NCBI GenBank assembly: GCA_964245815.1 | Contig: CAXTNX010000007.1 | Coordinates: 1,787 to 65,786 of the forward strand | From: an uncultured Sphingomonadaceae bacterium | GTDB taxonomy: Bacteria > Pseudomonadota > Alphaproteobacteria > Sphingomonadales > Sphingomonadaceae | Reading direction: 5' to 3' | Length of the DNA stretch: 64,000 nt | In this document: positions 1 through 64,000 of the stretch, one piece after another | How positions within the stretch are numbered: position 1 is the stretch's first letter | How the letters are laid out: each line of letters opens with the position of its first letter | The notes under the pieces: model-generated | What the model saw: the letters and a program-made list of their open reading frames with translations, nothing else | What the model was told of the DNA's origin: nothing | Databases searched by the model: none | Program-made: the position numbers and the translations under genes

Positions 1-61
1 CCGTTTTCTTGACGAGCGCGCGGCGGCGCTCGTTCTTCAGAATGGAACTCAGTTTCGCCAT
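1..61 (-). CDS. rpsN: 30S ribosomal protein S14, 5' part (runs off window edge)
   Basis: Manual translation MAKLSSILKNERRRALVKK; expected position after rplE in the spc operon. Confidence 0.85.
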   Translation of the reverse strand, partial: MAKLSSILKNERRRALVKKT

Positions 62-81
62 GACTTAAGTTCTCTCTCTAC

Positions 82-666
82 TCAGGCCGCCTGCTTCTCT
101 TCGGTCTTCTCTTCCTGCGGGAAGGGGAAGCCGAAGAGACGCAGCAGCTCGCGAGCCTCGTCGTCGGTGGTCGCGGTGGTCGTGATGATGACATCCATGC
201 CGCGGATGCGGTCGACCCGGTCGTAGCTGATCTCCGGGAAGATCAGCTGCTCCTTGAGGCCGGTCGCGTAGTTGCCGTTGCCGTCGAACGACTTGGGGTT
301 GAGGCCCCGGAAGTCGCGGACGCGCGGCAGCGCGATCGTCACGAAGCGGTCGAGGAACTCGTACATCCGCTCGCGGCGCAGCGTCACCTTGCAGCCGATC
401 GGCATGCCCTCGCGCAGCTTGAACTGCGCGATCGACTTCTTGGCCTTGGTGACGACGGGCTTCTGACCCGCGATCAGCTCCATCTCGCCGGCCGCCTGAT
501 CGACGCGCTTCTTGTCCTGGGTGGCGTCGCCGACACCCATGTTGAGCACGATCTTGTCGAGCTTGGGCACCTGCATCGCGTTCCTGTAACCGAACTTCTC
601 GGTCATCGCGGCGACGATCGTGTCCTCGTACAGCTTCTGGAGCCGCGCCTTGTAGGCATCAGCCAT
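82..666 (-). CDS. rplE: 50S ribosomal protein L5
   Basis: [40 protein letters not shown] motifs. Confidence 0.99.
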
Positions 667-979
667 CGATCGTCTCCCCGGTCCTGACGGCGACGCGGAC
701 CTTCTTGCCGTCCTTCATCTCGAACCGCACGCGCGTCGGCTTGCCGTCCGCCGTCGCGATCGCGACCTTGCTGACGTGCATCGGTGCCTCGATCTTCTCG
801 AGACCGCCCTGCGGATTGGCCTGGGTCGGCTTGCGATGCCGCGTCGCCACGTTGATGCCCGAGACGACGACCTTGCCGTCCTTGGGCATCGCGCGCGCGA
901 CCGTGCCGGTCTTGCCCTTGTCCTTGCCGCTGAGGACGACGACCCTGTCGCCCTTCTTGATCTTCAATGCGCTCATCAC
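659..979 (-). CDS. rplX: 50S ribosomal protein L24
   Basis: [23 protein letters not shown] motif; operon position. Confidence 0.98.
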
Positions 980-1344
980 AGCACCTCGGGCGCGAGGCTG
1001 ATGATCTTCATGTGATTGCGCGCGCGCAGCTCACGGACCACCGGACCGAAGATACGGGTGCCGATCGGCTCCTCGTTCTTGTTGACGAGGACGGCGGCGT
1101 TGCCGTCGAAGCGGATGGTCGAGCCGTCCGCGCGATGGATGTCCTTGGCGGTGCGGACGATGACGGCGCGATGGACGTCGCCCTTCTTCACCTTGCCGCG
1201 CGGCGCCGCTTCCTTGATCGACACGACGATGATGTCGCCGACCGTCGCGAATCGACGCTTGGAGCCGCCGAGCACCTTGATGCACTGGACGCGCTTGGCA
1301 CCCGAATTGTCGGCGACGTCGAGGTTGGACTGCATCTGGATCAT
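976..1344 (-). CDS. rplN: 50S ribosomal protein L14
   Basis: [17 protein letters not shown]...[11 protein letters not shown]. Confidence 0.99.
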
Positions 1345-1358
1345 CTGTCAGTCCTCCT

Positions 1359-1631
1359 TCAGGCGTTGTCGGTGGGGATCGGGACGGCGATCTCGGCGCC
1401 GATGCGGCCGATCGCCTTCCAGGTCTTGAGCTTCGAGATCGGCGCGCACTCCTCGATGCGGACGGTCTCACCGGTGTGATACTCGTTCGCCTCGTCGTGC
1501 GCGTGATACTTCTTCGACCGCTTGATGATCTTGCCGTAGAGCGCGTGGCTCACACGACGCTCGACGGAGACGATCACGGTCTTGTCGGTCTTGTCGGAGA
1601 CCACCGTTCCGGTCAGCACGCGCTTCGGCAT
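1359..1631 (-). CDS. rpsQ: 30S ribosomal protein S17
   Basis: [18 protein letters not shown]...KKYHAHDE. Confidence 0.98.
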
Positions 1632-1644
1632 CGCTGGTTGCTCC

Positions 1645-1863
1645 TTACTTCTCGGCCGAGGCGGCGCGAGCCACCTGGGCGGTCTTGATGCGGGCGATCG
1701 TGCGGCGGACCACGCGAACGCGGCTCGGCTTCTCGAGCTGGCCGGTCGCGGCCTGGAAGCGCAGGTTGAACTGCTCGCGCTTCAGCTCGGAGAGCTGGGT
1801 CGACAACTGGTCGTCGGTCGCGACCTTGATGTCGTCCTTCTTGGCGCTGTCCTTCTTCGCCAT
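1645..1863 (-). CDS. rpmC: 50S ribosomal protein L29
   Basis: [20 protein letters not shown]...RRTIARIKT. Confidence 0.97.
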
Positions 1864-1866
1864 GGC

Positions 1867-2304
1867 TCAGACCTCCGCAGTCAGATGGCTGAAGTCGCCG
1901 AGACGGGCGACGACCTTGACCTTGATCGGCAACTTCTCGGCGGCGCGGCTGAACGCCTCGGCGGCGAGCGGCCCGGCGACGCCCTCGAGCTCGAACAGGA
2001 TGCGCCCCGGACGCACACGCGCCACCCAGAATTCGGGTGCGCCCTTGCCCGAGCCCATGCGGACCTCGGCGGGCTTGGACGAGACCGGCACGTCCGGGAA
2101 GATGCGGATGTGGAGGCGGCCCTGGCGCTTGATGTGACGCGTGATCGCACGGCGCGCGGCCTCGATCTGGCGCGCGGTGATCCGCTCGGGCTCCATCGCC
2201 TTGAGGCCATAGGCGCCCTGGTTGAGCGTGGCGCCGCTCTTGGCGTCGCCGTGGATGCGACCCTTGTGGGCCTTGCGGAACTTGGTTCGCTTCGGTTGCA
2301 GCAT
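1867..2304 (-). CDS. rplP: 50S ribosomal protein L16
   Basis: [11 protein letters not shown]...EVRMGSGKG. Confidence 0.99.
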
Positions 2305-2364
2305 GTTCTTCTAACCTTCAAACACCGCGCGGGAGGCGGCCGATAAGGCGATGAGGGGTGACCC

Positions 2365-3060
2365 TCAGCGCGCCGGCCGAACCCCCGAGGTCTGTGCTTC
2401 CATCATCAGGCGATCCTGGGCGAGCGGATCGTGGCCGAGGATCTCGCCCTTGAAGATCCACACCTTGACCCCGCAGACGCCATAGGCGGTGTGCGCCTCG
2501 GCCTCGGCATAGTCGATGTTCGCACGCAGCGTGTGCAGCGGCACGCGGCCCTCGCGATACCATTCGGTCCGCGCGATCTCCGCGCCGCCGAGACGGCCGG
2601 CGCAGGTGATGCGGATGCCCTCTGCCCCCAGGCGCAATGCCGACTGCACCGCACGCTTCATCGCGCGGCGGAACGCGACGCGACGCTCGAGCTGATCGGC
2701 GACCGACTGGGCGACGAGCTTGCTGTCGATCTCGGGCTTGCGGATCTCGACGATGTTCAGCGACACGTCGGCCGAGGTCATCTTGCCGAGCTGACGGCGC
2801 AGCTTCTCGATGTCCGCGCCCTTCTTGCCGATGATGACGCCGGGACGCGCGGCATAGACAGAGATGCGCGCCAGCTTGGCCGGGCGCTCGATCACCACCT
2901 TCGAGATCGCCGCCTGCGGCAGCGACTTGAAGATGTGCTGGCGGATGCGGAGATCCTCGAGCAGCATGCGGCCATATTCGGCGCCGTCGGCGTACCAGCG
3001 GCTGTCCCAGGTCCGGTTGATCTGGAGACGCATGCCGATCGGATTGGACTTGTGACCCAT
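2365..3060 (-). CDS. rpsC: 30S ribosomal protein S3
   Basis: Real start [12 protein letters not shown] at 3060 within the long ORF 2365..3990; [14 protein letters not shown] motif. Confidence 0.98.
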
Positions 3061-3437
3061 TATTCGGCCTCCTGCTCGCGCACGACGATGCGCAGCCGCG
3101 AGAACGGCTTGACGATGCGGGCCGAACGGCCACGCGCTCGGGTGGCGAAGCGCTTCATGACGAGGCCCTTGCCGACCGACGCTTCCTTGACGATCAGCGC
3201 GTCGACGTCGAGATTGTGGTTGTTCTCGGCGTTGGCGATGGCGGACGCGAGGCACTTGCGCACATCGACCGCCATCGACTTGGTCGAGAACTGGAGGATG
3301 TTGAGCGCTTCGCCAGCCGGCTTGTTGCGGATCAGGCCCGCGACGAGGTTGAGCTTGTACGGGCTGCCGCGCACCGAGGTGGCGACCGCAAGCGCTTCCT
3401 TGTCGCCGACCTTGCGCGGGGATGCGGACTTGGACAT
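3060..3437 (-). CDS. rplV: 50S ribosomal protein L22
   Basis: [24 protein letters not shown] motifs. Confidence 0.98.
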
Positions 3438-3713
3438 CTATCGCTTGCCCTTCTTGTCGGCGGCGTGGCCGGGGAAGTAGCGCGTCGGCGCGAACTCGCC
3501 CAGCTTGTGGCCGACCATGTCCTCGTTGACGGTGATCGGCACGAACTTGCGGCCATTGTAGAGACTGAAGGTCAGGCCGACGAAGTCCGGCAGGATCGTC
3601 GAGCGACGCGACCACGTCCGGATCGGCGTGCGCGTCGCGTTCTCCTGCGCGGTCTGCGCCTTGCGGAGCAGGCTGAGGTCCACGAACGGACCTTTCCAGA
3701 CGGAACGAGCCAT
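3438..3713 (-). CDS. rpsS: 30S ribosomal protein S19
   Basis: [12 protein letters not shown]...[12 protein letters not shown]. Confidence 0.99.
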
Positions 3714-3719
3714 CGCGGA

Positions 3720-4556
3720 CTACCTCTTCTTCTTCGCGTGACGCGAACGGATGATCATCTTGTCCGTCGCCTTGTTGTGGCGGGTGCGCGCACCCTTGGT
3801 CGGCTTGCCCCACGGCGTGACCGGATGACGGCCGCCCGAGGTGCGACCCTCGCCGCCGCCGTGCGGATGGTCGACCGGGTTCTTGGCGACGCCGCGGGTC
3901 AGCGGGCGATGGCCCAGCCAGCGGTTGCGACCGGCCTTGGCGAGATTGGTGTTGGCGTTGTCGGGGTTCGACACCGCGCCCACCGTGCACAGGCAGTCGG
4001 CGCGGATGAAGCGCTGCTCGCCCGAGTTGAGGCGCACGATGACCATGCCGCGATCGCGACCGACGACCTGTACGTAGGTGCCCGCGGCGCGCGCGATCTG
4101 CCCGCCCTTGCCGGGCTTCATCTCGACATTGTGGACGATCGTGCCGACCGGGGTCTGGCCGATCTCCATCGCGTTGCCCGGCTTGACGTCGGTCTTCCTG
4201 CCCGCGACCACCTGGTCCCCCGGCGCGAGCCGCTGCGGCGCCAGGATATAGGCGAGCTCGCCGTCGGTGTATTTGACCAGCGCGATGAACGCCGAGCGGT
4301 TGGGATCATATTCCAGCCGCTCGACCGTCGCCGGCATGTCGAACTTGCGCCGCTTGAAGTCGACGTAGCGATACTTCTGCTTGTGGCCGCCCGCGATGCC
4401 ACGCGCGGTGGCGTGGCCCTGGTTGTTGCGGCCGCCCGACTTGCGCAGGCCCTCGACCAGCGCCTTGACCGGCTTGCCCTTCCACAGCGACGAGCGGTCG
4501 ACCAGGATCAGGCCGCGGCGCGCCGGGGACGTGGGGTTGTAATGCTTGAGCGCCAT
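3720..4556 (-). CDS. rplB: 50S ribosomal protein L2
   Basis: Start [10 protein letters not shown] at 4556; [20 protein letters not shown] motifs. Confidence 0.99.
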
Positions 4557-4561
4557 GACGC

Positions 4562-4882
4562 TTAAATCCCCGTGGTGACGTCGATCGACTGGCCTTCGGC
4601 CAGCGTCACGATCGCCTTCTTGAAGTCGGAGCGCTTGTAGGGCGCGCCCTTCCACTTCTTGGTCTTGCCCTTGACGACCATCGTGTTGACCGCGGTCACC
4701 GACACGTCGAACAGCGCCTCGACCGCGGCCTTGATCGCCGGCTTGGTGGCATCGCCCGCGACCTTGAACACGACCGCGTTGTGCTCGCTGACCAGGGTCG
4801 ACTTCTCGGTGATGTGCGGGCCGACGATCACGTCGTAATGACGCAGATCGATCGCGCCCGCGCCCTGCTGCTTCTTAGCCAT
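4562..4882 (-). CDS. rplW: 50S ribosomal protein L23
   Basis: PHITEKS, KKAIVTL motifs; operon position. Confidence 0.98.
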
Positions 4883-5501
4883 TGAAGCGCGCCTCCAGCG
4901 TCTCGACAGCGGCGCGCGTCAGCACGAGCGTGTCATGGTTCAGGATATCGTAGACGTTGGCGCCGATCGCCGGCAGCAGATCGACTCCGATCAGGTTCGA
5001 CGAGGCGTGCGCGAACGAGACGTTGAGCGCCGCGCCATCGATGACCAGCGCCTTCTTGCCGAAGCCCAATGCCGCGAGCTGGCCCGCCAGCACCTTGGTC
5101 TTGCCGTCCGCGACGTCGAGCGCGTCGACGACGATCAGCGCACCGTCCAGCGCCTTGGACGACAGCGCCATCCTGAGGCCGAGCGCGCGGACCTTCTTGT
5201 TGAGACCCGGATTGAAATCGCGCAGGCGGGCGCCGTGCGCCTTGCCGCCACCGACGAACACCGGTGCGCGGCGATCGCCGTGACGGGCGGTGCCGCCGCC
5301 CTTCTGGTTGCCCAGCTTCTTGCCCGAGCGTGCGACATCGGCACGCTCGCGCGTCGGCCGTGCGGTGCCGCGCCGCTTCTCGAGCTGCCACGTCACGACG
5401 CGATGGAGGATATCGGCGCGCGGCTCGACGCCGAACACCGCATCCGAAAGCTCGATCTCGCCGGCGGTCCCGGCGGCGAGCGTCTTCACTTCGATCTTCA
5501 T
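4875..5501 (-). CDS. rplD: 50S ribosomal protein L4
   Basis: [22 protein letters not shown] motifs. Confidence 0.98.
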
Positions 5502-5506
5502 GACGC

Positions 5507-6397
5507 TCAGCCTTCCTTGCCGGTGGAGCCGGAGTCATCCGGGGTGCCGATCCGGTCGGTCGCGTCGGTCGGCGGTGCATCGGGATCGACGACGCCGGCG
5601 CCATGCGCATCGGCCTCGGCCACGCCGGCGGCGACCTCCTCGGCCGACGGCAGCGCCGGGATCTCGTGGACCGCGGCGTCGTCGACCAGACCCGCGGCCG
5701 CATGCTCGACGATCGGCGCGCGACGATCGAGCAGCGCGGCCGGGAACGGCACGCCCTCGGGCAGATCGACCTTCACAGCGTCCTTGACGAACAGCCAGCC
5801 GCCCTTGGAGCCGGGCACCGAGCCCTTGACGAAGAGCAGGCCACGCGCCGCGTCGGTGCGCACGATCTCCAGATTCTGCTGGGTGCGGCTCTTGTCACCC
5901 ATGTGACCGGCCATCTTCTTGTTCTTGAAAACCTTGCCCGGATCCTGGCGCTGGCCGGTCGAGCCGAGCGAACGGTGCGAGACCGAGACGCCGTGGGTGG
6001 CGCGCAGACCGCCGAAGCCCCAGCGCTTCATGCCGCCCTGGAAGCCCTTGCCCTGGGTGCGCCCCTGGATGTCGACGAGCTGACCCGCGATGAAATGATC
6101 CGCCGAAAGCTCCGCGCCGACATCGAGGAGATTGTCCTCGGTCACGCGAAACTCGGCGAGGATCGCCTTGGGCTCGACCTCGGCCTTGCCGAAATGGCCG
6201 CGCTCGGGCTTGCTCAGGTTCTTGACCTTGGCCACGCCCGCGCCGAGCTGGACGGCGGTGTAGCCGTCGCGCGCCTCTTCTCGCCGGGCGACGACCTGGA
6301 GCGCGTCGAGCTGCAACACGGTGACGGGCACGTGACGGCCGTCCTCCTGGAACAGCCGGGTCATCCCCATCTTCTTCGCGATCACGCCAGTGCGCAT
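5507..6397 (-). CDS. rplC: 50S ribosomal protein L3 with long acidic C-terminal extension
   Basis: [28 protein letters not shown] motifs; about 70-75 extra D/E/A/P-rich residues after VKGSVPG...KDAVK. Confidence 0.98.
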
Positions 6398-6449
6398 CGC
6401 CTACTCCTCAAACAGAGGCTCCTCCGGCATCCTCGGGAGCGTGCCAACG

Positions 6450-6477
6450 AAAAAGGCCCGCGGACCTCCGCGAGCCT
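6450..6477 (-). terminator. Intrinsic terminator/attenuator-like hairpin between rpsJ and rplC
   Basis: Minus strand AGGCTCGCGG-AGGT-CCGCGGGCCT followed by TTTT; 10-bp stem containing one G:U pair. Confidence 0.55.
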
Positions 6478-6489
6478 CCGGCCACATGA

Positions 6490-6604
6490 AAGACAGCCCC
6501 CGCCAGGGCCGGTGTTCCGCATCGCTGCGAATGGCGGGGACTCGGGCACCAGCGGAACTGGTCGGTATCCCTGTCTTCGTCGGGTCGACCTCCGGGTCGA
6601 TCCG
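6490..6604 (-). promoter_or_regulatory. Candidate structured cis-regulatory RNA in the rpsJ-rplC spacer
   Basis: Nested inverted repeats AAGACAG/CTGTCTT (6490-6496 with 6571-6577), CCCCGCCA/TGGCGGGG (6498-6505 with 6532-6539), GGG(A)TAC/GTGCCC, plus hairpin 6581-6604. Confidence 0.5.
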
Positions 6605-6648
6605 AAACGCGGTCTTGGTGAATCACCTCGTCCGCGGGAGCCGGCGCA

Positions 6649-6960
6649 CTACGCCAGTTTGATCTCGACCGCAACACCTGCCGCGAGATCGAGCTTCATC
6701 AGCGCGTCGACCGTCTGCGGGGTCGGCTGGACGATGTCGAGCAGGCGCTTGTAGGTACGCACTTCGAACTGCTCGCGCGACTTCTTGTCGATATGCGGCC
6801 CGCGGTTGACCGTGAACTTGTCGATGTGCGTGGGCAGTGGGATCGGACCACGGATCAGCGCACCGGTGCGGCGCGCGGTATCGGCGATCTCGCCGGTCGC
6901 CTGATCGAGCACGCGATGATCGAAGCCCTTGAGGCGAATGCGGATATTCTGCGTGTCCAT
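6649..6960 (-). CDS. rpsJ: 30S ribosomal protein S10
   Basis: Start [11 protein letters not shown] at 6960; [18 protein letters not shown] motifs. Confidence 0.99.
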
Positions 6961-7016
6961 GGGTCCCACCGATCTGAAAGAGCCGGCCCCCCGCCGAGAC
7001 GCGGCGGACACGGGGC

Positions 7017-7054
7017 AAAAAATGAGCGGCCGGCCCCCTAGCGGGGCCGGCCGC
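7017..7054 (-). terminator. Rho-independent terminator after tuf
   Basis: Perfect 12-bp stem GCGGCCGGCCCC/GGGGCCGGCCGC then TCATTTTTT on the minus strand. Confidence 0.75.
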
Positions 7055-7067
7055 CCGTATCAACCGA

Positions 7068-8258
<1,191 letters not shown>

Positions 8259-8332
8259 GTTCCTACCTTCTCTGGGATGTCAGCGGGGCGCTGCCGCCGC
8301 ATGAGCGGCGCCCCTTAGCCAATGTTTCGCGG

Positions 8333-10408
<2,076 letters not shown>

Positions 10409-10453
10409 GGCGGTGGTCCTTTGAACTTGGGTTACGTTGAGGCTGCCCAAAGG

Positions 10454-10732
10454 CTAGCCAATAAGGAACTTCGCGAGGCCGGCACCTGCCCCGATGAGCG
10501 CAGCACCGGCGATCAGACCTTGTGCCAGGAGCAACCAGGGAGAGAGGGTTTTATCCCGCTCCAGCGTATAGCGTTCGGCTTCCAGCTTGTACCGCTCAGC
10601 CGAAAGCTTGTGCTCCTCTGCGTTCAGTTTGGAGGCCTCCGCCCTCAGCTTGCGCGCCTCGGCTTCAAGTTTCGCGGAATCGCGGTTCAATCGATGGATG
10701 TCATCTTCCGATGGATCAGCCGCCGTCGCCAT
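10454..10732 (-). CDS. Small coiled-coil protein with C-terminal transmembrane helix, inserted in the str operon
   Basis: 92-aa ORF with GGGAG RBS; about 6 heptads xKLxAEx; hydrophobic C-terminus PWLLLAQGLIAGAALIGAGAGLAKFLIG; more A/T third positions than neighbouring genes. Confidence 0.8.
   Translation of the reverse strand: MATAADPSEDDIHRLNRDSAKLEAEARKLRAEASKLNAEEHKLSAERYKLEAERYTLERDKTLSPWLLLAQGLIAGAALIGAGAGLAKFLIG
10552..10677. repeat. Degenerate 21-bp tandem repeat (about 6 units) encoding the heptads
   Basis: Units translate to AKLEAEA/RKLRAEA/SKLNAEE/HKLSAER/YKLEAER/YTLERDK. Confidence 0.7.
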
Positions 10733-10760
10733 TCAGCACTCCCTGGAGCTATATAAGCGA

Positions 10761-11231
10761 CTACCAGCGGTAATGCGAGAAGGCGCGATTGGCCTCGGCC
10801 ATGCGGTGCGTGTCCTCGCGCTTCTTCACCGCGTTGCCGCGATTGTTGGCCGCGTCCATCAACTCGGCGGAGAGCCGCGCGTCCATCGTGTGCTCGGAGC
10901 GGCCACGCGCCGCGGTGATGAGCCATCGGATCGCGAGCGCCTGGCTGCGCTCGGGACGGACCTCGACCGGCACCTGGTAGGTCGCGCCGCCGACGCGGCG
11001 GCTGCGTACCTCGATACCCGGACGGACATTGGCGAGCGCATCGTGGAAGATCTGGAGCGGATCGCGCTTGGCGCGGCTCTCGATCGTCTCGAGCGCGGAA
11101 TAGATGATCCCTTCCGCGACCGACTTCTTGCCGTCGAACATGACGGAGTTCATGAACTTGGACAGCACGATATCGCCGAACTTGGGGTCGGGCAGGATCT
11201 CGCGCTTCTCGGGACGACGACGACGGGACAT
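10761..11231 (-). CDS. rpsG: 30S ribosomal protein S7
   Basis: [30 protein letters not shown]. Confidence 0.99.
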
Positions 11232-11272
11232 TGACTGAAACCTTTCAAACCAGCGGGATCACGGGCGGCCCT

Positions 11273-11297
11273 GGATCCCGGCCTTCGCCGGGATGAG
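11273..11297 (-). repeat. REP-like palindrome in the rpsL-rpsG spacer
   Basis: CTCATCCCGGCGAAGGCCGGGATCC with stem ATCCCGGC/GCCGGGAT; 20/25 identical to the element at 32228. Confidence 0.65.
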
Positions 11298-11311
11298 CGG
11301 GCTGCACCCGG

Positions 11312-11683
11312 TCACTTCGGACGCTTGGCGCCGTATTTGGAGCGGGACTGGCGGCGATCCTTGACCCCCTGCGTGTCGAGCACGCCGCGCAGCACGTGGT
11401 AGCGCACGCCCGGCAGATCGCGGACGCGGCCACCGCGGATCAGCACCACCGAATGCTCCTGGAGGTTGTGGCCCTCGCCCGGGATATAGCTGATGACCTC
11501 GCGCTGGTTGGTCAGGCGGACCTTGGCGACCTTGCGCAGTGCCGAGTTGGGCTTCTTCGGCGTCGTCGTGTAGACGCGCGTGCAGACGCCGCGCTTCTGC
11601 GGGTTCTGCTCCATCGCAGGGACCTTGGACTTGGCCTTCTGCGGATCGCGGCCCTTGCGGACCAGCTGGTTGATCGTCGGCAT
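11312..11683 (-). CDS. rpsL: 30S ribosomal protein S12
   Basis: Start [10 protein letters not shown] at 11683; [21 protein letters not shown]. Confidence 0.99.
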
Positions 11684-11873
11684 TGAAGCCTTCACCTTTC
11701 AGATGGTTACTTTGCCGGGCTCAGGCCGCATGCGAATGCAGACGAGGCTCATGCAAGTCCGACAAGGACCTGCCCGAGCCTCCCCAAGCGTCGGCAATGT
11801 TCAATCGGCCCGGGGGAACTCCCCTCAGGCAGGCGCGGCCTATAGCGGCGCTCTCGCAAGGGGTCAACCGACC

Positions 11874-12911
11874 CTAGAGCGCGCCGGACAGCACCTGGAT
11901 GAGCGCCACCTGGAATCGCGCCGGGTCCTCGATCTGCGGGACATGGCCGAGACCGGTCAGCGGCACGAAGCGCGCATCCTTCATCCGCGCCGCCGCCCTG
12001 TCGCCGACGGTGCCGGCGTCGGCGACGTGATCGGCAACCTCGGGCGCCCAGGTCCGGCCGAACACGTTGCGATCCAGCGTCCCGACCATCAGCACGGTCG
12101 GTACCGTGACGCGATTGAGCTCGTAGGCGACCGGCTGGGTCTCGAGCATCTCGGTGGTGCGCGCCTGCGCGTCGATCACCGCGGCGCGACCCGGCCCGGC
12201 ATAGAGCCCGCCCATCATGTCGATCCACCGGTCATATGATCGGTGCCAGACGCCGTGATAATAGTTGGCGAGCTGATACGCCTTCATCGATGCCGGCGTG
12301 CGCTGCTCCTCGAGCGCGGTCAGCCGGTCGATATCGGCATAGGGCACGCCCTGCGCCAGCCGGTCGACCAGCGACAGCGGGTTGATGAGCACGAGCTGAT
12401 CGACCAGCTGCGGGGTCGAGATCGCCATCCGCAGCGCCAGCGTACCGCCGAACGAGTGGCCGACCAGCGTCGCCCTGATGACGCCGCGCGAGCGCAGCAG
12501 CGCCTCGGTCAGCCGGGCGAGACCGAGCAGCGAATACTGGAAGCCCGCGGGCTTGGACGATTTGCAGAAACCGATCTGGTCGGGGACGATCACCCGGTAT
12601 CCGGCGGCCGCCAGCACGCGCGCGGTATCGCCCCAGGTCGCGCCGCAGAAGTTCTTGCCGTGGAGCAGCACGACGGTGCGCCCGTTGGCATGCGCCGGCG
12701 CCAGTTCCATATAGGCCATGTCGACGGCCCGCCCCTGCGCGACGGTATGGAAGAGGCGCACCGGGAAGGGATAATCGAAGCCCTCGAGCTGCGCCCCATA
12801 GCTGATGCGGGCCGGCGCCGGCATCGCACCCACCTGAGGCGCCGCCGTCTGCGCCGTCGCGATCCAGCCGGTCGGCAGCGTGGCGAGAGCGAGCAAGGCG
12901 GTCCGTCGCAT
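11874..12911 (-). CDS. Secreted alpha/beta-fold hydrolase
   Basis: Signal-like N-terminus; LLHGKNFCG oxyanion region; GHSFGG nucleophile elbow; GHVPQ His motif. Confidence 0.88.
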   Translation of the reverse strand: MRRTALLALATLPTGWIATAQTAAPQVGAMPAPARISYGAQLEGFDYPFPVRLFHTVAQGRAVDMAYMELAPAHANGRTVVLLHGKNFCGATWGDTARVLAAAGYRVIVPDQIGFCKSSKPAGFQYSLLGLARLTEALLRSRGVIRATLVGHSFGGTLALRMAISTPQLVDQLVLINPLSLVDRLAQGVPYADIDRLTALEEQRTPASMKAYQLANYYHGVWHRSYDRWIDMMGGLYAGPGRAAVIDAQARTTEMLETQPVAYELNRVTVPTVLMVGTLDRNVFGRTWAPEVADHVADAGTVGDRAAARMKDARFVPLTGLGHVPQIEDPARFQVALIQVLSGAL

Positions 12912-12926
12912 GGCCTCGCTCCCCCC

Positions 12927-13856
12927 TCAGATCCCCGCGCCGGCACGGGGCTTGATATACAGCGCGCCGATCTCGGGCCAGTCCCGTTTGAGCTCGGCCT
13001 CGACCTCCGCGATCATCGCCTCGATCCGGCCGACCGGCACGCTGTCCACGAAATCGACGTCGGCGGCGACGAACACGCTGCGCGGACCGAGATGGACGGT
13101 CAGCACGTCGCCGACCCTGGTCACCTCGAGGCGGTTGTCGAACGCCGTGCCGATCGCGCGGACTAGATCCGGCGCGGCGCGCTCGCCGATCAGCAGGTCC
13201 TTGCTCTCCCGCGCCAGCAATGCCGCGACGACGCCCAGCACCAGTCCGATCGCGATCGAGGCGATGCCGTCCCAGCGACCGTCGCCGGTGGCGTGCGACA
13301 GCGCGATGCCGGCGCCCGCGATCAGCAGGCCCGCGACCGCCGCGGAATCCTCGAACAACACGATGAAAGCGGGCGGGTCCTTCGATCGGCGGATCGCCTG
13401 CCACCAGCCCTGATCGCCCTTGGCGCCGCCAAAGGCACGCATCGCGGTGACCCAGCTCGTTCCCTCGAGCACGATCGAGACGCCGAGCACCGCATAGGCG
13501 ACCGTCGGATCCTGCGGTGGCGCGGGCTCGGCGAGATGGATGACGCCCTCGTAGACCGATAGCCCGGCGCCGGTCGCGAAGATCAGGATCGCGACGACGA
13601 AGCTCCAGAAATAGAGTTCGCGGCCATAGCCGGCCGGGTGCGACGCGTCCGGCGGGCGCGCGGCGCGCTTCTCTCCGTAGAGCAGCAGGATCTGGTTGAG
13701 GCTGTCGACGACCGAGTGGAAGCCCTCGGTCAGCATCGCCGCCGATCCGGTGATCGCGGCGGCGACGAACTTGGCGACCGCGATACCGAGATTGGCGGCG
13801 AGCGCGACGATCAGGACGGTCCGGCTCTCGCCGCCGGGCGGTGCTTCTCCGCTCAC
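12927..13856 (-). CDS. Cation diffusion facilitator (CDF) family transporter
   Basis: EGFHSVVDSLNQ, HPAGYGRE, LFEDSAA motifs; about 6 TM segments; GTG start at 13856 inferred. Confidence 0.9.
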   Translation of the reverse strand: MSGEAPPGGESRTVLIVALAANLGIAVAKFVAAAITGSAAMLTEGFHSVVDSLNQILLLYGEKRAARPPDASHPAGYGRELYFWSFVVAILIFATGAGLSVYEGVIHLAEPAPPQDPTVAYAVLGVSIVLEGTSWVTAMRAFGGAKGDQGWWQAIRRSKDPPAFIVLFEDSAAVAGLLIAGAGIALSHATGDGRWDGIASIAIGLVLGVVAALLARESKDLLIGERAAPDLVRAIGTAFDNRLEVTRVGDVLTVHLGPRSVFVAADVDFVDSVPVGRIEAMIAEVEAELKRDWPEIGALYIKPRAGAGI

Positions 13857-13931
13857 CGCGCGACCCGCCCGCGGATCGCCGGGACTCGAATGGCCGGCGG
13901 CGGTCGCCCGCGCGCCGGCCACGTCAGACGA

Positions 13932-14162
13932 TCACATCGCGTTGGAGGAATTGGCCATCGCCGCATTGTCCGACGACAGATTGTCGCCCATCGCGTTGTC
14001 GGACATCGCGCCGTTCGTGTCGCCGACCATGCCGTTCTCGTCGGCGGGCACCAGCATGTTGTCGTCGGACGCGACGTTGGCCGAACTGTCCTCCGCCTTG
14101 TGGCAGGCGGCGGCGCCGAGCGCGAGCGCGGAGGCGGCGATGATCGTGAGGGCCTTCTTCAT
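13932..14162 (-). CDS. Small lipoprotein with Asn/Asp/Met-rich low-complexity tail
   Basis: MKKALTIIAASALALGAAAC lipobox; GGAG RBS. Confidence 0.8.
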   Translation of the reverse strand: MKKALTIIAASALALGAAACHKAEDSSANVASDDNMLVPADENGMVGDTNGAMSDNAMGDNLSSDNAAMANSSNAM

Positions 14163-14201
14163 GCGTCGGTCTCCAGTCTCGTGGTCGGGGTTGGCGTCGG
14201 A

Positions 14202-14226
14202 AACACAATAGGACCGGTCGCGTTCC
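14202..14226 (-). promoter_or_regulatory. EcfG (general stress response sigma)-type promoter
   Basis: GGAAC-N17-GTT on the minus strand, about 40 nt upstream of the lipoprotein ATG. Confidence 0.6.
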
Positions 14227-14276
14227 GGATGTAAAGCCTCTTGTTGCAGCGCGACAATGTCGCGACCGCGAACATC

Positions 14277-15689
14277 CTAGAAATGCAGCGCCTGACCATA
14301 TGCCATCAGCACGCTCTCGTGCATCATCTCGGATAGCGTGGGGTGCGGGAAGGTGGTCGCCATCAGGTCGAGCTCGGTGGTCTCGAGCTGCTTGGCGACC
14401 GTGTAGCCCTCGATCAGCTCGGTCACCTCGGCGCCGATCATATGCGCGCCGAGCAATTCGCCGGTCCGTGCATCGAAGATCGTCTTGACGAAACCCTCGG
14501 GCTCGCCGAGCGCGATCGCCTTGCCGTTGCCGACGAAGGGGAACTTGCCGATCTTGAGCTCGTAGCCTTCCTCGCGGGCGCGCGCCTCGGTAAGCCCGAC
14601 CGACGCCACCTGCGGGCGCGAATACGTACAGCCGGGGATGTTGCGCTTGTCGAGCGGATGCGGATGGACGTCCTTGTTGCCGTTCCCGGCCGCGATCGAT
14701 TCCGCGCAGATCACCGCCTCGTGCATCGCCTTGTGCGCGAGCCATGGCGGGGCGGTGACGTCGCCGATCGCCCACACGCCGGGCACGTTGGTGCGGCACG
14801 TGGCGTCGGTATCGATATGCCCCCTGGTGGTCTTCACGGCCAACGCCTCGAGGCCGATGTCCTCGGTGTTGGGGACGATGCCCACCGCGACGATGCAGTG
14901 GCTGTAGTCGCGCTCCCCGATGGTGCCGTCGGCGCGCTTGATCCTGGCCGTGACGCCCGCGCCGGTGCTGGTCAGCGCCTCGATGCCGGCCCCGGTATGG
15001 ATCGTGATGCCCTGCTTGCGCAACGCCTTCTCCATGAAGGCGGAGATCTCCGCATCCTCGACCGGCAGCAGCCGGTCGAGCGTTTCGACCACCGTCACCT
15101 CGGCACCCATGTCGCTGTAGAAGCTCGCGAACTCGATGCCGATCGCGCCCGATCCGACGACCAGCAATTGCGCGGGGAACTCCTTCGGCGTCATCGCATG
15201 GCGATAGGTCCAGATCCGCGCGCCGTCCGCCTTGGCGAACGGCAGGTCGCGCGCGCGCGCGCCGGTGGCGACGATGATGTCCCTGGCGGCGAGCTCGGTG
15301 GTCTTGCCGTCCTTGTCGACGCTCAGCGTGCCCTTGCCGGTCAGACGGCCGGCGCCCTCGACCACGGCGATCCTGTGCTTCTTCATCAGCGACTTGACGC
15401 CGGCGTTGAGCTGGCCGGCGACGCCGCGCGAGCGCTCGACGACCTTGGCGAGATCGAAGCCGGGCGTGCCGGCCGACAGGCCATAGGCCCCGGCGTGGCG
15501 CATATAGTGGTAGATTTCGGAGGTGCGGAGCAGCGCCTTGGTCGGGATGCAGCCCCAGTTGAGACAGATGCCGCCGAGCAGCTCGCGCTCGACGATGGCC
15601 ACCTTGAGACCGAGCTGCGAGGCGCGGATCGCCGCGACATAGCCGCCCGGCCCCGAACCCAGCACGACCAGATCATAGCTATCCGCCAT
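14277..15689 (-). CDS. lpdA: Dihydrolipoyl dehydrogenase (E3)
   Basis: GSGPGGY, GGICLNWGCIPTK redox disulfide, HPTLSE motifs. Confidence 0.98.
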   Translation of the reverse strand: MADSYDLVVLGSGPGGYVAAIRASQLGLKVAIVERELLGGICLNWGCIPTKALLRTSEIYHYMRHAGAYGLSAGTPGFDLAKVVERSRGVAGQLNAGVKSLMKKHRIAVVEGAGRLTGKGTLSVDKDGKTTELAARDIIVATGARARDLPFAKADGARIWTYRHAMTPKEFPAQLLVVGSGAIGIEFASFYSDMGAEVTVVETLDRLLPVEDAEISAFMEKALRKQGITIHTGAGIEALTSTGAGVTARIKRADGTIGERDYSHCIVAVGIVPNTEDIGLEALAVKTTRGHIDTDATCRTNVPGVWAIGDVTAPPWLAHKAMHEAVICAESIAAGNGNKDVHPHPLDKRNIPGCTYSRPQVASVGLTEARAREEGYELKIGKFPFVGNGKAIALGEPEGFVKTIFDARTGELLGAHMIGAEVTELIEGYTVAKQLETTELDLMATTFPHPTLSEMMHESVLMAYGQALHF

Positions 15690-15728
15690 CGGAGATCCCC
15701 AGGTGAAGCGGTGCGCCGGGACGCGCGG

Positions 15729-17072
15729 TCACGCCAGCATCGCGATCGGATGCTCGACCAGCCGCTTGAACGCCGCCATCAGGCGCGCGCCGTCTGCGCC
15801 GTCGATCGCGCGATGGTCGAAGCTGCCGGTCGCCGACATCACGGTCGCGACGGTCAGCGCGCCGTCGACCACATGAGGGCGCGGCTCGCCGGCGCCGATC
15901 GCCAGGATCATACCCTGCGGCGGGTTGATGACCGCGTCGAACTGCTTGATCCCGAACATGCCCATGTTGCTCAGGCTCGCGGTTCCGCCCTGGAACTCCT
16001 CAGGCTTGAGCTTGCCCTCCTTCGCGCGGCCGCCGAGATCGTGCATCTCTTTCGAGATCGCCGACAGGCTCTTGGTGTCCGCGCCGGCGACGATCGGCGT
16101 GATGAGCCCGGCCGGGATCGACACCGCGACCGAGATGTCCGCGCGCGAGAAGGTGACGAGCCTGTCGCCCGCCAGCATCACGTTGCAGCTCGGCACCTCG
16201 ACCAGCGCCAGCGCCAGCGCCTTGATGAGCATGTCGTTGACCGAAAGCTTCACCCCGCGCCCGGTCAACGCGGAATTGAGTTCGCCGCGCAGCGCAAGGA
16301 GCGCGTCCAGCCGCACGTCGACGGTGAGATAGATGTGCGGGACGGTCTGCTTCGATTCGGTCAGCCGGCGCGCGATCGTGCGGCGCATGCTCGAGAGCTT
16401 GGCGATCTGGTGCGGGATATCGGGGATGGGCGCCGCGGCGGGTGCCGCCTTGGCGACGGGTGCCGCGACCGGCGCGGCCTTGGCGGGCGGGACCGGCGCC
16501 GCGACCGGCGGCGCTTCCGGCGCCTTGTCCGCAGGTCGTCCGCCGAGATCGGCGACGACGATACGGCCTCCCGGCCCCGAGCCGCTCAGCGACGCAAGAT
16601 CGGTGCCCTGCTGCGCGGCGAGGCGGCGGGCGAGCGGGCTCGCCTTGAGGCGATCCCCCGCGTCCACGGCGGGCGATTCCGCGGTTTGGACGACCGGCGC
16701 ATCGGCGACGGGATCCGCGCCATAGCCCTTCTCCTCCGGCGGTGGCGCCTTGGCCTCGGTCGCCGTCGCCCCGGCCTCGGGCACGGCCTCGGGCGCGGGC
16801 GCGGACGGCCTGGCGTCACCGGCGTCCTCATCCTCCCCGGCCAGGATCGCGATCGGCGCGCCGACCTTGACGCCGCCGGTACCCGCCGCGACAAGGATCT
16901 GCGCGATCGTACCTTCGTCGACCGCCTCGAACTCCATCGTCGCCTTGTCGGTCTCGATCTCGGCGAGGATGTCGCCCGATTTGACGCTGTCGCCTTCCTT
17001 GACCAGCCACCTGGACAATGTGCCCTCCTCCATCGTCGGGGACAGCGCGGGCATCTTGAGTTCGATCGGCAT
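15729..17072 (-). CDS. pdhC: Pyruvate dehydrogenase E2 dihydrolipoamide acetyltransferase
   Basis: [11 protein letters not shown]...EIETDKAT lipoyl domain; [10 protein letters not shown]3-binding domain; DHRAIDG catalytic motif. Confidence 0.96.
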
Positions 17073-17185
17073 CGCGGGCGCCCCTGTGGCTCAAGCGTCG
17101 GTTCGCGGCCTCTGTCGGCGCTCGGCGGGTGCCGGTCAAGACCGGCGCTTGCACGCCCGGGCGCGATGCCCCACGCTCGCCGGCG

Positions 17186-17659
17186 ATGGATAAGCTCGCC
17201 CCGCCCCGCGCCTATCTGGTCGTCCTCGACGGCAGTGCGGAGGCGCGCGTCGCGATGCGCTTCGCCGCACGCCGCGCCGCCAAGACCGGCGGCACCGTCG
17301 AGATGCTGGCGATCGTAGAACCCGCGGAGTTCGTGCAATGGGGCGGCGTGCAGCACGCGATCGAGGAGGAGGCACGGCTCGGCGCGGAGGCGCGGCTCAT
17401 CCGCGCGGCGGGCGAGATCGTCGACGAACTGGGGATCGAGCCCGTCATGACGGTGCGCGAGGGCGCGCCGGCGCAAGCGATCCACGCAGTGCTCGCCGAG
17501 CGGCCGGGCATCGCCGCGCTGGTGCTCGGGGCGCAGGCCGGCGGCAGCGGGCCGGGCGCGCTGGTCGAGCATTTCGCGGCGGATGCCGGCCGGATGCCGT
17601 GCCCGTTGATGATCGTGCCGGGCGGCCTCGACGACGCGGCGCTCGATCGTCTGAGCTAG
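17186..17659 (+). CDS. Universal stress protein
   Basis: YLVVLDGSAEARVAMRFA, LVLGA...GPG, CPLMIVPG; start MDKLAPP at 17186. Confidence 0.88.
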   Translation: MDKLAPPRAYLVVLDGSAEARVAMRFAARRAAKTGGTVEMLAIVEPAEFVQWGGVQHAIEEEARLGAEARLIRAAGEIVDELGIEPVMTVREGAPAQAIHAVLAERPGIAALVLGAQAGGSGPGALVEHFAADAGRMPCPLMIVPGGLDDAALDRLS

Positions 17660-17842
17660 CTCGGCGCACGCCGCCTCTCGTGCGGTCGCGCGCGATCGGC
17701 ATCGCGCGGACCTCCCGCCGCAGCGCCTGATCCTCCGTCGGGGCGACCGTGCCGCGCCGCCCGGTGCCCAGCGCATCGCGCCGATGGCTCGGGGTCGGTC
17801 GCCATCTCTCCCTGGTGACGACCGGACGCCGCCCGGCGTCCA

Positions 17843-17995
17843 TCACACCTCGACGAGTTGGCCGCGGCGAACGATCTCGGTGACGAGTTCGCCCACGAAC
17901 GGACGATCGCCGCGCGCCAGCGCCTGCTCGATCGCGCGCTTGATCTGGTCATCGGACAATCTGGTCAGCGGGCTGTGGTAGCGCATCGTCGTCAT
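17843..17995 (-). CDS. Small hypothetical protein (about 47-50 aa)
   Basis: MTTMRYHSPLTRLSDDQIKRAIEQALARGDRPFVGELVTEIVRRGQLVEV reads as a natural helical protein and fills an otherwise empty gap; start uncertain. Confidence 0.45.
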   Translation of the reverse strand: MTTMRYHSPLTRLSDDQIKRAIEQALARGDRPFVGELVTEIVRRGQLVEV

Positions 17996-18100
17996 CCCGG
18001 AAGAGCATCCCCCCTTCCACCGCCGATTGTCCGTCAAGATGGTAAATGGAGGGTAAAGACGGCGACGGAACCGGCCGGGCCGTCCGCTCGTCGTCGCGCG

Positions 18101-18937
18101 ATGGCGATCGTCGCACAGATATCGGACCTCCATTTCGGCGCGCACGATCCGGCGATCGTCGATGCGCTGCGCGACGCGCTGACCGCGATCGGACCGGACC
18201 TCGTCGTCGTCTCGGGCGATCTGACCCAGCGCGCGCGCACCGTGCAGTTCGTCGCCGCCGACGCGTTCCTCGCATCGCTCGAAGCGGCCGGCCTCGTCGT
18301 GCTGGTGGTTCCGGGCAATCACGACGTGCCGCTGCACAAGCCGGTCACGCGGCTGCTCCATCCGCTCTCGCGCTATCGCCGCATCGTCCAGCGCGACCGG
18401 GCGCGCTTCTTCGCGACCGCCGACATCGCGGTGCTGGGCCTCGCCTCGGCGCATGGCCTGACGGTCAAGGACGGGCGGCTGACGCGGACGCAGATCCGCT
18501 CGATCGGGACGTGCTTCCGCGCCGTGCCGGCCGGAGCGATGCGACTGCTCGTCACCCACCATCCCCTCGTGCCGCTCCCCGGCGAGGACGCCGGCGCGAT
18601 CGAGCCGGCGCTGCGCGGCGCGGGTCGCACGCTGGAGGCGGTGCGCGCGGCGGGCGTGCATCTCGTGCTCGCCGGGCATCACCATGCCCATTCGGTGACG
18701 GTGTCGCGGCCGGTCGTGTCGGTCGATCCGCAGGTGCTGGTCGTGCAGGCGGGCACCGCGACCTCGACCCGGCGGCGCGGCACCCCCAACAGCTTCAACG
18801 TCATCGAGATCGCCCGCGATCGCTTGGCGATCGCCGAATGGACGACGCGCGGCGCGGCGCCGTTCGCGCGCGCCGCCGAGGCTATCTACGAACGAGCTTT
18901 CCCGAACGGATGGGTCGGGCGCAGCGGCAGCCCCTGA
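18101..18937 (+). CDS. Calcineurin-like metallophosphoesterase
   Basis: SDLHFG, SGDLTQR, PGNHD, THHP, GHHH motifs. Confidence 0.92.
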   Translation: MAIVAQISDLHFGAHDPAIVDALRDALTAIGPDLVVVSGDLTQRARTVQFVAADAFLASLEAAGLVVLVVPGNHDVPLHKPVTRLLHPLSRYRRIVQRDRARFFATADIAVLGLASAHGLTVKDGRLTRTQIRSIGTCFRAVPAGAMRLLVTHHPLVPLPGEDAGAIEPALRGAGRTLEAVRAAGVHLVLAGHHHAHSVTVSRPVVSVDPQVLVVQAGTATSTRRRGTPNSFNVIEIARDRLAIAEWTTRGAAPFARAAEAIYERAFPNGWVGRSGSP

Positions 18938-19661
18938 CCGGAACCTTGTGCCACACCCGCTCGGTGGTGGTCGTCGTCGTCGTGGTGACGATGCCCGGCG
19001 AGACGACCACGGTCGATCCCGCTCCCGCATAGCCATAGCCCGCGCCATAGCCGTAGCCCGACCCATAGCCGCCATCATAGCCGCCGCCGTAGACGATCGG
19101 CGGCGGCGCGATCACCTGCGTCGTCACCACCGTGTCCGGTCCGGCGCGATAGCTGGTGGTTCCGGGCATGATCGGCGGATGGTGCCAGCCCATGCCGCCC
19201 ATCTCGCCGGGATCATGGTCGTGCCAGCCATGCCGCGGTGCATCCCACGGGATACCGCCGCGCGTGGTAACCACGCGATCGTCGGCATCGACCAGCACGG
19301 CATCGTCGTAATAGCGGATCCAGTGCATCCCCTGCCCCGGCGCGCCGAGGCCCCAGGCCTGCCAGTCGCTGACCGTCAGCGACGGATCGCGCCACGGGCC
19401 CGTGAGCCTCTGGCCGGGATGCGCGGGCTTGTAGTCGCCATGCATCATCGGCGCCCCGCCCATCGGCGGCCCCATCATCGGCGGCGGCGGCATCATCGGC
19501 GACCGGTCCATCGGTCCCGGCGCATACGCCCCCGACTGCCAGCCGCCAGGCCCCCAGCCGCCGGCCTGCATCGCCCCGTCCTGCGGAGCGCCGGTCGGTG
19601 CGGCGATCGCGGCGCCCGCCAGCGATACCGCCGCCACACCCGCCAGAACAGCCTTGCGCAT
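18882..19661 (-). CDS. RcnB-family secreted protein with Pro/Gly/Met-rich regions
   Basis: Signal peptide MRKAVLAGVAAVSL; WGLGAPGQGMHWIRYYDDAVLVD RcnB-like core; GYG repeats. Confidence 0.75.
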   Translation of the reverse strand: MRKAVLAGVAAVSLAGAAIAAPTGAPQDGAMQAGGWGPGGWQSGAYAPGPMDRSPMMPPPPMMGPPMGGAPMMHGDYKPAHPGQRLTGPWRDPSLTVSDWQAWGLGAPGQGMHWIRYYDDAVLVDADDRVVTTRGGIPWDAPRHGWHDHDPGEMGGMGWHHPPIMPGTTSYRAGPDTVVTTQVIAPPPIVYGGGYDGGYGSGYGYGAGYGYAGAGSTVVVSPGIVTTTTTTTTERVWHKVPVRGCRCARPIRSGKLVRR

Positions 19662-19787
19662 CGCGATCCCCTTCGTCTCCGCCCGTGACCGGGCCAGTCC
19701 CAGCCGCGCTACCATTGCCAACCGGCGGGAGGGAAGCATCGCGGCGCGCGACGCGTCCCAAAGCGGGCCGCCCGGCCCTCCGCCCGT

Positions 19788-20273
19788 TCAGCCGAGGCTC
19801 GGCGCGAGCAGCGCGCAGAGCCGCTCGGCGGCGGCGGCATCCACGGCGTCGAACCGCGCGGGCACGGGACTGTCGAGATCGAGCACCGCGACGACGCGGC
19901 CGCCCGCCACGATCGGCACGACCAGTTCGGATGCCGATGCCGCGTCGCATGCGATATGGCCGGGAAAGGCGTGGACGTCGGCGACGCATTGCGTCTCGCC
20001 GGTCGCGGCCGCGGTGCCGCATACGCCGCTGCCCAGCGCGATGCGGATGCAGGCCGGACGGCCCTGGAAGGGGCCGAGCACGAGTTCGCCGTCGATGGCG
20101 CGATAGAAGCCCGCCCAGTTGAGCGCCGGCAGCATCTCCCACAGCAGCGCCGCGACGTTGGCCATGTTGGCGATGCCATCGCGCTCGCCGGCCACCAGTC
20201 CGCGCGCGGCGGACAGTGCATCGTCCCAGGCGGCGATCTTGTCGGCATCGGGGTCGGGGCGGAAAGCGTCCAT
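19788..20273 (-). CDS. msrC: GAF-domain protein, free methionine-(R)-sulfoxide reductase-like
   Basis: LNWAGFY, LGPFQGRPACIRI, GVCGTAA, HIACD..S.SELVVP, LDLDS. Confidence 0.85.
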   Translation of the reverse strand: MDAFRPDPDADKIAAWDDALSAARGLVAGERDGIANMANVAALLWEMLPALNWAGFYRAIDGELVLGPFQGRPACIRIALGSGVCGTAAATGETQCVADVHAFPGHIACDAASASELVVPIVAGGRVVAVLDLDSPVPARFDAVDAAAAERLCALLAPSLG

Positions 20274-20328
20274 GAACGGGCTCCTCGTGAGACGTGCGCG
20301 CGCTTCGCGCGGTCTCGGACAAACGCCC

Positions 20329-21336
20329 TCAGGCGAGCGCGAGCAGCGCGTCGCGACGTCGGGCGAGGCTCGCGAAGTGCCCGTCCTCATCGACCGGCAG
20401 CACGGCCATGGCGCGATCGAGCCGGGCGCGCGCGGCCGGGCCGATCGACGTCAGTGCGCCCGCCGCCGCCTCCATCTCCGCCATGGCGCCCGAGCAATGC
20501 AACGCGATGTCGACGCCGGCCGCGATCGTCGCGGCGGCACGCTCGCCAAAGCCGCCGGCAAGCGCGCTCATGCCGAGATCGTCGCTCATCAGCAGCCCGT
20601 CGAAGCCGATCCGGCCGCGGATCACCTGGGTGACGACGATCGGCGAGAGGGTCGCGGGACGCGTCGCGTCCCAAGCGGTGAACACGATGTGCGCGGTCAT
20701 CGCCATCCGCGCGCGACCGGCCAGCGCGGCGAACGGACGGATGTCGTCCTCCAGCGCCTCCGCATCGGCATCGACGACGGGCAGCGCCTTGTGGCTGTCG
20801 AGCGTCGCGCGACCATGGCCGGGCAGGTGCTTGAGGACGCCGACGATGCCGCCGGCGTGCAGCCCGTCGAGCACCAGCCGGCCGAGCGAGGCGACCTGCA
20901 TCGGCTCGGCGCCAAGCGCGCGGTCGCCGACGATCGCGTCGCCTTCGGCGCGGCGGACGTCGAGCAGCGGCAGGCAGTTGACGGTGATGCCGACCTCGCA
21001 CAGCATCGCCGCGATCGCCCGCGCGTTGAGCCGCGCCGCCTCCATCGCCGTGACCGGCGCCTTTTCGTACAGCGCGGCGAAGCGTTCCGCGGCGGGCAGC
21101 CCGGGCCATTCGGGCGGCGCCATGCGCTGGACGCGGCCGCCTTCCTGATCGATCAGCACGGGCAGGTCGTCGCGCCCGGTCAGCGCGCGCAGATCGTCGG
21201 TCAGCGCGCGCAGCTGAGCCCGGCTCTCGCAGTTCCGTCCGAACAGGATGAAGCCGGCCGGCGCCACCGAGCGGAAGAAATCGCGCTCGGCGGCGGTGAG
21301 CGCGACGCCGGACAGGCCGAGAAAGGCGGGGATCAT
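20329..21336 (-). CDS. nagZ: Beta-N-acetylhexosaminidase (GH3)
   Basis: IDQEGGRVQR, KHLPGHG.A..DSH, SDDLGM motifs. Confidence 0.96.
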   Translation of the reverse strand: MIPAFLGLSGVALTAAERDFFRSVAPAGFILFGRNCESRAQLRALTDDLRALTGRDDLPVLIDQEGGRVQRMAPPEWPGLPAAERFAALYEKAPVTAMEAARLNARAIAAMLCEVGITVNCLPLLDVRRAEGDAIVGDRALGAEPMQVASLGRLVLDGLHAGGIVGVLKHLPGHGRATLDSHKALPVVDADAEALEDDIRPFAALAGRARMAMTAHIVFTAWDATRPATLSPIVVTQVIRGRIGFDGLLMSDDLGMSALAGGFGERAAATIAAGVDIALHCSGAMAEMEAAAGALTSIGPAARARLDRAMAVLPVDEDGHFASLARRRDALLALA

Positions 21337-21382
21337 CGACGCGAGCTAGGCGCGCCGACGAGTCCCCGCAACCCCGCAGCGG

Positions 21383-22168
21383 TCAGCCGATGACCGCGCA
21401 GGCCTCGCCCGCCACCTTGAGCTTGGCGCAGATCTCGGACGCCTTGCCGCCCGCCGCGGCGCGCAGGCGATAGACGGTCTTGCCGTTGACCTCGGCCGAG
21501 ACCACCGACTGGGAGAGACCCGACAGCGCGGAGAAGCGGCCCGAGAGCGATTTCCACGCCGCGTTGGCCTTGGCCTCGCTGCCGAATGCGCCGAGCTGCA
21601 CCTGCGTGCCGCCCGCCGCCGGAGCGGAGGGTGCGCTGGCGACGACCTTCTTTGGCGCGGCGGCGGGCGCTGGAGCCGGTACCTTGGCGGCGACCTGCGG
21701 CGCCGGGGTCTTGGGCGCGGGCGGCGCGGCGACCGGCGCCGCGGCGGGCGGCGGGGTTGCCGCGACCTTGGCCGGTGCGGTCCGCGCGATCGGCGTCTCC
21801 GGCGTCGCGTGCAGGTCGATCTGGCCGTTGACCTCGGCGCCCGCGCTGGCGGCATAGCTCGAATCGCCCTGGCCGGCGACCTTCATGCCGCCCGGCTCGG
21901 CGGGCTTGACCTTGTAGGGGGTGGTCGGCGGCGCGATCACGCCGCTGTCGCCGGCGGCGGCGATCTGCGGTGCGCTCGCGCGCTGCTTGAGCCAGTAGAC
22001 GCCGCCGACGACGAGGCCGAGCGCGATCAGCGCGACCACCAGCCCGGCGATCAGGCGGCCCGGCGAGACGCCCTCCTCGACGGGCTGCTCGTCGACCGGC
22101 TCCAGCCAGGGCAGTCGATCCTCTTCCGGCTGACCATAGCTGTCTCGGCCCAAATCGCCCATCGTCAC
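21383..22168 (-). CDS. SPOR-domain (FtsN-like) membrane protein
   Basis: LPWLEP, single TM segment, Pro/Ala linker, VQLGAF...W..L...YRLRA SPOR domain; conserved argS-SPOR-nagZ order. Confidence 0.9.
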   Translation of the reverse strand: MTMGDLGRDSYGQPEEDRLPWLEPVDEQPVEEGVSPGRLIAGLVVALIALGLVVGGVYWLKQRASAPQIAAAGDSGVIAPPTTPYKVKPAEPGGMKVAGQGDSSYAASAGAEVNGQIDLHATPETPIARTAPAKVAATPPPAAAPVAAPPAPKTPAPQVAAKVPAPAPAAAPKKVVASAPSAPAAGGTQVQLGAFGSEAKANAAWKSLSGRFSALSGLSQSVVSAEVNGKTVYRLRAAAGGKASEICAKLKVAGEACAVIG

Positions 22169-23901
22169 ATCTCCTCGGCCGCGGCGACCCCCATGATCGC
22201 CAGGCCGTTTTGCACAACCTGCCCGATCGCGGCGGCAAGCGAAAGCCGCGCACGCGTCGTTTCGGGCTGGTCCGACACCAGAAAGCGCCGTTCCGGGACA
22301 TCATTCCCACGATTCCACAATGCATGGAAAGCTGCTGCCAAGTCGTAAAGATAAAAGGCGATGCGATGCGGCTCGCGGGTCGCCGCCGCCTGCTCGACCA
22401 CGCGCGGGAACTGCGCGGCGAGCCTGACCAGGCCGAGCTCCTCGTCGTCGAGCACGGCCGGGTCGGCCGGCTCGAGCACCAGCCGCTGCTCGATCGCGCG
22501 GCGCTGGAGCGAGCGGATGCGGGCATGCGCATACTGCACGTAGAACACCGGATTGTCCTTCGACGCCTCGACCACCCTGGCGAAATCGAAGTCCATCTGC
22601 GCATCCGCCTTGCGGGTCAGCATGGTGAAGCGGACGACGTCGCGTCCGACCTCGCGCACTACGTCGGCGAGCGTGACGAACTGGCCCGAACGCTTGGACA
22701 TCTTGACGGGCTCGCCGTCCCGCAGGAGCCTCACCATCTGGACGAGCTTGACGTCGAAGCGCTTGGGCATGCCCGCGGTCAGCGCCGCGACCGCGGCCTG
22801 GATGCGCTTGACCGTGCCGGCATGGTCGGCACCCCAGATGTCGATCAGCTCGTCGGCCATCTCGGCCTTCTGCGCGTGATAGGCGAGATCGGTACCGAAA
22901 TAGGTCAGCCCGCCCGTCGAATTGCGCACCGGCCGATCCTGGTCGTCGCCGAACGCGGAAGCGCGAAACAGGGTGAGCTCGACCGGCTCCCAGTCGTCGG
23001 GCGTGTCGCCTTTGGGGGCCTCCAGCACGCCCTGATAGAGCAGTCCGTCCGCGCGCAGCCGGTCGAACGCGATCGCGACCTTGCCCGAATCCTGGACCTC
23101 GGCCTCGGACGCGAACACGTCGTGATGGATGCCGAGCAACGCCAGGTCGGCACGGATCATGTCGAGCATCGCCGCGACGGTGCGGTTCCGGAACAGATCG
23201 ATCCATTCGGCCTCGGGCGCCGCCGCATAGCGCATGCCGTATTCGGCGGCGAGCGCGGTACCGACCGGCTTGAGATAGCCGCCCGGATAGAGACCTTCGG
23301 GGATCGCGCCGATCTCCTCGCCCAAGGCCTCGCGGTAGCGCAGGTGGGCCGAGCGGGCGAGCGTCCGGACCTGCGCACCGGCATCGTTGACATAATATTC
23401 ACGCGTCACCGCATAGCCCGAAAAGGCGAGCAGGCTGGCGAGCGCGTCGCCCACCACCGCGCCGCGGCAATGCCCCATGTGCATCGGACCGGTCGGGTTG
23501 GCGGAGACGTATTCGACGTTGACCCGACGTCCGGCGCCGCCCTGCGAGCGGCCGTAATCGCCTGCCTGCGCGCGGATCGCCACCAGTTCGCGGTGCCACA
23601 TCGCCGGCGCGAGACGCAGGTTGAGGAATCCCGGCCCGGCGATCTCCACCGCCATCACCCCTTCGATCCGCTCGATCCGCGGCACGAGCAGGCGCGCCAG
23701 CGCGCGCGGATCGGTGCCCGCGGGTTTGGCGAGCACCATCGCGGCGTTGGTCGACAGATCGCCATGCGCGGGATCGCGCGGCGGCTCGATCGTGATCGCG
23801 CGACGCGAGAGGCCCGCCGGCAGATCGCCGGCGGCCTCGAGATCGTCGAGGAGCGCGCCGAGCGCATCGGCAAAGCGGGTGTAGAGCGTCGGGTCGGCCA
23901 T
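22165..23901 (-). CDS. argS: Arginine--tRNA ligase
   Basis: VEYVSANPTGPMHMGH HIGH-like motif, KMSKR, NPVFYVQYAHAR. Confidence 0.98.
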   Translation of the reverse strand: MADPTLYTRFADALGALLDDLEAAGDLPAGLSRRAITIEPPRDPAHGDLSTNAAMVLAKPAGTDPRALARLLVPRIERIEGVMAVEIAGPGFLNLRLAPAMWHRELVAIRAQAGDYGRSQGGAGRRVNVEYVSANPTGPMHMGHCRGAVVGDALASLLAFSGYAVTREYYVNDAGAQVRTLARSAHLRYREALGEEIGAIPEGLYPGGYLKPVGTALAAEYGMRYAAAPEAEWIDLFRNRTVAAMLDMIRADLALLGIHHDVFASEAEVQDSGKVAIAFDRLRADGLLYQGVLEAPKGDTPDDWEPVELTLFRASAFGDDQDRPVRNSTGGLTYFGTDLAYHAQKAEMADELIDIWGADHAGTVKRIQAAVAALTAGMPKRFDVKLVQMVRLLRDGEPVKMSKRSGQFVTLADVVREVGRDVVRFTMLTRKADAQMDFDFARVVEASKDNPVFYVQYAHARIRSLQRRAIEQRLVLEPADPAVLDDEELGLVRLAAQFPRVVEQAAATREPHRIAFYLYDLAAAFHALWNRGNDVPERRFLVSDQPETTRARLSLAAAIGQVVQNGLAIMGVAAAEEM

Positions 23902-23959
23902 GATCGCGCGGCCTTAGCCGGGGGAGGACGAGGCGGCAAATGGGAGCGGGGATCGGGCC

Positions 23960-24145
23960 TCAGTTGAGCCTGGCGAGCATCCGCACCATATCGTCGGGAA
24001 GATCGCCCATGTCGTGACGATACGACATCGCCAGCGCCTCCCCATAGCCGTAACCGCGATCGCGCCGAGCCGACGCGGCGCGGATCGTGTCGCCGCCGGC
24101 ATCGTAAGGCCGATCGTCCGGCAAGGTTGGATTACGCGTCATCAT
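23960..24145 (-). CDS. Small protein with NepR-like C-terminal motif
   Basis: C-terminus GEALAMSYRHDMGDLPDDMVRMLARLN resembles the NepR anti-sigma core (G.AL...Y....LPD.m..LL..L); divergent from glnE. Confidence 0.5.
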   Translation of the reverse strand: MMTRNPTLPDDRPYDAGGDTIRAASARRDRGYGYGEALAMSYRHDMGDLPDDMVRMLARLN

Positions 24146-24215
24146 CACGATCGCACAACGCTGCGCGACTCGAAGGGTTGCGATCGTTCCGCAGGCGCGA
24201 CAAGGGTTGCGGCGG

Positions 24216-26906
24216 ATGACCGACGATCCGGCGATCGCCATGCAAAGCGCGATGATGCGCGCCGAGGCCGAGGCGCCGTTCCTGCGGCGACTGATGGCCC
24301 GCGAGCCCGCGATCGCGGCGCGGCTCGCCGCGGGCGAAATCGAAGCGGCGCTCGCCGACGCCACGAGACGCGACGACGACGACGTGACGATCATGCTGCG
24401 CCGCGAGCGCCGGCGACTCGCTTTGGTGGTCGCGATCGGCGATCTCGCCGGCCTGCTCGATCTCGAGGCGGTGACCGGGCTGCTGTCGCGCTTCGCCGAT
24501 CGCGCGCTCGACGCCGCGATCGCCACCGCGATCGAGGAGCGGACACCCGGCGCGGCGCATGCCGGCTTCGCCGCGCTCGCGCTCGGCAAGCATGGCAGCG
24601 GCGAACTCAACTATTCCTCCGACATCGATCCCGTGCTGATCTTCGATCCGACGACGCTGCCGCACCGCACGCGCGAGGAGCCGGGCGAGGCGGCGACACG
24701 GATCGCGCGGCGCGTCGTCGAGATCATGCAGGCCCCGCATGCCGAGGGCATCGTTTTCCGCGTCGACCTGCGCCTGCGGCCTTCGCCGGAAGCGACGCCG
24801 CCCGCGCTGCCGATCGGCGCCGCGATCGGCTATTACGAATCGAGCGCGCTGCCCTGGGAGCGCGCCGCCTTCATCCGCGCGCGGGCATGCGCGGGCGACG
24901 TCGCGCTCGGGACCCGCTTCCTCGCGGCGATCCGCCCGTTCGTCTGGCGGCGCGCGCTCGATTTCGGCGCGGTCGGCGAGATCCGCGCGATCTCGCGGCG
25001 CATCCGCGACCATCATCGTTCGGGGCAGGCGTTCGGGGCGGGCTACGATCTCAAGCGCGGGCGCGGCGGCATCCGCGAGGTCGAGTTCTACGCCCAGATC
25101 CATCAGCTCGTGCACGGCGGACGCGAGCCCGCGCTGCGCGCGCCGGCAACGCTGGATGCGTTGACCGCGCTCGCCGCTGCCGGTCGCATCGATCGGGACG
25201 ACGCCGCGACGCTGGCGCACGCCTACCGGCGCTACCGCACGATCGAGCATCGCCTCCAGATGGTCGAGGACCGCCAGACGCACAGCCTGCCGGCGGCCCG
25301 CGCCGCGCTCGACGGAGTCGCCCGGCTCGATGGACGCGCGGACGGCGATGCGCTGCTCGCCGCCCTGGCGCCGTCGGTCGAGGCGGTCGGCGCGCTGTAC
25401 GACGGCCTCGACCCTCCGGCGGGCGATCGCCTGCCGATCGATCGCGATGCGCTCGCGATCGATCTCGCAGCCGCCGGCTTCGCGGTGCCAGCGCGGGCCG
25501 CCGAGCGGATCGCCGCCTGGCGGGGGGGCGGGGCACGCGCGCTGCGCTCGGCCCCGGCGCAGGATGCGCTGGAAGCGGTATTGCCGGGGCTGATCGCCGC
25601 TCTCGGCCAGGCGCCCGATCCCGCTGCGGCGCTCAATCGCTTCGACGACGTCGTCCGCGCGCTGCCGAGCGCGATCAACCTGTTCCGCCTGCTCGAGGCG
25701 CGGCCACCGCTGATGCGGCTGCTCGGCGACACGCTGAGCCTCGCGCCGACGCTTGCCGACATGCTCGGCCGCCGCCCCGGTCTGATCGACGCGCTGATCG
25801 ACGCGACCGCGCTCGATCCGCCGGGCGACGTCGCGACGCTGGCGGCGCGGTTCGCGCATGGTCCGGCGGGCGAGGATTACCAGGCGCTGCTCGATCGCGT
25901 CCGCCGCGAGGTCTCGGAACTGCGCTTCGCCCAGGGCGTGCAGCTCGTCTCGGGCGCCCGAGATCCGCTCGACGTCGCGGCCGGTTACGCGCGGATCGCG
26001 GAAGGCGCGATCGAGGCGCTGGCCGTCGCCACCGTCGCGGCGTTCGAGGCCGCGCACGGGCGGGTGCCCGGCGGCGAGCTCGTCATCCTCGCGCTCGGCC
26101 GGTTCGGCGGGGCGGCGCTGACCCACGCCTCGGATCTGGATCTCGTCTACCTGTTCACCGGCGATTATCGCGCCGAATCGGATGGCGCGAAGCCGCTCGC
26201 CGGCACGCCGTATTTCAATCGGCTCGCGCAGCGGGTCAGCGCCGCGCTGTCGGTGCCGACCGCCGCGGGACCGCTCTACGAGATCGATACGCGGCTGCGT
26301 CCGTCGGGCGTGCAGGGGCTGCTCGCGGTCAGCCTGGAGAGCTTCCGCCGCTACCAGCGCGAGAGCGCGTGGACCTGGGAGCATATGGCCCTGACCCGGG
26401 CGCGGCCGGTGTTCGGCAGTGCTGCGGCGCGCGCCGGACTGAAGGCCACGATCGATGCGACGCTGATCCGGTTTCGGGAGCCCGATCGCCTGATCGCCGA
26501 TGCCGTGAAGATGCGTCGCGACATCACGCGGCACAAACCGCCGGCCGGACCGCTCGACGTCAAGCTGCTGTCCGGCGGGCTGGTCGACCTGGAGTTCACC
26601 GTCCACGTCACCCAGCTCGAGCATCGCACCGGGTTCGATCCGCGGCTGCCGGGCGCGATCGCGGCGCTCGTCACGGCGGGGCTGCTCCCCGCCGCGCTGG
26701 CGCCCGCGCACGATCTGCTCACCCGGATGCTGGTCGCGCTCAGGCTGATCGCGCCCGCGGCGATCGAGCCGCCATCGCCGGCGCAGGCGGCACTCGCGCG
26801 CGCCTGCGGCGTTGCCGACTGGACCACGCTGCTGGAAGCGCTCGCCGCGGCGCGCGCCGAAGTGAGCACGGCGTGGCGACGAATAACGGATCAGGCAGGA
26901 GAATGA
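24216..26906 (+). CDS. glnE: Bifunctional glutamine synthetase adenylyltransferase/removing enzyme
   Basis: Two NTase domains: LGKHGSGELNYSSDID and LGRFGGAALTHASDLD; RVDLRLRP, EIDTRLRPSG; LKRGRGGIREVEF. Confidence 0.96.
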   Translation: MTDDPAIAMQSAMMRAEAEAPFLRRLMAREPAIAARLAAGEIEAALADATRRDDDDVTIMLRRERRRLALVVAIGDLAGLLDLEAVTGLLSRFADRALDAAIATAIEERTPGAAHAGFAALALGKHGSGELNYSSDIDPVLIFDPTTLPHRTREEPGEAATRIARRVVEIMQAPHAEGIVFRVDLRLRPSPEATPPALPIGAAIGYYESSALPWERAAFIRARACAGDVALGTRFLAAIRPFVWRRALDFGAVGEIRAISRRIRDHHRSGQAFGAGYDLKRGRGGIREVEFYAQIHQLVHGGREPALRAPATLDALTALAAAGRIDRDDAATLAHAYRRYRTIEHRLQMVEDRQTHSLPAARAALDGVARLDGRADGDALLAALAPSVEAVGALYDGLDPPAGDRLPIDRDALAIDLAAAGFAVPARAAERIAAWRGGGARALRSAPAQDALEAVLPGLIAALGQAPDPAAALNRFDDVVRALPSAINLFRLLEARPPLMRLLGDTLSLAPTLADMLGRRPGLIDALIDATALDPPGDVATLAARFAHGPAGEDYQALLDRVRREVSELRFAQGVQLVSGARDPLDVAAGYARIAEGAIEALAVATVAAFEAAHGRVPGGELVILALGRFGGAALTHASDLDLVYLFTGDYRAESDGAKPLAGTPYFNRLAQRVSAALSVPTAAGPLYEIDTRLRPSGVQGLLAVSLESFRRYQRESAWTWEHMALTRARPVFGSAAARAGLKATIDATLIRFREPDRLIADAVKMRRDITRHKPPAGPLDVKLLSGGLVDLEFTVHVTQLEHRTGFDPRLPGAIAALVTAGLLPAALAPAHDLLTRMLVALRLIAPAAIEPPSPAQAALARACGVADWTTLLEALAAARAEVSTAWRRITDQAGE

Positions 26907-27409
26907 CGATGGCGGACTTGAAGCCCGGAGACACGGCACCCGACGTGACGCTCGCGACGCCCGACGGCGGCGCGCTGACGCTGGCGCAGCTGCGCGGTAA
27001 GCCGCTGGTGCTCTATTTCTATCCCAAGGACGACACGCCGGGCTGCACCACCGAAGGCAAGGATTTCTCCGCACTCAAGGGCGCGTTCGACATGGCGGGC
27101 GCCGCGGTGATCGGCATCTCGAAGGACGACGCGAAGAGCCACGGCAAGTTCGCCGTCAAGCACGACCTCAAGGTCACGCTGGCCTCGGACACGGACGGCG
27201 CGGTGTGCGACGCCTTCGGGACTTGGGTCGAGAAATCGATGTACGGCAAGACCTATATGGGCATCGAGCGCGCCACCTTCCTGATTGATTCAGCGGGCAG
27301 GATCGCGAATGTCTGGCGCAAGGTGAAGGTGCCGGGTCATGCCGAGGCGGTGCTCAAGGCCGCCGAGGCGCTGAGCCATGCCGAGACCGATCCGGCCGCG
27401 ATCGCCTGA
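26903..27409 (+). CDS. bcp: Peroxiredoxin Bcp
   Basis: LYFYPKDDTPGCTTE peroxidatic motif; ATGA overlap with glnE. Confidence 0.95.
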   Translation: MTMADLKPGDTAPDVTLATPDGGALTLAQLRGKPLVLYFYPKDDTPGCTTEGKDFSALKGAFDMAGAAVIGISKDDAKSHGKFAVKHDLKVTLASDTDGAVCDAFGTWVEKSMYGKTYMGIERATFLIDSAGRIANVWRKVKVPGHAEAVLKAAEALSHAETDPAAIA

Positions 27410-27501
27410 TCGCGCGCGGGCGGATCTTCGCTCAGACCGTGGACCGTCACATGCGCCCAGAGGCCGGTTACCCAGAGGCATACCCGGAGGGAGGGGAGTA
27501 G

Positions 27502-28149
27502 ATGCTCCCGCTGTTCGGCATCGCGGTGATCGTCGCGGGCTTCCTGCTGCGCTTCAATCCGCTCGCGGTCACCGCGGTGGCGGCGCTGGTGACCGGACTG
27601 GCGGCCGGGCTCGATCCGCTCGCGGTCGTCGCGGCGCTGGGCGGGGCGTTCAACCAGAACCGCTATGTCACCATCGTCTACCTTGTGCTCCCGGTGGTCG
27701 GCGTGCTCGAGGCACACGGCCTCCAGGAGCGTGCGCGCGCGCTGGTCGCGACGATGCGCGGCGCGACGATGCGCGGCGCGACGCCGGCTCGGCTGCTGAC
27801 GCTCTATCTGCTCGCGCGCCAGGTGACCGCGGCCCTCGGGCTGATCTCGATCGCGGGGCATCCGCAGACGGTTCGGCCGCTGCTCGCGCCGATGGCGATC
27901 GAGGCGGCGGGCACCGACGACGACGGCCGCGTCCCCGCGATGGCGGCGGCGACCGACAATATCGGGCTGCTGTTCGGCGAGGACATCTTCATCGCGCTGG
28001 GCTCGATCCTGCTGATGAAGGGCGTGCTCGCCGGCTATGGCATCGCGCTCTCGCCGTTCCAGCTCTCGGTCTATGCGATCCCGACCGCGATCGCGGCGTT
28101 CGCCGTCCATGCGGCGCGGCTGTGGCTGTTCGGACGGCGCTACCGGTGA
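27502..28149 (+). CDS. DUF969-family membrane protein
   Basis: GFLLRFNPL, LPVVGVLE..GL.ER, GHPQTVRPLLAPMA, DNIGLLFGEDIF. Confidence 0.85.
   Translation: MLPLFGIAVIVAGFLLRFNPLAVTAVAALVTGLAAGLDPLAVVAALGGAFNQNRYVTIVYLVLPVVGVLEAHGLQERARALVATMRGATMRGATPARLLTLYLLARQVTAALGLISIAGHPQTVRPLLAPMAIEAAGTDDDGRVPAMAAATDNIGLLFGEDIFIALGSILLMKGVLAGYGIALSPFQLSVYAIPTAIAAFAVHAARLWLFGRRYR
27748..27783 (+). repeat. Perfect 15-bp in-frame tandem duplication (GCGACGATGCGCGGC x2.4)
   Basis: Read directly; encodes ATMRG-ATMRG-AT. Confidence 0.9.
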
Positions 28150-29072
28150 TCGGGCTCGGTCTCGTCTATGCGATCGCCGGCATCGTCTTCGCGATCTATG
28201 CCGCGCTCAGCGCCGTCGATCGACGCCCCGGCAACGCGGCGTTCTGGGCGCTGCTGGCGTTGAGCTTCCTGGCGGGCGACCGGCTCGGCGATCGCGCCAA
28301 TGGCGGGCTGGCGCTGACGCTCGCGGCGCTGGCCGGGCTCAAGCTGGTCCGTGGCGCGAGCCCTGCTCCCGATGCAGCGGCGCGCGCCGCCGCGGCCACG
28401 CGGCACGGCAACCGGCTGTTCGCCGCGGCGCTGATCGTGCCGATCTGTGCGGTCGGCGGCACGTTGGCGTTCAAGACCATGCCCATGCTCGTCGATCCCC
28501 GGCAGGCGACGCTGGTCGCGCTCGCCGCCGGCGCGATCGCCGCGCTGGCGCTGTGCTATGCCTGGCTGCGGCCGCGCCCGCTCGGCCCGTTCGTGGCGGG
28601 GTTGCGGCTGATGGACTCGGTCGGCTGGGCGGCGCTGATGCCACAGATGCTCGCCAGCCTCGGCGCGGTTTTCGCGCTCGCCGGCGTCGGCGACGCGGTC
28701 GGCCGGATCATGGGCACCGCGATCCCGGCGGGCAGCCTGACCGGCGCGGTGCTCGCCTATGCGATCGGCATGGCGGCGTTCACGATCGTCACCGGCAACG
28801 CGTTCGCCGCCTTCCCGGTGATGACCGCGGCGATCGGCGTGCCGCTCCTGGTCCACGTCCATCATGGCGATCCGGCGCCGATCGCGGCGATCGGGATGCT
28901 CGCCGGCTTCTGCGGCACGTTGCTCACGCCGATGGCGGCGAACTTCAACCTCGTGCCCGCGGCGCTGCTCGACCTGCGCGATCGCCATGCCGTGATCCGC
29001 GCGCAGGCGCCGACCGCGCTGATCCTGTTCGCGGTCAACGTCGCCCTGCTCTATGGGCTCGCCTTCCGATGA
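28146..29072 (+). CDS. DUF979-family membrane protein
   Basis: GTG start overlapping the DUF969 stop; LMPQMLASLG, FTIVTGNAFAAFPV, GFCGTLLTPMAANFNLVPAALL. Confidence 0.85.
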   Translation: MIGLGLVYAIAGIVFAIYAALSAVDRRPGNAAFWALLALSFLAGDRLGDRANGGLALTLAALAGLKLVRGASPAPDAAARAAAATRHGNRLFAAALIVPICAVGGTLAFKTMPMLVDPRQATLVALAAGAIAALALCYAWLRPRPLGPFVAGLRLMDSVGWAALMPQMLASLGAVFALAGVGDAVGRIMGTAIPAGSLTGAVLAYAIGMAAFTIVTGNAFAAFPVMTAAIGVPLLVHVHHGDPAPIAAIGMLAGFCGTLLTPMAANFNLVPAALLDLRDRHAVIRAQAPTALILFAVNVALLYGLAFR

Positions 29073-30040
29073 CGATCGATCGCGCCGCCGCCCGCCGCTT
29101 CGCCGCGCTGACGCTCGGCCATGTCGGGCGCGAATATCCCTATCTGGTCCAGCACATGCTGACCGGACCGGAGACGATCGCGCCGTCCGCGCAGCACCCG
29201 ATCTTCCACGGCAGCTTCGACTGGCACAGCTGCGTCCACGGCTGGTGGCAGTTGCTGACGCTCGCGCGCCTTCATCCGGACATGCCCGAGGCGGAGGAGA
29301 TCCGGGCGCGCGCCGACGCACTGTTCGTGGCGGCAAAGGTCGCGGTGGAGCAGGCCTATGCCGAGCGCAACCCTGGTTGGGAGCGCCCCTATGGCTGGGC
29401 CTGGCTGCTCGCACTACACGCCGAGGCGGCGCGGCACGACACCGACTGGGCGAATGCGCTCGCGCCCTTCGCCCGCCGTCTCGCCGAGCGCTTCGGCGGC
29501 TATATCGAGACGCTCACCTATCCGATCCGCACCGGCACGCACTTCAACACCGCGTTCGCCTGCCTGCTGGTCTCCCGCTGGGCGATCGAGAACGACACGA
29601 TGCTGTTCATACTGATCCAGGAACGGGCGCTCGCTTGGTTCGACAATGATCGCGACGCTCAGGCCTGGGAGCCGGGGGGCGACGACTTCCTGTCGCCGAC
29701 GCTGATCGAAGCGGTGTTGATGACGGAGGTATTTGACGTGGTGAGTGGGGCCGCCTGGTTTGAGGCGTTCCTTCCGCGTCTTCGGAGCGGCGAACCCGCG
29801 ACGCTGTTCACACCCGCCACCGTCTCGGATCGTTCTGACGGCAAGATCGCACATCTCGATGGTCTCAATCTCAGCCGAGCCTGGTGCTGGCGGATATTGG
29901 CTCGCGAACTGCCGGGGCTCGACACGCTTGCCGGCCCGGCCGCCGAGCGCCATCTCGCCGCCGCCCTGCCCCATCTCGCCGACGACTATATGGGCGAGCA
30001 CTGGCTGGCGACCTTCGCGCTGCTCGCGCTGGGGGCTTGA
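29069..30040 (+). CDS. DUF2891-family protein
   Basis: HPIFHGSFDWHSCVHGWW, ERPYGWAWLL, IRTGTHFNTAF, HLDGLNLSRAWC, YMGEHWLATFA. Confidence 0.85.
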   Translation: MTIDRAAARRFAALTLGHVGREYPYLVQHMLTGPETIAPSAQHPIFHGSFDWHSCVHGWWQLLTLARLHPDMPEAEEIRARADALFVAAKVAVEQAYAERNPGWERPYGWAWLLALHAEAARHDTDWANALAPFARRLAERFGGYIETLTYPIRTGTHFNTAFACLLVSRWAIENDTMLFILIQERALAWFDNDRDAQAWEPGGDDFLSPTLIEAVLMTEVFDVVSGAAWFEAFLPRLRSGEPATLFTPATVSDRSDGKIAHLDGLNLSRAWCWRILARELPGLDTLAGPAAERHLAAALPHLADDYMGEHWLATFALLALGA

Positions 30041-30050
30041 GTACCCCGCC

Positions 30051-30118
30051 CCGTTCGCCCTGAGCGAAGTCGAAGGGCCGGTACGGCGCTGGGCTTCGAC
30101 TTCGCTCAGCCCGAACGG
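30051..30118. repeat. REP-type long inverted repeat between convergent genes
   Basis: Arms CCGTTCGcccTGAGCGAAGTCGAAG (30051-30075) and CTTCGACTTCGCTCAgccCGAACGG (30094-30118), 23/25 complementary. Confidence 0.85.
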
Positions 30119-30143
30119 AGGTTGGTGCGCGACATGGCCTGCG

Positions 30144-32207
30144 CTATTGTCCCAACGCCTCGATCATGAACGCGTACGCCTCCGCGCGCTCGGTGATCGC
30201 CTCGTAGCGTCCGGACTTGCCGCCATGGCCCGCACCCATGTTGATCTTGAGCAGCAGCGGATTGGCGTCGGTCTTGGTCGCGCGCAGCCGCGCCGCCCAT
30301 TTGGCGGGTTCCCAATAGGTCACGCGCGGATCGTTGAGGCCGCCGGTGATCAGCATCGGCGGATAGGCCTGGGCGGAGACGTTCTCGTAGGGGCTGTAGC
30401 TCGCGATCAGGTCGAACGCCGCCGGATCGGCGATCGGATTGCCCCATTCGGGCCATTCGCCCGGCGTCAGCGGCAGCGAGTCGTCCTGCATCGTGTTGAG
30501 GACGTCGACGAACGGCACGTCGGCCACCACCGCGCCCCACAGCTCGGGATCGGTGTTGGCGACCACGCCCATCAGCTCGCCGCCCGCCGATCCGCCCTGG
30601 ATCGCGATCCGGCCGGGCGCCGCGAAGCCGGCCGCGATCAGACCGCGGGCGGCGTCCGAGAAATCGTGGAAGGTATTCCAGCGCTTCTCGGCCTTGCCGT
30701 CGAGATACCAGCCATAGCCCATGTCGTCGCCGCCGCGGATATGCGCGATCGCGCACGCCCAGCCGCGATCGAGCAGGCTGAGCCGATCCGACGAGAAGCC
30801 CGGCGGATAGGCGAGGCCATAGGCGCCATAGGCATAGAGATAGAGCGGCCCGCGCCCGGTCTTCGCGAAGCCCTTGCGATAGACCACCGACACCGGGATC
30901 GACACGCCGTCGCGCGCCGGCAGCATCAGCCGCTCGGTCGCGTAGCGCGAGGCGTCGTATCCCGACGGCACCGCGCGCACCTTGCGCGTCGTCAGGGTGC
31001 GCGCCTCCGGTTCGTAATCGAACACCGTGTCGGGCGTGACCATCGAGGCGTAGCCGATGCGGTAGTCGGGACTGTCGAACTCGGGATTGGTGCCGAGCCC
31101 GGCGACATAGGCGGCTTCCGGAAAGGCGACGCGATGCTCGATGCCGTCATAGCCGCGCAGCCGGATCTGGTCGAGCCCATCGACCCGCTCCTCGATCGCC
31201 AGATGCCGCGCGAACGCGGTCAGCCCACGCAGATAGACCCGGTCCGATCCCGCGACCACCGTCGTCCATTCGCCCGGCGTCGCGGGATCGGCGGACGCGA
31301 TGCGGAAATTGACGTGATCGTCGTTGGTCAGCACCCAGAGCGTGCCGTGCGCGGCGTCGACCTCGTACTGCCGGTCGACGACGCGCGGCGCGACGAGCAG
31401 CGGGGCGGCGGCGGGATCGCCGGCGGGCACCAGCCGCACCTCGCTGGTCGCGTGATCGCCGGTGCGCACCACCAGCCACTGACGGTCGTGGGTGCGGCCG
31501 AGCCCGACGTTGAAGCCCTGATCGGGCTCCTCGTAGAGCGTCGCATCGTCGGCGGGATCGCCGCCGAGCCGGTGCAGCCGCGCGCGGAACGTCCGCCAAT
31601 TGTCGTTGACCTCGGTGTACGCGATCGCGTCCGAGTCCGCCGACCACACCACCGCGCCGTTGACGACGCCGCTGACCGTCTCGATGTCCCGGCCGCTCGC
31701 CAGATCGCGGATGCGCAGCGTGAAGCGCTCGGCGCCGCTCGCGTCGCTGGTCCAGGCGAGCAGCCGCCCGTCGGGGCTGACCGACAGCGCGCCGAGCCGG
31801 AAATAATCGTGTCCCGCCGCCTCGGCGACCTCGTCGAGGATCACCACGTCGGCGCCGGTCCCATCGCCACGCCGGCGCAGCCAGCGGCGATACTGCGCCC
31901 CCGTCTCGAACGCCCACCAGTAGAGCCAGTCGCCGTCGCGGCGCGGCACGCTGGCATCGTCCTCCTGGATGCGCCCCTTCATCTCGGCGAACAGCGTGTC
32001 GACCAGCGGCCTAAGCGGCGCCATCGCGGCGTCGAAATAGGCGTTCTCCTCGCGCAGGTACGTCAGTACCTTCTCGTCGGTGACGGTGGGATAGCCCTGG
32101 TCCTTGAGCCAGTGGTAGGGGTCCTCGACCGTCCGCCCGTGACGCCCGGCGCTGTGGGGAATGCGGTCGGCGACCGGGGGGGTGGGCAGCGTGGCGGGAT
32201 CGATCAT
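30144..32207 (-). CDS. ptrB: Oligopeptidase B (S9A prolyl oligopeptidase family)
   Basis: DPYHWL, HIRGGDDMG..WY, GGSAGG catalytic Ser, NDPRVTYWEPAKW, GHGGKSGR. Confidence 0.93.
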   Translation of the reverse strand: MIDPATLPTPPVADRIPHSAGRHGRTVEDPYHWLKDQGYPTVTDEKVLTYLREENAYFDAAMAPLRPLVDTLFAEMKGRIQEDDASVPRRDGDWLYWWAFETGAQYRRWLRRRGDGTGADVVILDEVAEAAGHDYFRLGALSVSPDGRLLAWTSDASGAERFTLRIRDLASGRDIETVSGVVNGAVVWSADSDAIAYTEVNDNWRTFRARLHRLGGDPADDATLYEEPDQGFNVGLGRTHDRQWLVVRTGDHATSEVRLVPAGDPAAAPLLVAPRVVDRQYEVDAAHGTLWVLTNDDHVNFRIASADPATPGEWTTVVAGSDRVYLRGLTAFARHLAIEERVDGLDQIRLRGYDGIEHRVAFPEAAYVAGLGTNPEFDSPDYRIGYASMVTPDTVFDYEPEARTLTTRKVRAVPSGYDASRYATERLMLPARDGVSIPVSVVYRKGFAKTGRGPLYLYAYGAYGLAYPPGFSSDRLSLLDRGWACAIAHIRGGDDMGYGWYLDGKAEKRWNTFHDFSDAARGLIAAGFAAPGRIAIQGGSAGGELMGVVANTDPELWGAVVADVPFVDVLNTMQDDSLPLTPGEWPEWGNPIADPAAFDLIASYSPYENVSAQAYPPMLITGGLNDPRVTYWEPAKWAARLRATKTDANPLLLKINMGAGHGGKSGRYEAITERAEAYAFMIEALGQ

Positions 32208-32227
32208 GGCGGAGCCTTAGCCTCCCC

Positions 32228-32253
32228 GTGATCCCCGTGAAAGCCGGGATCCC
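32228..32253 (+). repeat. Degenerate REP-like palindrome
   Basis: GTGATCCCCGTGAAAGCCGGGATCC, 20/25 identical to the 11273-11297 element. Confidence 0.5.
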
Positions 32254-32354
32254 GCTACCTCGCCACGGAAGGACAGGCCGGAACCCCACGTTCAAGGAGA
32301 TGACGAAGAGAGTTGCTTGCCGCCCCGGCCCGCCTCGCCCTATCGCGCGCCGCG

Positions 32355-33725
32355 ATGTTCCGCCGCTTCGCTCTTCCTATCGCGATCCTCGCGCTCGCGG
32401 CGCTTCAGCTCGTCGCGTTCCGGCCGGGGATCATGGTGTGGGACGCGATCCGCCAGTACCGCCAGGCGCTGAGCGGCCACTACGACGACTGGCACCCGCC
32501 GGCGATGAACTGGCTGTGGCGGCAGCTCGGGATATTCGGGAGCGGGCCGGCGCCGATGCTGGTGCTTCAGGTCGCGCTCTACTGGCTGGGCTTCGGGCTG
32601 CTCGCCCGGGCCGTGACGCGGCGGCGCGGCGCGCGCGCGGGTACGGCGACGCTCGCCTGCGCGCTGCTGCCGGTGCCGTTCTGGCTGGTCGGGACCGTGC
32701 TCAAGGACAGCCTGATGGCGGGCGCGCTGCTCGTCGCCGCGGGCCTGCTCGCGGGGCGCCGGCCCGGCGACCGGTGGAAAGCGGTCGTCGCGACGCTCCT
32801 GCTGCTCGCCGCGGCGACGCTGCGCTTCAACGCGGCGGCGGCCTGCCTGCCGCTGCTCGTCGCAGCACTTCCCCCGCGCTGGACGGCGACGCGCGTCCGC
32901 CTGGCATCGACCGCGATCGCGGCGCTCGTGCCGCTGGTCGTCGCGATGCCGCTCGCCGATCGCCTGCTCGATGCCGACAGGAGCGGGGTCGCGCTCTCGC
33001 TGGTGATCTACGATCTCGGCGGCATCGCGCATTTCTCCGGCGCGGACGTCCTGCCGCCGGTCCCGGTCGCCGCCCCCACCCGGATCGTCGGCGACTGCTG
33101 GTCGCCGGTCTCCTGGGACCGCTATGCATGGTGGACCGCCGACCCGTGCCCGGTCGGGTTCGCGCTGCTCCGCCCCGCCTTCCTCGCGAGCGGCCGGAGC
33201 CCGTATCGCTGGTGGGCGGCGGCGGTGCTCCGCTACCCGCTCGCCTATGCCGAGCACCGCCTCGCGCATGCGAACCGCAACCTGCGCCTCTGGGTGCGTG
33301 ACGACGACCTACCGGGCCTGTCGCTCGCCTCGGACCCGAACCCGTGGGGCTATCGCGTCCCGCCGAGCCGGCTGCGCGACATCCTCGCGGGCCTCGCCAC
33401 CGCGAGCACCGCCACCCCGCTTGGCTGGCCGGCCTGCTGGCTGGCGCTGGGGCTCGGCCTGCTCGTCGCGGCGCCGGCGCGGCGCGGCGACGACATCGCG
33501 CTGCCGCTGCTCTGGTCGGCGGCGCTCTACGCGCTGAGCTATGTCCCGCTCAGCGTCGCCTCGGAAGTGCGCTATCACGTCTGGACGATGTCCGCGGTCG
33601 CGCTCGGCGCGGTCATGATGGTCGCGCGACCGCGGCCGGCCGAGGGGATACCGCGCTGGCGGCTTGCGATCGGCGCTGCGATCCCGCTGCTCGCGACCGT
33701 CGTCGCGATCGCCGCGCGGCTCTAG
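32355..33725 (+). CDS. Polytopic membrane protein, putative GT-C-fold glycosyltransferase (DUF6020-like)
   Basis: PGIMVWDAIRQYRQALSGHYDDWHPP first-loop acidic motif; about 10-11 hydrophobic segments. Confidence 0.6.
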   Translation: MFRRFALPIAILALAALQLVAFRPGIMVWDAIRQYRQALSGHYDDWHPPAMNWLWRQLGIFGSGPAPMLVLQVALYWLGFGLLARAVTRRRGARAGTATLACALLPVPFWLVGTVLKDSLMAGALLVAAGLLAGRRPGDRWKAVVATLLLLAAATLRFNAAAACLPLLVAALPPRWTATRVRLASTAIAALVPLVVAMPLADRLLDADRSGVALSLVIYDLGGIAHFSGADVLPPVPVAAPTRIVGDCWSPVSWDRYAWWTADPCPVGFALLRPAFLASGRSPYRWWAAAVLRYPLAYAEHRLAHANRNLRLWVRDDDLPGLSLASDPNPWGYRVPPSRLRDILAGLATASTATPLGWPACWLALGLGLLVAAPARRGDDIALPLLWSAALYALSYVPLSVASEVRYHVWTMSAVALGAVMMVARPRPAEGIPRWRLAIGAAIPLLATVVAIAARL

Positions 33726-33768
33726 CGCACGGCTTGGCCGCTCCCGCGGAACCGGATAGGGAAGCGCG

Positions 33769-35562
33769 ATGTCGACCCATGCCGATCGCCTCGCCGCGCT
33801 TCGCGACGAACTCGCCCGCCGCAGCCTCGACGGCTTCGTCGTCCCGCTCACCGACGAGCATATGAGCGAATATGTCGGCGCCTATGCGCAGCGCCTCGCC
33901 TGGCTGACCGGGTTCGAGGGCTCGGCGGGATGCGCCGTCGTGCTGCCCGAGCAAGCCGCGATCTTCGTCGACGGGCGCTACACGCTGCAAGTCCGCGAGC
34001 AGGTCTCCGCGGCCGAATGGAGCTACCAGTCGCTGCCGGACACATCGGTCGCGTCCTGGCTCAAGGACAATGCCCGGCCCGGCGCACGGATCGGCTACGA
34101 CGCCTGGCTCCACACCCGCGGGTGGGTCGAGGCGGCCGGCAAGGCGCTCGCCGGCAAGGGCGCGACGCTGGTCGCGGTCGACGTCAATCCGGTCGATGCG
34201 GTGTGGTCCGACCGGCCGGATCCCTCCGATGCGCGGCTCGTCATCCAGCGCGATGCGCTCGCCGGGCGTTCCGCCGCCGCCAAGCGTCAGGACATCGCGG
34301 ACTGGCTGACCGGTCAGGGTGCCGACGCGGTGGTGCTGTCCGCGCTCGATTCGATCGCCTGGGCGTTCAACGTCCGCGGCAAGGATGTCGCGCGGACCCC
34401 GGTGGCGCTCGCCTATGCACTGGTCCATGCCGATGCCACCGCGGAGCTGTTCGTCGATCCGGGCAAGATCGACGAGACGGTGGCGCAACATCTCGGCAAT
34501 GCGGTGACGGTGCGCCCCCGCGCCGCCTTCGCGCCCGCGCTCGATGCGCTCGCCGGCAGGAGCGTCGCCGCCGATCCCGATCGCGCGGTCGCCGCGATCT
34601 TCGCGCGTCTCGAGGCGACGGGCGCCAAGATCGAGGCGACGCGCGACCCGACCGTGCTGCCGCGCGCGATCAAGAACGCGGCCGAGATCGCGGGCAGCCG
34701 ATCGGCGCATCTGCGCGACGGCGCCGCGATCACACGCTTCCTGCACTGGGTCGCGACGGTCGCCGCCAGGGGCGGAGAGGACGAGCTCACCGCCCAGGCC
34801 AGGCTGCTCGCCTTCCGCGAGGAGACCGGCGCGCTGCGCGACCTGTCGTTCGACACGATCTCGGGCGCCGGCCCCAACGGCGCGGTGGTGCATTACCGCG
34901 TCTCGGAGAGGACCGTGCTGCCGATCGCGGCGGACATGCTCTACCTCGTCGATTCCGGCGGCCAGTACGAGGACGGCACGACCGACATCACCCGCACGCT
35001 GGCGATCGGACGGCCGACCGCGGAGATGCGCGATCGCTTCACCCGCGTGCTCAAGGGCCATGTCGCGCTCGCCACCGCGGTGTTCCCGGCGGGCACGCGC
35101 GGCAGCCAGCTCGATACGCTGGCCCGGCAATATCTGTGGGCGGCCGGGCTCGATTACGCGCACGGCACCGGCCACGGCGTCGGATCGTATCTGTCGGTGC
35201 ACGAGGGGCCGCAACGCATCGCCTCGCCGTCTGGCGGGCAATCGGGCGGCGACGAGCCGCTGCGCGCGGGCATGATCCTGTCCAACGAGCCGGGCTATTA
35301 CAAGACCGGCGCCTACGGCATCCGCATCGAGAACCTCGTGCTGGTGACGCCGCGCGAGGTGGCCGGCGCGGAGAAGCCGCTGCTCGGCTTCGACACCCTG
35401 ACTCTGGCGCCGATCGACCGCGCGCTGATCGATCTCGATCTGCTCTCGCCGGCGGAGCGCGCCTGGATCGACGCCTATCATGCGCGCGTCCTCGCCGCGA
35501 TCGGCCCGCTGGTGCCCGCCGACGTGCGCGAGTGGCTCGCGGAGCAGTGCACGGCGCTGTGA
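33769..35562 (+). CDS. pepP: Xaa-Pro aminopeptidase (M24B)
   Basis: DEHMSEY, DSGGQYEDGTTDITRT, HGTGHGVG..LSVHEGP, SNEPGYY, GIRIEN. Confidence 0.93.
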   Translation: MSTHADRLAALRDELARRSLDGFVVPLTDEHMSEYVGAYAQRLAWLTGFEGSAGCAVVLPEQAAIFVDGRYTLQVREQVSAAEWSYQSLPDTSVASWLKDNARPGARIGYDAWLHTRGWVEAAGKALAGKGATLVAVDVNPVDAVWSDRPDPSDARLVIQRDALAGRSAAAKRQDIADWLTGQGADAVVLSALDSIAWAFNVRGKDVARTPVALAYALVHADATAELFVDPGKIDETVAQHLGNAVTVRPRAAFAPALDALAGRSVAADPDRAVAAIFARLEATGAKIEATRDPTVLPRAIKNAAEIAGSRSAHLRDGAAITRFLHWVATVAARGGEDELTAQARLLAFREETGALRDLSFDTISGAGPNGAVVHYRVSERTVLPIAADMLYLVDSGGQYEDGTTDITRTLAIGRPTAEMRDRFTRVLKGHVALATAVFPAGTRGSQLDTLARQYLWAAGLDYAHGTGHGVGSYLSVHEGPQRIASPSGGQSGGDEPLRAGMILSNEPGYYKTGAYGIRIENLVLVTPREVAGAEKPLLGFDTLTLAPIDRALIDLDLLSPAERAWIDAYHARVLAAIGPLVPADVREWLAEQCTAL

Positions 35563-35622
35563 CCCCTCGTCGTCATCGCGGCGTCCGCCGGGACATCGGC
35601 ATCCTGTCCCCGTCCCGCGCCG

Positions 35623-36837
35623 TCAGGCGACCACGCCGGTCGCCCGCAGCGTCTCGATCTGCGCGGCGGCGAGGCCGAGGATATCGCGCAGGATCTCGTC
35701 GGTATGCTGGCCGAGCACCGGCGGCGCGGTCGGCACGGGCTGGCCGTCGCCCGGAAACTTGATCGGCCGACCGACGATCGGGATCGTCCCCAGCGTCGCA
35801 TGCTCGGTCTCGACGACCATCGCGCGCGCCACCGCCTGCGGCTGTGCCAGCGCATCGCCGATCCCGAGGATCGGCGCATGCGGAACATGGTGGAGCACCA
35901 GCAGCTCGACGAGCGCCTCGGTCGTCCGGCGGCTGGTAAACGCGCCGATGCGTTGGTTGACCAGCACGCGATGGTCGCGCCGCGCCTCGATCGTCGCGAA
36001 GCGCGGATCGTCGATCCAGTCGCTCATCTCGAGCGCCCGGCAGATGCGCGCCCAGAAGACGTTGGTCAGGCAGCCGATGACGATCGAGCCGTCGCTCGAC
36101 GGGAAGATGCCGTAGGGCACCAGATTGGCGTGCTGGGCGCCCTGCGGTCGCGGATCCTCGCCGGTGAAGAAGCGCAGTTGCGCGAGGTAGCCGAGCATGC
36201 CGATCAGCCCGTCCATCAGGCCGACGTCGATCAGCCGGCCGCGCCCCGTCACGCTGCGCTCGTACAGTGCCGCCAGGATACCGATCGGCCCGTTGATCCC
36301 GCCGACCAGATCGCCGAGCGGGATGCCGAGCCTGGTCGGCGGCAGGCCCAGCTCGCCATTGACGCTGAGCGCGCCCGACATCGCCTGCAGCACGATGTCG
36401 AACGACGGCCGGTCGCGCAGCGGGCCGGTCTGGCCATAGCCCGAGATCGCGCAATAGATCAGTCGCGGGTTGATCGCCGACAGGATCTCGTAGCCGAGCC
36501 CGAGCCGGTCCATCACGCCGGGTCGGTAGTTCTCCACGACGATGTCGCATTTGGCGGCGAGATCGCGGACCAGCGCGACACCCGCCTCGCTCTTGAGATC
36601 GACGACGATGCTTTTCTTGCCGCGGTTGACGCTGAGGAAATAATGGCTTTCGCCGTCGCGGATCGGCGGGAAGGCGCGGGTCTCGTCGCCCACGCCCGGC
36701 GGCTCGACCTTGATGATCTCGGCGCCGAGATCGGCGAGCGCGAGCGAGGCGGCGGGTCCGGCGAGCACGCGCGTGAAATCGAGTACGCGGATGCCGGCGA
36801 GCGGGCCGGGCCAGGTCGGGGCGGGTTCGTCTGTCAC
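35623..36837 (-). CDS. CaiB/BaiF family III CoA-transferase
   Basis: PLAGIRVLDF..VLAGP, LADLGAEIIKVE, NRGKKS, VENYRPG, ISGYGQTGP. Confidence 0.93.
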   Translation of the reverse strand: MTDEPAPTWPGPLAGIRVLDFTRVLAGPAASLALADLGAEIIKVEPPGVGDETRAFPPIRDGESHYFLSVNRGKKSIVVDLKSEAGVALVRDLAAKCDIVVENYRPGVMDRLGLGYEILSAINPRLIYCAISGYGQTGPLRDRPSFDIVLQAMSGALSVNGELGLPPTRLGIPLGDLVGGINGPIGILAALYERSVTGRGRLIDVGLMDGLIGMLGYLAQLRFFTGEDPRPQGAQHANLVPYGIFPSSDGSIVIGCLTNVFWARICRALEMSDWIDDPRFATIEARRDHRVLVNQRIGAFTSRRTTEALVELLVLHHVPHAPILGIGDALAQPQAVARAMVVETEHATLGTIPIVGRPIKFPGDGQPVPTAPPVLGQHTDEILRDILGLAAAQIETLRATGVVA

Positions 36838-36900
36838 CGGGCGCGCTTATACAGCGCCTGCGACGTCACCCCAGCGGAACCTTCGCCCAGATGACCGCCC

Positions 36901-37521
36901 CTATTCCATCGCCGCCGCGACGATCCCCACCGCCGCCGCGATCGCCGCGTCGACGTCGAGAGCGCTGGTATCCAGCAGCACCGCATCGTCGGCCTGGCGG
37001 AGCGGCGCCGCCGCGCGCGCGCTGTCGCGCTCGTCGCGCGCACGGATGTCGCCCAGGACATGATCGAGCGTCACCCGGAGGCCGAGCCGGACCAGCTCGT
37101 CGTGGCGTCGCCGTGCCCGCACCTCGGGCGCGGCGGTGACGAAGAGCTTGGGCGAGGCGTCGGGCGCGATCACCGTGCCGATGTCGCGCCCGTCGAGCAC
37201 CGCGCCGCCCGGCCGACGCGCGAACGCGCGCTGCCGTTGGAGCAGCGCCGCACGCACCGCGGGATGCGCCGAGACGATCGACGCCGCCTTGCCCGCCGCC
37301 TCGCTCTTGAGATTGGCGTCGCCGAGCAGATGCGCGTCGAAGCCGCAGGCGCGAACGGCGTCGTCCTCGTCCGCGGGATCGCCGCCGGTGCGCAGCACGG
37401 TGAGGCCGACCGCGCGGTACAGCAGCCCGGTATCGAGATGCGCGAGGCCGTAACGCGCCGCCAGCGCCCTGGCGATCGTGCCCTTGCCCGACGCCGCGGG
37501 TCCGTCGACCGCGACGATCAT
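36901..37521 (-). CDS. cmk: Cytidylate kinase
   Basis: [38 protein letters not shown]. Confidence 0.97.
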
Positions 37522-38873
37522 GCCGCCACGGGATCGGACAACTCGATCGCGCCGAGCGTCGTCATCAATCCCGGAAACGTCGGGAAGCTCGTCGCGATCG
37601 GCGCGCGGTCGTCGACTGTGACCGGCGCGCGCGCCGCGAGCGAGGCGACCGCGAAACTCATCGCGACGCGGTGATCGAGATGCGTCGCCACCGTCGTGCC
37701 GCCGGCCAGCGGCGCGCCGCCGGTGCCGTCGATCACCAGCCCGTCGGCGCGCTCCTCGACACGCGCGCCGATCGCGCGCAGGCCGGTCGCCATCACCGCG
37801 ATCCGATCGCTCTCCTTGACGCGCAGCTCGTCCAGCCCGCGCATCGTCGAGCGGCCCTGCGCGAGCGCGGCGGCGACGAACAGGATCGGGAACTCGTCGA
37901 CCATGCTCGGCACGCGCTCGGGCGGCACCTCGATGCCGGTCAATACGGATGCGCGCACCCGCAGATCCGCGACCGGTTCGCCGCCGACGATGCGTTCGTC
38001 CTGGAACGCGATGTCGGCGCCCATCGCGCGCAGCATCGCATAGAGCCCGGCGCGGGTCGGGTTGAGGCCGACATTCTCGATGACGATGTCCGAGCCCGGC
38101 ACGATCGACGCCGCCACCGCCGGGAAGGCCGCGGACGAGGGATCGCCGGGCACGACGATCCGCCGCGGACCGAGCTCGGCCTCCCCGCGCAGCGCGATGA
38201 CGCGCGTGCCGTCCGCCTCGACCGCCACGTCGATCGCGGCGCCGAAGCCGGCGAGCATCCGCTCCGAATGATCGCGCGTCGGCACCGGCTCGATCACGCG
38301 GGTGATGCCGGGCGTGTTGAGCCCGGCGAGCAGTACCGCCGACTTGACCTGCGCGGATGCGACGGGGAGCCGATAGTCGATCGGCACCGCCGGCACGATG
38401 CCGCGCACCATCAGCGGCAGCCGTCCGCCCGGCGAGGCGGTGATGTCCGCGCCCATCCGTGCCAGCGGTTCGATCACCCGCGCCATCGGGCGGCGCGACA
38501 GCGACGCGTCGCCGGTGAAGGTCGCGGTCAGCGCGTGGCTCGCCACCAGCCCCATCAACAGCCGTGTCGAGGTGCCCGAATTGCCCATCGCCAGCGCGAT
38601 CGCCGGCTGGAGCAGCCCCCCCACGCCGACACCGTGGACGTGCCACACGCCGTCGCCCGCGCGATCCAGCGACGCGCCCATCGCGCGCATCGCCGCCGCG
38701 GTCGCGGCGACGTCCTCGCCCTCGAGCAGCCCCTCGATCCGGCTTTCGCCGACCGCCAGCGCGGCGAGCATCAGCGCGCGATGCGAGATCGACTTGTCGC
38801 CGGGAACGCGGACGCGGCCGCGCAGCGGGCCATCGCTCACCAGGCGCAGCGATCGGGGAGCGGCGGTGTCCAT
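37518..38873 (-). CDS. aroA: 3-phosphoshikimate 1-carboxyvinyltransferase
   Basis: [42 protein letters not shown]. Confidence 0.98.
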
Positions 38874-38985
38874 AGGCGCGCGCTTTTGACAGTGCCCCAG
38901 GGCTGTGGCAAGGCACCCGCCGCATCGTGCCCCCGGTCGACCAGGCCGGCGGCACCCTTCCGAAACCGATGGGAAACGACACTTC

Positions 38986-39303
38986 ATGGTGAAGCCTGAA
39001 TGGGGCACCAAGCGGACCTGCCCGAAATGCGCGACCCGCTTCTACGATCTCGGCAAGGACAGCCCGGTCGCCTGCATCAATTGCGGCGTGATCTGGGAGC
39101 CCGAGCCCGTCCTCAAGTCCAAGCAGCCGCTGCCCTTCGATGCGCCCAAGCCGGAAAAGGTCAAGGACGTCGAGCCGGATGCCGATCTGAGCGAGGATCT
39201 CGACATCGCGGAGGACGAGGAGGAGCGCGTGGACGACGACAACGATCTCGGCGGCGACGACGATCTCGGCGTCGCCAAGCGCGACGAGGACGAGGAAGTC
39301 TAG
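38986..39303 (+). CDS. TIGR02300 / FYDLN acid-domain protein
   Basis: [29 protein letters not shown] followed by an acidic tail. Confidence 0.92.
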
Positions 39304-39418
39304 GGTCGATCCGGTATCGGCGATCCGGTTCGGCGACCGATCAGCCGCTTGCAAGCCCGCGCGGCCTGGCATAAGGGCGGCGGGCCGAGCCGGAACCCAG
39401 CCGGCCGGACGAGACTGT

Positions 39419-39494
39419 GGGGCCGTAGCTCAGCTGGGAGAGCGTCGCGATGGCATTGCGAAGGTCTGGGGTTCGATCCCCCACGGCTCCACCA
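39419..39494 (+). tRNA. tRNA-Ala(GGC)
   Basis: 76 nt; acceptor stem GGGGCCG/CGGCTCC, anticodon GGC at 39452-39454, GGTTCGATCC T-loop, encoded CCA. Confidence 0.97.
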
Positions 39495-39525
39495 CTCTCT
39501 CCCGCATCCTGACGCGATCCGCCTT

Positions 39526-41127
39526 GTGGGACCTTCGCGCGAGGCACCGCCTTGGTGGGAACGCGGGACGATCTACCAGGTCTATCCGCGCTCGTTCCAG
39601 GACAGCGATGGCGATGGCATCGGCGATCTCGCCGGCATCGTGGCGCGGCTGCCCTATCTCGCCGGTCTCGGCATCGACGCGATCTGGCTGTCGCCGATCT
39701 TCCCCTCGCCGATGGCGGATTTCGGCTACGATGTCGCCGACTATCGGGCGATCGAGCCGATGTTCGGCGATCTCGCTACGTTCGACCGGCTGCTCGCCGC
39801 GGTCCACGCGCACGGGCTGAAGCTGCTGCTCGATTTCGTTCCCAACCACAGCTCGGACCGGCACCCCTGGTTCGTCGAGAGCCGCGCGTCGCGCGACAAC
39901 CCGAAGCGCGACTGGTATATCTGGCGCGATCCCGCGCCCGATGGCGGACCCCCGAACAACTGGATCAGCGACTTCGGCGGCTCATCCTGGGAATGGGACG
40001 CGCACACGGCGCAATATTATCTCCACGCCTTCCTCAAGGAACAGCCCGACCTCAACTGGCGCAATCCCGATCTGCGCGCGGCGATGATGGACGTGCTGCG
40101 CTTCTGGTTCGATCGCGGCGTCGACGGCTTCCGGATCGACGTGCTGTGGCACATCGTCAAGGCGGACGGGCTGCCCGACAATCCGGCGAATCCCGCCTGG
40201 CGCCCGGGACGCACCGAACGCGACCGGCTGATCCAGCGCTATTCGACCGATCAGCCCGAGGCCCATGACGTCGCCGCCGCGTTCCGCGCGCTGGCCGACG
40301 ATTACGGCGAGCGCGTGCTGATCGGTGAGATCTTCCTGCCCAACGAGGCGCATGCGCGCTGGTACGGCACCGCCGATCGCCCCGAAGTGCATCTGCCGTT
40401 CAACTTCCAGCTCATCGAGAACCCGTGGGACGCGGCGGTGCTGAGGCGCGTGATCGCGGCGTATGAATCCTCGCTCCCCGCGTTCGGCTGGCCCAACTGG
40501 GTGGTCGGCAGCCACGACGCGCCGCGGATCGCCGCGCGGATCGGCGAGGCCCAGGCGCGGGTGGCGGCGATGCTGTTGCTCACCCTGCGCGGCACGCCGA
40601 CGCTCTATCAGGGCGACGAGATCGGCATCGGCGAGGTCGCCATCCCGTGCGATCGGGTGCGCGATCCGCAGGACCTCCGCCAGCCCGGCATCGGCATCGG
40701 ACGCGACCGCTCGCGCACGCCGATGCCGTGGGATGCCTCGCCCTTCGCCGGGTTCAGCACCAGCGAGCCCTGGCTGCCACTCAACGGCGATTGGCCGGAG
40801 CGCAATGTCGCCACGCAGGACCGCGATCCGGGATCCATGCTGAGCCTCTATCGTGCGCTGCTCGCGTTGCGCCGCGCGCATCCCGCGCTCGTGCTGGGCG
40901 GCTTCGCGCTCGTCGACGGCGATCGGGACGTGCTCGCCTATGAGCGCCGCGATGACGCCGAGCGCCTGCTGATCGTGCTCAATCTCGGCGGCGAGACGCG
41001 CACGCTCGTGCCCCCGGCCGGCACGATCGCGACCGCGACGCTCGGGTCGACCCATCCGATCCGCCCGCTCGACGACAGGCTCGCGCCGGACGAAGGCCTG
41101 ATCCTCCGCCTCGCGGATGCGCGCTGA
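39526..41127 (+). CDS. GH13 alpha-glucosidase/alpha-amylase family glycoside hydrolase
   Basis: YQVYPRSFQDS.GDGIGDL, DFVPNHSS, GFRIDV (nucleophile), IGEI (acid/base), SHD; GTG start inferred because the longer ORF overlaps the tRNA. Confidence 0.92.
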   Translation: MGPSREAPPWWERGTIYQVYPRSFQDSDGDGIGDLAGIVARLPYLAGLGIDAIWLSPIFPSPMADFGYDVADYRAIEPMFGDLATFDRLLAAVHAHGLKLLLDFVPNHSSDRHPWFVESRASRDNPKRDWYIWRDPAPDGGPPNNWISDFGGSSWEWDAHTAQYYLHAFLKEQPDLNWRNPDLRAAMMDVLRFWFDRGVDGFRIDVLWHIVKADGLPDNPANPAWRPGRTERDRLIQRYSTDQPEAHDVAAAFRALADDYGERVLIGEIFLPNEAHARWYGTADRPEVHLPFNFQLIENPWDAAVLRRVIAAYESSLPAFGWPNWVVGSHDAPRIAARIGEAQARVAAMLLLTLRGTPTLYQGDEIGIGEVAIPCDRVRDPQDLRQPGIGIGRDRSRTPMPWDASPFAGFSTSEPWLPLNGDWPERNVATQDRDPGSMLSLYRALLALRRAHPALVLGGFALVDGDRDVLAYERRDDAERLLIVLNLGGETRTLVPPAGTIATATLGSTHPIRPLDDRLAPDEGLILRLADAR

Positions 41128-41128
41128 G

Positions 41129-42142
41129 ATGCGCGTCGCGATGCTCGCACCGATCGCGTGGCGGACGCCGCCGCGCCGTTACGGGCCGTGGGAGCTCGTC
41201 ACCAGCCTGCTGACCGAGGCGCTGGTCGCGCGCGGCGTCGACGTCACCCTGTTCGCGACGCTCGACAGCGTCACGACCGCGCGGCTCGACGGCGTCGTGC
41301 CCGCACCCTACAGCGAGGACCCGACGATCGATGCGAAGGTCTGGGAATATCGCCACCTCGCGCACCTGTTCGAGCAGGCCGGCCGCTTCGACCTCATCCA
41401 CAACCAGGCGGATTTCCCCGCGCACGCCTTCTCGGGGCTGACCGATACGCCGATCGTCACGACGATCCACGGCTTCTCGTCCGAGCGCATCATGCCGATG
41501 TACGCGCCGTATCAGGACCGCGTGCATCTTGTCGCGATCAGCGCCGCGGATCGCCACCCCGACCTGCGCTACGCCGCGACCATCCACCACGGTATCCCGA
41601 TCGACGATTTCCCGTTCGATCCGGTGGGCAGCGAGGACCTGCTCTTCTTCGGCCGCATCCATCCCGACAAGGGCGCCCGGGAGGCGATCGCGGTCGCGCG
41701 CGCGGTCGCGCGGCGGCTCGATATCTACGGGCTCGTCCAGGACGCCGGTTATCACGAGCGCGAGGTGGTGCCCGCCGCCGACGGCGTGACGGTCCGCTAT
41801 CATGGCGTGGTCGGCGGCGCCGACCGGCTGCGTGCGCTCGGCGCGGCGCGCGCGCTGCTCCACCTCGTCAATTTCGACGAACCGTTCGGCCTGTCGGTGA
41901 TCGAGGCGATGGCGTGCGGCACGCCGGTGATCGCGGCGCGGCGCGGATCGATGCCCGAGCTGATCGATCACGGCGTGACCGGCTTCCTCGTCGACGACGC
42001 GACCCAGGCGATCGCGGCGGTCGCGCGGATCGGCGAGATCGACCGCGCCGCGGTGCGCCGCGCGATCGCCGGGCGCTTCACCGTCGATCGCATGGCGGAC
42101 GCCTATCTCGCCTTGTACCGCCGCATCCTCGCCGGCCGCTGA
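41129..42142 (+). CDS. Glycosyltransferase family 4
   Basis: MRVAMLAPIAWRTPP..YGPWE, GRIHPDKG, EPFGLSVIEAMACGTPV. Confidence 0.93.
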   Translation: MRVAMLAPIAWRTPPRRYGPWELVTSLLTEALVARGVDVTLFATLDSVTTARLDGVVPAPYSEDPTIDAKVWEYRHLAHLFEQAGRFDLIHNQADFPAHAFSGLTDTPIVTTIHGFSSERIMPMYAPYQDRVHLVAISAADRHPDLRYAATIHHGIPIDDFPFDPVGSEDLLFFGRIHPDKGAREAIAVARAVARRLDIYGLVQDAGYHEREVVPAADGVTVRYHGVVGGADRLRALGAARALLHLVNFDEPFGLSVIEAMACGTPVIAARRGSMPELIDHGVTGFLVDDATQAIAAVARIGEIDRAAVRRAIAGRFTVDRMADAYLALYRRILAGR

Positions 42143-42400
42143 CCGTCGATATATTGCCACCCGGATGATTTGGACGGTTGCCGTAACGGTCGATTGCGCC
42201 CACATAAGCGATGCTCGCATTTCGTGATCCGGGATGCGAGGTCGCAAATCGGGTGCGCTGGCGCCCCGCTTGTGAATGCGACGCCTCCGTCGCGATCCAG
42301 CGGCGGAACGAAGACCGGACGAAGCCCCTGTTCCCGGCGTCGCCGTCTGGCGCGTGGGGTGGGTCACGCCGCAAGCACCGTCCTCAAAGGAAGCTCCCGA

Positions 42401-42610
42401 ATGGCAAAGCCCGCCCTCCGCCCGTATCTGCTGACCAAGGAGTCGGAGGGGAATTACCGTGTGACCGTGCGCACCACACGGCTCAATTCGCAGGGCTATC
42501 CTCTGGTCTCCTCGGCGATGCTCGACGGCTCGTTCCCGACCGCGACGTCCGCGCGCGCTCACCTGCGCGAGCATTTCCGCGCCGAGGCGACCGAGATCGC
42601 CACCAAATAG
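42401..42610 (+). CDS. Small hypothetical protein (69 aa)
   Basis: AAAGGAAG RBS; MAKPALRPYLLTK...FPTATSARAHLREHFRAE; natural composition. Confidence 0.65.
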   Translation: MAKPALRPYLLTKESEGNYRVTVRTTRLNSQGYPLVSSAMLDGSFPTATSARAHLREHFRAEATEIATK

Positions 42611-42651
42611 GCGCAACGTCGAGCCGAAGTCCGCCGATCGAAAGGGAACAG

Positions 42652-42864
42652 ATGCAATTATCATCGGACCTGTGCCGCGCCCAGGAAGCGCATCATCACA
42701 AGCTTGCCAGCGACGCGCAGCTCGACAATGTCCGCACCGTCGCGCTTCGCGCCGCGTCGGCATGGCATCTCGAAGCGGTCTCCGCCGAGCGCCGCGAACA
42801 GCGCGGCATCCGCCGCGCCGCCGAGACCGGCACGGCCGTGACCGAGATCGCGATCCTCGACTGA
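42652..42864 (+). CDS. Small helical hypothetical protein (70 aa)
   Basis: AAAGGGAA RBS; CRAQEA...LDNVRTVALRAASAWHLEA..AERRE. Confidence 0.6.
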   Translation: MQLSSDLCRAQEAHHHKLASDAQLDNVRTVALRAASAWHLEAVSAERREQRGIRRAAETGTAVTEIAILD

Positions 42865-42886
42865 ACCGCGGCGCGGCGGCGAGCCC

Positions 42887-44134
42887 CTAGGTCGTGCCAT
42901 CGGCACGCCCGATCGCGCGCACGATGGCCGATTCGACCAGGTCCGGCGCGACGACGGCATCGGCGAAATGCGCGGCCAGGAAGGTCGTGTAATCGGTGCC
43001 CGGCGCCCGGACCGAAACCGCCGGGATCACCTCGGTCCCGAGCTTGAACACGCCGGCGAGGGTGACGAACAGGTGCGCGATGCCGAGGAAGAGGGTGAAG
43101 TCCTTTTCGATCGGCAGGACCTGGCAATTGGCCGGGCAGAAGATGATGTTGGCGAAGCCCGCGCCGTGCGAGCCGAGCACGATCGCGGCCTCCGACATCA
43201 GCGTCACCTGCTCCGCGAACGACAGCCGCTCGAGCACGACGCGTTCGAAACCATGCGCATCGAGGATCGGGTCGATCGCGTCGATGTTGTGGATCCGTCG
43301 CCGCGCGTCGGGATGATGCTCGCGACCGAGCCACAACCGCCGCCACCCCGGCCGATCGTGATCGACGCCCACCGCGCGGCGGATGGTCCGCGCCATCTCC
43401 CGGAAGAGTTCCGCGCACATCAGGTTTTCCTGGACGAACGAGACGAAGATCGCCTTCTCGATCCGGTAATCCCGCTCGTCGCCGCTCCACACGATGCGGT
43501 CCGCCGCGATACCGAGCGCCGCCAGGATCGAGATGAACGGCTCCTCCCGCGCATGCTGGTCGATCAGGTATCGGAGCGAGGGATCTTCCGCGAGCGCCGG
43601 CGCGAGACGATCGAGCAACGCGAAACGGCTGAACCAGTTGAGCAGGCCATGGTAATAGTTGGACTCGAAGGGGCCGCCGATCACCACGACCCGGCCGGGC
43701 AGCTCGATCGGATCGCGCGGCGTCAGCGCGAAGGTCGCACCCCGGCTCAGCGCGGGGCTCCCCGAGGTGACCGGCAGGCTCGAATAGGCGTGGTTGACGA
43801 AAAGATATCCGCGCTGCGGATCGACGGTGACATAGCCGGGGATGACGATGCCGTTCGCGACCTCGATCACGCTCATCGGCATGTCGACCGGCGGCGTCTC
43901 CCTCGTGCCGTCGACGACCTCGTAGACGCGCGTGATCGCATCGGGATACGCCGCGACGACATCGTAGTCGGCGACGATGCGCCCCTCGATGCGGTCGCGA
44001 ACGCCGCGCCGCCACCGCCGCCCGGTGTGCACCGGCGCCGGAACCACGAGGCCGGGATGGAGCGGAAGCGCCGCCGGCGGCGGTGCGGGCGGCGCCCGTC
44101 CGGCAAGCCGGCGGATCGCCTTCAGGAAAAGCAT
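42887..44134 (-). CDS. Glycosyltransferase family 61 (DUF563) protein
   Basis: NYYHGL, RRIHN, LSFAEQV.LMSEA.IVLGSHGAGFANIIFC motifs. Confidence 0.85.
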   Translation of the reverse strand: MLFLKAIRRLAGRAPPAPPPAALPLHPGLVVPAPVHTGRRWRRGVRDRIEGRIVADYDVVAAYPDAITRVYEVVDGTRETPPVDMPMSVIEVANGIVIPGYVTVDPQRGYLFVNHAYSSLPVTSGSPALSRGATFALTPRDPIELPGRVVVIGGPFESNYYHGLLNWFSRFALLDRLAPALAEDPSLRYLIDQHAREEPFISILAALGIAADRIVWSGDERDYRIEKAIFVSFVQENLMCAELFREMARTIRRAVGVDHDRPGWRRLWLGREHHPDARRRIHNIDAIDPILDAHGFERVVLERLSFAEQVTLMSEAAIVLGSHGAGFANIIFCPANCQVLPIEKDFTLFLGIAHLFVTLAGVFKLGTEVIPAVSVRAPGTDYTTFLAAHFADAVVAPDLVESAIVRAIGRADGTT

Positions 44135-44310
44135 ATGCCCCCAACGGCGATGATCGGCAGAACCCGCTCCGCCGACCGCCTGAACGACGGAGCGCGACGC
44201 CGCTATCATCTGCTCCCGGCGCGTTCAACAGCATGCGGCCGACCCGCGCCGAACCGCGATGGTCGACGCCGCCGGCTCGGATCGGTTCTCGAGCCGGCGG
44301 GCATGGGCGT

Positions 44311-44817
44311 TCAGTCGGCTGCGGGCGGCGGCGCGACGGGGGCGGGTCCCGGCGGCGGCGGCGGCCCGTCGTCTCCGGGTCCACGACGCGGGCCGTGATG
44401 GTCGTGCGGGCGATCCACCGGCCCGAGCGCGGTGACCGTGCCCGCGGGATCGACGAGGAACGAGGCGCGGACGAAGCCGTGCTCGAAGCGGCCCTGCACG
44501 GTGACCGCGCCGCCGTCCGCGACCAGCGGCGTCTCGTCGCCCGCCGGGCCGGTATCGACCAGCGTGCGCGCGCTGCCGTCGTCGATCACGAACTTGTTGC
44601 CGTAGGTCTCGGCGACCCGGCCGCGGATCGTGACGATGCCGGTCTTGCCCGGCAGGCTGCGGATCGTGACGGGGTGCAGCGGCGCCATCTCGATCGGCGG
44701 GCGCATCGCATGGCTGGCGACGCCGCCTGCGATCGCGCCCGCGCCAAGCAGGCCGATGCTGGCGAGCGCGATGCGGATGGACGTGGCGGGACGGTTGGAT
44801 GTGGTGTCATCGGTCAT
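44311..44817 (-). CDS. Exported/anchored OB-fold-like protein with Pro-rich tail
   Basis: N-terminal TM/signal; VTIRGRVAETYGNKFVIDDGSARTLVDTG resembles bacterial OB-fold (YgiW-like) proteins; GGAG RBS. Confidence 0.65.
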   Translation of the reverse strand: MTDDTTSNRPATSIRIALASIGLLGAGAIAGGVASHAMRPPIEMAPLHPVTIRSLPGKTGIVTIRGRVAETYGNKFVIDDGSARTLVDTGPAGDETPLVADGGAVTVQGRFEHGFVRASFLVDPAGTVTALGPVDRPHDHHGPRRGPGDDGPPPPPGPAPVAPPPAAD

Positions 44818-44870
44818 CGACGGGCTCCTTGGTTGGTGAGAATGGTCTAGCCGTCCGCACCCGACCCGCG

Positions 44871-44899
44871 CTGAACCGCGCGGTTCAGTTTCGGTTTAG
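44871..44899. promoter_or_regulatory. Candidate OmpR/PhoP-family operator
   Basis: Direct repeat GGTTCA-N5-GGTTTA (44882-44898, 11-bp period) overlapping a perfect 18-bp palindrome CTGAACCGCGCGGTTCAG (44871-44888) in a divergent promoter region. Confidence 0.55.
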
Positions 44900-44941
44900 C
44901 AGGTGGGCCTAGCAGGCAGGCGGACGAGGAGCGGAGAACCG

Positions 44942-45607
44942 ATGCGCGTATTGCTGGTCGAGGACGATCGCGATCTGGCGGACGGCATCGCGCGCGCGCT
45001 GCGTGCCGAGCATTTCGCGGTCGATGTCGCGACCAGCGGCGAGGACGGCGCGCATCTCGGCAGCACCGAGGCGTATGACGTCGCGGTGCTCGATCTCGGT
45101 CTGCCGAGGCGCGACGGCATCTCGATCCTCGGCGAATGGCGCGCCGGCGGCCGCGCCCTGCCCGTCCTGATCCTCACCGCGCGCGACGCGTGGTCGGACA
45201 AGGTGCAGGGCTTCAAGGCAGGCGCGGACGATTACCTGGTGAAGCCGTTCCGCGTCGAGGAACTGGTGATGCGGCTGCGCGCGCTGGTCCGCCGCGCCGC
45301 GGGCCATGCCGCCAGCGTGATCCGCTGCGGCAGCGTCGCGTTCGATGCGCAGACCGGCCAGTTCGAGCGCGACGGCATGCCGCTCAAGCTCACCGCCTTC
45401 GAATGGCGCGTGCTGTCCTGCCTGATGCTGCGCAAGGAGATCGTGGTCGAGCGGCTCGACCTGCTCGAGCGCGTGTACGAGGGGGATGCCGATGTCGATT
45501 CGAACTCGCTCGAGGTGATCGTCGGCCGCCTGCGCCGCAAGATCGGCGCCGAACTGATCGAGACGGTACGCGGGCGCGGCTACCGGCTGACCGGGCATCC
45601 GGCATGA
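44942..45607 (+). CDS. OmpR-family response regulator (PhoP/FeuP-like)
   Basis: LLVEDD, LDLGLP, LTARDAWSDKV.G..AGADDYLVKPF, winged-helix ETVRGRGY. Confidence 0.95.
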   Translation: MRVLLVEDDRDLADGIARALRAEHFAVDVATSGEDGAHLGSTEAYDVAVLDLGLPRRDGISILGEWRAGGRALPVLILTARDAWSDKVQGFKAGADDYLVKPFRVEELVMRLRALVRRAAGHAASVIRCGSVAFDAQTGQFERDGMPLKLTAFEWRVLSCLMLRKEIVVERLDLLERVYEGDADVDSNSLEVIVGRLRRKIGAELIETVRGRGYRLTGHPA

Positions 45608-46956
45608 GGCTGATGCCGCGATCGCTGTTCGGGCGGCTGCTCGGCACCGCGATCGTCGCGCTGCTGGTCGCGCTCGCCTTCGCCGCAGTGACGATCGGCC
45701 ATGTCCTCGAGCGTTTCGTGATGCACGGGCTCGACGAGCGGCTGGATGCGCAGATCGTGCTGGTGGCACGCGCGGTGCGCCCCGACGGCCGTCTCGACCG
45801 CGCGCGGCTCATCGACCTTCCGCCGTTCGATACGCCCGGCGGCGACTGGGCGTGGGAGGTGAAGGCGCCGCGCGGCACGGCGCGTTCGGTCTCGCTGCAG
45901 GGCACCGACATCGCCGTCCCCGATGCGCCATCCCTGCCGTTCCTGCGCAACGACCCGGGAGACACCCGGCCGCGTCCGTTCGACATCGACGGTCGCGGTC
46001 GCGATGGCGCGCACGGCCGTGTCCTTGCCGTACCCACCCGGGCGGGCGCGGCGCGCATCGTCGCGACCGGGCCGCGATCGGTGGCGTCGCGGCCGCTCCA
46101 TGCCGCGATGCGGCCGCTGCTGCTCTCGCTGGTGCTGCTCGGCGTGTCGCTCGCGACCGCGATCCTGATCCAGTTGCGCTTCGGGTTGCGGCCGCTCGCC
46201 ACGCTCCGCACGATGGTGGGCGAGGTGCGCGCCGGCACGCGAGGCCATGTCGATGCGACCGAGCCGACCGAGCTGCTGCCGCTGATCGCCGAGCTCAACG
46301 CGCTGATCGACGCCAATCGTGTCGCGCTCGACCAGGCGCGCGGGCATGTCGCCAATCTCGCGCATGGGCTCAAGACGCCGCTCGCCGCGCTCCGCCTCGA
46401 TCTCGCGGCGGCGGGTCGCGACCCGGACGGGCGGCTGGCAGCGCATGTCGAGCGGATCGACCGGCATGTCCGCCATCATCTCGGCCGTGCGCGCGCGGCG
46501 AGCCCGGCGGGCGCGGGCCGGATCGCGACCGGGCTCCGGCGCCATGTCGCCGACATCGTCGATGCGCTGACGCACATCCATGCCGAACGCCCGGTGCGCG
46601 CGACGATCGCGATCCCCACGGCGCTTGCGGTGCGCTGCGATCCGCAGGACGTCGACGAGGTGCTGGGCAACCTGCTCGACAATGGCTGGCGGTGGGCCAC
46701 CTCCTCGCTCGCCGTGTCCGCCGAGCGCGCCGGCGCGATGATCCGGATCGCGATCGCCGACGACGGCCCCGGCATCGCCGAGGCGGCGCTGGGCCTCGTC
46801 CTCCAGCCCGGCGCGCGGCTCGACGAGCGCGGCGACGGCCATGGTTTCGGCCTGTCTATCGCGCGCGAGATCGTCGAGCTCTATGGCGGTGCGTTGATGC
46901 TCGAGAATGCCGCCGGCGGCGGCCTCACCGCGACGATCACATTACCCGCGGCGTGA
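45604..46956 (+). CDS. Sensor histidine kinase (PhoQ/FeuQ-like)
   Basis: Two TM segments; NLAHGLKTPL H-box, GNLLDNG N-box, DDGPGI, GFGLSI. Confidence 0.95.
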   Translation: MRLMPRSLFGRLLGTAIVALLVALAFAAVTIGHVLERFVMHGLDERLDAQIVLVARAVRPDGRLDRARLIDLPPFDTPGGDWAWEVKAPRGTARSVSLQGTDIAVPDAPSLPFLRNDPGDTRPRPFDIDGRGRDGAHGRVLAVPTRAGAARIVATGPRSVASRPLHAAMRPLLLSLVLLGVSLATAILIQLRFGLRPLATLRTMVGEVRAGTRGHVDATEPTELLPLIAELNALIDANRVALDQARGHVANLAHGLKTPLAALRLDLAAAGRDPDGRLAAHVERIDRHVRHHLGRARAASPAGAGRIATGLRRHVADIVDALTHIHAERPVRATIAIPTALAVRCDPQDVDEVLGNLLDNGWRWATSSLAVSAERAGAMIRIAIADDGPGIAEAALGLVLQPGARLDERGDGHGFGLSIAREIVELYGGALMLENAAGGGLTATITLPAA

Positions 46957-48550
46957 CCGACCCGGGGTCCAATCCCGCTGCTCGCGCGCCGCGATCCCGG
47001 CGGCGGTATGGCAGCGACGTCGGCTTCGAGAGGATCGCCGGAGAGATCGTCACCACGGGCAGGCCGTTGAGCAGGAAGACATATTGGTCATGCCTGCCGA
47101 CCCGGACCGATGCGATACGATGGTAATCCCGGGCCAGGCGGTTCATCACCATCTCGGTGGTCGGGTGCGGCCGACTGGGCGGCGTGTCGTGATCGATGAC
47201 GACGATCGCGGGACGCGTCTCGAGGATGCGGGTCACCTCGCGCGCCTGATCCACCCCGATCGCGCCGGTCTCGTTGAGATCGCGCAGATGGCTCGCGAAC
47301 GGATAGCGTGTCCGCAGCGGCACGTTCAGCACCATGTACAGCATGGGCAGATTGTCCCACACTAGCACGCCGCGCGACGCGTAGGGACGCACGATCGCGG
47401 TCACCGCGCGGAATTGCTCGGGCGTGCCGCGCCGCCGCTGATTGAACGTCGGCAGGACCATGCAGGCGAGCAGCGCCCCCGCGAGCAGCACGGCGCTCCA
47501 CCGCCGCCGGCGCCGATCGTCGAATATGGTCGCCGCGCTGACCGAGGCGGGAACGACGATCGGCAACCCGTAATGGTCGAAATAATACCCGAACACCATG
47601 ACGGCCACGATCGCGCACACGAGCCAGCCGGTGACGAACGACGCCGAAAACGAGCGTGCCCCCCGCAGCCACCGCGCCTTCGCGCCCGCGACCGCGATGA
47701 CGACGAGCGGCGCGAGGTAGAGCGCCAGCGACGCCGCGTTGCGAAGGGCGTAGGACCTGCCGAGATCGCGGCGCTGGAAGATCGAGACGAAATTGGAGAA
47801 CCAGAACGCCTGGAAATCGCCCATCCCCAGGTAGACCGCCGCGGCGGCGAGCGTCGGCGCCAGCGCGACCGCGATCCACAACAGCATCACGGGCAGCAGC
47901 GCCGCGCGCATCCCGGCGCGGACGCCGCGCCAGAGCAGCACCACGCCGAAGAACACGCCCTCGAAGATCGCGCTGTACTTGATCTGCAAGGCGATGCCGA
48001 CGAGACCCATCGCCAGCGCGCCGGCACCGACGAACGCCCGGTCGGTGCGCGCCGCCTCGGCGCGGATGACGGCAAGCGCGGCCAGCGCCATGAACAGATT
48101 ATAGAACACCGGCGACTGGCCGCCCTGTCCGGTGAGCAGCGGGATCCAGAGCAGGTAGAGCACACCGGCCGCCACCGACGCGTACGATCGGACGAGGCTG
48201 GCCGCGATCCGTTCGACGACAAGCGCGGTGGCGACGGCGAACGCGCTCGCGACGAGCTGATACTGGATGATGCCGGCCCCCCCCAGGCAGCGGATCGCCG
48301 CATAGATCAGGAACAGGCCGATCGGCTTGCGGTCCCAGATATCGACATACGGCACCGCGCCGCGCAGCATCCGGTCGCCGACGAGCAGGTAGAACTGCTC
48401 GTCGATGTGCAGGATCGGATTGCCGAACTGCTGAAAGCGGGTGACCAGCGCGACGACGATCAGCAGAGCGGGAACCGTCCAGCGCGCGATCGGGCCGCGC
48501 TTGCGGACGCCTGCCGACGCGTCCGCGCGATCGACGGGCGCGTGCATCAT
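46937..48550 (-). CDS. GT-C-fold (ArnT/PMT-like) membrane glycosyltransferase
   Basis: HIDEQFY first-loop DE motif, PYVDIWDRKPIG, many TM segments; ATGA overlap with the upstream GT2. Confidence 0.78.
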   Translation of the reverse strand: MMHAPVDRADASAGVRKRGPIARWTVPALLIVVALVTRFQQFGNPILHIDEQFYLLVGDRMLRGAVPYVDIWDRKPIGLFLIYAAIRCLGGAGIIQYQLVASAFAVATALVVERIAASLVRSYASVAAGVLYLLWIPLLTGQGGQSPVFYNLFMALAALAVIRAEAARTDRAFVGAGALAMGLVGIALQIKYSAIFEGVFFGVVLLWRGVRAGMRAALLPVMLLWIAVALAPTLAAAAVYLGMGDFQAFWFSNFVSIFQRRDLGRSYALRNAASLALYLAPLVVIAVAGAKARWLRGARSFSASFVTGWLVCAIVAVMVFGYYFDHYGLPIVVPASVSAATIFDDRRRRRWSAVLLAGALLACMVLPTFNQRRRGTPEQFRAVTAIVRPYASRGVLVWDNLPMLYMVLNVPLRTRYPFASHLRDLNETGAIGVDQAREVTRILETRPAIVVIDHDTPPSRPHPTTEMVMNRLARDYHRIASVRVGRHDQYVFLLNGLPVVTISPAILSKPTSLPYRRRDRGARAAGLDPGSVTPRVM

Positions 48551-49368
48551 AAGCATTCGGCGCGACGCTGCCCGCCCGGCGAGGCGGGCGCGGCGTCCGC
48601 CGGCCGCGGGTCCAGCAGCCTGCGCACGCCCTGGCGCACCAGCAGGCGCACGAAGTCGAGCGCAACGCCGCTGCCGAGCTTGCTTTTGCCTGCGGTGCGA
48701 CTGCGGAAGCGATAGGGAAATTCGCGCACCGACATCGGCGCCGGCGCGGACGCGAGCAGATCGAGCAGGATCTTGAAGCCCCCGCCCGACAGCCGCGGCA
48801 CGAGCGCCACCGCCAGATCGCGGCGGATCGCGAAGAAGCCGCTCAACGGATCGCCCACCCCGTGCCCGATCACGGCATGCGCGAGCCGCGTCGCGACCCG
48901 GCTGAGCACGGCGCGATCGGCCGTCCATTCGCCGCACGAACCGCCGGCCCGGTAGCGCGAGGCGACCGCGACATCGCTCTCGCCGCGCGCGACCGCGCGG
49001 ATCATGTCGGGCACGATCGCCTCGTCGTGCTGGAGATCGCCGTCCATCACCACGACGATGTCGGCGGTCGTCGCGAGCATGCCCTCGATCACCGCGGACG
49101 CCAGGCCGCGGCGCCCGTACCGGCGGATCAGGCGCACGTCGCCGCGGTCGCGGGCAAGCCCGGCGACGACATCGGCGGAGCCATCCGTCGACCAGTCGTC
49201 GACGAACAGGATCTCGGCCTCGAAGCCGGCGAGAACCGGATCGAGCGCCGCGACCAGCCGCGCGATGTTGCCGCGCTCATTGAGGATCGGAACGACGACC
49301 GCGACCGTCGCGGCCCGCGCCCGACGGACGCGGCTTGCGATCACCGGCGGCCTCAATTCAAGCAACAT
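48547..49368 (-). CDS. GT2 polyprenol-phosphate sugar synthase (Ppm1/DPM-like)
   Basis: VVVPILNE, FVDDWSTDGS, GLASAVIEG, VMDGDLQHD, DPLSGFF, GFKILLD. Confidence 0.9.
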   Translation of the reverse strand: MLLELRPPVIASRVRRARAATVAVVVPILNERGNIARLVAALDPVLAGFEAEILFVDDWSTDGSADVVAGLARDRGDVRLIRRYGRRGLASAVIEGMLATTADIVVVMDGDLQHDEAIVPDMIRAVARGESDVAVASRYRAGGSCGEWTADRAVLSRVATRLAHAVIGHGVGDPLSGFFAIRRDLAVALVPRLSGGGFKILLDLLASAPAPMSVREFPYRFRSRTAGKSKLGSGVALDFVRLLVRQGVRRLLDPRPADAAPASPGGQRRAECL

Positions 49369-49512
49369 AGTCAGCGGCCCTCACCGATGTGCAGACGCCG
49401 CCGGTTGAACGCCTCCCCATTGCGGCGTGATTGCCGCTTTATGACGGGATGATGCGGAGATGCCGTGGTCCGCCGACGCGGGGACGATCGCGCGCCGTCG
49501 CCTCATGCCCGC

Positions 49513-49537
49513 GGAACGCCGGCGCCATCCGTCTGTT
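49513..49537 (+). promoter_or_regulatory. EcfG-type general stress promoter
   Basis: GGAAC-N17-GTT ending 31 nt before the ATG at 49569. Confidence 0.6.
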
Positions 49538-49568
49538 CGGGTAGCGCACCCCGGGGATCGGAACCGCC

Positions 49569-50357
49569 ATGCGCCTGTCGATCGACGCGACGCTCGACTA
49601 TAGCCTGCCGCAGCCCGCCGACCTGCTGCTCGCGCTCGAGGTCGCGCAGATGCACGATCAGATCCTGATCGAGGACCTGCTCGACATCTCCGGCGTCGAG
49701 CCGCTGATGCCGATCGCGGCCGAGGAAAGCCTTGGCCGCCGCACCTGGACCCGCGGATCGGGACGGGTCATCGCGCGCTACACCGCGCTGGTCGACGTCG
49801 AGCGGCCGATCGTGCCGCTCGCGGGGATGGCGGCGGACGCGCTGCGCCGGCTGCCCGCGCTCGTCGTTCCGTATCTCTTTCCCAGCCGCTATTGCGAGGC
49901 GGACCGCTTTGATGCGCTGGTCAGACGCGAGTTCGGCGCGCTGGAGGGGGGCACCAAGGTCCACGCGATGGCGGAATGGATCCGCGCGCATGTCGACTAT
50001 CTGGCCGGCACGAGCGATGCGACCACCACCGCGACCGACGTGCTGATCAGCCGGCAGGGCGTCTGTCGCGACTTCGCGCACCTGCTGATTGCGATGACGC
50101 GCGCGTCCGGCATCCCGGCGCGCATGGTCGCGGCCTATGCCTGGCAACTGGATCCGCAGGATTTCCACGCGGTCGCCGAGGTCTGGCTCGACGGTGGCTG
50201 GCATATCGTCGATGCGACCGGGCTGGCGCCGTGCGACGGCATCGTCCGCATCGGCGTCGGCCGCGATGCCACCGACGTCAGCTTCCTGACCGTGTTCGGG
50301 CAGGCCGAGCTGATCTTCCAGCAGGTCGCGGTGCGGCGGGTCGGCGACAGCGACTGA
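49569..50357 (+). CDS. Stand-alone transglutaminase-like protein
   Basis: Catalytic triad GVCRDFAH / DFHAVAE / VDAT; YLFPSRYC. Confidence 0.9.
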   Translation: MRLSIDATLDYSLPQPADLLLALEVAQMHDQILIEDLLDISGVEPLMPIAAEESLGRRTWTRGSGRVIARYTALVDVERPIVPLAGMAADALRRLPALVVPYLFPSRYCEADRFDALVRREFGALEGGTKVHAMAEWIRAHVDYLAGTSDATTTATDVLISRQGVCRDFAHLLIAMTRASGIPARMVAAYAWQLDPQDFHAVAEVWLDGGWHIVDATGLAPCDGIVRIGVGRDATDVSFLTVFGQAELIFQQVAVRRVGDSD

Positions 50358-50580
50358 TCGCCCCAGCGACTGCGGATCGCCACCATCGGTGCCGTCTCCT
50401 GTCGGTTCGCGCCGGAAGGCGGGGCGGATCGGAAGGCAGCACCCTGAACGCATCCTCGCCACGCATGGTCGTTGCAGACGATCGGGGACGTCCGCCGCGG
50501 GCACCCGATCGTCGGCCTTTACCGCACCCGTCCCGCCGGCCTATTCGTCGCGCGCTGCGGCGAGGGAGAGAGACGGGCGG

Positions 50581-51129
50581 ATGTCGGGCGGTGGTCTCGC
50601 CGAAGCGTTCATGGCGAACCGGGCTGCCCTGCTCCGCTATCTGCGCGGACGCGGCGCCGGCGACGAGGCCGAGGATCTTCTACAGGACCTGTGGCTCAAG
50701 CTGGACGGTCATACCGAGATCGGCTTCGTCGATGCGCGTGCCTATCTCTATCGGATGGCCCACAATCTGATGCTCGACCGGCAGCGCGGCAGTATCAGGC
50801 GGCGGCGGCGCGAGGACGCCTATTACAGCGATGCCGGCGGCGGCGGCGCGGGCGACGCGCCCGGCGCGGAACGCACGCTGCTCGGCCGCGAGACGCTGCG
50901 CCGGGTCGAGGCGGTGCTGTCCGCGCTCGGCCCGCGGACCGATCTGATCTTCCGGCGCTACCGGATCGAGGGCATCTCCCAGCGCGACATCGCGGGCGAA
51001 CTCGGCATCACCCTGAGCGCGGTCGAGAAGCAGCTTCAGAAGGCCTATCGCGCGGTGGCAAGCGTTCAGGAGATGCTGCTCGGCGAGGACGCCGCCTGCG
51101 CACCGGAGGCCAGCGATGAGCCCCGCTGA
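50581..51129 (+). CDS. ECF RNA polymerase sigma factor (FecI-like)
   Basis: AEDLLQDLWLK, YLYRMAHNL..D, IAGELGITLSAVEKQL. Confidence 0.9.
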   Translation: MSGGGLAEAFMANRAALLRYLRGRGAGDEAEDLLQDLWLKLDGHTEIGFVDARAYLYRMAHNLMLDRQRGSIRRRRREDAYYSDAGGGGAGDAPGAERTLLGRETLRRVEAVLSALGPRTDLIFRRYRIEGISQRDIAGELGITLSAVEKQLQKAYRAVASVQEMLLGEDAACAPEASDEPR

Positions 51130-52102
51130 CGCGCGCCGCCGCGACGAGGCGCTGGACTGGGTCAGACGCATCCAGGACCCGCATTTCACGGACTGGGAGG
51201 CGCACGCCGACTGGCTCGACGTCGATCCGCGCAATGCCCATGCGTTCGACGAGATGGCGGATCTCATCGCCACCGCCGTCGCCGGTCTCGGGCCCGCCGG
51301 ATCGGCCGCGACGGCGGTCGGACCGGCCAGCGACGATCCGGCGGGCGGTCCGGCGATCGATCCGGCGATCTCCGCGAGGCGACGCTGGAATCGTACCGGC
51401 ATCGGTCTCGCCGTCGCCGCCGGTCTGGCGGCGCTGGTCGCGGTGCCCGCGGTGATGACCCATGGCGGGGGGAGCATCGCCTACACCGTCCGGACGGGCG
51501 CCGGCGAACGACGCACGGTGGCGCTCCTCGACGGCACGCGGATCGCGCTCAACGGCGACAGCGCGATCGAACTCGATCACCGCGATCCGCGCACCGCCTC
51601 GCTGGAGCGCGGCGAGGCGTATTTCGCGGTCGTCCACGATGCCGCGCATCCCTTCGTGGTCCATGCCGGCGATGCGACGTTCCAGGATCTCGGAACCGCG
51701 TTCGATATCGTCCGCGAGTCCGGCGGGGCGCGGGCGTCGGTGCACGAGGGCGCGATCCTCTACGATCCGGGCGGCGCGGCGGTGCGGATCGGCCGCGGCG
51801 ACGCGATCGAGATCGCGCAGCGCACCGCGATCGTGCGACATGTCGATGCCGCCGCGGTCGGCGCGTGGCGATCGGGCCGGCTGACCTATGCGGATGCCCC
51901 GATGACCGAGGTCGCCGCCGATCTGGCGCGTTCGATCGGCGAGCCGGTGCATGTCGATCGCAATGCCGCATCGGCGCGTTTCACCGGCGTGATCATGATC
52001 GATCCCGATCGGACGCGGATGTTTCGGCGCGTGGCGGCGATCACCGGTGCCCGGATCCATCGCGACGGCGCGGGCTGGCGGATGGCGTTGCCCGCCCGGT
52101 GA
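51116..52102 (+). CDS. FecR-family anti-sigma/signal transducer
   Basis: EALDWV N-terminus, one TM segment, TGAGERRTVALLDGTRIALN, GEAYFAV.HD. Confidence 0.92.
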   Translation: MSPADARRRDEALDWVRRIQDPHFTDWEAHADWLDVDPRNAHAFDEMADLIATAVAGLGPAGSAATAVGPASDDPAGGPAIDPAISARRRWNRTGIGLAVAAGLAALVAVPAVMTHGGGSIAYTVRTGAGERRTVALLDGTRIALNGDSAIELDHRDPRTASLERGEAYFAVVHDAAHPFVVHAGDATFQDLGTAFDIVRESGGARASVHEGAILYDPGGAAVRIGRGDAIEIAQRTAIVRHVDAAAVGAWRSGRLTYADAPMTEVAADLARSIGEPVHVDRNAASARFTGVIMIDPDRTRMFRRVAAITGARIHRDGAGWRMALPAR

Positions 52103-54420
52103 GGGCCGCGACGGCGATCCTCCTCGTGCTCGCGTCGCTGTCGCCGGCCGGGCTGGCCGCGGCGCCGGTGCGATCGCTCGCGATTCCCGCGGGGCGGCTC
52201 GGCGCCGCGATCGTCGCGATCGGGACACAGGCCGGCGTGACGATCGGCATCGCCGACGCCGCCCTGACCGAGATCGCGGTCCCGGGCGTGCACGGCCGGA
52301 TGAGCGCGGCGGCGGCATTGCGCCGGCTGCTCGCGCACAGCGGCGCGACGATGGTGGAGGTGGATGCCGCGACGTTCCGCATCGTCGCACGCTGCCATGC
52401 GGCACCGGATCGGCCGGCGACGCCGCGCGTCGCGGAGACCTCGGTCGCGATCGCGACCGCGATCGTCGTCACCGCCAGCAAGCGCGCGGTGAACGTGGCA
52501 TCCTACCCCGGCACCGTCTCGGTGGTCGAGACCGATGCGATCCGGCCTGGTCGGCTGGGCCGGGGGAGCGAGGCGCTGCTCGACCTTCAACCGGCGCTCT
52601 CGGCCACGCATCTCGGTCCGGGGCGCAACAAGCTGTTCATCCGCGGCATCGCCGATTCGAGCTTCAACGGCCCCACCGCGGCGACCGTCGGCCAGTATCT
52701 CGGCGAGACCCGGCTCAACTACAACGCACCCGACCCCGATCTCGCGCTGTACGACATCGCCTCCGTCGAGATCCTCGAAGGGCCGCAGGGCACCCTTTAC
52801 GGCGCCGGCTCGCTCGGCGGGATCATCCGCCTCGTCCCCGTCCCGCCCGATCTCGCGGTCGCGAGCCTGGCGCTCTCGACCGGCGTATCGACCACGGCGC
52901 ACGGCGCGACCGGCGGAGACGGCGCGTTGATCGCCAACCTGCCGGTGGTCCGCGACGGAATCGCGTTGCGCGGCGTGGTCTATGGCGGCATCGACGGCGG
53001 CTATATCGACGATCCGTCCCGCAACGCCAGGGACATCAACCGCACGACGACCCGCGGCGGCCGCGCGACGCTCAGGATCGCGCCCGCGCCCGACTGGACG
53101 ATCGACCTCAGCGGGGTGATACAGGACATCAACAGCCGCGACGGACAATACGCCCAGCGCGGGTTGCCGCCGCTCGAGCGCGACAGCGTGCTCGCGCAGC
53201 CGTTCGACAACGATTACGCGCTCGCGAGCCTGGTCGTCCGTCACCGCGCGGGCACGATCGATCTGGTTTCCGCCACCTCGGCCGTGTTCCACGATGTCGC
53301 CTCGGTCTACGACGCCAGCACGACACGGGCGACACCACGGCGCTACACCGAGGATGACGGCATCACGCTGCTCACCAACGAAACGCGGGCGTCGCGACAC
53401 GATGCGCGCGGCAACGGCTGGGTCGTCGGCATCGAACTGCTCCACAGCACCGACCGCCTGACCCGCACGCTCGGACCGCCCGCTGCGCCGAGCCGGATCG
53501 CGGGCACGCGCAATACGGTCGAGGAGGCATCCGTCTATGGCGAGGGGACGCGCGCGCTGACCCGCACGCTGTCGGTGACGGCGGGCGGGCGCATCGCCTA
53601 TGACCGCACCGTCGGCAGCGCGCTCGATGCCGGCGGCGATACGGCGCCGCGCCGTCACGATGTCTCGGCGCTGCCTTCGGTCGGGCTCCTGTGGAAGCCG
53701 GACGGCATGATCTCGCTCTATGCGCGCTACCAGCGCGGCTATCGGTCGGGTGGTCTGTCGGTCGCCGCCGACGGCGTTCGGCGGTTCGCGCCCGACAGCG
53801 TCGCGACCAGCGAGATCGGCGTCCGCCGCGGCATGGCTGGGGACCGGCTGAGGTTCGCGGCCGCACTGTCCTTCACGCATTGGGAGCGCATCCAGGCCGA
53901 TCTCGTCGCGACCGACGGGCTGCCCTATACCGACAATATCGGCACGGGCCGGGTGCTCGGCTTCGAGCTGCAATCGGCGTGGCGCGTGGTCGACGCGCTG
54001 ATCCTCGACGGCGCGCTGTTCCTCAACCAGAGCCGGCTGTCGCACCCCGCGGCCGGCTTCGAGGGCGAGCGCGACGCGACGCTGCCCAACATCGCCGACG
54101 TCGTCGCGCGGGTCGGCGCGCGCTTTACGGCGCGGGCGTTCGGTCGCCCGATCGCGCTCAGCGCATCGCTGGATTATGTCGGGCGTTCGCGGCTCGGCGT
54201 CGGCACGGCGCTCGACCTGCGGCAGGGACGTTCTATCGATTCTGCCGCCGGCCTCAGCATCCCCGCGGGGCGCACGACGATCTCGATCGATATCACCAAT
54301 CTGGCCGACGCGCGCGGCAACGTCTTCGCGCTCGGCAATCCGTTCGGCGTCGTGGCGGGGGATCAGATGACGCCGCTGCGCCCACGCACCATCCGCCTCG
54401 GCGCGACCACGCGGTTTTGA
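52099..54420 (+). CDS. TonB-dependent transducer with N-terminal signalling (STN) domain
   Basis: Signal peptide; IPAGRL...VPGVHGRMS STN; IVVTASKR TonB box; EILEGPQGTLYGAGSLGG plug; terminal Phe. Confidence 0.92.
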   Translation: MRAATAILLVLASLSPAGLAAAPVRSLAIPAGRLGAAIVAIGTQAGVTIGIADAALTEIAVPGVHGRMSAAAALRRLLAHSGATMVEVDAATFRIVARCHAAPDRPATPRVAETSVAIATAIVVTASKRAVNVASYPGTVSVVETDAIRPGRLGRGSEALLDLQPALSATHLGPGRNKLFIRGIADSSFNGPTAATVGQYLGETRLNYNAPDPDLALYDIASVEILEGPQGTLYGAGSLGGIIRLVPVPPDLAVASLALSTGVSTTAHGATGGDGALIANLPVVRDGIALRGVVYGGIDGGYIDDPSRNARDINRTTTRGGRATLRIAPAPDWTIDLSGVIQDINSRDGQYAQRGLPPLERDSVLAQPFDNDYALASLVVRHRAGTIDLVSATSAVFHDVASVYDASTTRATPRRYTEDDGITLLTNETRASRHDARGNGWVVGIELLHSTDRLTRTLGPPAAPSRIAGTRNTVEEASVYGEGTRALTRTLSVTAGGRIAYDRTVGSALDAGGDTAPRRHDVSALPSVGLLWKPDGMISLYARYQRGYRSGGLSVAADGVRRFAPDSVATSEIGVRRGMAGDRLRFAAALSFTHWERIQADLVATDGLPYTDNIGTGRVLGFELQSAWRVVDALILDGALFLNQSRLSHPAAGFEGERDATLPNIADVVARVGARFTARAFGRPIALSASLDYVGRSRLGVGTALDLRQGRSIDSAAGLSIPAGRTTISIDITNLADARGNVFALGNPFGVVAGDQMTPLRPRTIRLGATTRF

Positions 54421-54472
54421 ACTGCGGGTTCGGCCTTGCGGTGTCGTAGGGGATCATGAGCGTTCGGAAGGA

Positions 54473-55018
54473 ATGGCGATGCGGGTGCGGGATTTGGGTG
54501 CGGCCGGCGCGCTGCTGGTCGCCGGCGTCGCGCCGGCGCAGGCGAGCGACCATGGCTATGCGGTGGCGAGCTCGATCGGTCGCGACATCCTCGTCGCCGC
54601 CGCGCTTGGGGTGCCCGCCGTGCAGGGCGACTGGCGCGGCGATCTCGAGGCGGCGGGCAGCATCGCCGCCGCCGGTGGCGTCTCCTACGGTCTCAAGGAA
54701 CTGATCCACGAACGCCGCCCCGATGGCAGCGACGACAAGAGCTTCCCCTCGGGTCACGCCGCAGTCTCGTTCGCCGCCGCGGCAAGCCTGGAGAACCGCT
54801 ATGGCTGGGAGGTCGGCATACCGGCATTCGCGCTCGCCTCGTTCGTCAGCGCGGCACGCGTCGAGGCGCGCAAGCATCATTGGTACGATGTCGTCGCCGG
54901 TGCCGCGATCGGCAGCGCGAGCGGCTTCCTCATCACCTCCAGGCGCAACGACGGCGTGCGGCTGGTGCCATGGGCGGATGGCGGCGGCGGCGGCCTCTCG
55001 CTGGCGACGCGCTTCTGA
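54473..55018 (+). CDS. PAP2-family phosphatase, probably exported
   Basis: KELIHERRP (C1), SFPSGH (C2), [13 protein letters not shown] (C3). Confidence 0.9.
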
Positions 55019-55069
55019 CGCCGCCAGGGCGACCACGCCGCCTGTGGCACCGGCCGCGGCGCGCGTCGC

Positions 55070-55350
55070 GCGTCGCGATCGACTGCGTGACCCTTGGCGA
55101 TCCCGGACAGGCCGATCCGCGCCGCGCCTCGGACGCGCCCGGTGTCGCCGTCCGGTTCGATGTCGCGCCAGGTGCCTCCGGCGTGCGCTGCGGCCACCGG
55201 ATCGAACGCGCCGTCGCTCGCCTCCGCCCAGTGCAGCGCGCGCGTCAGGCAGTCGCGTGGGCAGGCCTCGATGCACCTCGCGACCTGCCCGATCCGGTTG
55301 AGCGCGCTGGTCCCGTCCTGCGCGCCCATCAGCCGGTGGATCGCCGAGCC
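55070..55350 (-). pseudogene. apbE: ApbE (FAD:protein FMN transferase) remnant
   Basis: Minus-strand AIHRLM...SALNRI...[15 protein letters not shown]...WRDIE...[12 protein letters not shown]; N-terminus and C-terminal half missing. Confidence 0.65.
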
Positions 55351-55389
55351 GGCTTGCGCTCGCCGCCGGTTTGGCCTCTGACTGTACGC

Positions 55390-58300
55390 ATGCTCAAGGC
55401 CGGCCTGCACCACCTCACCGCCTATCGTTACGACCGCCCGATCCGGCTGGGTCCGCAGGTCATCCGCCTGCGACCCGCACCGCACAGCCGCACCAAGGTG
55501 CCGAACTACGCGCTGACCATCGAGCCGCCGAACCATTTCCTCAACTGGCAGCAGGATCCGCACGGCAACTGGCTGGCGCGGATCGTGTTTCCGGATCCGG
55601 TCGATCGTTTCTCGATCGACGTCGACCTGCTCGCCGATCTCGACATCGTCAATCCGTTCGACTTCTTCGTCGAGCCCTATGCCGAGACCTATCCCTTCAC
55701 CTACGATGCCGATCTCGCGACCGATCTCGCCGCCTATCGGGACACCGAGCCGCAGGGGCCGCTGTTCGAGGCGCTGGTCGCGCGGCACGCCGCCACGCGC
55801 GAGCGGACGATCGACGTCCTCGTCGAGATCAATTCCGGGATCCAACGCCAGGTCGGCTATGTCATCCGCATGGAATCGGGTGTGCAGACGCCCGAGGAGA
55901 CGCTCGCGATCGGCAGCGGCTCGTGCCGCGACTCGGCCTGGCTGCTCGTCCAGCTGCTGCGCCGGCTGGGCTTCGCCGCGCGCTTCGTGTCGGGTTATTC
56001 GATCCAGCTCGTCGCCGATGTCGAGCCTATCGAAGGGCCGAAGGGCGTCACCCAGGACGTCGTCGACCTCCACGCCTGGGCGGAGGCCTATGTGCCCGGC
56101 GCCGGCTGGATCGCGCTCGACGCGACATCGGGCATGTTTGCGGGCGAGGGCCATATCCCGCTGTGCGCGACCCCGCACTATCGCTCCGCCGCGCCGATCA
56201 GCGGCATGGCCGAACCCGCCGAGGTGTCGTTCCACTTCGAGATGAGCGTCACCCGCATCGCCGAGGCGGTGCGGATCACCAGGCCGTTCACCGACGAGCG
56301 CTGGGCGGCGGTGCAGGCGCTGGGCGATCGCGTCGACGCCGATCTGGTCGCGCAGGACGTGCGGCTGACGACCGGCGGCGAACCGACGTTCGTGGCGGCG
56401 GACGGCGGTCAGGCGGACGAGTGGAACGGCGGCGCGGTCGGCCCGGAGAAGCAGGGCTATGCCGACAAGCTGGTGCGCTCGCTGCGCGAGACCTTCGCGC
56501 CCGGCGGCATGCTTCATCACGGCCAGGGCAAATGGTATCCGGGGGAGAGCCTGCCGCGCTGGGCCTATGCGATCTACTGGCGCGGCGATGGCGTGCCGGT
56601 GTGGCGCGACGCATCGCTGATCGCGCGGGAGGATGGCGGGGACAAGCCGCCCGCCACCGCCGCGATGGCCGAGGCGCTGCTCCACGGCATCGCCACGGGG
56701 CTGCACCTCGCGCCGGCCAACGTCTCGCCGGTGTTCGAGGACGAGGAGGCATGGACGGGCAAGGCCGCCGATCTCCCGGTCAACACGACCCCCGACGATC
56801 CCAGGATCGACGATCCCGAGGCGCGCGCGCGCATGGTCCGCGCCTTTGCGCGCGGTCTCGCCAATCCGGTCGGCTATGTGTTGCCCGTGCAGCGCTGGCA
56901 GGCGGCTCAGCAGGGCTCGTGGATGAGCGAAAGCTGGCGGCTGCGGCGTGGCAAGCTGTACGCGGTGCCCGGCGACAGCGCGCTCGGCTACCGCCTGCCG
57001 TTGGGCTCGCTGCCCTATGTGCCGCCCGCCGCCTTTCCCTATATCCACCCGCGCGACACCAGCGAGCCGCGCGGCCCCCTTCCCGGTTTCGCGCGCCAGG
57101 CCGGCATCGAGATCGCCGCGCCCGACCCGCGCGAGCGTCAGGTCGCCAGCCGGGGCGAGACGCCGCCGACCGCCGCGCAGGAGCGTGTCGAGCAGGAGCT
57201 GATCGAGGGCGCGGTCCGGACGGCGATCACCGTCGAGCCCAAGGCGCATTATCTCTCGGTGTTCCTGCCGCCGGTGCGCGCGCTGGAGGATTATCTCGAG
57301 CTCGTCGCCGGTGTCGAGGCGGCGGCGGCGGCGCTTGCCGTCGAGGTGCGGATCGAAGGCTATGCGCCGCCACCCGATCCGCGGCTCCAGGTGCTCAAGG
57401 TGACCCCCGATCCCGGCGTCATCGAGGTCAACGTCCAGCCGGTATCGAGCTGGAGCGAGACCGTCGAGCTGACCGAGACGCTCTACCACACCGCGCGCCG
57501 GCACGGCATGACCGCGGACAAGTTCATGATCGACGGACGCGCGGTCGGAACCGGCGGCGGCAATCATATCGTGCTCGGCGGCGCGGCGCTCGACGACAGC
57601 CCGTTCATCCGGCGCCCCGATCTGCTCAAGTCGTTCGTGCTCTACTGGCAGCGTCATCCGGCGCTCAGCTATCTGTTCTCGGGCATGTTCATCGGCCCGA
57701 CCAGCCAGGCGCCGCGGATCGACGAGGCGCGCCACGACGGGCTCTACGAGCTCGAGATCGCGCTCGCGCAGGTGCCCGCACCTTGCGAGGGCGAGATGCC
57801 GCCGCCGTGGCTGGTCGACCGGCTGTTCCGCAACCTGCTCGTCGACGTGACCGGCAACACGCACCGCACCGAGATCTGCATCGACAAGCTGTTCTCGCCC
57901 GATGGCCCGACCGGGCGCCTCGGCCTGGTCGAGTTCCGCGCCTTCGAGATGCCGCCCGACGCGCGGATGAGCCTCGCGCAGCAATTGCTGCTTCGCGCGC
58001 TCACCGCCTGGTTCTGGCGCGAGCCCCGGCAGGGCGGGCTGGTGCGCTGGGGGACGCAGCTCCACGATCGCTTCATGCTGCCGGAGTTCGTCTGGGCGGA
58101 CTTCCTCGACGTGCTGTCCGATCTGCGCGGCGCCGGCTACGACTTCGATCCCGCCTGGTTCGAGGCGCAGCGCCAGTTCCGCTTCCCGGTGCACGGCGCG
58201 GTGACGGCGGGCGGCGTCATGCTGGAGATCGCGCATGCGTTGGAGCCGTGGAACGTGCTCGGCGAGACCGGCGCGATCGGCGGGACGGTGCGCTATGTCG

Positions 58301-58731
58301 ACAGCTCGACCGAGCGATTGCAGGTCCGCGCCTCGGGACTGGTCGCCGGGCGGCACGTCGTCGCCTGCAACGGCCGGCGCGTGCCGATGACGCCCACGGG
58401 CAGGCCCGGCGAAGGCGTCGGCGGGGTGCGCTACAAGGCCTGGGCGCCGGCGGACTGCCTGCATCCGCGCCTGGCGGTGAACGCGCCGCTGACCTTCGAC
58501 GTGCTCGATGCGTGGAGCGGCCGCTCGCTCGGCGGCTGCGTCTATCATGTCGCGCATCCGGGCGGCCGCAGCTATGACGACGTGCCGGTCAACGCCTATG
58601 AGGCCGAGGCGCGGCGCAAGGCGCGCTTCCAGGACCACGGCCATACCCCCGGGCAGGTCGCGATGCCGCCTGAGGAGCCTGCCGGCGAGTTCGCGATGAC
58701 GCTCGATCTGCGTCGCCCGCCGCCGCTGTGA
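55390..58731 (+). CDS. Transglutaminase-like domain fused to DUF2126 putative amidoligase
   Basis: Triad GSCRDSAW / DLHAWAE / LDATSG; C-terminal [31 protein letters not shown]; about 1113 aa. Confidence 0.9.
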
Positions 58732-61211
58732 CGGCGGCCGCGCAGATGACCGCGTCCGCCGAGCAGGACGCGTTGGCCCGCTATGCCGGCGAGGCGGGCG
58801 CTGGCGACCTGATGCTGGGGGCCGACGCCGAGATGGCGCCGCGCTGGGCAGCGATGCTGGCCGGGCTTTCGGCACGCGAGCGCGGTGGCTTTGCCGGCGT
58901 CCACGCGCGCGCGGCGCGGCAGGTGCTCGATCTCGGCATGGCGTTCCGCCTGGCGGGCGAGCAGGACGAGCGCGCCTGGCCGCTGAGCCCGGTGCCGCTG
59001 CTGATCCCGGCGCGCGAATGGGACACGATCGAGCACGGCCTCGCGCAGCGCGCCGATCTGCTGGAAACCGTGCTGGCGGATGTCCATGGCGCCGGCCGGC
59101 TGGTCGCCGACGGCCATCTTCCCGCCGCGGTGGTGACCGGCAGCCCCGGCTATTGGCGGCAGATGCGCGGCGTCGCCCCGCCACGCGGCCATCGCCTGCA
59201 ATTCTACGCCGCCGATCTCGGCCGCGGTCCCAATGGCGAGTGGCGCGTCCTGTCGGATCATGCCCGCGCCCCGGTCGGCGCGGGCTATGCCCTGGAGAAC
59301 CGGCTGGCGATGGCGCGCGCCACCGACGACCTGCTCGGCCACATGAACGTGCGCCGGCTCGCGCCGTTCTTCGCGAGCTTCCGCCAGGGGCTCGCGGCAT
59401 GCTGCGAGCGCGTCGACCCGCGCATCGCGCTGCTCACGCCCGGCCGCTTCAACCCGAGCTATCCGGAACAGGCGCATCTCGCGCGCTATCTCGGCCTGCT
59501 GCTGGTCGAGGGCGAGGACCTGACGGTGAAGGACGACAGGCTCTATGTCCGCACCATCGAAGGGCTCAAGCGGATCGATGCGCTGTGGCGGCGGATCGAC
59601 ACGCGCTTCCTCGATCCGCTGGCGTTCGACGCGCGCTCGCGGATCGGCGTGCCCGATCTGTTCGAGGCGCTCGGCGCGGGCGGTCTCGCGGTCGCCAACT
59701 GGCCGGGCGCGGGCGTCGTCGAGAGCGCCGCCTTCGCCGCCTTCCTGCCGCGGCTGGCGCGCGCGCTGACCGGCGAGAACCTCGTGCTCCCCAACATCGC
59801 GACGTGGTGGTGCGGGCAGGACGCCGAACACCGGCTCGTCCGCGAACGGCTCGACGAACTGGCGGTCGGGCCGGCTTTCGGGCGCGCGCTGCCCGGGCTG
59901 CCCGGCGGCCGCGCGCGCATCGGCGCGCGGCTCGATCCGGCGGACCGTGCGGCGCTCGCCGCGGACATGGCGCACCGGCCGATGGATTATGTCGGGCAGG
60001 AGCTCGTCCGCCTGTCGACCACGCCGGTACTGATCGACGGTGTCCTCGCGGCACGTCCCTTCACGCTGCGCGCCTTCCTCGCGCGCGACGGCGACGGTGC
60101 GTGGCGCGCGATGCCCGGCGGCTTCGCGCGGCTGGCGGCGCATGGCGACATCCGCGCGGTGCTGATGGGCGAAGGCGACCTCTCGGCCGATGTCTGCATC
60201 GTCTCGGACCGGCCCGAGGCGGCGATCTCGCTGCTCGACACCAGTCTCTCGCCCGCGATCCGCCGCGTCGCCGGCACGCTGCCGAGCAAGGCGGCGGACA
60301 ATTTCTTCTGGCTGTCGCGCTATCTCGAGCGCGGCGAGATGGTGCTGCGGATGGTGCGCGCGCTGCTCGGCGGCACGATCGAGGCGGACGGCGCCACCGC
60401 GCTCAGCGGCGCGACGCTCGGCAAGGTCGCCGGGCTGCTCGTCGAATGGGGTGCCGCGCCACGTGCCGCCCTGGCCGGCGGCGTCACCGCGCTGTGCGCG
60501 CGCGCGATCGGCGATACCGCGCTCGGCGCGAGCGCGCATGCGCTGTTCGGCGCCGCCGCCGGGATCGCGCAGGGCCTGCGCGAGCGGCTCTCGATCGATG
60601 TCTGGCGGCTGGTGTCGCGCCCGCTCGGCTCGGTCGCCGAGCATCCCGCGGAAGCGCTGATCGAGCATGCCGCGCGGCTGATCGATCGCTGCGCCGCGAT
60701 GTCCGGCCTTGCCGCCGAGAACATGGTGCGCGGCCCCGCCTGGCAGTTCCAGGATATCGGCCGCCGCATCGAACGCGGCGTCCATCTCTGCCGGCTGCTC
60801 CGCACCTTCGCGACCGACGCCGCGACCAGCGACGATCTCGGCCTGCTGCTCGACCTGTGCGATTGCCAGATCAGCTACCGGATGCGCTATCTCTCGGGTC
60901 TCGCGCTGCTGCCGGTGCGCGACATGCTGGTGCTCGAACCCGGCAATCCGCGCGCGCTCGCCTTCCAGGTCGACTGCATCGTCCGCCGGCTCGGCGCGCT
61001 GCCCACCTTGCGCGACGACGGCATGCCCGAGCCACCGGTCCGTATCGCCACAGCGATCGCCGCGGTGCTCGCCGCCAGGACCGCCGAGACGCTCGACGAC
61101 GACGATCTCGCGTGGATCGAGGAGCAGTTGCTCGATCTGTCGGACGCGATCGGCGCGCGCTTCTTCCTGCAAGGGCGCGAGCGCGCGGCCAACATGACGC
61201 GGCTGGCGTGA
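58728..61211 (+). CDS. Circularly permuted type-2 ATP-grasp fused to alpha-E (DUF403) domain
   Basis: [57 protein letters not shown]; alpha-E SRYLER and GRRIER. Confidence 0.9.
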
Positions 61212-62089
61212 GATACCGCGTCGATCACGTCACCCGGGTCCATTATCGGTCGCCGGTACGTCTGGCGCGGTTCAACCTGCGCCTCGCGCCCGTCGCGTGG
61301 CCGGGGCAGACGACGAGCGGCTTCTCGCTCGCGATCGAGCCCCGGCCATCGCTGCGCGAGGACCGCGCGGGCGCCTATCCGTTCCATCTCACCCGCGTCG
61401 AGATCGACCAGCCGATCGAGACGCTCGAGATCCGCGCGCGGTTCGAGGCGAGTGCGGAGGATGCGATGCTCGATCTCGACATCCCCGACCCCTCGATCGG
61501 CGCGGTCGCGGGTTCGGCGCTGGCGCAGCGATCGCTCGATCCCGATTCGCCCACGCTGTTCCTCTACCCGTCGCCGCTGCTGCCGGGGGAAGGCGCGATC
61601 GCCGCGTGGGCGCGACCGCGGCTGCCTGCCGACGCGCCCGTGCTGGCCGCCGGGCTCGCCCTGACGCGCGCGATCCAGCGCCAGTTCCGCTACGATTCGG
61701 ATGCCACCGAGGCCGACACGCCGGTCGCCGACGCGTTCGCGATCCGGCGCGGCGTCTGCCAGGATTTCGCGCACATCCTGATCGAGGCGTTCCGCGCGGT
61801 CGGGCTGCCGGCGGCCTATGTCAGCGGCTATCTGCGCACCGTCCCGCCACCCGGCCAGGCGCGGCTGGTCGGGGTCGATGCGATGCACGCCTGGGTCGCG
61901 CTGTGGTGCGGGGTGCAGCGCGGCTGGGTCGGGCTCGATCCGACCAATGGCTGCATCGCCGGATCGGGCCACCTCGTCACCGCGATCGGGCGCGATTATG
62001 CCGATGTCTCGCCGATCGACGGCATCTTCGTCGGCGGCGGATCGCAGCGCATCGAAACGCGCGTCGATGTGGTGCCGCTGGAGGGATGA
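61208..62089 (+). CDS. Transglutaminase family protein with bacterial N-terminal domain
   Basis: GTG start overlapping the upstream stop; [13 protein letters not shown]-domain; triad GVCQDFAH / MHAWV / LDPTNG; GRDYADVSP. Confidence 0.9.
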   Translation: MRYRVDHVTRVHYRSPVRLARFNLRLAPVAWPGQTTSGFSLAIEPRPSLREDRAGAYPFHLTRVEIDQPIETLEIRARFEASAEDAMLDLDIPDPSIGAVAGSALAQRSLDPDSPTLFLYPSPLLPGEGAIAAWARPRLPADAPVLAAGLALTRAIQRQFRYDSDATEADTPVADAFAIRRGVCQDFAHILIEAFRAVGLPAAYVSGYLRTVPPPGQARLVGVDAMHAWVALWCGVQRGWVGLDPTNGCIAGSGHLVTAIGRDYADVSPIDGIFVGGGSQRIETRVDVVPLEG

Positions 62090-62101
62090 GCCCCTACCCC
62101 T

Positions 62102-63244
62102 TCAGCTCCCAAGTTCCACGCCATGTCCGAAGGTCGCGATCATCGCCTTGAGCCCGGCCCCCTCCCGGTCGCCCGGCGACCAGCGGCCGGCCGCGAAGGC
62201 GAGCAGGCGATTGACGAAATCGAGCTTGAGCACGATCTGCGGCGTGATCCGGAACGGATAGAGATCGGGCTGTCCCATGCTGCGATTGACCGCGTTGATC
62301 GCATAGGCGAGCGGGATCCACGCATCGATCAGCGTCGCGGTGTCGGCGCCGAACGGATCGAAGCCGACTCCTGACCGCCCGTCGCCGAGCGCCGCGGGCG
62401 GCATGCCGACCGTCATGTCGAAGCTGCCGATCGTCGCCAGCGTATCGACGATGTGGAGATAGTGCGCGAAGGTCTCGGCGAAATCTTCCCATGGGTGCGT
62501 CGTCGCATAGACCGAGACATGATCCGTCTCCCATCCGTCGCGTCGCACGCCGGCGTAATGGGCCTGGAGGGCGGCGGCATAGTTCGCCCGCTCGTCTCCG
62601 AACAACGCGCGGAACGGCCCGAGATCGGGGGTGAACTCGATCAGCCGATGCCAGTAGTAGTGGCCGATCTCGTGACGGAAATGACCCACCAGCGTCCGGT
62701 AGGGCTCGCCGAATGCGCGGCGGAGGCGTTCGCGCGCGACGTCGTCCGCCTCGATCAGGTTGATCGTGACGATGCCGGCCTGATGCCCGGTGAGCAGGTT
62801 CGGCGCGTAGCCCTGCTCGGCAGCGGGATCGTAGAGGAAGTCGAACGTGAGGCCGAACGTACCCGAGCCGAGCACGGCGGGCGGCGTACCCAGCCGGATC
62901 AGCGTGTGGATCGTGCGCTTCTTCGCGGCCTCGATCTTCGTCCAGCGCTCGAGCGCCCCGGCGATCGCCAGGTCGGGGATGACGCGGTTGAACTTGCAGC
63001 CCTCGCACAGCGTCCGCTCCGGTGGGCCGGACAGCAACCAGTTGCACGCCCCGAGCCGTGCATTGGCACACGGCCTCAATCCCGCCCCGTCCCGCCCCTC
63101 GTGCCCGCGCCAGCAACCGTCGTCGTCGAGGACATGGAACTGCCCCGCCTGCGGCTCGAAACCGACGCCATGACCGCAGCTCGGGCAGCTCCGCCCATCG
63201 AAACCGAGCAGCTGATCGCATCCGGGGCAGGAGAAGGCGCGCAT
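62102..63244 (-). CDS. Zinc-ribbon plus putative zinc metallopeptidase (DUF2248-type)
   Basis: CPGC/CPSC and C..CNW/CEGC Cys clusters; FRHEIGHYYW HExxH; HPWEDFAETFAHYLH. Confidence 0.88.
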   Translation of the reverse strand: MRAFSCPGCDQLLGFDGRSCPSCGHGVGFEPQAGQFHVLDDDGCWRGHEGRDGAGLRPCANARLGACNWLLSGPPERTLCEGCKFNRVIPDLAIAGALERWTKIEAAKKRTIHTLIRLGTPPAVLGSGTFGLTFDFLYDPAAEQGYAPNLLTGHQAGIVTINLIEADDVARERLRRAFGEPYRTLVGHFRHEIGHYYWHRLIEFTPDLGPFRALFGDERANYAAALQAHYAGVRRDGWETDHVSVYATTHPWEDFAETFAHYLHIVDTLATIGSFDMTVGMPPAALGDGRSGVGFDPFGADTATLIDAWIPLAYAINAVNRSMGQPDLYPFRITPQIVLKLDFVNRLLAFAAGRWSPGDREGAGLKAMIATFGHGVELGS

Positions 63245-63288
63245 GACGCCACCGACGAGCCGCCGCGCCGGTGGTTCCGCCGCGACCG

Positions 63289-63672
63289 TCAGGCGATAGC
63301 CATGATCCGATGGAGCGTCCGCCCGATCGCGCCGCGATCATAGGGTTTGGCGAAGAAATGCGCGCCCTCCGGCATGTCCGCGACAGATGGAGCGCAATCG
63401 CCAGAGACGATGATGAACTTCAGCGGCGGCCAGCGATCATGCGCATAGGCGACGAGTTGCAGGCCATCCATCGATCCGGCCATCTGAATGTCGGTAAAGA
63501 CGACCCCGATGTCCGGGTGCGCCTCCAGAAGCGCGATCGCCTCGTCCGCGCTCTCCGCCTCCAACACCTCGAAGCCAAGATCCTCGACCATTGCCGTCGC
63601 GGACATGCGGATCATCGGGTCGTCCTCGACGACGAGGACCTTGCGCGACACAGTCTCGATCGCCGATCGCAT
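63289..63672 (-). CDS. Single-domain response regulator receiver
   Basis: VLVVEDD, FTDIQMAGSMDG (phospho-Asp), IVSG, AKPY; start uncertain (63672 or 63696). Confidence 0.88.
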   Translation of the reverse strand: MRSAIETVSRKVLVVEDDPMIRMSATAMVEDLGFEVLEAESADEAIALLEAHPDIGVVFTDIQMAGSMDGLQLVAYAHDRWPPLKFIIVSGDCAPSVADMPEGAHFFAKPYDRGAIGRTLHRIMAIA

Positions 63673-63794
63673 TCCGTTCACCCATCTCGCCGGCACTCCG
63701 GGCCATAATATTAATCAGGATCAACATAACGAGCGGGTGGGCAGACTTGATCCGTACGACTTCGTGAAAATATCGAGCGCGCAAAGCAGGATAG

Positions 63795-63822
63795 CGAGCC
63801 GCCGGCATGCGCCGGCGGCTCG
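63795..63822. terminator. GC-rich hairpin after the fasciclin gene
   Basis: Perfect 12-bp stem CGAGCCGCCGGC-ATGC-GCCGGCGGCTCG; weak U-tract. Confidence 0.5.
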
Positions 63823-63828
63823 TTCGGT

Positions 63829-64000
63829 TCACGGCATCAGCACGGTGTCGACGACATGGATCACGCCGTTCGACTGCATGACGTCCTTGATCGTCACCGT
63901 CGAGGTGCCGCCCTTGGCGTCGGTCAGCACCAGCTTGCCCATCTTCATCGCCGCCGTCAGCGGCTCGCCCTGCACGGTGGTGAGCGTGGCGGTGCCGTGA
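63829..64000 (-). CDS. Fasciclin (FAS1) domain protein, 3' end (truncated by window)
   Basis: Manual translation LTTVQGEPL...DVMQSNGVIHVVDTVLMP*, the FAS1 H2 motif. Confidence 0.9.
   Translation of the reverse strand, partial: HGTATLTTVQGEPLTAAMKMGKLVLTDAKGGTSTVTIKDVMQSNGVIHVVDTVLMP

Follow-up and report, generated by a model that had tools for sequence, protein, structure and literature searches.

What does a 251-nt gap do in the middle of the S10 operon? The question arises in a 64,000-nt stretch of DNA from an uncultured Sphingomonadaceae bacterium (the window, meaning the whole stretch analysed), whose minus strand carries, in this order, fusA (10450-8333), tuf (8258-7068), rpsJ (6960-6649), an intergenic spacer (6648-6398), rplC (6397-5507), rplD, rplW and rplB. 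An original prediction, made from the sequence alone, had remarked on the length of the rpsJ-rplC spacer, put at about 250 nt, and had read it as a ribosomal-leader-like RNA with a terminator, placed downstream of rpsJ. Both the length and the reading hold, the latter through covariation across a whole bacterial family and a Zymomonas homologue with mapped RNA 3' ends. The spacer is a structured cis-acting leader RNA: it is conserved, its helices covary, it is present once per genome and its position before rplC is fixed. In the window it folds with a minimum free energy (MFE) z-score of -2.5, and 1 of 200 dinucleotide shuffles folds as well.

We assessed how widely the element occurs using BLASTN, a covariance model and an exact sequence pattern. 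Within the genus, BLASTN found the spacer in 15 of the 21 other genomes; the five genus genomes that were checked and gave neither a BLASTN nor an rpsJ match are incomplete assemblies. The covariance model (R1; 18 sequences, 213 positions) gave one full-length match in 224 of 301 Sphingomonadaceae genomes, representing 91 of 112 genera, and zero matches in an even sample of about 398 genomes from the other alphaproteobacterial families. Sister families of the same order (16 genomes) have an rpsJ-rplC spacer of only 2-11 nt. The three-block pattern GGGATACCG..GTCCCC..GCCCNGRCGGGG, scanned over 185,579 species with one genome each, matched at least 119 loci; among the 80 matches listed, all are Sphingomonadales or metagenome-assembled genomes labelled only Alphaproteobacteria, Proteobacteria or Pseudomonadota, and those listed include Sphingomonas, Sphingobium, Novosphingobium, Erythrobacter, Altererythrobacter, Qipengyuania, Croceicoccus, Zymomonas, Stakelama, Parasphingopyxis and other Sphingomonadales. 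Both rpsJ and rplC flank the element at 114 of the 119 pattern loci, and at 219 of 225 over the whole locus set. From the model, BLASTN, pattern and flank counts together, we conclude that the element is a single-copy, position-fixed trait of the Sphingomonadaceae (in the GTDB sense), and that it constitutes a real and well-supported cis-regulatory RNA family restricted to them.

Autogenous leaders of ribosomal-protein operons are lineage-restricted, and the Alphaproteobacteria are poorly covered; to our knowledge, the S10 cluster of Sphingomonadaceae has no described leader. The original prediction could not assign the element to a named RNA family, and it corresponds to none: the spacer had no match among the 4227 families of Rfam 15 with permissive filters at E<=10, nor did five homologous loci of other genera at E<=1. 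Full-text literature searches returned neither the motif sequence nor an rplC leader of Sphingomonadaceae, and none of the 20 r-leader candidates of Eckert and Weinberg 2020 (PMC7247131) comes from this lineage or occupies this position. The family is absent from Rfam 15 and from the searched literature, and is apparently undescribed.

We then compared relatives in two alignments, one of 82 sequences lacking a terminator (A3) and one of 46 sequences of the terminator class, including the window (A4). The two leader architectures, with and without a hairpin between the pseudoknot 3' strand and P5, have one core in common, which runs 5' to 3' from an invariant GGGAUACCG through P2, P3 with a variable P3a in its loop, and a pseudoknot, to P5, CCUCUG, the Shine-Dalgarno (SD) sequence and the rplC start (Table 1). 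Within the junction segment, GGAUACCG is invariant in 46/46 terminator-class sequences, with its leading G in at least 90%, and GGGAUACC is invariant in 82/82 terminator-less sequences, with its final G in at least 90%. GUCCCC and GCCC-GGRCGGGG are further invariant core blocks across the family.

Table 1. Features of the rpsJ-rplC spacer and its borders in the window (window coordinates; sequences read on the minus strand).
Feature	Position	Strand	Basis and remarks
Predicted -35 box TTGCGG, in the last rpsJ codons (GGT GTT GCG G..)	6669..6674	-	N17 to the -10 box; homologue in Zymomonas
Predicted -10 box TAGTGC, overlapping the rpsJ stop TAG (6651-6649)	6646..6651	-	Sequence and relatives; predicted start about 6642-6638
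Leader 5' stem-loop with GAUUC apical loop (CCGCGGAC..GGUGAUUCACC..GACCGCG)	6608..6637	-	Sequence
Variable, lineage-specific hairpin CGGAUCGACC CGGA GGUCGACCCG	6581..6604	-	MFE fold; relatives carry a different hairpin here
Invariant junction segment GGGAUACCG	6563..6571	-	Conservation in both alignments
P2 hairpin ACCAG-UUCCG-CUGGU	6548..6562	-	Covariation; strands 6562-6558 with 6552-6548
P3 5' strand UCCCCGCC	6533..6540	-	Pairs with 6504-6497; covariation
P3a hairpin UUCGCAGCGAUGCGGAA in the P3 loop, variable in length and sequence	6515..6531	-	5/5 pairs covary in A3
Pseudoknot 5' strand CCGGCC, 3' end of the P3 loop	6507..6512	-	Pairs with 6483-6478
P3 3' strand GGCGGGGG	6497..6504	-	Pairs with 6540-6533; covariation
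Pseudoknot 3' strand GGCCGG, directly 5' of the terminator stem	6478..6483	-	Pairs with 6512-6507; covariation
Predicted intrinsic terminator AGGCUCGCGG-AGGU-CCGCGGGCCU, U5, conserved CGUUGG	6450..6477	-	Sequence and fold
P5 hairpin GCUCC...GGAGC	6418..6440	-	Covaries: 7/9 pairs in A4, 8/10 pairs in A3
Invariant anti-SD-like CCUCUG (6418-6413) and SD GAGGAG (6409-6404); rplC ATG at 6397	6404..6418	-	Conservation

Covariation supports P2, P3, the pseudoknot and P5. The model helices are paired in 90.9% of cells in A3 (80.0% in shuffles) and in 90.2% of cells in A4 (79.9% in shuffles), with 0/500 shuffles reaching the observed value in either alignment, and partners slid by 1-3 columns in A3 pair in at most 53%. 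Double changes occur in A3 at 5/6 pairs of P2, 4/13 of P3, 5/5 of P3a, 2/6 of the pseudoknot and 8/10 of P5, and in A4 at 6/6 pairs of P2, 1/8 of P3, 4/7 of the pseudoknot and 7/9 of P5. The P3 helix, (U)CCCCGCC/GGCGGGG(G) in the window, switches its GCC/GGC pair to GUC/GAC in A4 (CG:28, UA:17), and terminator-less genera have it lengthened to 13 bp (UGCGUCCCCCGUC with GACGGGG-C-GACGCA), with 4 pairs showing double changes. The P3a hairpin in its loop differs widely in length among relatives. In the pseudoknot, the end of the P3 loop, (A/G)GCCC, pairs family-wide with GGGC(U/C) downstream of P3, and one pair changes among AU:24, GU:12 and GC:8 in A4. RNAalifold recovers this helix independently, both it and P3 carry double changes as an H-type pseudoknot should, and the loop lengths appear sterically plausible. 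A conserved, covarying structured RNA thus lies directly upstream of a ribosomal-protein gene, as is generic for leaders of this kind.

These results bear on the helices originally drawn for the spacer as a three-way junction, in which P3 was right and the other two helices, as drawn, were wrong. The proposed P1, AAGACAG/CUGUCUU, forms in the window and its nearest relatives only, and the 28% of cells that it pairs in the 46 terminator-class sequences lie below shuffles. Of the proposed P2, GGG(A)UAC/GUGCCC, the GGG:YCC part stands and the remainder is mis-registered, conflicting with the covarying ACCAG/CUGGU hairpin. The helices that covary in A3 and A4 are the re-registered P2, P3, P5 and the pseudoknot. 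The hairpin placed at 6581-6604 is also present in the MFE fold, with 9 bp and one A-C mismatch. Upstream of it, Sphingomonas-type relatives have a hairpin at the position of the 5' stem-loop whose stems differ and whose GA(A/U)UC centre is kept. The original picture lacked the pseudoknot (6512-6507/6483-6478), P5 (6440-6418), CCUCUG (6418-6413) and the promoter-like element over the rpsJ stop.

For the junction segment, RNAalifold pairs GGGAU with GUCCC, and GGG:YCC is 74-100% paired. Because all bases involved are invariant, covariation does not separate GGGAU:GUCCC from GGGG:GUCCC, and the two pairings of GUCCC may be a real conformational alternative.

That GC-rich spacer DNA merely folds by chance, or that the element is a mobile repeat, is a reading which the data refute. 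GC-rich sequence does fold well, and some relatives carry REP-like inserts in the upstream spacer, but the element is found in single copy at a fixed position, covaries, and has structure measures above those of all 500 shuffles. Its copy number is one in the window's genome and in all but one matching relative, unlike a multi-copy repeat or mobile element. The spacer sequence itself is single-copy in its own genome and is therefore not a repeat.

The region between the core and rplC differs among genera. In the window, a 10-bp GC-rich stem (6477-6454) is followed by a U5 run (6454-6450) and CGUUGG (6449-6444), a stem and U-tract as in an intrinsic terminator, and the U-run ends 52 nt before the rplC ATG, where a 10-bp hairpin and U-run had been placed about 50 nt upstream of the gene by the original prediction. 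In nearly all relatives of the terminator class a stable hairpin of about -12 to -25 kcal/mol forms at this place, its stem differing in sequence, and U4-6 follows; Sphingomonas, Zymomonas and several other genera have an 8-10-bp GC-rich stem, U4-6 and the conserved CGUUGG. Many genera, about half, have no terminator, and some carry a hairpin with no U-run; in about half of the sequences P5 follows directly on the pseudoknot 3' strand. As a module, the terminator is lineage-specific and lies outside the ancestral core; about half of the genera lack it, so attenuation cannot have been the original mode of action.

P5 is more widely kept, being retained even in a genus with no core (L020). It adjoins CCUCUG, which can pair with the rplC SD: GCCUCU is invariant or nearly so in both alignments, and the CUC/GAG-type anti-SD:SD pairing is 99% paired, with no variation. 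This conservation suggests that CCUCUG may sequester the SD. We looked for an antiterminator by matching either terminator arm against upstream and downstream segments, and found only species-specific 4-7-nt matches, none of them conserved; the pseudoknot and the terminator overlap by at most 2 nt. No conserved leader peptide emerged either. In the window, a frame of 28 codons runs from an AUG at spacer positions 162-164 to 3 nt short of rplC, and this AUG is not conserved; in terminator-less genera, an AUG in the P5 loop gives frames that, judged by eye, are not conserved.

At the other end of the spacer, a promoter is predicted to overlap the rpsJ stop. Many Sphingomonas-type relatives have the same rpsJ codons, GGT GTT GAT/GCG, and then TAA plus GAG, AGG or TAG, giving -10 boxes TAAGAG, TAAAGG or TAATAG; the TAGTGC of the window is weak by comparison, and a simple promoter scanner does not call TTGCGG-N17-TAGTGC. 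Where rpsJ contains GTGTTG(A/C)(T/G)GT, its stop is TAA or TAG in 27/27 sequences, versus 79/118 of the others. Synonymous-site constraint at the rpsJ 3' end, taken as a promoter test, is circular by the definition of the classes and otherwise not significant. Relatives with insertions after rpsJ, often REP-like palindromes, have a decayed copy of the box within rpsJ (GTC for GTT, stop TGA) and a second box pair, GTGTTGCG-N17-TATAGG or TGGACA-N17-TAAAGG, directly before the same leader 5' hairpin.

Transcript ends are available for one relative, the Sphingomonadaceae member Zymomonas mobilis, which carries the element (loci L073 and L140 of our set). We mapped the coordinates published for strain ZM4 onto L140, in which the 57-nt terminator of Data Set S3 is identical and the rplC start at 520782 is reproduced; the mapping of upstream sites presumes zero indels between ZM4 and L140. 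The start site TSS_1110, at 520478, is detected in all six conditions (PMC7566282, Data Set S1). On L140 it lies 11 nt past the rpsJ stop, 7 nt behind TTGAAG-N17-TAATAA (coordinates from PMC7566282), which is the architecture predicted for the window promoter. The strongest 5' end of the region, TSS_1115 at 520593 (839-3324 reads, all six conditions; PMC7566282), maps 9 nt upstream of GGGAUACC. Downstream, the 3' ends TERM_0521-0524 (520733-520736) are assigned by the authors to PreTerm_420, GCTCCTTCGTC-attcg-GACGTAGGAGC-tttt (PMC7566282, Data Set S3). PreTerm_420 is the homologue of the window terminator, and its U-tract 3' ends lie 46-49 nt before rplC. These terminator 3' ends are present in 1 to 3 of the six conditions, and extra processing-type 3' ends fall at 520642-520645, inside the leader RNA (PMC7566282). 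From these ends, the leader terminator is used in vivo in a relative, producing RNAs of about 144 and 259 nt, and since the downstream genes are essential, read-through must occur as well; the Zymomonas site is an attenuator or partial terminator. Promoter and terminator use have been seen in Zymomonas, and in the window both remain predicted from the sequence.

The Zymomonas data could also suit an RNA that senses nothing. A strong promoter inside the operon, a 5' structure that stabilises the RNA and partial termination would fix the ratio of S10 to L3-onward mRNA, or the spacer would serve as an RNase site, with no ligand in either case. A promoter over the rpsJ stop, a Zymomonas start site in 6/6 conditions with 3' ends in 1 to 3 of 6, the failure to find an antiterminator and the processing-type ends at 520642-520645 within the RNA all agree with such a passive role. 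Yet it gives no need for the invariant 9-mer, the covarying pseudoknot and the invariant anti-SD kept in 91 genera, the core is retained in genera with no terminator, and the element holds a fixed position before rplC and a conserved contact with its ribosome-binding site. We consider this explanation unlikely.

With a 5' end as strong as TSS_1115 (up to 3324 reads) and 3' ends at the terminator, Zymomonas would also be expected to make an abundant RNA of about 144 nt, raising the question of whether core and terminator form a stand-alone small RNA that acts in trans, its place before rplC being incidental. This is improbable in our view: in about half of the genera there is no terminator, so that the RNA is continuous with the rplC mRNA there, the element is never found elsewhere in a genome, and the conserved P5 and CCUCUG touch the rplC ribosome-binding site. 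Our preferred reading remains a leader acting in cis on rplC and the genes that follow.

As for what such a leader would bind, we compared it with ribosomal RNA, taking as reference the 23S, 16S and 5S region of a congener, as the window's own assembly has no rRNA genes. The invariant blocks have zero copies with at most one mismatch in the congener's 23S, 16S or 5S region, and we found no convincing rRNA mimicry. Two candidate likenesses were rejected: three collinear 7-mers common with 23S H89-H91 came from a hand-made consensus, and AGUCCC(C)G resembles the H20 hairpin of the H18-H20 junction over a 6-7-mer. Neither likeness exceeds chance, and the window's own sequence has neither. The C-terminal tail of L3, considered as a co-evolving partner, is variable across the whole order, with no link to the leader.

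The sequence conservation of the core is riboswitch-like and would also be compatible with a small-molecule ligand. We weighed the possibility that the element is no ribosomal-protein operator and instead tunes ribosomal-protein synthesis as a riboswitch-like sensor, its ligand being a small molecule or an alarmone, for example a nucleotide, a polyamine or (p)ppGpp. Several blocks are invariant across the whole family (GGGAUACCG, GUCCCC and GCCC-GGRCGGGG), the pseudoknotted core is aptamer-like and sits on exchangeable platforms (terminator plus SD hairpin, or SD hairpin alone), GUCCC has two alternative pairings, with GGGAU or GGGG, and no rRNA mimicry was found against the congener's rRNA region, all of which speaks for such a sensor. 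Against it, the element occurs once per genome, always ahead of rplC and never ahead of a gene for metabolism or transport, which is not the gene association of a riboswitch; no known riboswitch class in Rfam 15 matches; and the characterised leaders of such operons all bind ribosomal proteins (PMC3616713, PMC7247131). We regard a small-molecule sensor as quite unlikely, and return to a ribosomal protein as the candidate ligand.

On the best reading, then, the element belongs to the known class of ribosomal-protein leaders and attenuators, with its effector a candidate only. In E. coli, internal operators are known within such clusters, for S7 between rpsL and rpsG in the str operon and for S8 at rplE in the spc operon (mentioned in PMC2704228). 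They resemble our element in being regulatory RNAs between ribosomal-protein genes of a conserved cluster that control the genes downstream. However, the S7 and S8 operators are short, mimic rRNA and act on translation inside a polycistronic mRNA, whereas the Sphingomonadaceae element is about 240 nt long, has its own predicted promoter and, in the lineage of the window, its own terminator, and has no detected rRNA mimicry. Pseudoknotted translational operators are also known, in the E. coli leaders of S15 (rpsO), S4 (alpha operon) and L20 (rpmI). These likewise place an H-type pseudoknot near the ribosome-binding site of a ribosomal-protein gene, but they have no sequence relation to our element, in which P5, and in this lineage the terminator, stand between the pseudoknot and the SD.

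The closest parallel in the same gene cluster is the E. coli S10 leader, the L4-interacting RNA of Zengel and Lindahl, in which L4 causes NusA-dependent termination as well as translational repression (PMC3616713) and which is restricted to Gammaproteobacteria (PMC3616713). Both are structured leaders that carry an intrinsic terminator close to the gene where regulation begins, with a hairpin at the ribosome-binding site, and both could act on transcription as well as on translation. In E. coli the leader precedes rpsJ, whereas the Sphingomonadaceae element lies downstream of rpsJ and leaves S10 outside its control. We found no homology in sequence or structure between them: the Sphingomonadaceae core is pseudoknotted, with a terminator that is optional among genera, and its P2/P3/pseudoknot/P5 architecture has no counterparts of the E. 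coli helices HD, HE and HG, so that the element is set apart mainly by architecture and lineage. Two of the candidates in PMC7247131, the alphaproteobacterial L2 leader ahead of rplB and the L4 leader found ahead of rplC in Archaeoglobi, are likewise comparative-genomics r-leaders in the S10 cluster, one of them upstream of rplC, but they come from other lineages and have other structures; our element has no match in Rfam 15.

We lean, if modestly, towards a new ribosomal-protein leader for the rplC-rplD-rplW-rplB... part of the S10 operon that acts by attenuation and translational control. Position, architecture and the E. coli precedent make autogenous control of the L3-onward genes the most likely function, and the leader probably feeds back on the main ribosomal-protein operon. 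Transcription would start at the promoter whose -10 box lies over the rpsJ stop, to which read-through from rpsJ may add. The RNA would then fold its 5' stem-loop and conserved pseudoknotted core, followed by the next module, the terminator in Sphingomonas and some other genera and P5 in all. When in excess, one of the operon's ribosomal proteins would bind the pseudoknotted core; the E. coli parallel makes L4 our guess and L3 is the alternative, and we infer both that the effector is a ribosomal protein and the direction of the response. Binding would favour termination at the U-tract (about 6450), or a closed P5/anti-SD state that blocks rplC initiation, or both. With no antiterminator found and an overlap of at most 2 nt, any link between binding and termination would resemble the pause-stabilising mode of L4 and NusA and not the strand exchange of riboswitches. 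The outcome would be that synthesis from L3 onward is controlled apart from S10/NusE, with rpsJ having a BoxA-like element of its own.

Such a separation of S10/NusE from L3 onward, part of the original prediction, fits the Zymomonas start site after the rpsJ stop and the BoxA-like element before rpsJ. In the window, GGCUCUUUCAGAUCGGU lies upstream of the rpsJ start at 6984-6968, and GGCUCUUUC(G/A/U)CAUCGGU is nearly invariant at that site across the family; the motif resembles the BoxA-like UGCUCUUUUGG in the rrn leader of the congener. A strong terminator-like hairpin lies 3' of tuf (7056-7024), and the short tuf-rpsJ spacer thus holds a terminator and a BoxA-like motif, not an E. coli-type S10 leader. 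A role in the autoregulation of Nus factors has been proposed for BoxA sequences that precede their genes, in a few Gammaproteobacteria also rpsJ (PMC5725501). The BoxA-like motif and the terminator after tuf suggest that rpsJ forms a small unit of its own between two control elements. We offer as a tentative extension, which we hold possible and nearer to doubtful than to probable, that the operon has been rewired to two sensors: S10/NusE would respond through the BoxA-like element, and the L3-onward genes through a pseudoknotted RNA that binds a ribosomal protein or another growth signal and has two exchangeable outputs, an SD-masking hairpin in all genera and a terminator gained or lost between genera.

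With more than 200 representatives, covariation, a pseudoknot and in vivo 5' and 3' ends in Zymomonas mobilis, the family is ready for Rfam curation and for effector-binding tests, and this relative is genetically tractable and industrially used. The element implies that the regulatory boundary of the S10 operon falls after rpsJ in the Sphingomonadaceae, which bears on the role of S10 as NusE versus its role in ribosome production. The presence and absence of the terminator among genera offer a rare comparative view of attenuator evolution, and, if the reading with two sensors is true, the family would represent a natural series in which a translational operator acquires transcription attenuation.

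The core of the leader, the structured RNA in the rpsJ-rplC spacer, contains mapped RNA 3' ends in Zymomonas mobilis ZM4, where recurrent ends (TERM_0518-0520; PMC7566282) fall at 520642-520645, immediately 3' of CCCCGCCU and at a position homologous to just past the 5' strand of helix P3. TERM_0519 was detected in five of six conditions, and these ends may reflect pausing, processing of the RNA or a point where an exonuclease halts. Within hairpin P2, most species of the window's genus (loci L004-L006 and L008-L013) carry an insertion containing GUAUCCC, which is fully complementary to the invariant GGGAUAC; this pairing is predicted from sequence to give an alternative hairpin in competition with P2.

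The region between rpsJ and the core varies among relatives. Erythrobacter-type loci have a second conserved module 60-120 nt upstream of the core, in which a covarying hairpin (GGUCC..GGACC) is followed by UUAAAC and next by a hairpin GGGGCUCC-UAU-GGCCCCGC; this module may be a further promoter or an additional RNA domain. In several species, palindromic inserts of a REP/MITE-like kind, such as TCCCCGGCGAAGGCCGGGGTCCAGG ... CCCGGCTTTCGCCGGGA, lie between the rpsJ stop codon and the predicted leader promoter, and in L004 and L006 the promoter boxes have moved to the downstream side of the insert. Beyond the leader, L3 in the window has 296 aa, of which about 70 form an acidic, Ala/Pro-rich C-terminal tail; tail length is variable across the order (240 to 299 aa), and comparison across the order found no correspondence between it and presence of the leader.

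Features and loci discussed here, with window coordinates where applicable
Feature	Location	Strand	Details
Strong intrinsic terminator	7017-7056	-	14-bp stem, 13 of its pairs GC, followed by a T-run
BoxA-like element GGCUCUUUCAGAUCGGU	6968-6984	-	3' end 8 nt upstream of the rpsJ ATG
rplC 3' part (L3 tail)	5507-5720	-	
Erythrobacter-type module, examples	L085, L155, L162, L204		
REP/MITE-like inserts, upstream part of spacer	L004, L006, L016, L017, L080, L161, L171, L193, L200, L201, L206		

Upstream of rpsJ, the window carries an intrinsic terminator directly 3' of tuf and about 60 nt ahead of rpsJ, so that rpsJ seems to require either read-through or a separate promoter. In Z. mobilis, 3' ends have been mapped at the homologous terminator after tuf (PreTerm_417-419). 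Between this terminator and the rpsJ start codon lies a BoxA-like element whose form, GGCUCUUUC(G/A/U)CAUCGGU, is near-invariant at the pre-rpsJ position in a Sphingomonadaceae-wide comparison. Its counterpart in the rrn leader of a congener is UGCUCUUUUGGCG; 16S and 23S rRNA signature sequences were undetectable in the 90-contig, 2.8 Mb assembly to which the window belongs. The literature searched yielded no description of NusB/S10 autoregulation of rpsJ in Alphaproteobacteria, and the BoxA-like element makes rpsJ a candidate for such autoregulation by NusB and S10 (NusE).

Follow-up and report, generated by a model that had tools for sequence, protein, structure and literature searches.

A putatively domesticated, tail-anchored heptad microprotein encoded between rpsG and fusA in Sphingomonas-like bacteria

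The gene order rpsL-rpsG-fusA-tuf is among the most conserved in bacteria. In a 64,000-nucleotide stretch of DNA from an uncultured Sphingomonadaceae bacterium (the whole of this stretch is called the window below), a 92-aa open reading frame (ORF) lies inside this order, between the genes for ribosomal protein S7 and elongation factor G. What kind of gene is it, and how did it come to occupy this site? The earlier note on this DNA, made from the letters alone, had read it as a horizontal capture, and our analysis speaks against a recent one. We consider it likely that the ORF encodes a selected, tail-anchored heptad microprotein that belongs to a family shared with phages, has long resided in the str operon and was putatively domesticated there.

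A small gene under selection in the str operon

All features of the locus lie on the reverse strand. The first gene of the str operon is rpsL (ribosomal protein S12; 11312..11683), whose translation begins MPTINQLV and whose syntenic orthologues carry the Pfam domain Ribosom_S12_S23. It is followed by rpsG (ribosomal protein S7; 10761..11231), which encodes 156 aa with 88-94% identity to its genus orthologues. The 92-aa ORF (10454..10732) comes next, classed as a tail-anchored helical microprotein gene from dN/dS, hydropathy and AlphaFold2, with an ATG start and a stop codon at 10454-10456. Downstream of it lies fusA (elongation factor G; 8333..10408), and the next operon gene is tuf (EF-Tu; 7068..8258), a 396-aa ORF with a GC3 of 0.93, at a position where orthologous loci carry EF-Tu Pfam domains. 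Thus rpsG, the ORF and fusA share one strand and stand in that order.

The 28-nt spacer from the rpsG stop to the ORF start (10733..10760) holds a conserved TTATATAG motif and a GGGAG Shine-Dalgarno element (10739-10743) placed 6 nt 5′ of the ATG. The 45-nt spacer between the ORF and fusA (10409..10453) contains the AAGGA Shine-Dalgarno of fusA (10417-10421), lacks a terminator and folds no better than shuffled sequence. This geometry is largely kept among orthologues, whose rpsG-ORF spacers mostly measure 22-32 nt (range 14-59) and whose ORF-fusA spacers measure 42-56 nt; a GGAG/GAGG-like element precedes the ATG in most of them. Consensus scans detected nothing resembling a terminator in 10200-12000 or a promoter in the gap from rpsG to the ORF, and no Rfam family matched at the ORF locus. 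Its own ribosome-binding site, and the lack of any detected terminator or promoter, are most simply explained if the ORF is one cistron of the str transcript. Very probably that transcript carries five cistrons, rpsL-rpsG-X-fusA-tuf; we infer the co-transcription from these signals. The same-strand gene with its own ribosome-binding site and no intervening terminator, as described in the earlier note, was confirmed by the ORF, the GGGAG element and the terminator scan.

A first search returned 47 homologues of 64-113 aa, with 51-81% identity, all of them unnamed or labelled "hypothetical", and a profile search extended the near relatives to at least 483 clusters at 90% identity. Across 12 orthologue pairs, dS was saturated (above 1) and dN/dS ranged from 0.04 to 0.32, and every indel among the aligned homologues was in frame. 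These patterns point to a genuine protein-coding gene under purifying selection and, together with the ribosome-binding site, support the claim that a real gene occupies this place in the str operon. Literature searches turned up no account of a Sphingomonas gene located between rpsG and fusA, nor of a phage module of this family.

Architecture and modular variation of the protein

The 92-aa protein (MATAADPSEDDIHRLNRDSAKLEAEARKLRAEASKLNAEEHKLSAERYKLEAERYTLERDKTLSPWLLLAQGLIAGAALIGAGAGLAKFLIG) opens with an N-terminal head, residues 1-19 (MATAADPSEDDIHRLNRDS; 10676..10732). Residues 20-61 (10550..10675) form six xKLxAEx heptads within a predicted cytoplasmic amphipathic helix of about 50 residues, and the number of units varies among homologues. 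A Ser64-Pro65-Trp66 hinge then leads into a C-terminal transmembrane (TM) helix, residues 66-92 (WLLLAQGLIAGAALIGAGAGLAKFLIG; hinge and helix at 10457..10543), which was delineated by hydropathy and bears the conserved Gln71, a small-residue GAGA motif and Lys88. Family alignments show at least 90% conservation of M1, A2, T3, Pro65, Gln71, Gly81, Ala82 and Lys88; Trp66 is found in the "type 1" TM forms, and the C-terminus reads ...AKFLIG or ...AKLFFP, with the conserved Lys four residues from the end.

The heptads read AKLEAEA, RKLRAEA, SKLNAEE, HKLSAER, YKLEAER and YTLERDK, with one Leu, one Ala and one K(i)-E(i+4) pair per heptad, a composition that fits either a weak leucine zipper or a stable single helix. 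Residue identity at lag 7 is 0.60, a value reached by 0 of 20000 shuffles, and DNA identity at lag 21 is 0.56 versus about 0.25 at other lags. Tandem Repeats Finder (TRF) reported no DNA tandem repeat in the heptad region; the heptads are thus old, diverged repeats kept at the protein level, and no fresh DNA tandem array.

Hydropathy analysis located the sole hydrophobic segment from Trp66 to the last residue, behind an acidic and polar N-terminus. AlphaFold2, given 85 homologues, modelled residues 9-91 as a single helix, with a mean pLDDT of 84 and lower values near Ser-Pro-Trp. The protein thus has the architecture of a C-tail-anchored inner-membrane protein and is predicted to be one, with its N-terminus in the cytoplasm. 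Lag analysis and hydropathy bear out the initial description of about six xKLxAEx units, an SPW motif and a single TM helix.

Searches of Pfam and NCBIfam gave only sub-threshold coiled-coil matches (APG6_N, DivIC, FtsL, MreC, SMC and the SH3_and_anchor family); the family is unannotated and has no model in either database. FtsB, FtsL and DivIC also pair a leucine-zipper-like helix with a single TM segment, but in the opposite order, the TM segment coming first and the coiled coil being periplasmic. An identity of the FtsB/FtsL/DivIC type was rejected, as the matches are compositional and none comes near the curated cut-offs. Relatives are in some cases annotated by JGI as FtsB, ZapB or DUF3084.

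The protein varies in a modular fashion. Lengths cluster at 77/78, 82, 85, 89 and 92 aa, in steps of 3, 4 or 7 residues, and exactly one heptad separates the 85-aa from the 92-aa form; across the wider superfamily the helix spans about 2 to 8 heptads. The suggestion that repeat number may vary therefore holds between species, in the form of 7-aa indels. Two N-terminal types (LNRxSARLEAE... and DFEEQRVRI...) and two TM types (SPWLLLAQGLIAGAAL...LIG and PRSMIFQAMLATAALLGAGAAIAKLFFP) occur in all four combinations, represented by 36, 10, 16 and 46 sequences. On a tree of the flanking genes the carriers of the "long" type do not form one clade (AU p = 9e-38, for a group that was named after the tree was seen). 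In that tree the flanks of the window genome group as sister to the flanks of a genome whose gene is a 70-aa, type-2 form, yet the window gene itself is 71-76% identical to the Leaf412 and M6A6 genes. An indel in fusA disturbs the ungapped comparison of flank blocks with Leaf412 and M6A6. These patterns lead us to infer recombination within the gene and replacement of alleles by way of the conserved flanks; despite its fixed site, the gene appears to evolve like an accessory gene. Off-site paralogues also exist, for instance 63-aa forms adjoining purA in one genus.

Phage relatives and candidate functions

Profile comparisons connect the family to phage proteins. The window protein matched phrog_6330 of PHROGs at E = 9.6e-6 (27 bits) and the 70-aa junction form matched it at 1.8e-6, scores that come from a collection with no curated cut-off and that a composition of coiled coil plus TM segment may inflate. 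Prophage and viral members match phrog_6330 with E = 2e-12 to 8e-12, and distant alphaproteobacterial relatives found with the family profile reach 2e-12; one alphaproteobacterial relative lies in a prophage, beside terminase and antirepressor genes. A 62-aa protein adjoining an integrase on an IMG/VR contig aligned to the family profile with an hhalign probability of 98.4%, and an alignment of six phage or prophage members aligned to the junction family at 98.1% (E = 1e-13). For the window protein this link is visible at the profile level only: tblastn of the window protein against plasmid records and of the 70-aa form against phage records returned nothing. A search for viral contigs with a single prophage protein found none.

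An exhaustive profile search of 1.84 billion representative proteins recovered 943 clusters at E ≤1e-3, 121 of them at E ≤1e-10, outlining a wider superfamily of about 940 clusters at 50% identity. Among the best 150 of the 943 clusters, nearly all members measure 60-130 aa and the match reaches the C-terminus. Named superfamily members include "hypothetical proteins" of Methylobacterium, Methylorubrum and Xanthobacter, and one Methylobacterium member is a standalone chromosomal gene. The profile matches indicate that the window family is homologous to small proteins encoded by temperate phages and prophages (phrog_6330 and phrog_9071), so the association with phage or mobile DNA that the earlier note had suggested proves right at the superfamily level.

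The phage members (e.g., vB_BaM-IFTN8 gp34, vB_SspM_BZS1 p26 and vB_PkoS_Pkon1 p72) share with the window family an AExxKL heptad helix, a Pro or Trp-Tyr-Pro before the TM segment and a C-terminal TM helix ending ...AKLFx. They are shorter, however, with 54-69 aa and 2-4 heptads compared with the six of the window protein. They also differ in context. In several phage and prophage members the small gene is followed by a second small gene on the same strand, with a 4-nt overlap in two cases; such pairs were seen in Bordetella phage vB_BaM-IFTN8, Serratia phage vB_SspM_BZS1, Paracoccus phage vB_PkoS_Pkon1, the IMG/VR contig and two alphaproteobacterial prophages. The downstream neighbour is annotated as an XRE regulator in the three phage records and matches HTH_3 above the Pfam cut-off (4.6e-7) in the terminase-adjacent prophage; on the IMG/VR contig and in the Bordetella phage it gives sub-threshold Pfam HTH matches only, and in a Xanthobacter prophage and Burkholderia phage vB_SBP33 no HTH match. 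While the phage members examined thus mostly have an XRE-type HTH gene 3′ of them, the window gene is a partnerless str-operon cistron: no phage genes were found near it, and fusA, not an XRE-type HTH gene, lies directly 3′. The phage pairs adjoin integrase, lysis or O-acetylase genes, positions characteristic of accessory "moron" genes.

The functional reading draws on where members lie in phage genomes and on architecture, as no function is known for any protein of the superfamily. The window protein may be a domesticated prophage accessory protein that works at the inner membrane, where it might exclude incoming phage DNA or modulate a membrane complex; we advance this tentatively, and some other regulatory role of a small protein seems just as plausible. 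Superinfection-exclusion proteins such as lactococcal Sie2009 are small membrane proteins from the lysogeny modules of temperate phages; their genes adjoin integrase or repressor genes and are expressed from the prophage. The likeness to these proteins is positional only and concerns the phage relatives, not the str-operon copy. A defence role of the 92-aa protein has no direct support: PADLOC, searched with four family members at E up to 1, yielded no matching family. Neither Foldseek with BFVD as target nor a profile search of PDB sequences produced more than uninformative single-helix or coiled-coil matches.

The place of the gene between S7 and EF-G invites a different functional reading, in which the protein is linked to translation. 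YqjD, ElaB and YgaM of E. coli are C-tail-anchored helical proteins with a conserved Pro-Trp beside a dimerising Gly-rich TM segment, and their N-terminus blocks the ribosomal tunnel exit (bioRxiv 10.1101/2024.08.16.608256). An analogue of these proteins, whose TM dimer would tether or silence ribosomes or EF-G at the membrane, would explain the operon context. It would also accord with the shared helicity, C-terminal TM segment, Pro followed by Trp, and small-residue TM helix (bioRxiv 10.1101/2024.08.16.608256). The two groups resemble each other further in their size of about 90-100 aa and their Gly/Ala-rich TM segment; the DUF883-type traits of the window family are the at least 90% conserved Pro65, the Trp66 of the "type 1" TM and the GAGA motif. 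Moreover, DUF883 above cut-off is absent from all 22 genus genomes and from 151 sampled Alphaproteobacteria, so that in the genus the niche could be open.

Several observations nevertheless make such an analogue unlikely. The window protein has heptads and lacks the N- and C-terminal domains of DUF883, and where DUF883 proteins end in Arg-Arg (or Arg-Lys), the window family has Lys and hydrophobic residues. Membership in DUF883 was rejected, as a Pfam scan at E up to 10 found no such domain, and homology to YqjD, ElaB and YgaM was likewise rejected, with an hhalign probability of 0.7% for the family alignment against the three E. coli paralogues. Stationary phase is when factors of the YqjD type act; the str operon, by contrast, belongs to the growth phase. 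Relatives of the window protein are encoded by accessory genes of prophages and by standalone genes with unrelated neighbourhoods, frequent loss would be unusual for a translation factor, and operon context alone ties the window protein to translation.

The two-gene arrangement of the phage members raises a further possibility, that the protein is a small membrane toxin or abortive-infection effector from a module of membrane protein plus XRE antitoxin or repressor, orphaned at this locus. Most examined phage members are indeed followed by an XRE-type HTH gene, and the 4-nt overlap seen in two of them is an arrangement common in toxin-antitoxin pairs. An unneutralised membrane toxin, however, would not be tolerable for so long in a constitutive growth operon, and PADLOC gave no match. 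Typical type I toxins measure 30-50 aa, and purifying selection over the whole length of the window protein, including its long soluble helix, is unlike them. We regard an orphaned toxin as improbable.

Codon usage and history at the junction

The ORF has a GC3 of 0.677, compared with 0.88 for rpsG, 0.91 for rpsL and 0.93 for fusA, and with a mean of 0.873 (sd 0.052) over 50 putative genes of the window; the A/T-richer third positions noticed by eye relative to fusA and rpsG are thus borne out by calculation. For the same amino acids, a GC3 of 0.92 would be expected from the codons of translation genes (z = -9.8) and 0.88 from those of 27 other genes (z = -6.4). Yet in 14 of 16 orthologues, too, GC3 is lower than in the genes on either side, with a typical difference of 0.05-0.25. 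Low GC3 is therefore common across the family and no mark of this one genome, and its presence in most orthologues means that it is no trace of a recent import. Its persistence could reflect ongoing exchange with genes from a pool of lower GC, or selection that keeps translation slow or low. The earlier note expected the protein to be made at a high level; the rare codons of the ORF speak against very high translation.

The distribution of the gene argues in the same direction. All six homologues that were located by exact sequence (Sphingomonas sp. Leaf412, M6A6_1c, PAMC 26605, S. adhaesiva and two MAGs) lie within rpsL-rpsG-X-fusA; one of the two MAGs, a Sphingomonadaceae genome, encodes a homologue with 51% identity. 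A profile search of 401 family genomes found matches in 15 genomes from 8 of 112 genera, and in nine fetched loci from six further genera the gene again sat at the junction. Overall, junction homologues of 70-113 aa occupy the same site in every checked locus, across at least seven GTDB genera of Sphingomonadaceae, and their protein identity drops to about 30-50% across genera.

Within genera, presence is patchy. In the GTDB genus of the window (22 species), 5 of 15 readable junctions carry the gene, encoding 92, 90, 78, 70 and 70 aa within rpsG-fusA gaps of 286-352 nt. The ten empty junctions measure 87-188 nt and contain hairpins or a REP-like insert, with no gene remnant apparent by eye. 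Forty other junctions across the family measure 22-220 nt, and presence is polymorphic within five of the genera that they sample. None of the 40 holds a comparable cargo gene, so the variable cargo that the earlier note had suggested surveying did not materialise: the junction is no general landing pad or cargo hot-spot.

A maximum-likelihood tree of rpsG and the start of fusA requires no more than two presence/absence changes within the genus, each falling in a well-supported clade. We read both as losses because carriers branch basally and in the outgroup genus. Alternatively, the patchy presence could stem from repeated gains by recombination, which perhaps affected the flank tree itself.

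We therefore return to a gene acquired recently by this strain or species and hitch-hiking on the expression of the str operon. Its GC3 of 0.677 against an expected 0.88-0.92, its absence from 10 of 15 genus junctions and the homology to prophage genes would all fit such an event. Against it stand the same site in at least seven GTDB genera at identities down to about 30-50% with dS above 1, the two changes that suffice on the flank tree, the low GC3 common to most orthologues, and a junction at which no mobility genes, repeats or att-like features were found. Synteny largely refutes this reading, and we consider it very unlikely. The earlier note had itself named conservation at this site across the genus, combined with host-like GC3, as evidence against capture; the site proved conserved, the GC3 did not prove host-like. 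That the ORF yields no functional protein, whether it arose by chance in a GC-rich spacer or tunes fusA expression simply by being translated upstream of it, is hardly credible: its shortness, atypical codon usage and lack of database annotation are outweighed by a dN/dS far below 1, by Pro, Gln, Lys and small-residue motif conservation across hundreds of divergent sequences, by homologues that occur away from fusA, and by a fusA start 42-56 nt downstream with its own ribosome-binding site.

The reading we prefer is that the 92-aa gene is probably a long-term resident of the Sphingomonas clade and not a recent foreign insert. A member of the phage-shared family would have lost its XRE regulator partner, and the partnerless gene would have become fixed between rpsG and fusA in the ancestor of a clade of Sphingomonas-like genera. 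There it may since have been kept by selection, repeatedly lost and reshuffled, through heptad gain and loss in steps of 3, 4 or 7 aa and through swaps of N-terminal and TM modules, probably by homologous recombination through the highly conserved flanks.

On this preferred history, the tail anchor would place the protein in the inner membrane with its helix in the cytoplasm. The TM segment, with its Gln and small residues, might mediate self-association or docking onto a membrane partner, and the heptad helix might serve as a zipper or as a spacer, its length adjusted by heptad indels. As the gene rides the str operon, its expression would keep step with growth. More speculatively, the product could be a growth-coupled phage-exclusion factor of the inner membrane, or a non-homologous YqjD/ElaB analogue that links the translation machinery to the membrane, with heptad number setting the reach of the cytoplasmic arm.

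Tail-anchored small membrane proteins and domesticated phage genes are known kinds; what is new here is their occurrence in an unusual conserved position. A membrane microprotein gene under selection inside the str gene order across several genera is unusual, and the unannotated superfamily to which it belongs links alphaproteobacterial chromosomal genes to accessory genes of temperate phages. The locus thus offers a tractable, if putative, example of how a phage gene can be domesticated and of how coiled coils change in length through heptad indels. Should the protein contact ribosomes or keep phages from entering, one or the other class would gain a new, sequence-unrelated example; if it does neither, the protein would still be a well-defined, uncharacterised small membrane protein.

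Sequence elements of the rpsG-fusA junction

Empty junctions of the same genus, which lack the microprotein gene, carry two conserved hairpins directly 5′ of the fusA ribosome-binding site (loci L020, L021, L023, L025, L026 and L034), with the sequences GACTCGAAAGAGTC and CGTCGGGG...CCCCGAC. Both hairpins are missing from junctions that hold the microprotein gene, and the pair may represent an alternative intercistronic RNA element. Most of the genus's occupied junctions, and several of its empty ones, have a short motif, (C)TTATATAG or CTATAT, 3′ of the rpsG stop codon (window positions 10746-10760, minus strand, and the junctions of L019-L034). This motif could be a −10-like element or a piece of a conserved RNA feature.

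Other insertions in the str operon

The longer "empty" junctions, of 178-188 nt, from genomes G001 (L024), G014 (L030) and G130 (L089), each seem to hold a REP/MITE-like inverted repeat that includes ...GCCCTGAGCTTGTCGAAGGGC..., which translates as "ALSLSKG". These seem to be independent insertions of one element family at the rpsG-fusA junction. One Sphingomonadaceae MAG has a gene for a DUF2231 membrane protein between fusA and tuf (L011/L012, 6541-7275), a second insertion within the str operon.

DUF883, paralogues and a phage gene pair

The YqjD/ElaB family has been described as conserved across proteobacteria, yet a sample of 151 alphaproteobacterial genomes gave no matches to the Pfam DUF883 N-terminal model with an E-value cut-off of 1e-5. 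Either the family is largely missing from the class or its members are too divergent for this model.

A subfamily of 63-aa paralogues (…RFVPWHFLVGGITAG…AAIVKIFF) is encoded beside purA in one genus, with genes near or downstream of purA at L049 (1438-1629, plus strand) and L051 (1498-1689, minus strand). Genome G169 harbors both a junction copy of the microprotein gene and a 63-aa purA-type copy.

Temperate phages carry a small TM gene tightly paired with a small downstream gene (L071, 3480-3877; L075, 3001-3461; L061, 3980-4471; L070, 3489-3972), the two overlapping by 4 nt in two cases. The pairs run opposite to the adjoining late genes. The downstream gene bears an XRE annotation in three of the four records, and that of L075 gave no HTH match. 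This arrangement resembles a two-gene accessory cassette of an uncharacterised kind.

Follow-up and report, generated by a model that had tools for sequence, protein, structure and literature searches.

A probable four-gene cassette of the DUF2126-type amide-ligase system, with a zinc-ribbon peptidase as partner, in an uncultured Sphingomonadaceae bacterium

Four genes in the window (the whole 64,000-nucleotide stretch of DNA that was analysed) make up an intact DUF2126-type cassette, one of a widespread set of putative amide-ligase systems predicted by comparative genomics. By sequence, the three co-directional genes are a DUF2126-type cassette: a transglutaminase-like (TGase) domain joined to DUF2126, a fused circularly permuted (cp) ATP-grasp and Alpha-E protein, and a second TGase. 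The fourth gene encodes a zinc-ribbon protein of the Peptidase_Mx family (Mx). Judged by co-occurrence, adjacency and a block conserved with a second Sphingomonas genome, it is a genuine, recurrent partner of the cassette. The locus is a good experimental target, and it adds no new component to a known, unsolved system.

P0001 (55390-58731, plus strand, 1113 aa) encodes the TGase-like thiol enzyme with DUF2126, P0002 (58728-61211, plus strand, 827 aa) the cpATP-grasp and Alpha-E fusion, P0003 (61208-62089, plus strand, 293 aa) a stand-alone TGase-like thiol enzyme, and P0004 (62102-63244, minus strand, 380 aa) a double zinc ribbon with Peptidase_Mx; all four are ORF calls annotated with Pfam. 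All four gene calls are backed by a GC content of 0.85-0.96 at the third codon positions of their frames. The first three are joined by stop/start overlaps, as an earlier note on this DNA had described: the P0001 stop (58729-58731) and the GTG start of P0002 (58728-58730) lie in one GTGA, and a second GTGA at 61208-61211 contains the P0002 stop and the P0003 start. The note also had the peptidase gene converging on them with stops 12 bp apart, which agrees with the gap at 62090-62101 between the convergent stops of P0003 and P0004. Its domain assignments (DUF2126, CP_ATPgrasp_2, Alpha-E and the peptidase) were all matched in Pfam; no NCBIfam model matches any of the four proteins. Signal peptides are not evident at the N-termini of P0001-P0004, which suggests a cytoplasmic location for the cassette.

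P0001 contains Bact_transglu_N (3e-24), Transglut_core (4e-15) and a full-length DUF2126 (E = 0, 1277 bits, model positions 1-826 of 826). The triad C179/H228/D244 and ~250 further columns are invariant in 16 orthologues, and many Glu, Arg, His and Asn residues of the DUF2126 part are invariant in the orthologue alignment. The N-terminal part of the AlphaFold model (pLDDT 69) resembles the TGase-like structure 3isr (E = 4e-13), and the DUF2126 part has weak Foldseek matches to glutamine synthetase (prob 0.77-0.89, E 0.06-0.13). A PDB search by sequence found no solved relative of DUF2126, and no ligase came up when the DUF2126 alignment served as a profile against PDB sequences. Based on Pfam, Iyer 2009 and the weak Foldseek matches, DUF2126 is predicted to be a circularly permuted glutamine-synthetase (GS)-like carboxylate-amine ligase.

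P0002 has a circularly permuted ATP-grasp at residues ~90-470 (CP_ATPgrasp_2, 6e-132) and an Alpha-E helical domain at 518-813 (Alpha-E, 6e-59). The ATP-grasp part matches PDB 3n6x (E = 1.5e-57), and the invariant motifs include ALENR and, in Alpha-E, RYLER and GRRIER (both ER motifs). A cpATP-grasp homologue from a Yersinia Anbu operon was shown to hydrolyze ATP to orthophosphate (PMC6376114). P0003 contains Bact_transglu_N and Transglut_core, matches PDB 3isr (E = 6e-10), and has the triad C184/H227/D244, invariant in 12 orthologues. Both TGase Cys-His-Asp triads had been described as intact, and in the catalytic-residue alignments, which used orthologues at 29-85% identity, the active sites are intact and invariant rather than degenerate.

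In P0004, Pfam identifies Zn_ribbon_DZR_6 (6e-20) and Peptidase_Mx (3e-90). The N-terminal double zinc ribbon has eight invariant Cys (C6, C9, C20, C23, C59, C67, C80 and C83), and the H191-E192-x-x-H195 motif with E253/E257 does not vary across 28 sequences of 42-74% identity. Under its earlier name DUF2248, the family was assigned to the zincins in an FFAS prediction (PMC3650047). A predicted zincin fold and the HExxH+E motif of P0004 point to peptide-bond hydrolysis. P0004 resembles the MtfA, lethal-factor-like and collagenase-type zincins of the Peptidase_MA clan, to which the FFAS prediction also pointed, in its HExxH with a downstream Glu and in its predicted helical catalytic core, but it has no close structural relative, and only the Peptidase_Mx family has the N-terminal double zinc ribbon. 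The AlphaFold model (pLDDT 86, pTM 0.88) has weak PDB fold matches, the best being the collagenase H peptidase domain (E = 7e-3), followed by MtfA-like and lethal-factor-like entries (E 0.05-0.2); TM is at most 0.29. A characterised Peptidase_Mx member was not found in a literature search.

Iyer, Abhiman, Burroughs and Aravind reportedly predicted this peptide-ligation system in 2009, with the two-ligase combination already described. DUF2126-type cassettes are also present in mycobacteria, and we take the Rv2566-Rv2569c cluster of M. tuberculosis to be of the same type. The window has the three genes, order, fusions, translational coupling and intact catalytic residues of this type, with no essential difference; the directly adjacent, convergent zinc-ribbon peptidase is a minority arrangement. 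Of 301 Alphaproteobacteria, 32 (~11%) carry the cassette, as do 48 of 201 Pseudomonadota (24%), and 26 of the 43 fused Alpha-E loci in the Alphaproteobacteria sample adjoin DUF2126. What had been proposed as a special "writer+eraser" variant is instead the standard cassette. The two unrelated ligase folds noticed earlier, one of them putative, stand, and are paired here with thiol and zinc hydrolase domains. A literature search found no substrate, product or activity reported for proteins with DUF2126, Alpha-E or Peptidase_Mx, and searches on Rv2566-Rv2569c and the Pfam families returned nothing functional; the earlier statement that substrate and product are uncharacterised still applies to the literature searched. 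At 11-24% of sampled proteobacterial genomes, the cassette is among the most widespread bacterial enzyme sets without a known substrate.

A block at 55354-63220 is conserved with the second Sphingomonas genome (G013) at 80% nucleotide identity. It is the single blastn match, 7.9 kb long, between window positions 51001-64000 and G013:C1:1650000-1668000; the flanks do not align. Its extent is nearly that of the four genes, and it ends at the Mx gene. We found no conserved small ORF in the cassette that could encode a tag or precursor linked to the ligases. A 95-aa ORF at 55094-55381 was considered for this role and rejected, being low-complexity and having no homologue in any related locus. Matches to a sigma-54 promoter number 14 in the window against 14.8 expected, with none in 55019-55389 or upstream of Mx, and the search thus gave no support for nitrogen control.

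The mechanism that we propose for the four proteins, and consider probable as a whole, has two carboxylate-amine ligases that depend on ATP and are unrelated to each other, the GS-like DUF2126 and the cpATP-grasp with its Alpha-E partner domain. Each would be paired with a papain-fold TGase-like Cys-His-Asp enzyme, one by gene fusion and one by translational coupling, and the zinc-ribbon zincin would complete the cassette. The ligases would turn a carboxylate into an acyl-phosphate and then couple it to an amine, forming an amide or isopeptide linkage; the substrate would be a peptide or protein encoded outside the cassette. The TGase-like domains, by way of a thioester intermediate, may prepare the substrate (Gln to Glu deamidation, or transfer) or remove the adduct. 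The zincin would cut a peptide bond in the product or the modified substrate, by which the modification may be processed or recycled, and Mx may act specifically with the DUF2126 module. A separate Anbu operon in the genome would be a paralogous system and no missing part of the window cassette.

Pupylation is a possible analogy. In the PafA/Dop system a GS-like ligase couples a glutamyl carboxylate to an amine, and both the preparation of the substrate (Gln to Glu) and the removal of the mark fall to a companion enzyme. The likeness would lie in a GS-like ligase with such a companion. However, the window has neither a Pup-like tag gene nor a proteasome ATPase, its companion is a papain-fold TGase domain and not a ligase homologue, and DUF2126 is predicted to be permuted and belongs to a far larger protein.

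We tentatively suggest, as a possible extension, that TGase-DUF2126 and the zincin are a self-contained two-enzyme module able to write, prepare and erase a cytoplasmic post-translational modification of a new kind. The TGase would deamidate or acyl-transfer a Gln/Glu side chain, the GS-like ligase would couple an amine with ATP, and Mx, docked by its zinc ribbons, would cleave the modified protein or remove the adduct. The cpATP-grasp, Alpha-E and TGase would extend or diversify the mark, parallel to and independent of the Anbu system.

Another reading, which we regard as rather unlikely, is that the ligases and thiol amidases make and turn over an N-rich low-molecular-weight amide (a gamma-glutamyl-amine, glutathionylspermidine-like or polyamine-peptide compound), with no protein tagged. 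A ligase and its amidase would in that case act in the manner of the bifunctional glutathionylspermidine synthetase/amidase, whose design of a synthetase with a CHAP-amidase is mirrored by the pairing of ligase and thiol domain. The papain-fold thiol domain paired with each ligase would fit this, as would the absence of a conserved tag or precursor gene from the cassette and the deposition of 3n6x, the nearest solved cpATP-grasp relative, as a "putative glutathionylspermidine synthase". Induction of related Anbu operons by nitrogen limitation has been reported (PMC6376114, PMC5666114) and is consistent with such a pathway, but a sigma-54-type promoter was not found at the locus. The partner that recurs is a predicted zincin carrying two zinc ribbons, and such domains normally target peptides or proteins, not small amides. 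A paralogous cassette type recruits a proteasome-like peptidase, and the ~180 extra C-terminal beta-rich residues of P0001 would suit macromolecule binding; both count against this reading.

The canonical Anbu operon, which Valas and Bourne are said to have described in 2008, is also present in this genome. Contig C60 encodes cpATP-grasp, Alpha-E, TGase and Anbu in that order, which is the order of the canonical operon (structures in PMC5666114 and PMC6376114). The window cassette has paralogous cpATP-grasp, Alpha-E and TGase-like parts and an accessory peptidase in common with it. The C60 locus keeps the canonical order, whereas in the window ATP-grasp and Alpha-E are fused and preceded by TGase-DUF2126, which brings in a further ligase and a further TGase as one fusion protein, and a predicted zincin is found in place of the Ntn-hydrolase.

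The C60 Anbu matches solved Anbu structures (E = 6e-64) and scores only 17 bits against PF00227. A genome-wide absence of Anbu by PF00227 search was rejected as a false negative, the C60 protein having been missed by the Pfam Proteasome model. This model misses Anbu in six-frame searches, and statements of "no Anbu" that are based on it are therefore unsafe. For the survey across genomes we used the Anbu protein as query and discarded the PF00227 copy-number tallies. The absence of Anbu claimed in the earlier note is correct for the window, where tblastn found none, but not for the genome. HslV is not present in the genome, so Anbu is its only proteasome-like protease. One small genome has both cassette types in full with Anbu as the sole proteasome-like protease, and for this reason it, or a tractable relative, would be a clean background for genetic dissection.

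The same note had the zinc peptidase standing in for Anbu. In its strict form, with Mx as a functional equivalent that takes the role of Anbu in cassettes without it, this seems improbable to us. The two peptidases do keep apart, since Mx and Anbu lie within 10 kb in 0 of 18 cases in the class sample and Anbu is present at 0 of 29 cassette-adjacent Mx loci. They also favor separate cassette types, Anbu being found mainly with split cpATP-grasp/Alpha-E operons (40/93) and Mx mainly with the DUF2126 or fused type, and the split cpATP-grasp, Alpha-E and TGase operon of genome G223 ends with Mx, at the usual place of Anbu. However, the genome studied here holds both Mx and a complete Anbu operon, and the two are not anticorrelated across genomes: Anbu is found in 9 of 18 Alpha-E genomes with Mx and 42 of 78 without (odds ratio 0.86, p = 0.8, kinship ignored), and in 6 of 13 DUF2126 genomes with Mx and 11 of 19 without. 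Anbu adjoins DUF2126 loci in G317 and G320, neither peptidase adjoins most DUF2126 cassettes, and the folds and catalytic chemistries of Mx and Anbu are unrelated. The idea is only loosely supported, by the lack of a shared locus and by the G223 slot.

The zinc-ribbon zincin goes with the DUF2126 module and not with Anbu, which gives a concrete pair, P0001 and P0004. All 18 Mx-bearing genomes among the 301 Alphaproteobacteria carry Alpha-E systems (p = 3.6e-10, in a test that ignores kinship). DUF2126 is present in 13 of 18 Alpha-E genomes with Mx versus 19 of 78 without (odds ratio 8, p = 2e-4, kinship ignored), and in the Pseudomonadota replicate in 14 of 20 genomes with Mx versus 34 of 181 without (odds ratio 10, p = 5e-6, kinship ignored). 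These counts bear out the earlier claim that the zinc peptidase belongs to the system. Mx genomes without DUF2126 number five or six per sample.

TGase-DUF2126 is by far the commonest conserved neighbor of Mx. Of 80 Mx loci, 29 have it adjacent; these span five orientations and at least 10 genera, with head-to-head divergent the commonest orientation among close relatives. In evenly drawn samples compared by coordinates, Mx is next to the cassette in 1 of 13 co-occurring genomes in Alphaproteobacteria (G000) and 4 of 14 in Pseudomonadota; because this is a minority, the link between Mx and cassette is loose. It is very unlikely that P0004 is an unrelated neighbor, by chance convergent on the three-gene operon and acting in another process: although it is on the opposite strand and hence not co-transcribed, most genomes with both Mx and DUF2126 in the evenly drawn samples have them at a distance or on separate contigs, 51 of the 80 Mx loci lack DUF2126 within 10 kb, and the Mx neighbors in Rhizobium-type loci are unrelated housekeeping genes, such a reading runs against the strict nesting of Mx in Alpha-E genomes, the DUF2126 odds ratios of 8-10 in two samples, the five orientations across many genera, the presence of Mx inside co-directional operons (L027, L038, L043 and G223) and the G013-conserved block that stops exactly at the Mx gene.

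Other conserved Mx neighbors (ABC ATPase, AlgH-like, redoxin, DsbD_N, APH, RNase H, GGDEF-EAL and histidine kinase) were rejected as partners and attributed to lineage-specific synteny. Three loci have just TGase-DUF2126 and Mx, without any cpATP-grasp, which is the gene content of the two-enzyme module described above.

The four-gene cassette described in the earlier note is real and was read correctly there, with each of the named domains found by Pfam. Three genes lie on the plus strand: P0001 (55390-58731; Bact_transglu_N, Transglut_core, and full-length DUF2126), P0002 (58728-61211; CP_ATPgrasp_2 and Alpha-E, a fused cpATP-grasp-Alpha-E protein), and P0003 (61208-62089; Bact_transglu_N and Transglut_core, a stand-alone TGase). 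P0004 (62102-63244, minus strand; Zn_ribbon_DZR_6 and Peptidase_Mx) encodes a zinc peptidase, here called Mx. The four gene calls are backed by their third-position GC, which is 0.85-0.96 in the frames called. The overlapping stop and start codons take the form GTGA at both plus-strand junctions (P0001/P0002 and P0002/P0003), and the convergent stops of P0003 and P0004 have the reported spacing of 12 bp. The window has a G+C content of 71%, and Sphingomonas supplies the best matches to its proteins; the window is carried by contig C7 of a 2.8 Mb assembly with an estimated completeness of 100%.

Orthologues from at least 10 genera (29-85% identity) were aligned, and both Cys-His-Asp triads, described as intact in the earlier note, are invariant (C179/H228/D244 in P0001 and C184/H227/D244 in P0003). 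Also invariant are many charged residues of DUF2126, the Alpha-E ER motifs, and, in Mx, the HExxH motif, downstream Glu residues, and all eight zinc-ribbon cysteines. Judging from these invariant catalytic residues, the cassette enzymes look active. No export signals are evident in the cassette proteins.

Sequence searches found no solved structure for DUF2126 or Mx. Mx was modeled with good confidence (pLDDT 86, pTM 0.88), and the model has no close solved relative; its best fold matches, which include an MtfA-like hydrolase, lethal-factor-like entries, and the peptidase domain of collagenase H, are weak zincins (E ≥ 7e-3), in agreement with the 2013 prediction that DUF2248 is a zincin (PMC3650047). 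For P0001, the model is of middling quality (pLDDT 69). The N-terminal part resembles the TGase-like protein 3isr (E = 4e-13), and the DUF2126 part matches glutamine synthetases, all weakly, so that a glutamine synthetase-like fold for DUF2126 is plausible.

We searched the flanks of 80 loci of Mx relatives with the window proteins. The TGase-DUF2126 gene directly adjoins Mx in 29 of the 80, in five arrangements: head-to-head divergent (19 loci), convergent as in the window (4), co-directional with Mx after the TGase (3), co-directional with Mx before TGase-DUF2126 (2), and one locus broken by a contig end. Methylobacterium or Methylorubrum account for 14 of the 29. Unbiased clustering of all flanking ORFs also ranked TGase-DUF2126 as the top conserved Mx neighbor (median distance, 177 bp); the remaining conserved clusters were rejected as partners because they reflect lineage-specific synteny. 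Three loci (L002, L023, and L059) have Mx and TGase-DUF2126 without any cpATP-grasp. An Mx homologue with 51% identity occurs on the 692 kb plasmid unnamed1 of Novosphingobium sp. BL-8A (L012), with no cassette genes within 10 kb.

The association extends to whole genomes. Mx occurs in 18 of 301 evenly drawn Alphaproteobacteria, and Alpha-E is present in 18/18 of these versus 96/301 overall (p = 3.6e-10, kinship ignored). Among the Alpha-E genomes of this sample, DUF2126 is found in 13/18 with Mx versus 19/78 without it (odds ratio 8, p = 2e-4, kinship ignored), and the link recurs in a sample of 201 Pseudomonadota (14/20 versus 34/181; odds ratio 10, p = 5e-6, kinship ignored). Coordinate comparison places the two genes side by side in 1 of the 13 co-occurring alphaproteobacterial genomes, the one studied here, and in 4 of the 14 in the phylum sample. 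The Mx-DUF2126 link is thus real yet loose. The view that the zinc peptidase belongs to the system is borne out by both the adjacency and the odds ratios.

The earlier note saw no Anbu, which holds for the window but not for the genome. An Alpha-E survey showed that contig C60 bears a further Alpha-E gene (locus L084); there, cpATP-grasp (2144-3676), Alpha-E (3813-4751), TGase (4751-5560), and a 250 amino acid protein (5579-6331) follow one another; the last matches solved Anbu structures (E = 5.7e-64). Judging by this gene order and these matches, the canonical Anbu operon is present in full in this genome. A genome-wide six-frame search with the Pfam Proteasome model had given no match, a result we reject as a false negative in light of the C60 protein, which scores only 17 bits with PF00227. 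This model matches in 249 of the 301 Alphaproteobacteria, mostly HslV-like proteins and some Anbu, which it detects weakly. Neither PF00227 nor tblastn with an HslV from the same family found an HslV in the genome, and Anbu appears to be its sole proteasome-like protease. About 100 bp upstream of the C60 cpATP-grasp, on the same strand, is a homologue of arginyl/leucyl-tRNA-protein transferase (ATE_N and ATE_C; L084:1186-2043, plus strand). Such transferases are enzymes of the N-degron pathway, and it is possible that N-end-rule tagging is linked to the Anbu system.

With the C60 protein as query, Anbu was found in 52 of the same 301 genomes. It adjoins 40 of 93 Alpha-E loci of the split type (separate cpATP-grasp and Alpha-E genes), and DUF2126 accompanies 26 of 43 fused cpATP-grasp-Alpha-E loci. 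The proposal that the zinc peptidase stands in for Anbu is weak, given the Anbu operon in this genome and the independence of Mx and Anbu across genomes (9/18 versus 42/78; odds ratio 0.86, p = 0.8). Mx never occurs within 10 kb of Anbu in the 301 genomes. A split operon in genome G223 (L082, G223:C9:588000-606000; 9013-13639, minus strand) has the order cpATP-grasp, Alpha-E, TGase, Mx, and Mx fills the last slot, which is that of Anbu in the canonical operon; the rest of G223 includes a DUF2126 cassette as well as two Anbu-like genes. Mx is best described as the accessory peptidase of the DUF2126 module and not as a replacement for an absent Anbu.

The cassette components form a mix-and-match network. 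Anbu adjoins DUF2126 in two genomes (G317 and G320), and both cassette types are grouped around Mx in two others (G406 and G340). In G340, a one-strand supercluster (L083, G340:C1:1621000-1640500) runs from Mx through a 224 amino acid protein without a Pfam match, fused cpATP-grasp-Alpha-E, TGase, and two RTX-repeat (HemolysinCabind) proteins of ~1080 amino acids to a split cpATP-grasp and Alpha-E; the DUF2126 gene of this genome lies 100 kb away. In the non-alphaproteobacterial Pseudomonadota genome G406 (L088, G406:C1:3282500-3298000), a divergent split cpATP-grasp/Alpha-E pair comes after Mx, then a full TGase-DUF2126, cpATP-grasp-Alpha-E, TGase cassette, and another copy of Mx is present 50 kb from the first.

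Rather than a special variant, the cassette is a further copy of an already known, unsolved system. Two papers on Anbu structures describe the role of the Anbu operon as untested and refer to Iyer et al. 2009 for the prediction of tagging or peptide synthesis (PMC6376114; PMC5666114). A 2024 paper states that no experimental study exists of the M. leprae DUF2126 protein (PMC11597610), and we found no characterization of the cassette in literature up to late 2026. The locus is valuable as a well-defined experimental target, and the useful leads are the Mx-DUF2126 pairing and the fact that a single small genome contains both cassette types.

In the cassette, two ligase-type domains that are unrelated to one another, both with conserved active sites, each have a papain-fold thiol enzyme as partner (through gene fusion in one case and translational coupling in the other), and a zincin with two zinc ribbons is a recurrent associate. 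We propose that the ligases, acting through an acyl-phosphate, would build an amide or isopeptide bond on a peptide or protein whose gene lies outside the cassette, that the TGase-like domains would deamidate, transfer, or remove the adduct via a thioester, and that Mx would cleave the product or modified substrate. We are much more sure of the identification of the cassette than of its mechanism, and consider the two together a fairly probable explanation. A peptide or protein as substrate is a tentative assignment; we prefer it to a small amide product, which seems rather unlikely, because the zinc-ribbon zincin and the proteasome-like Anbu, the two accessory hydrolases that such cassettes recruit, are both peptidase-type enzymes.

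The cassette is not accompanied by a conserved tag gene. Ahead of P0001 is a 370-bp gap that contains no sigma-54-like site, and its sole ORF (95 amino acids) is low-complexity and non-conserved. By blastn, a second Sphingomonas genome gives a single match (80% identity, window 55354-63220) confined to the four genes, which are therefore conserved jointly as one block without their flanks. Upstream are genes for an ECF sigma factor (50389-51129), a FecR-like anti-sigma factor (51116-52102), a TonB-dependent receptor (51865-54420), and, directly before the cassette, a PAP2 phosphatase (54473-55018). These look like an ordinary surface-signaling uptake unit with no relation to the cassette, and the unit is not conserved beside the cassette of the second Sphingomonas. 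A further transglutaminase-core protein is encoded 5 kb upstream (49569-50357, plus strand; Transglut_core 3e-24, without Bact_transglu_N), adjoining a family-2 glycosyltransferase gene (48547-49368, minus strand), and contigs C28 and C18 hold more TGase-like paralogues.
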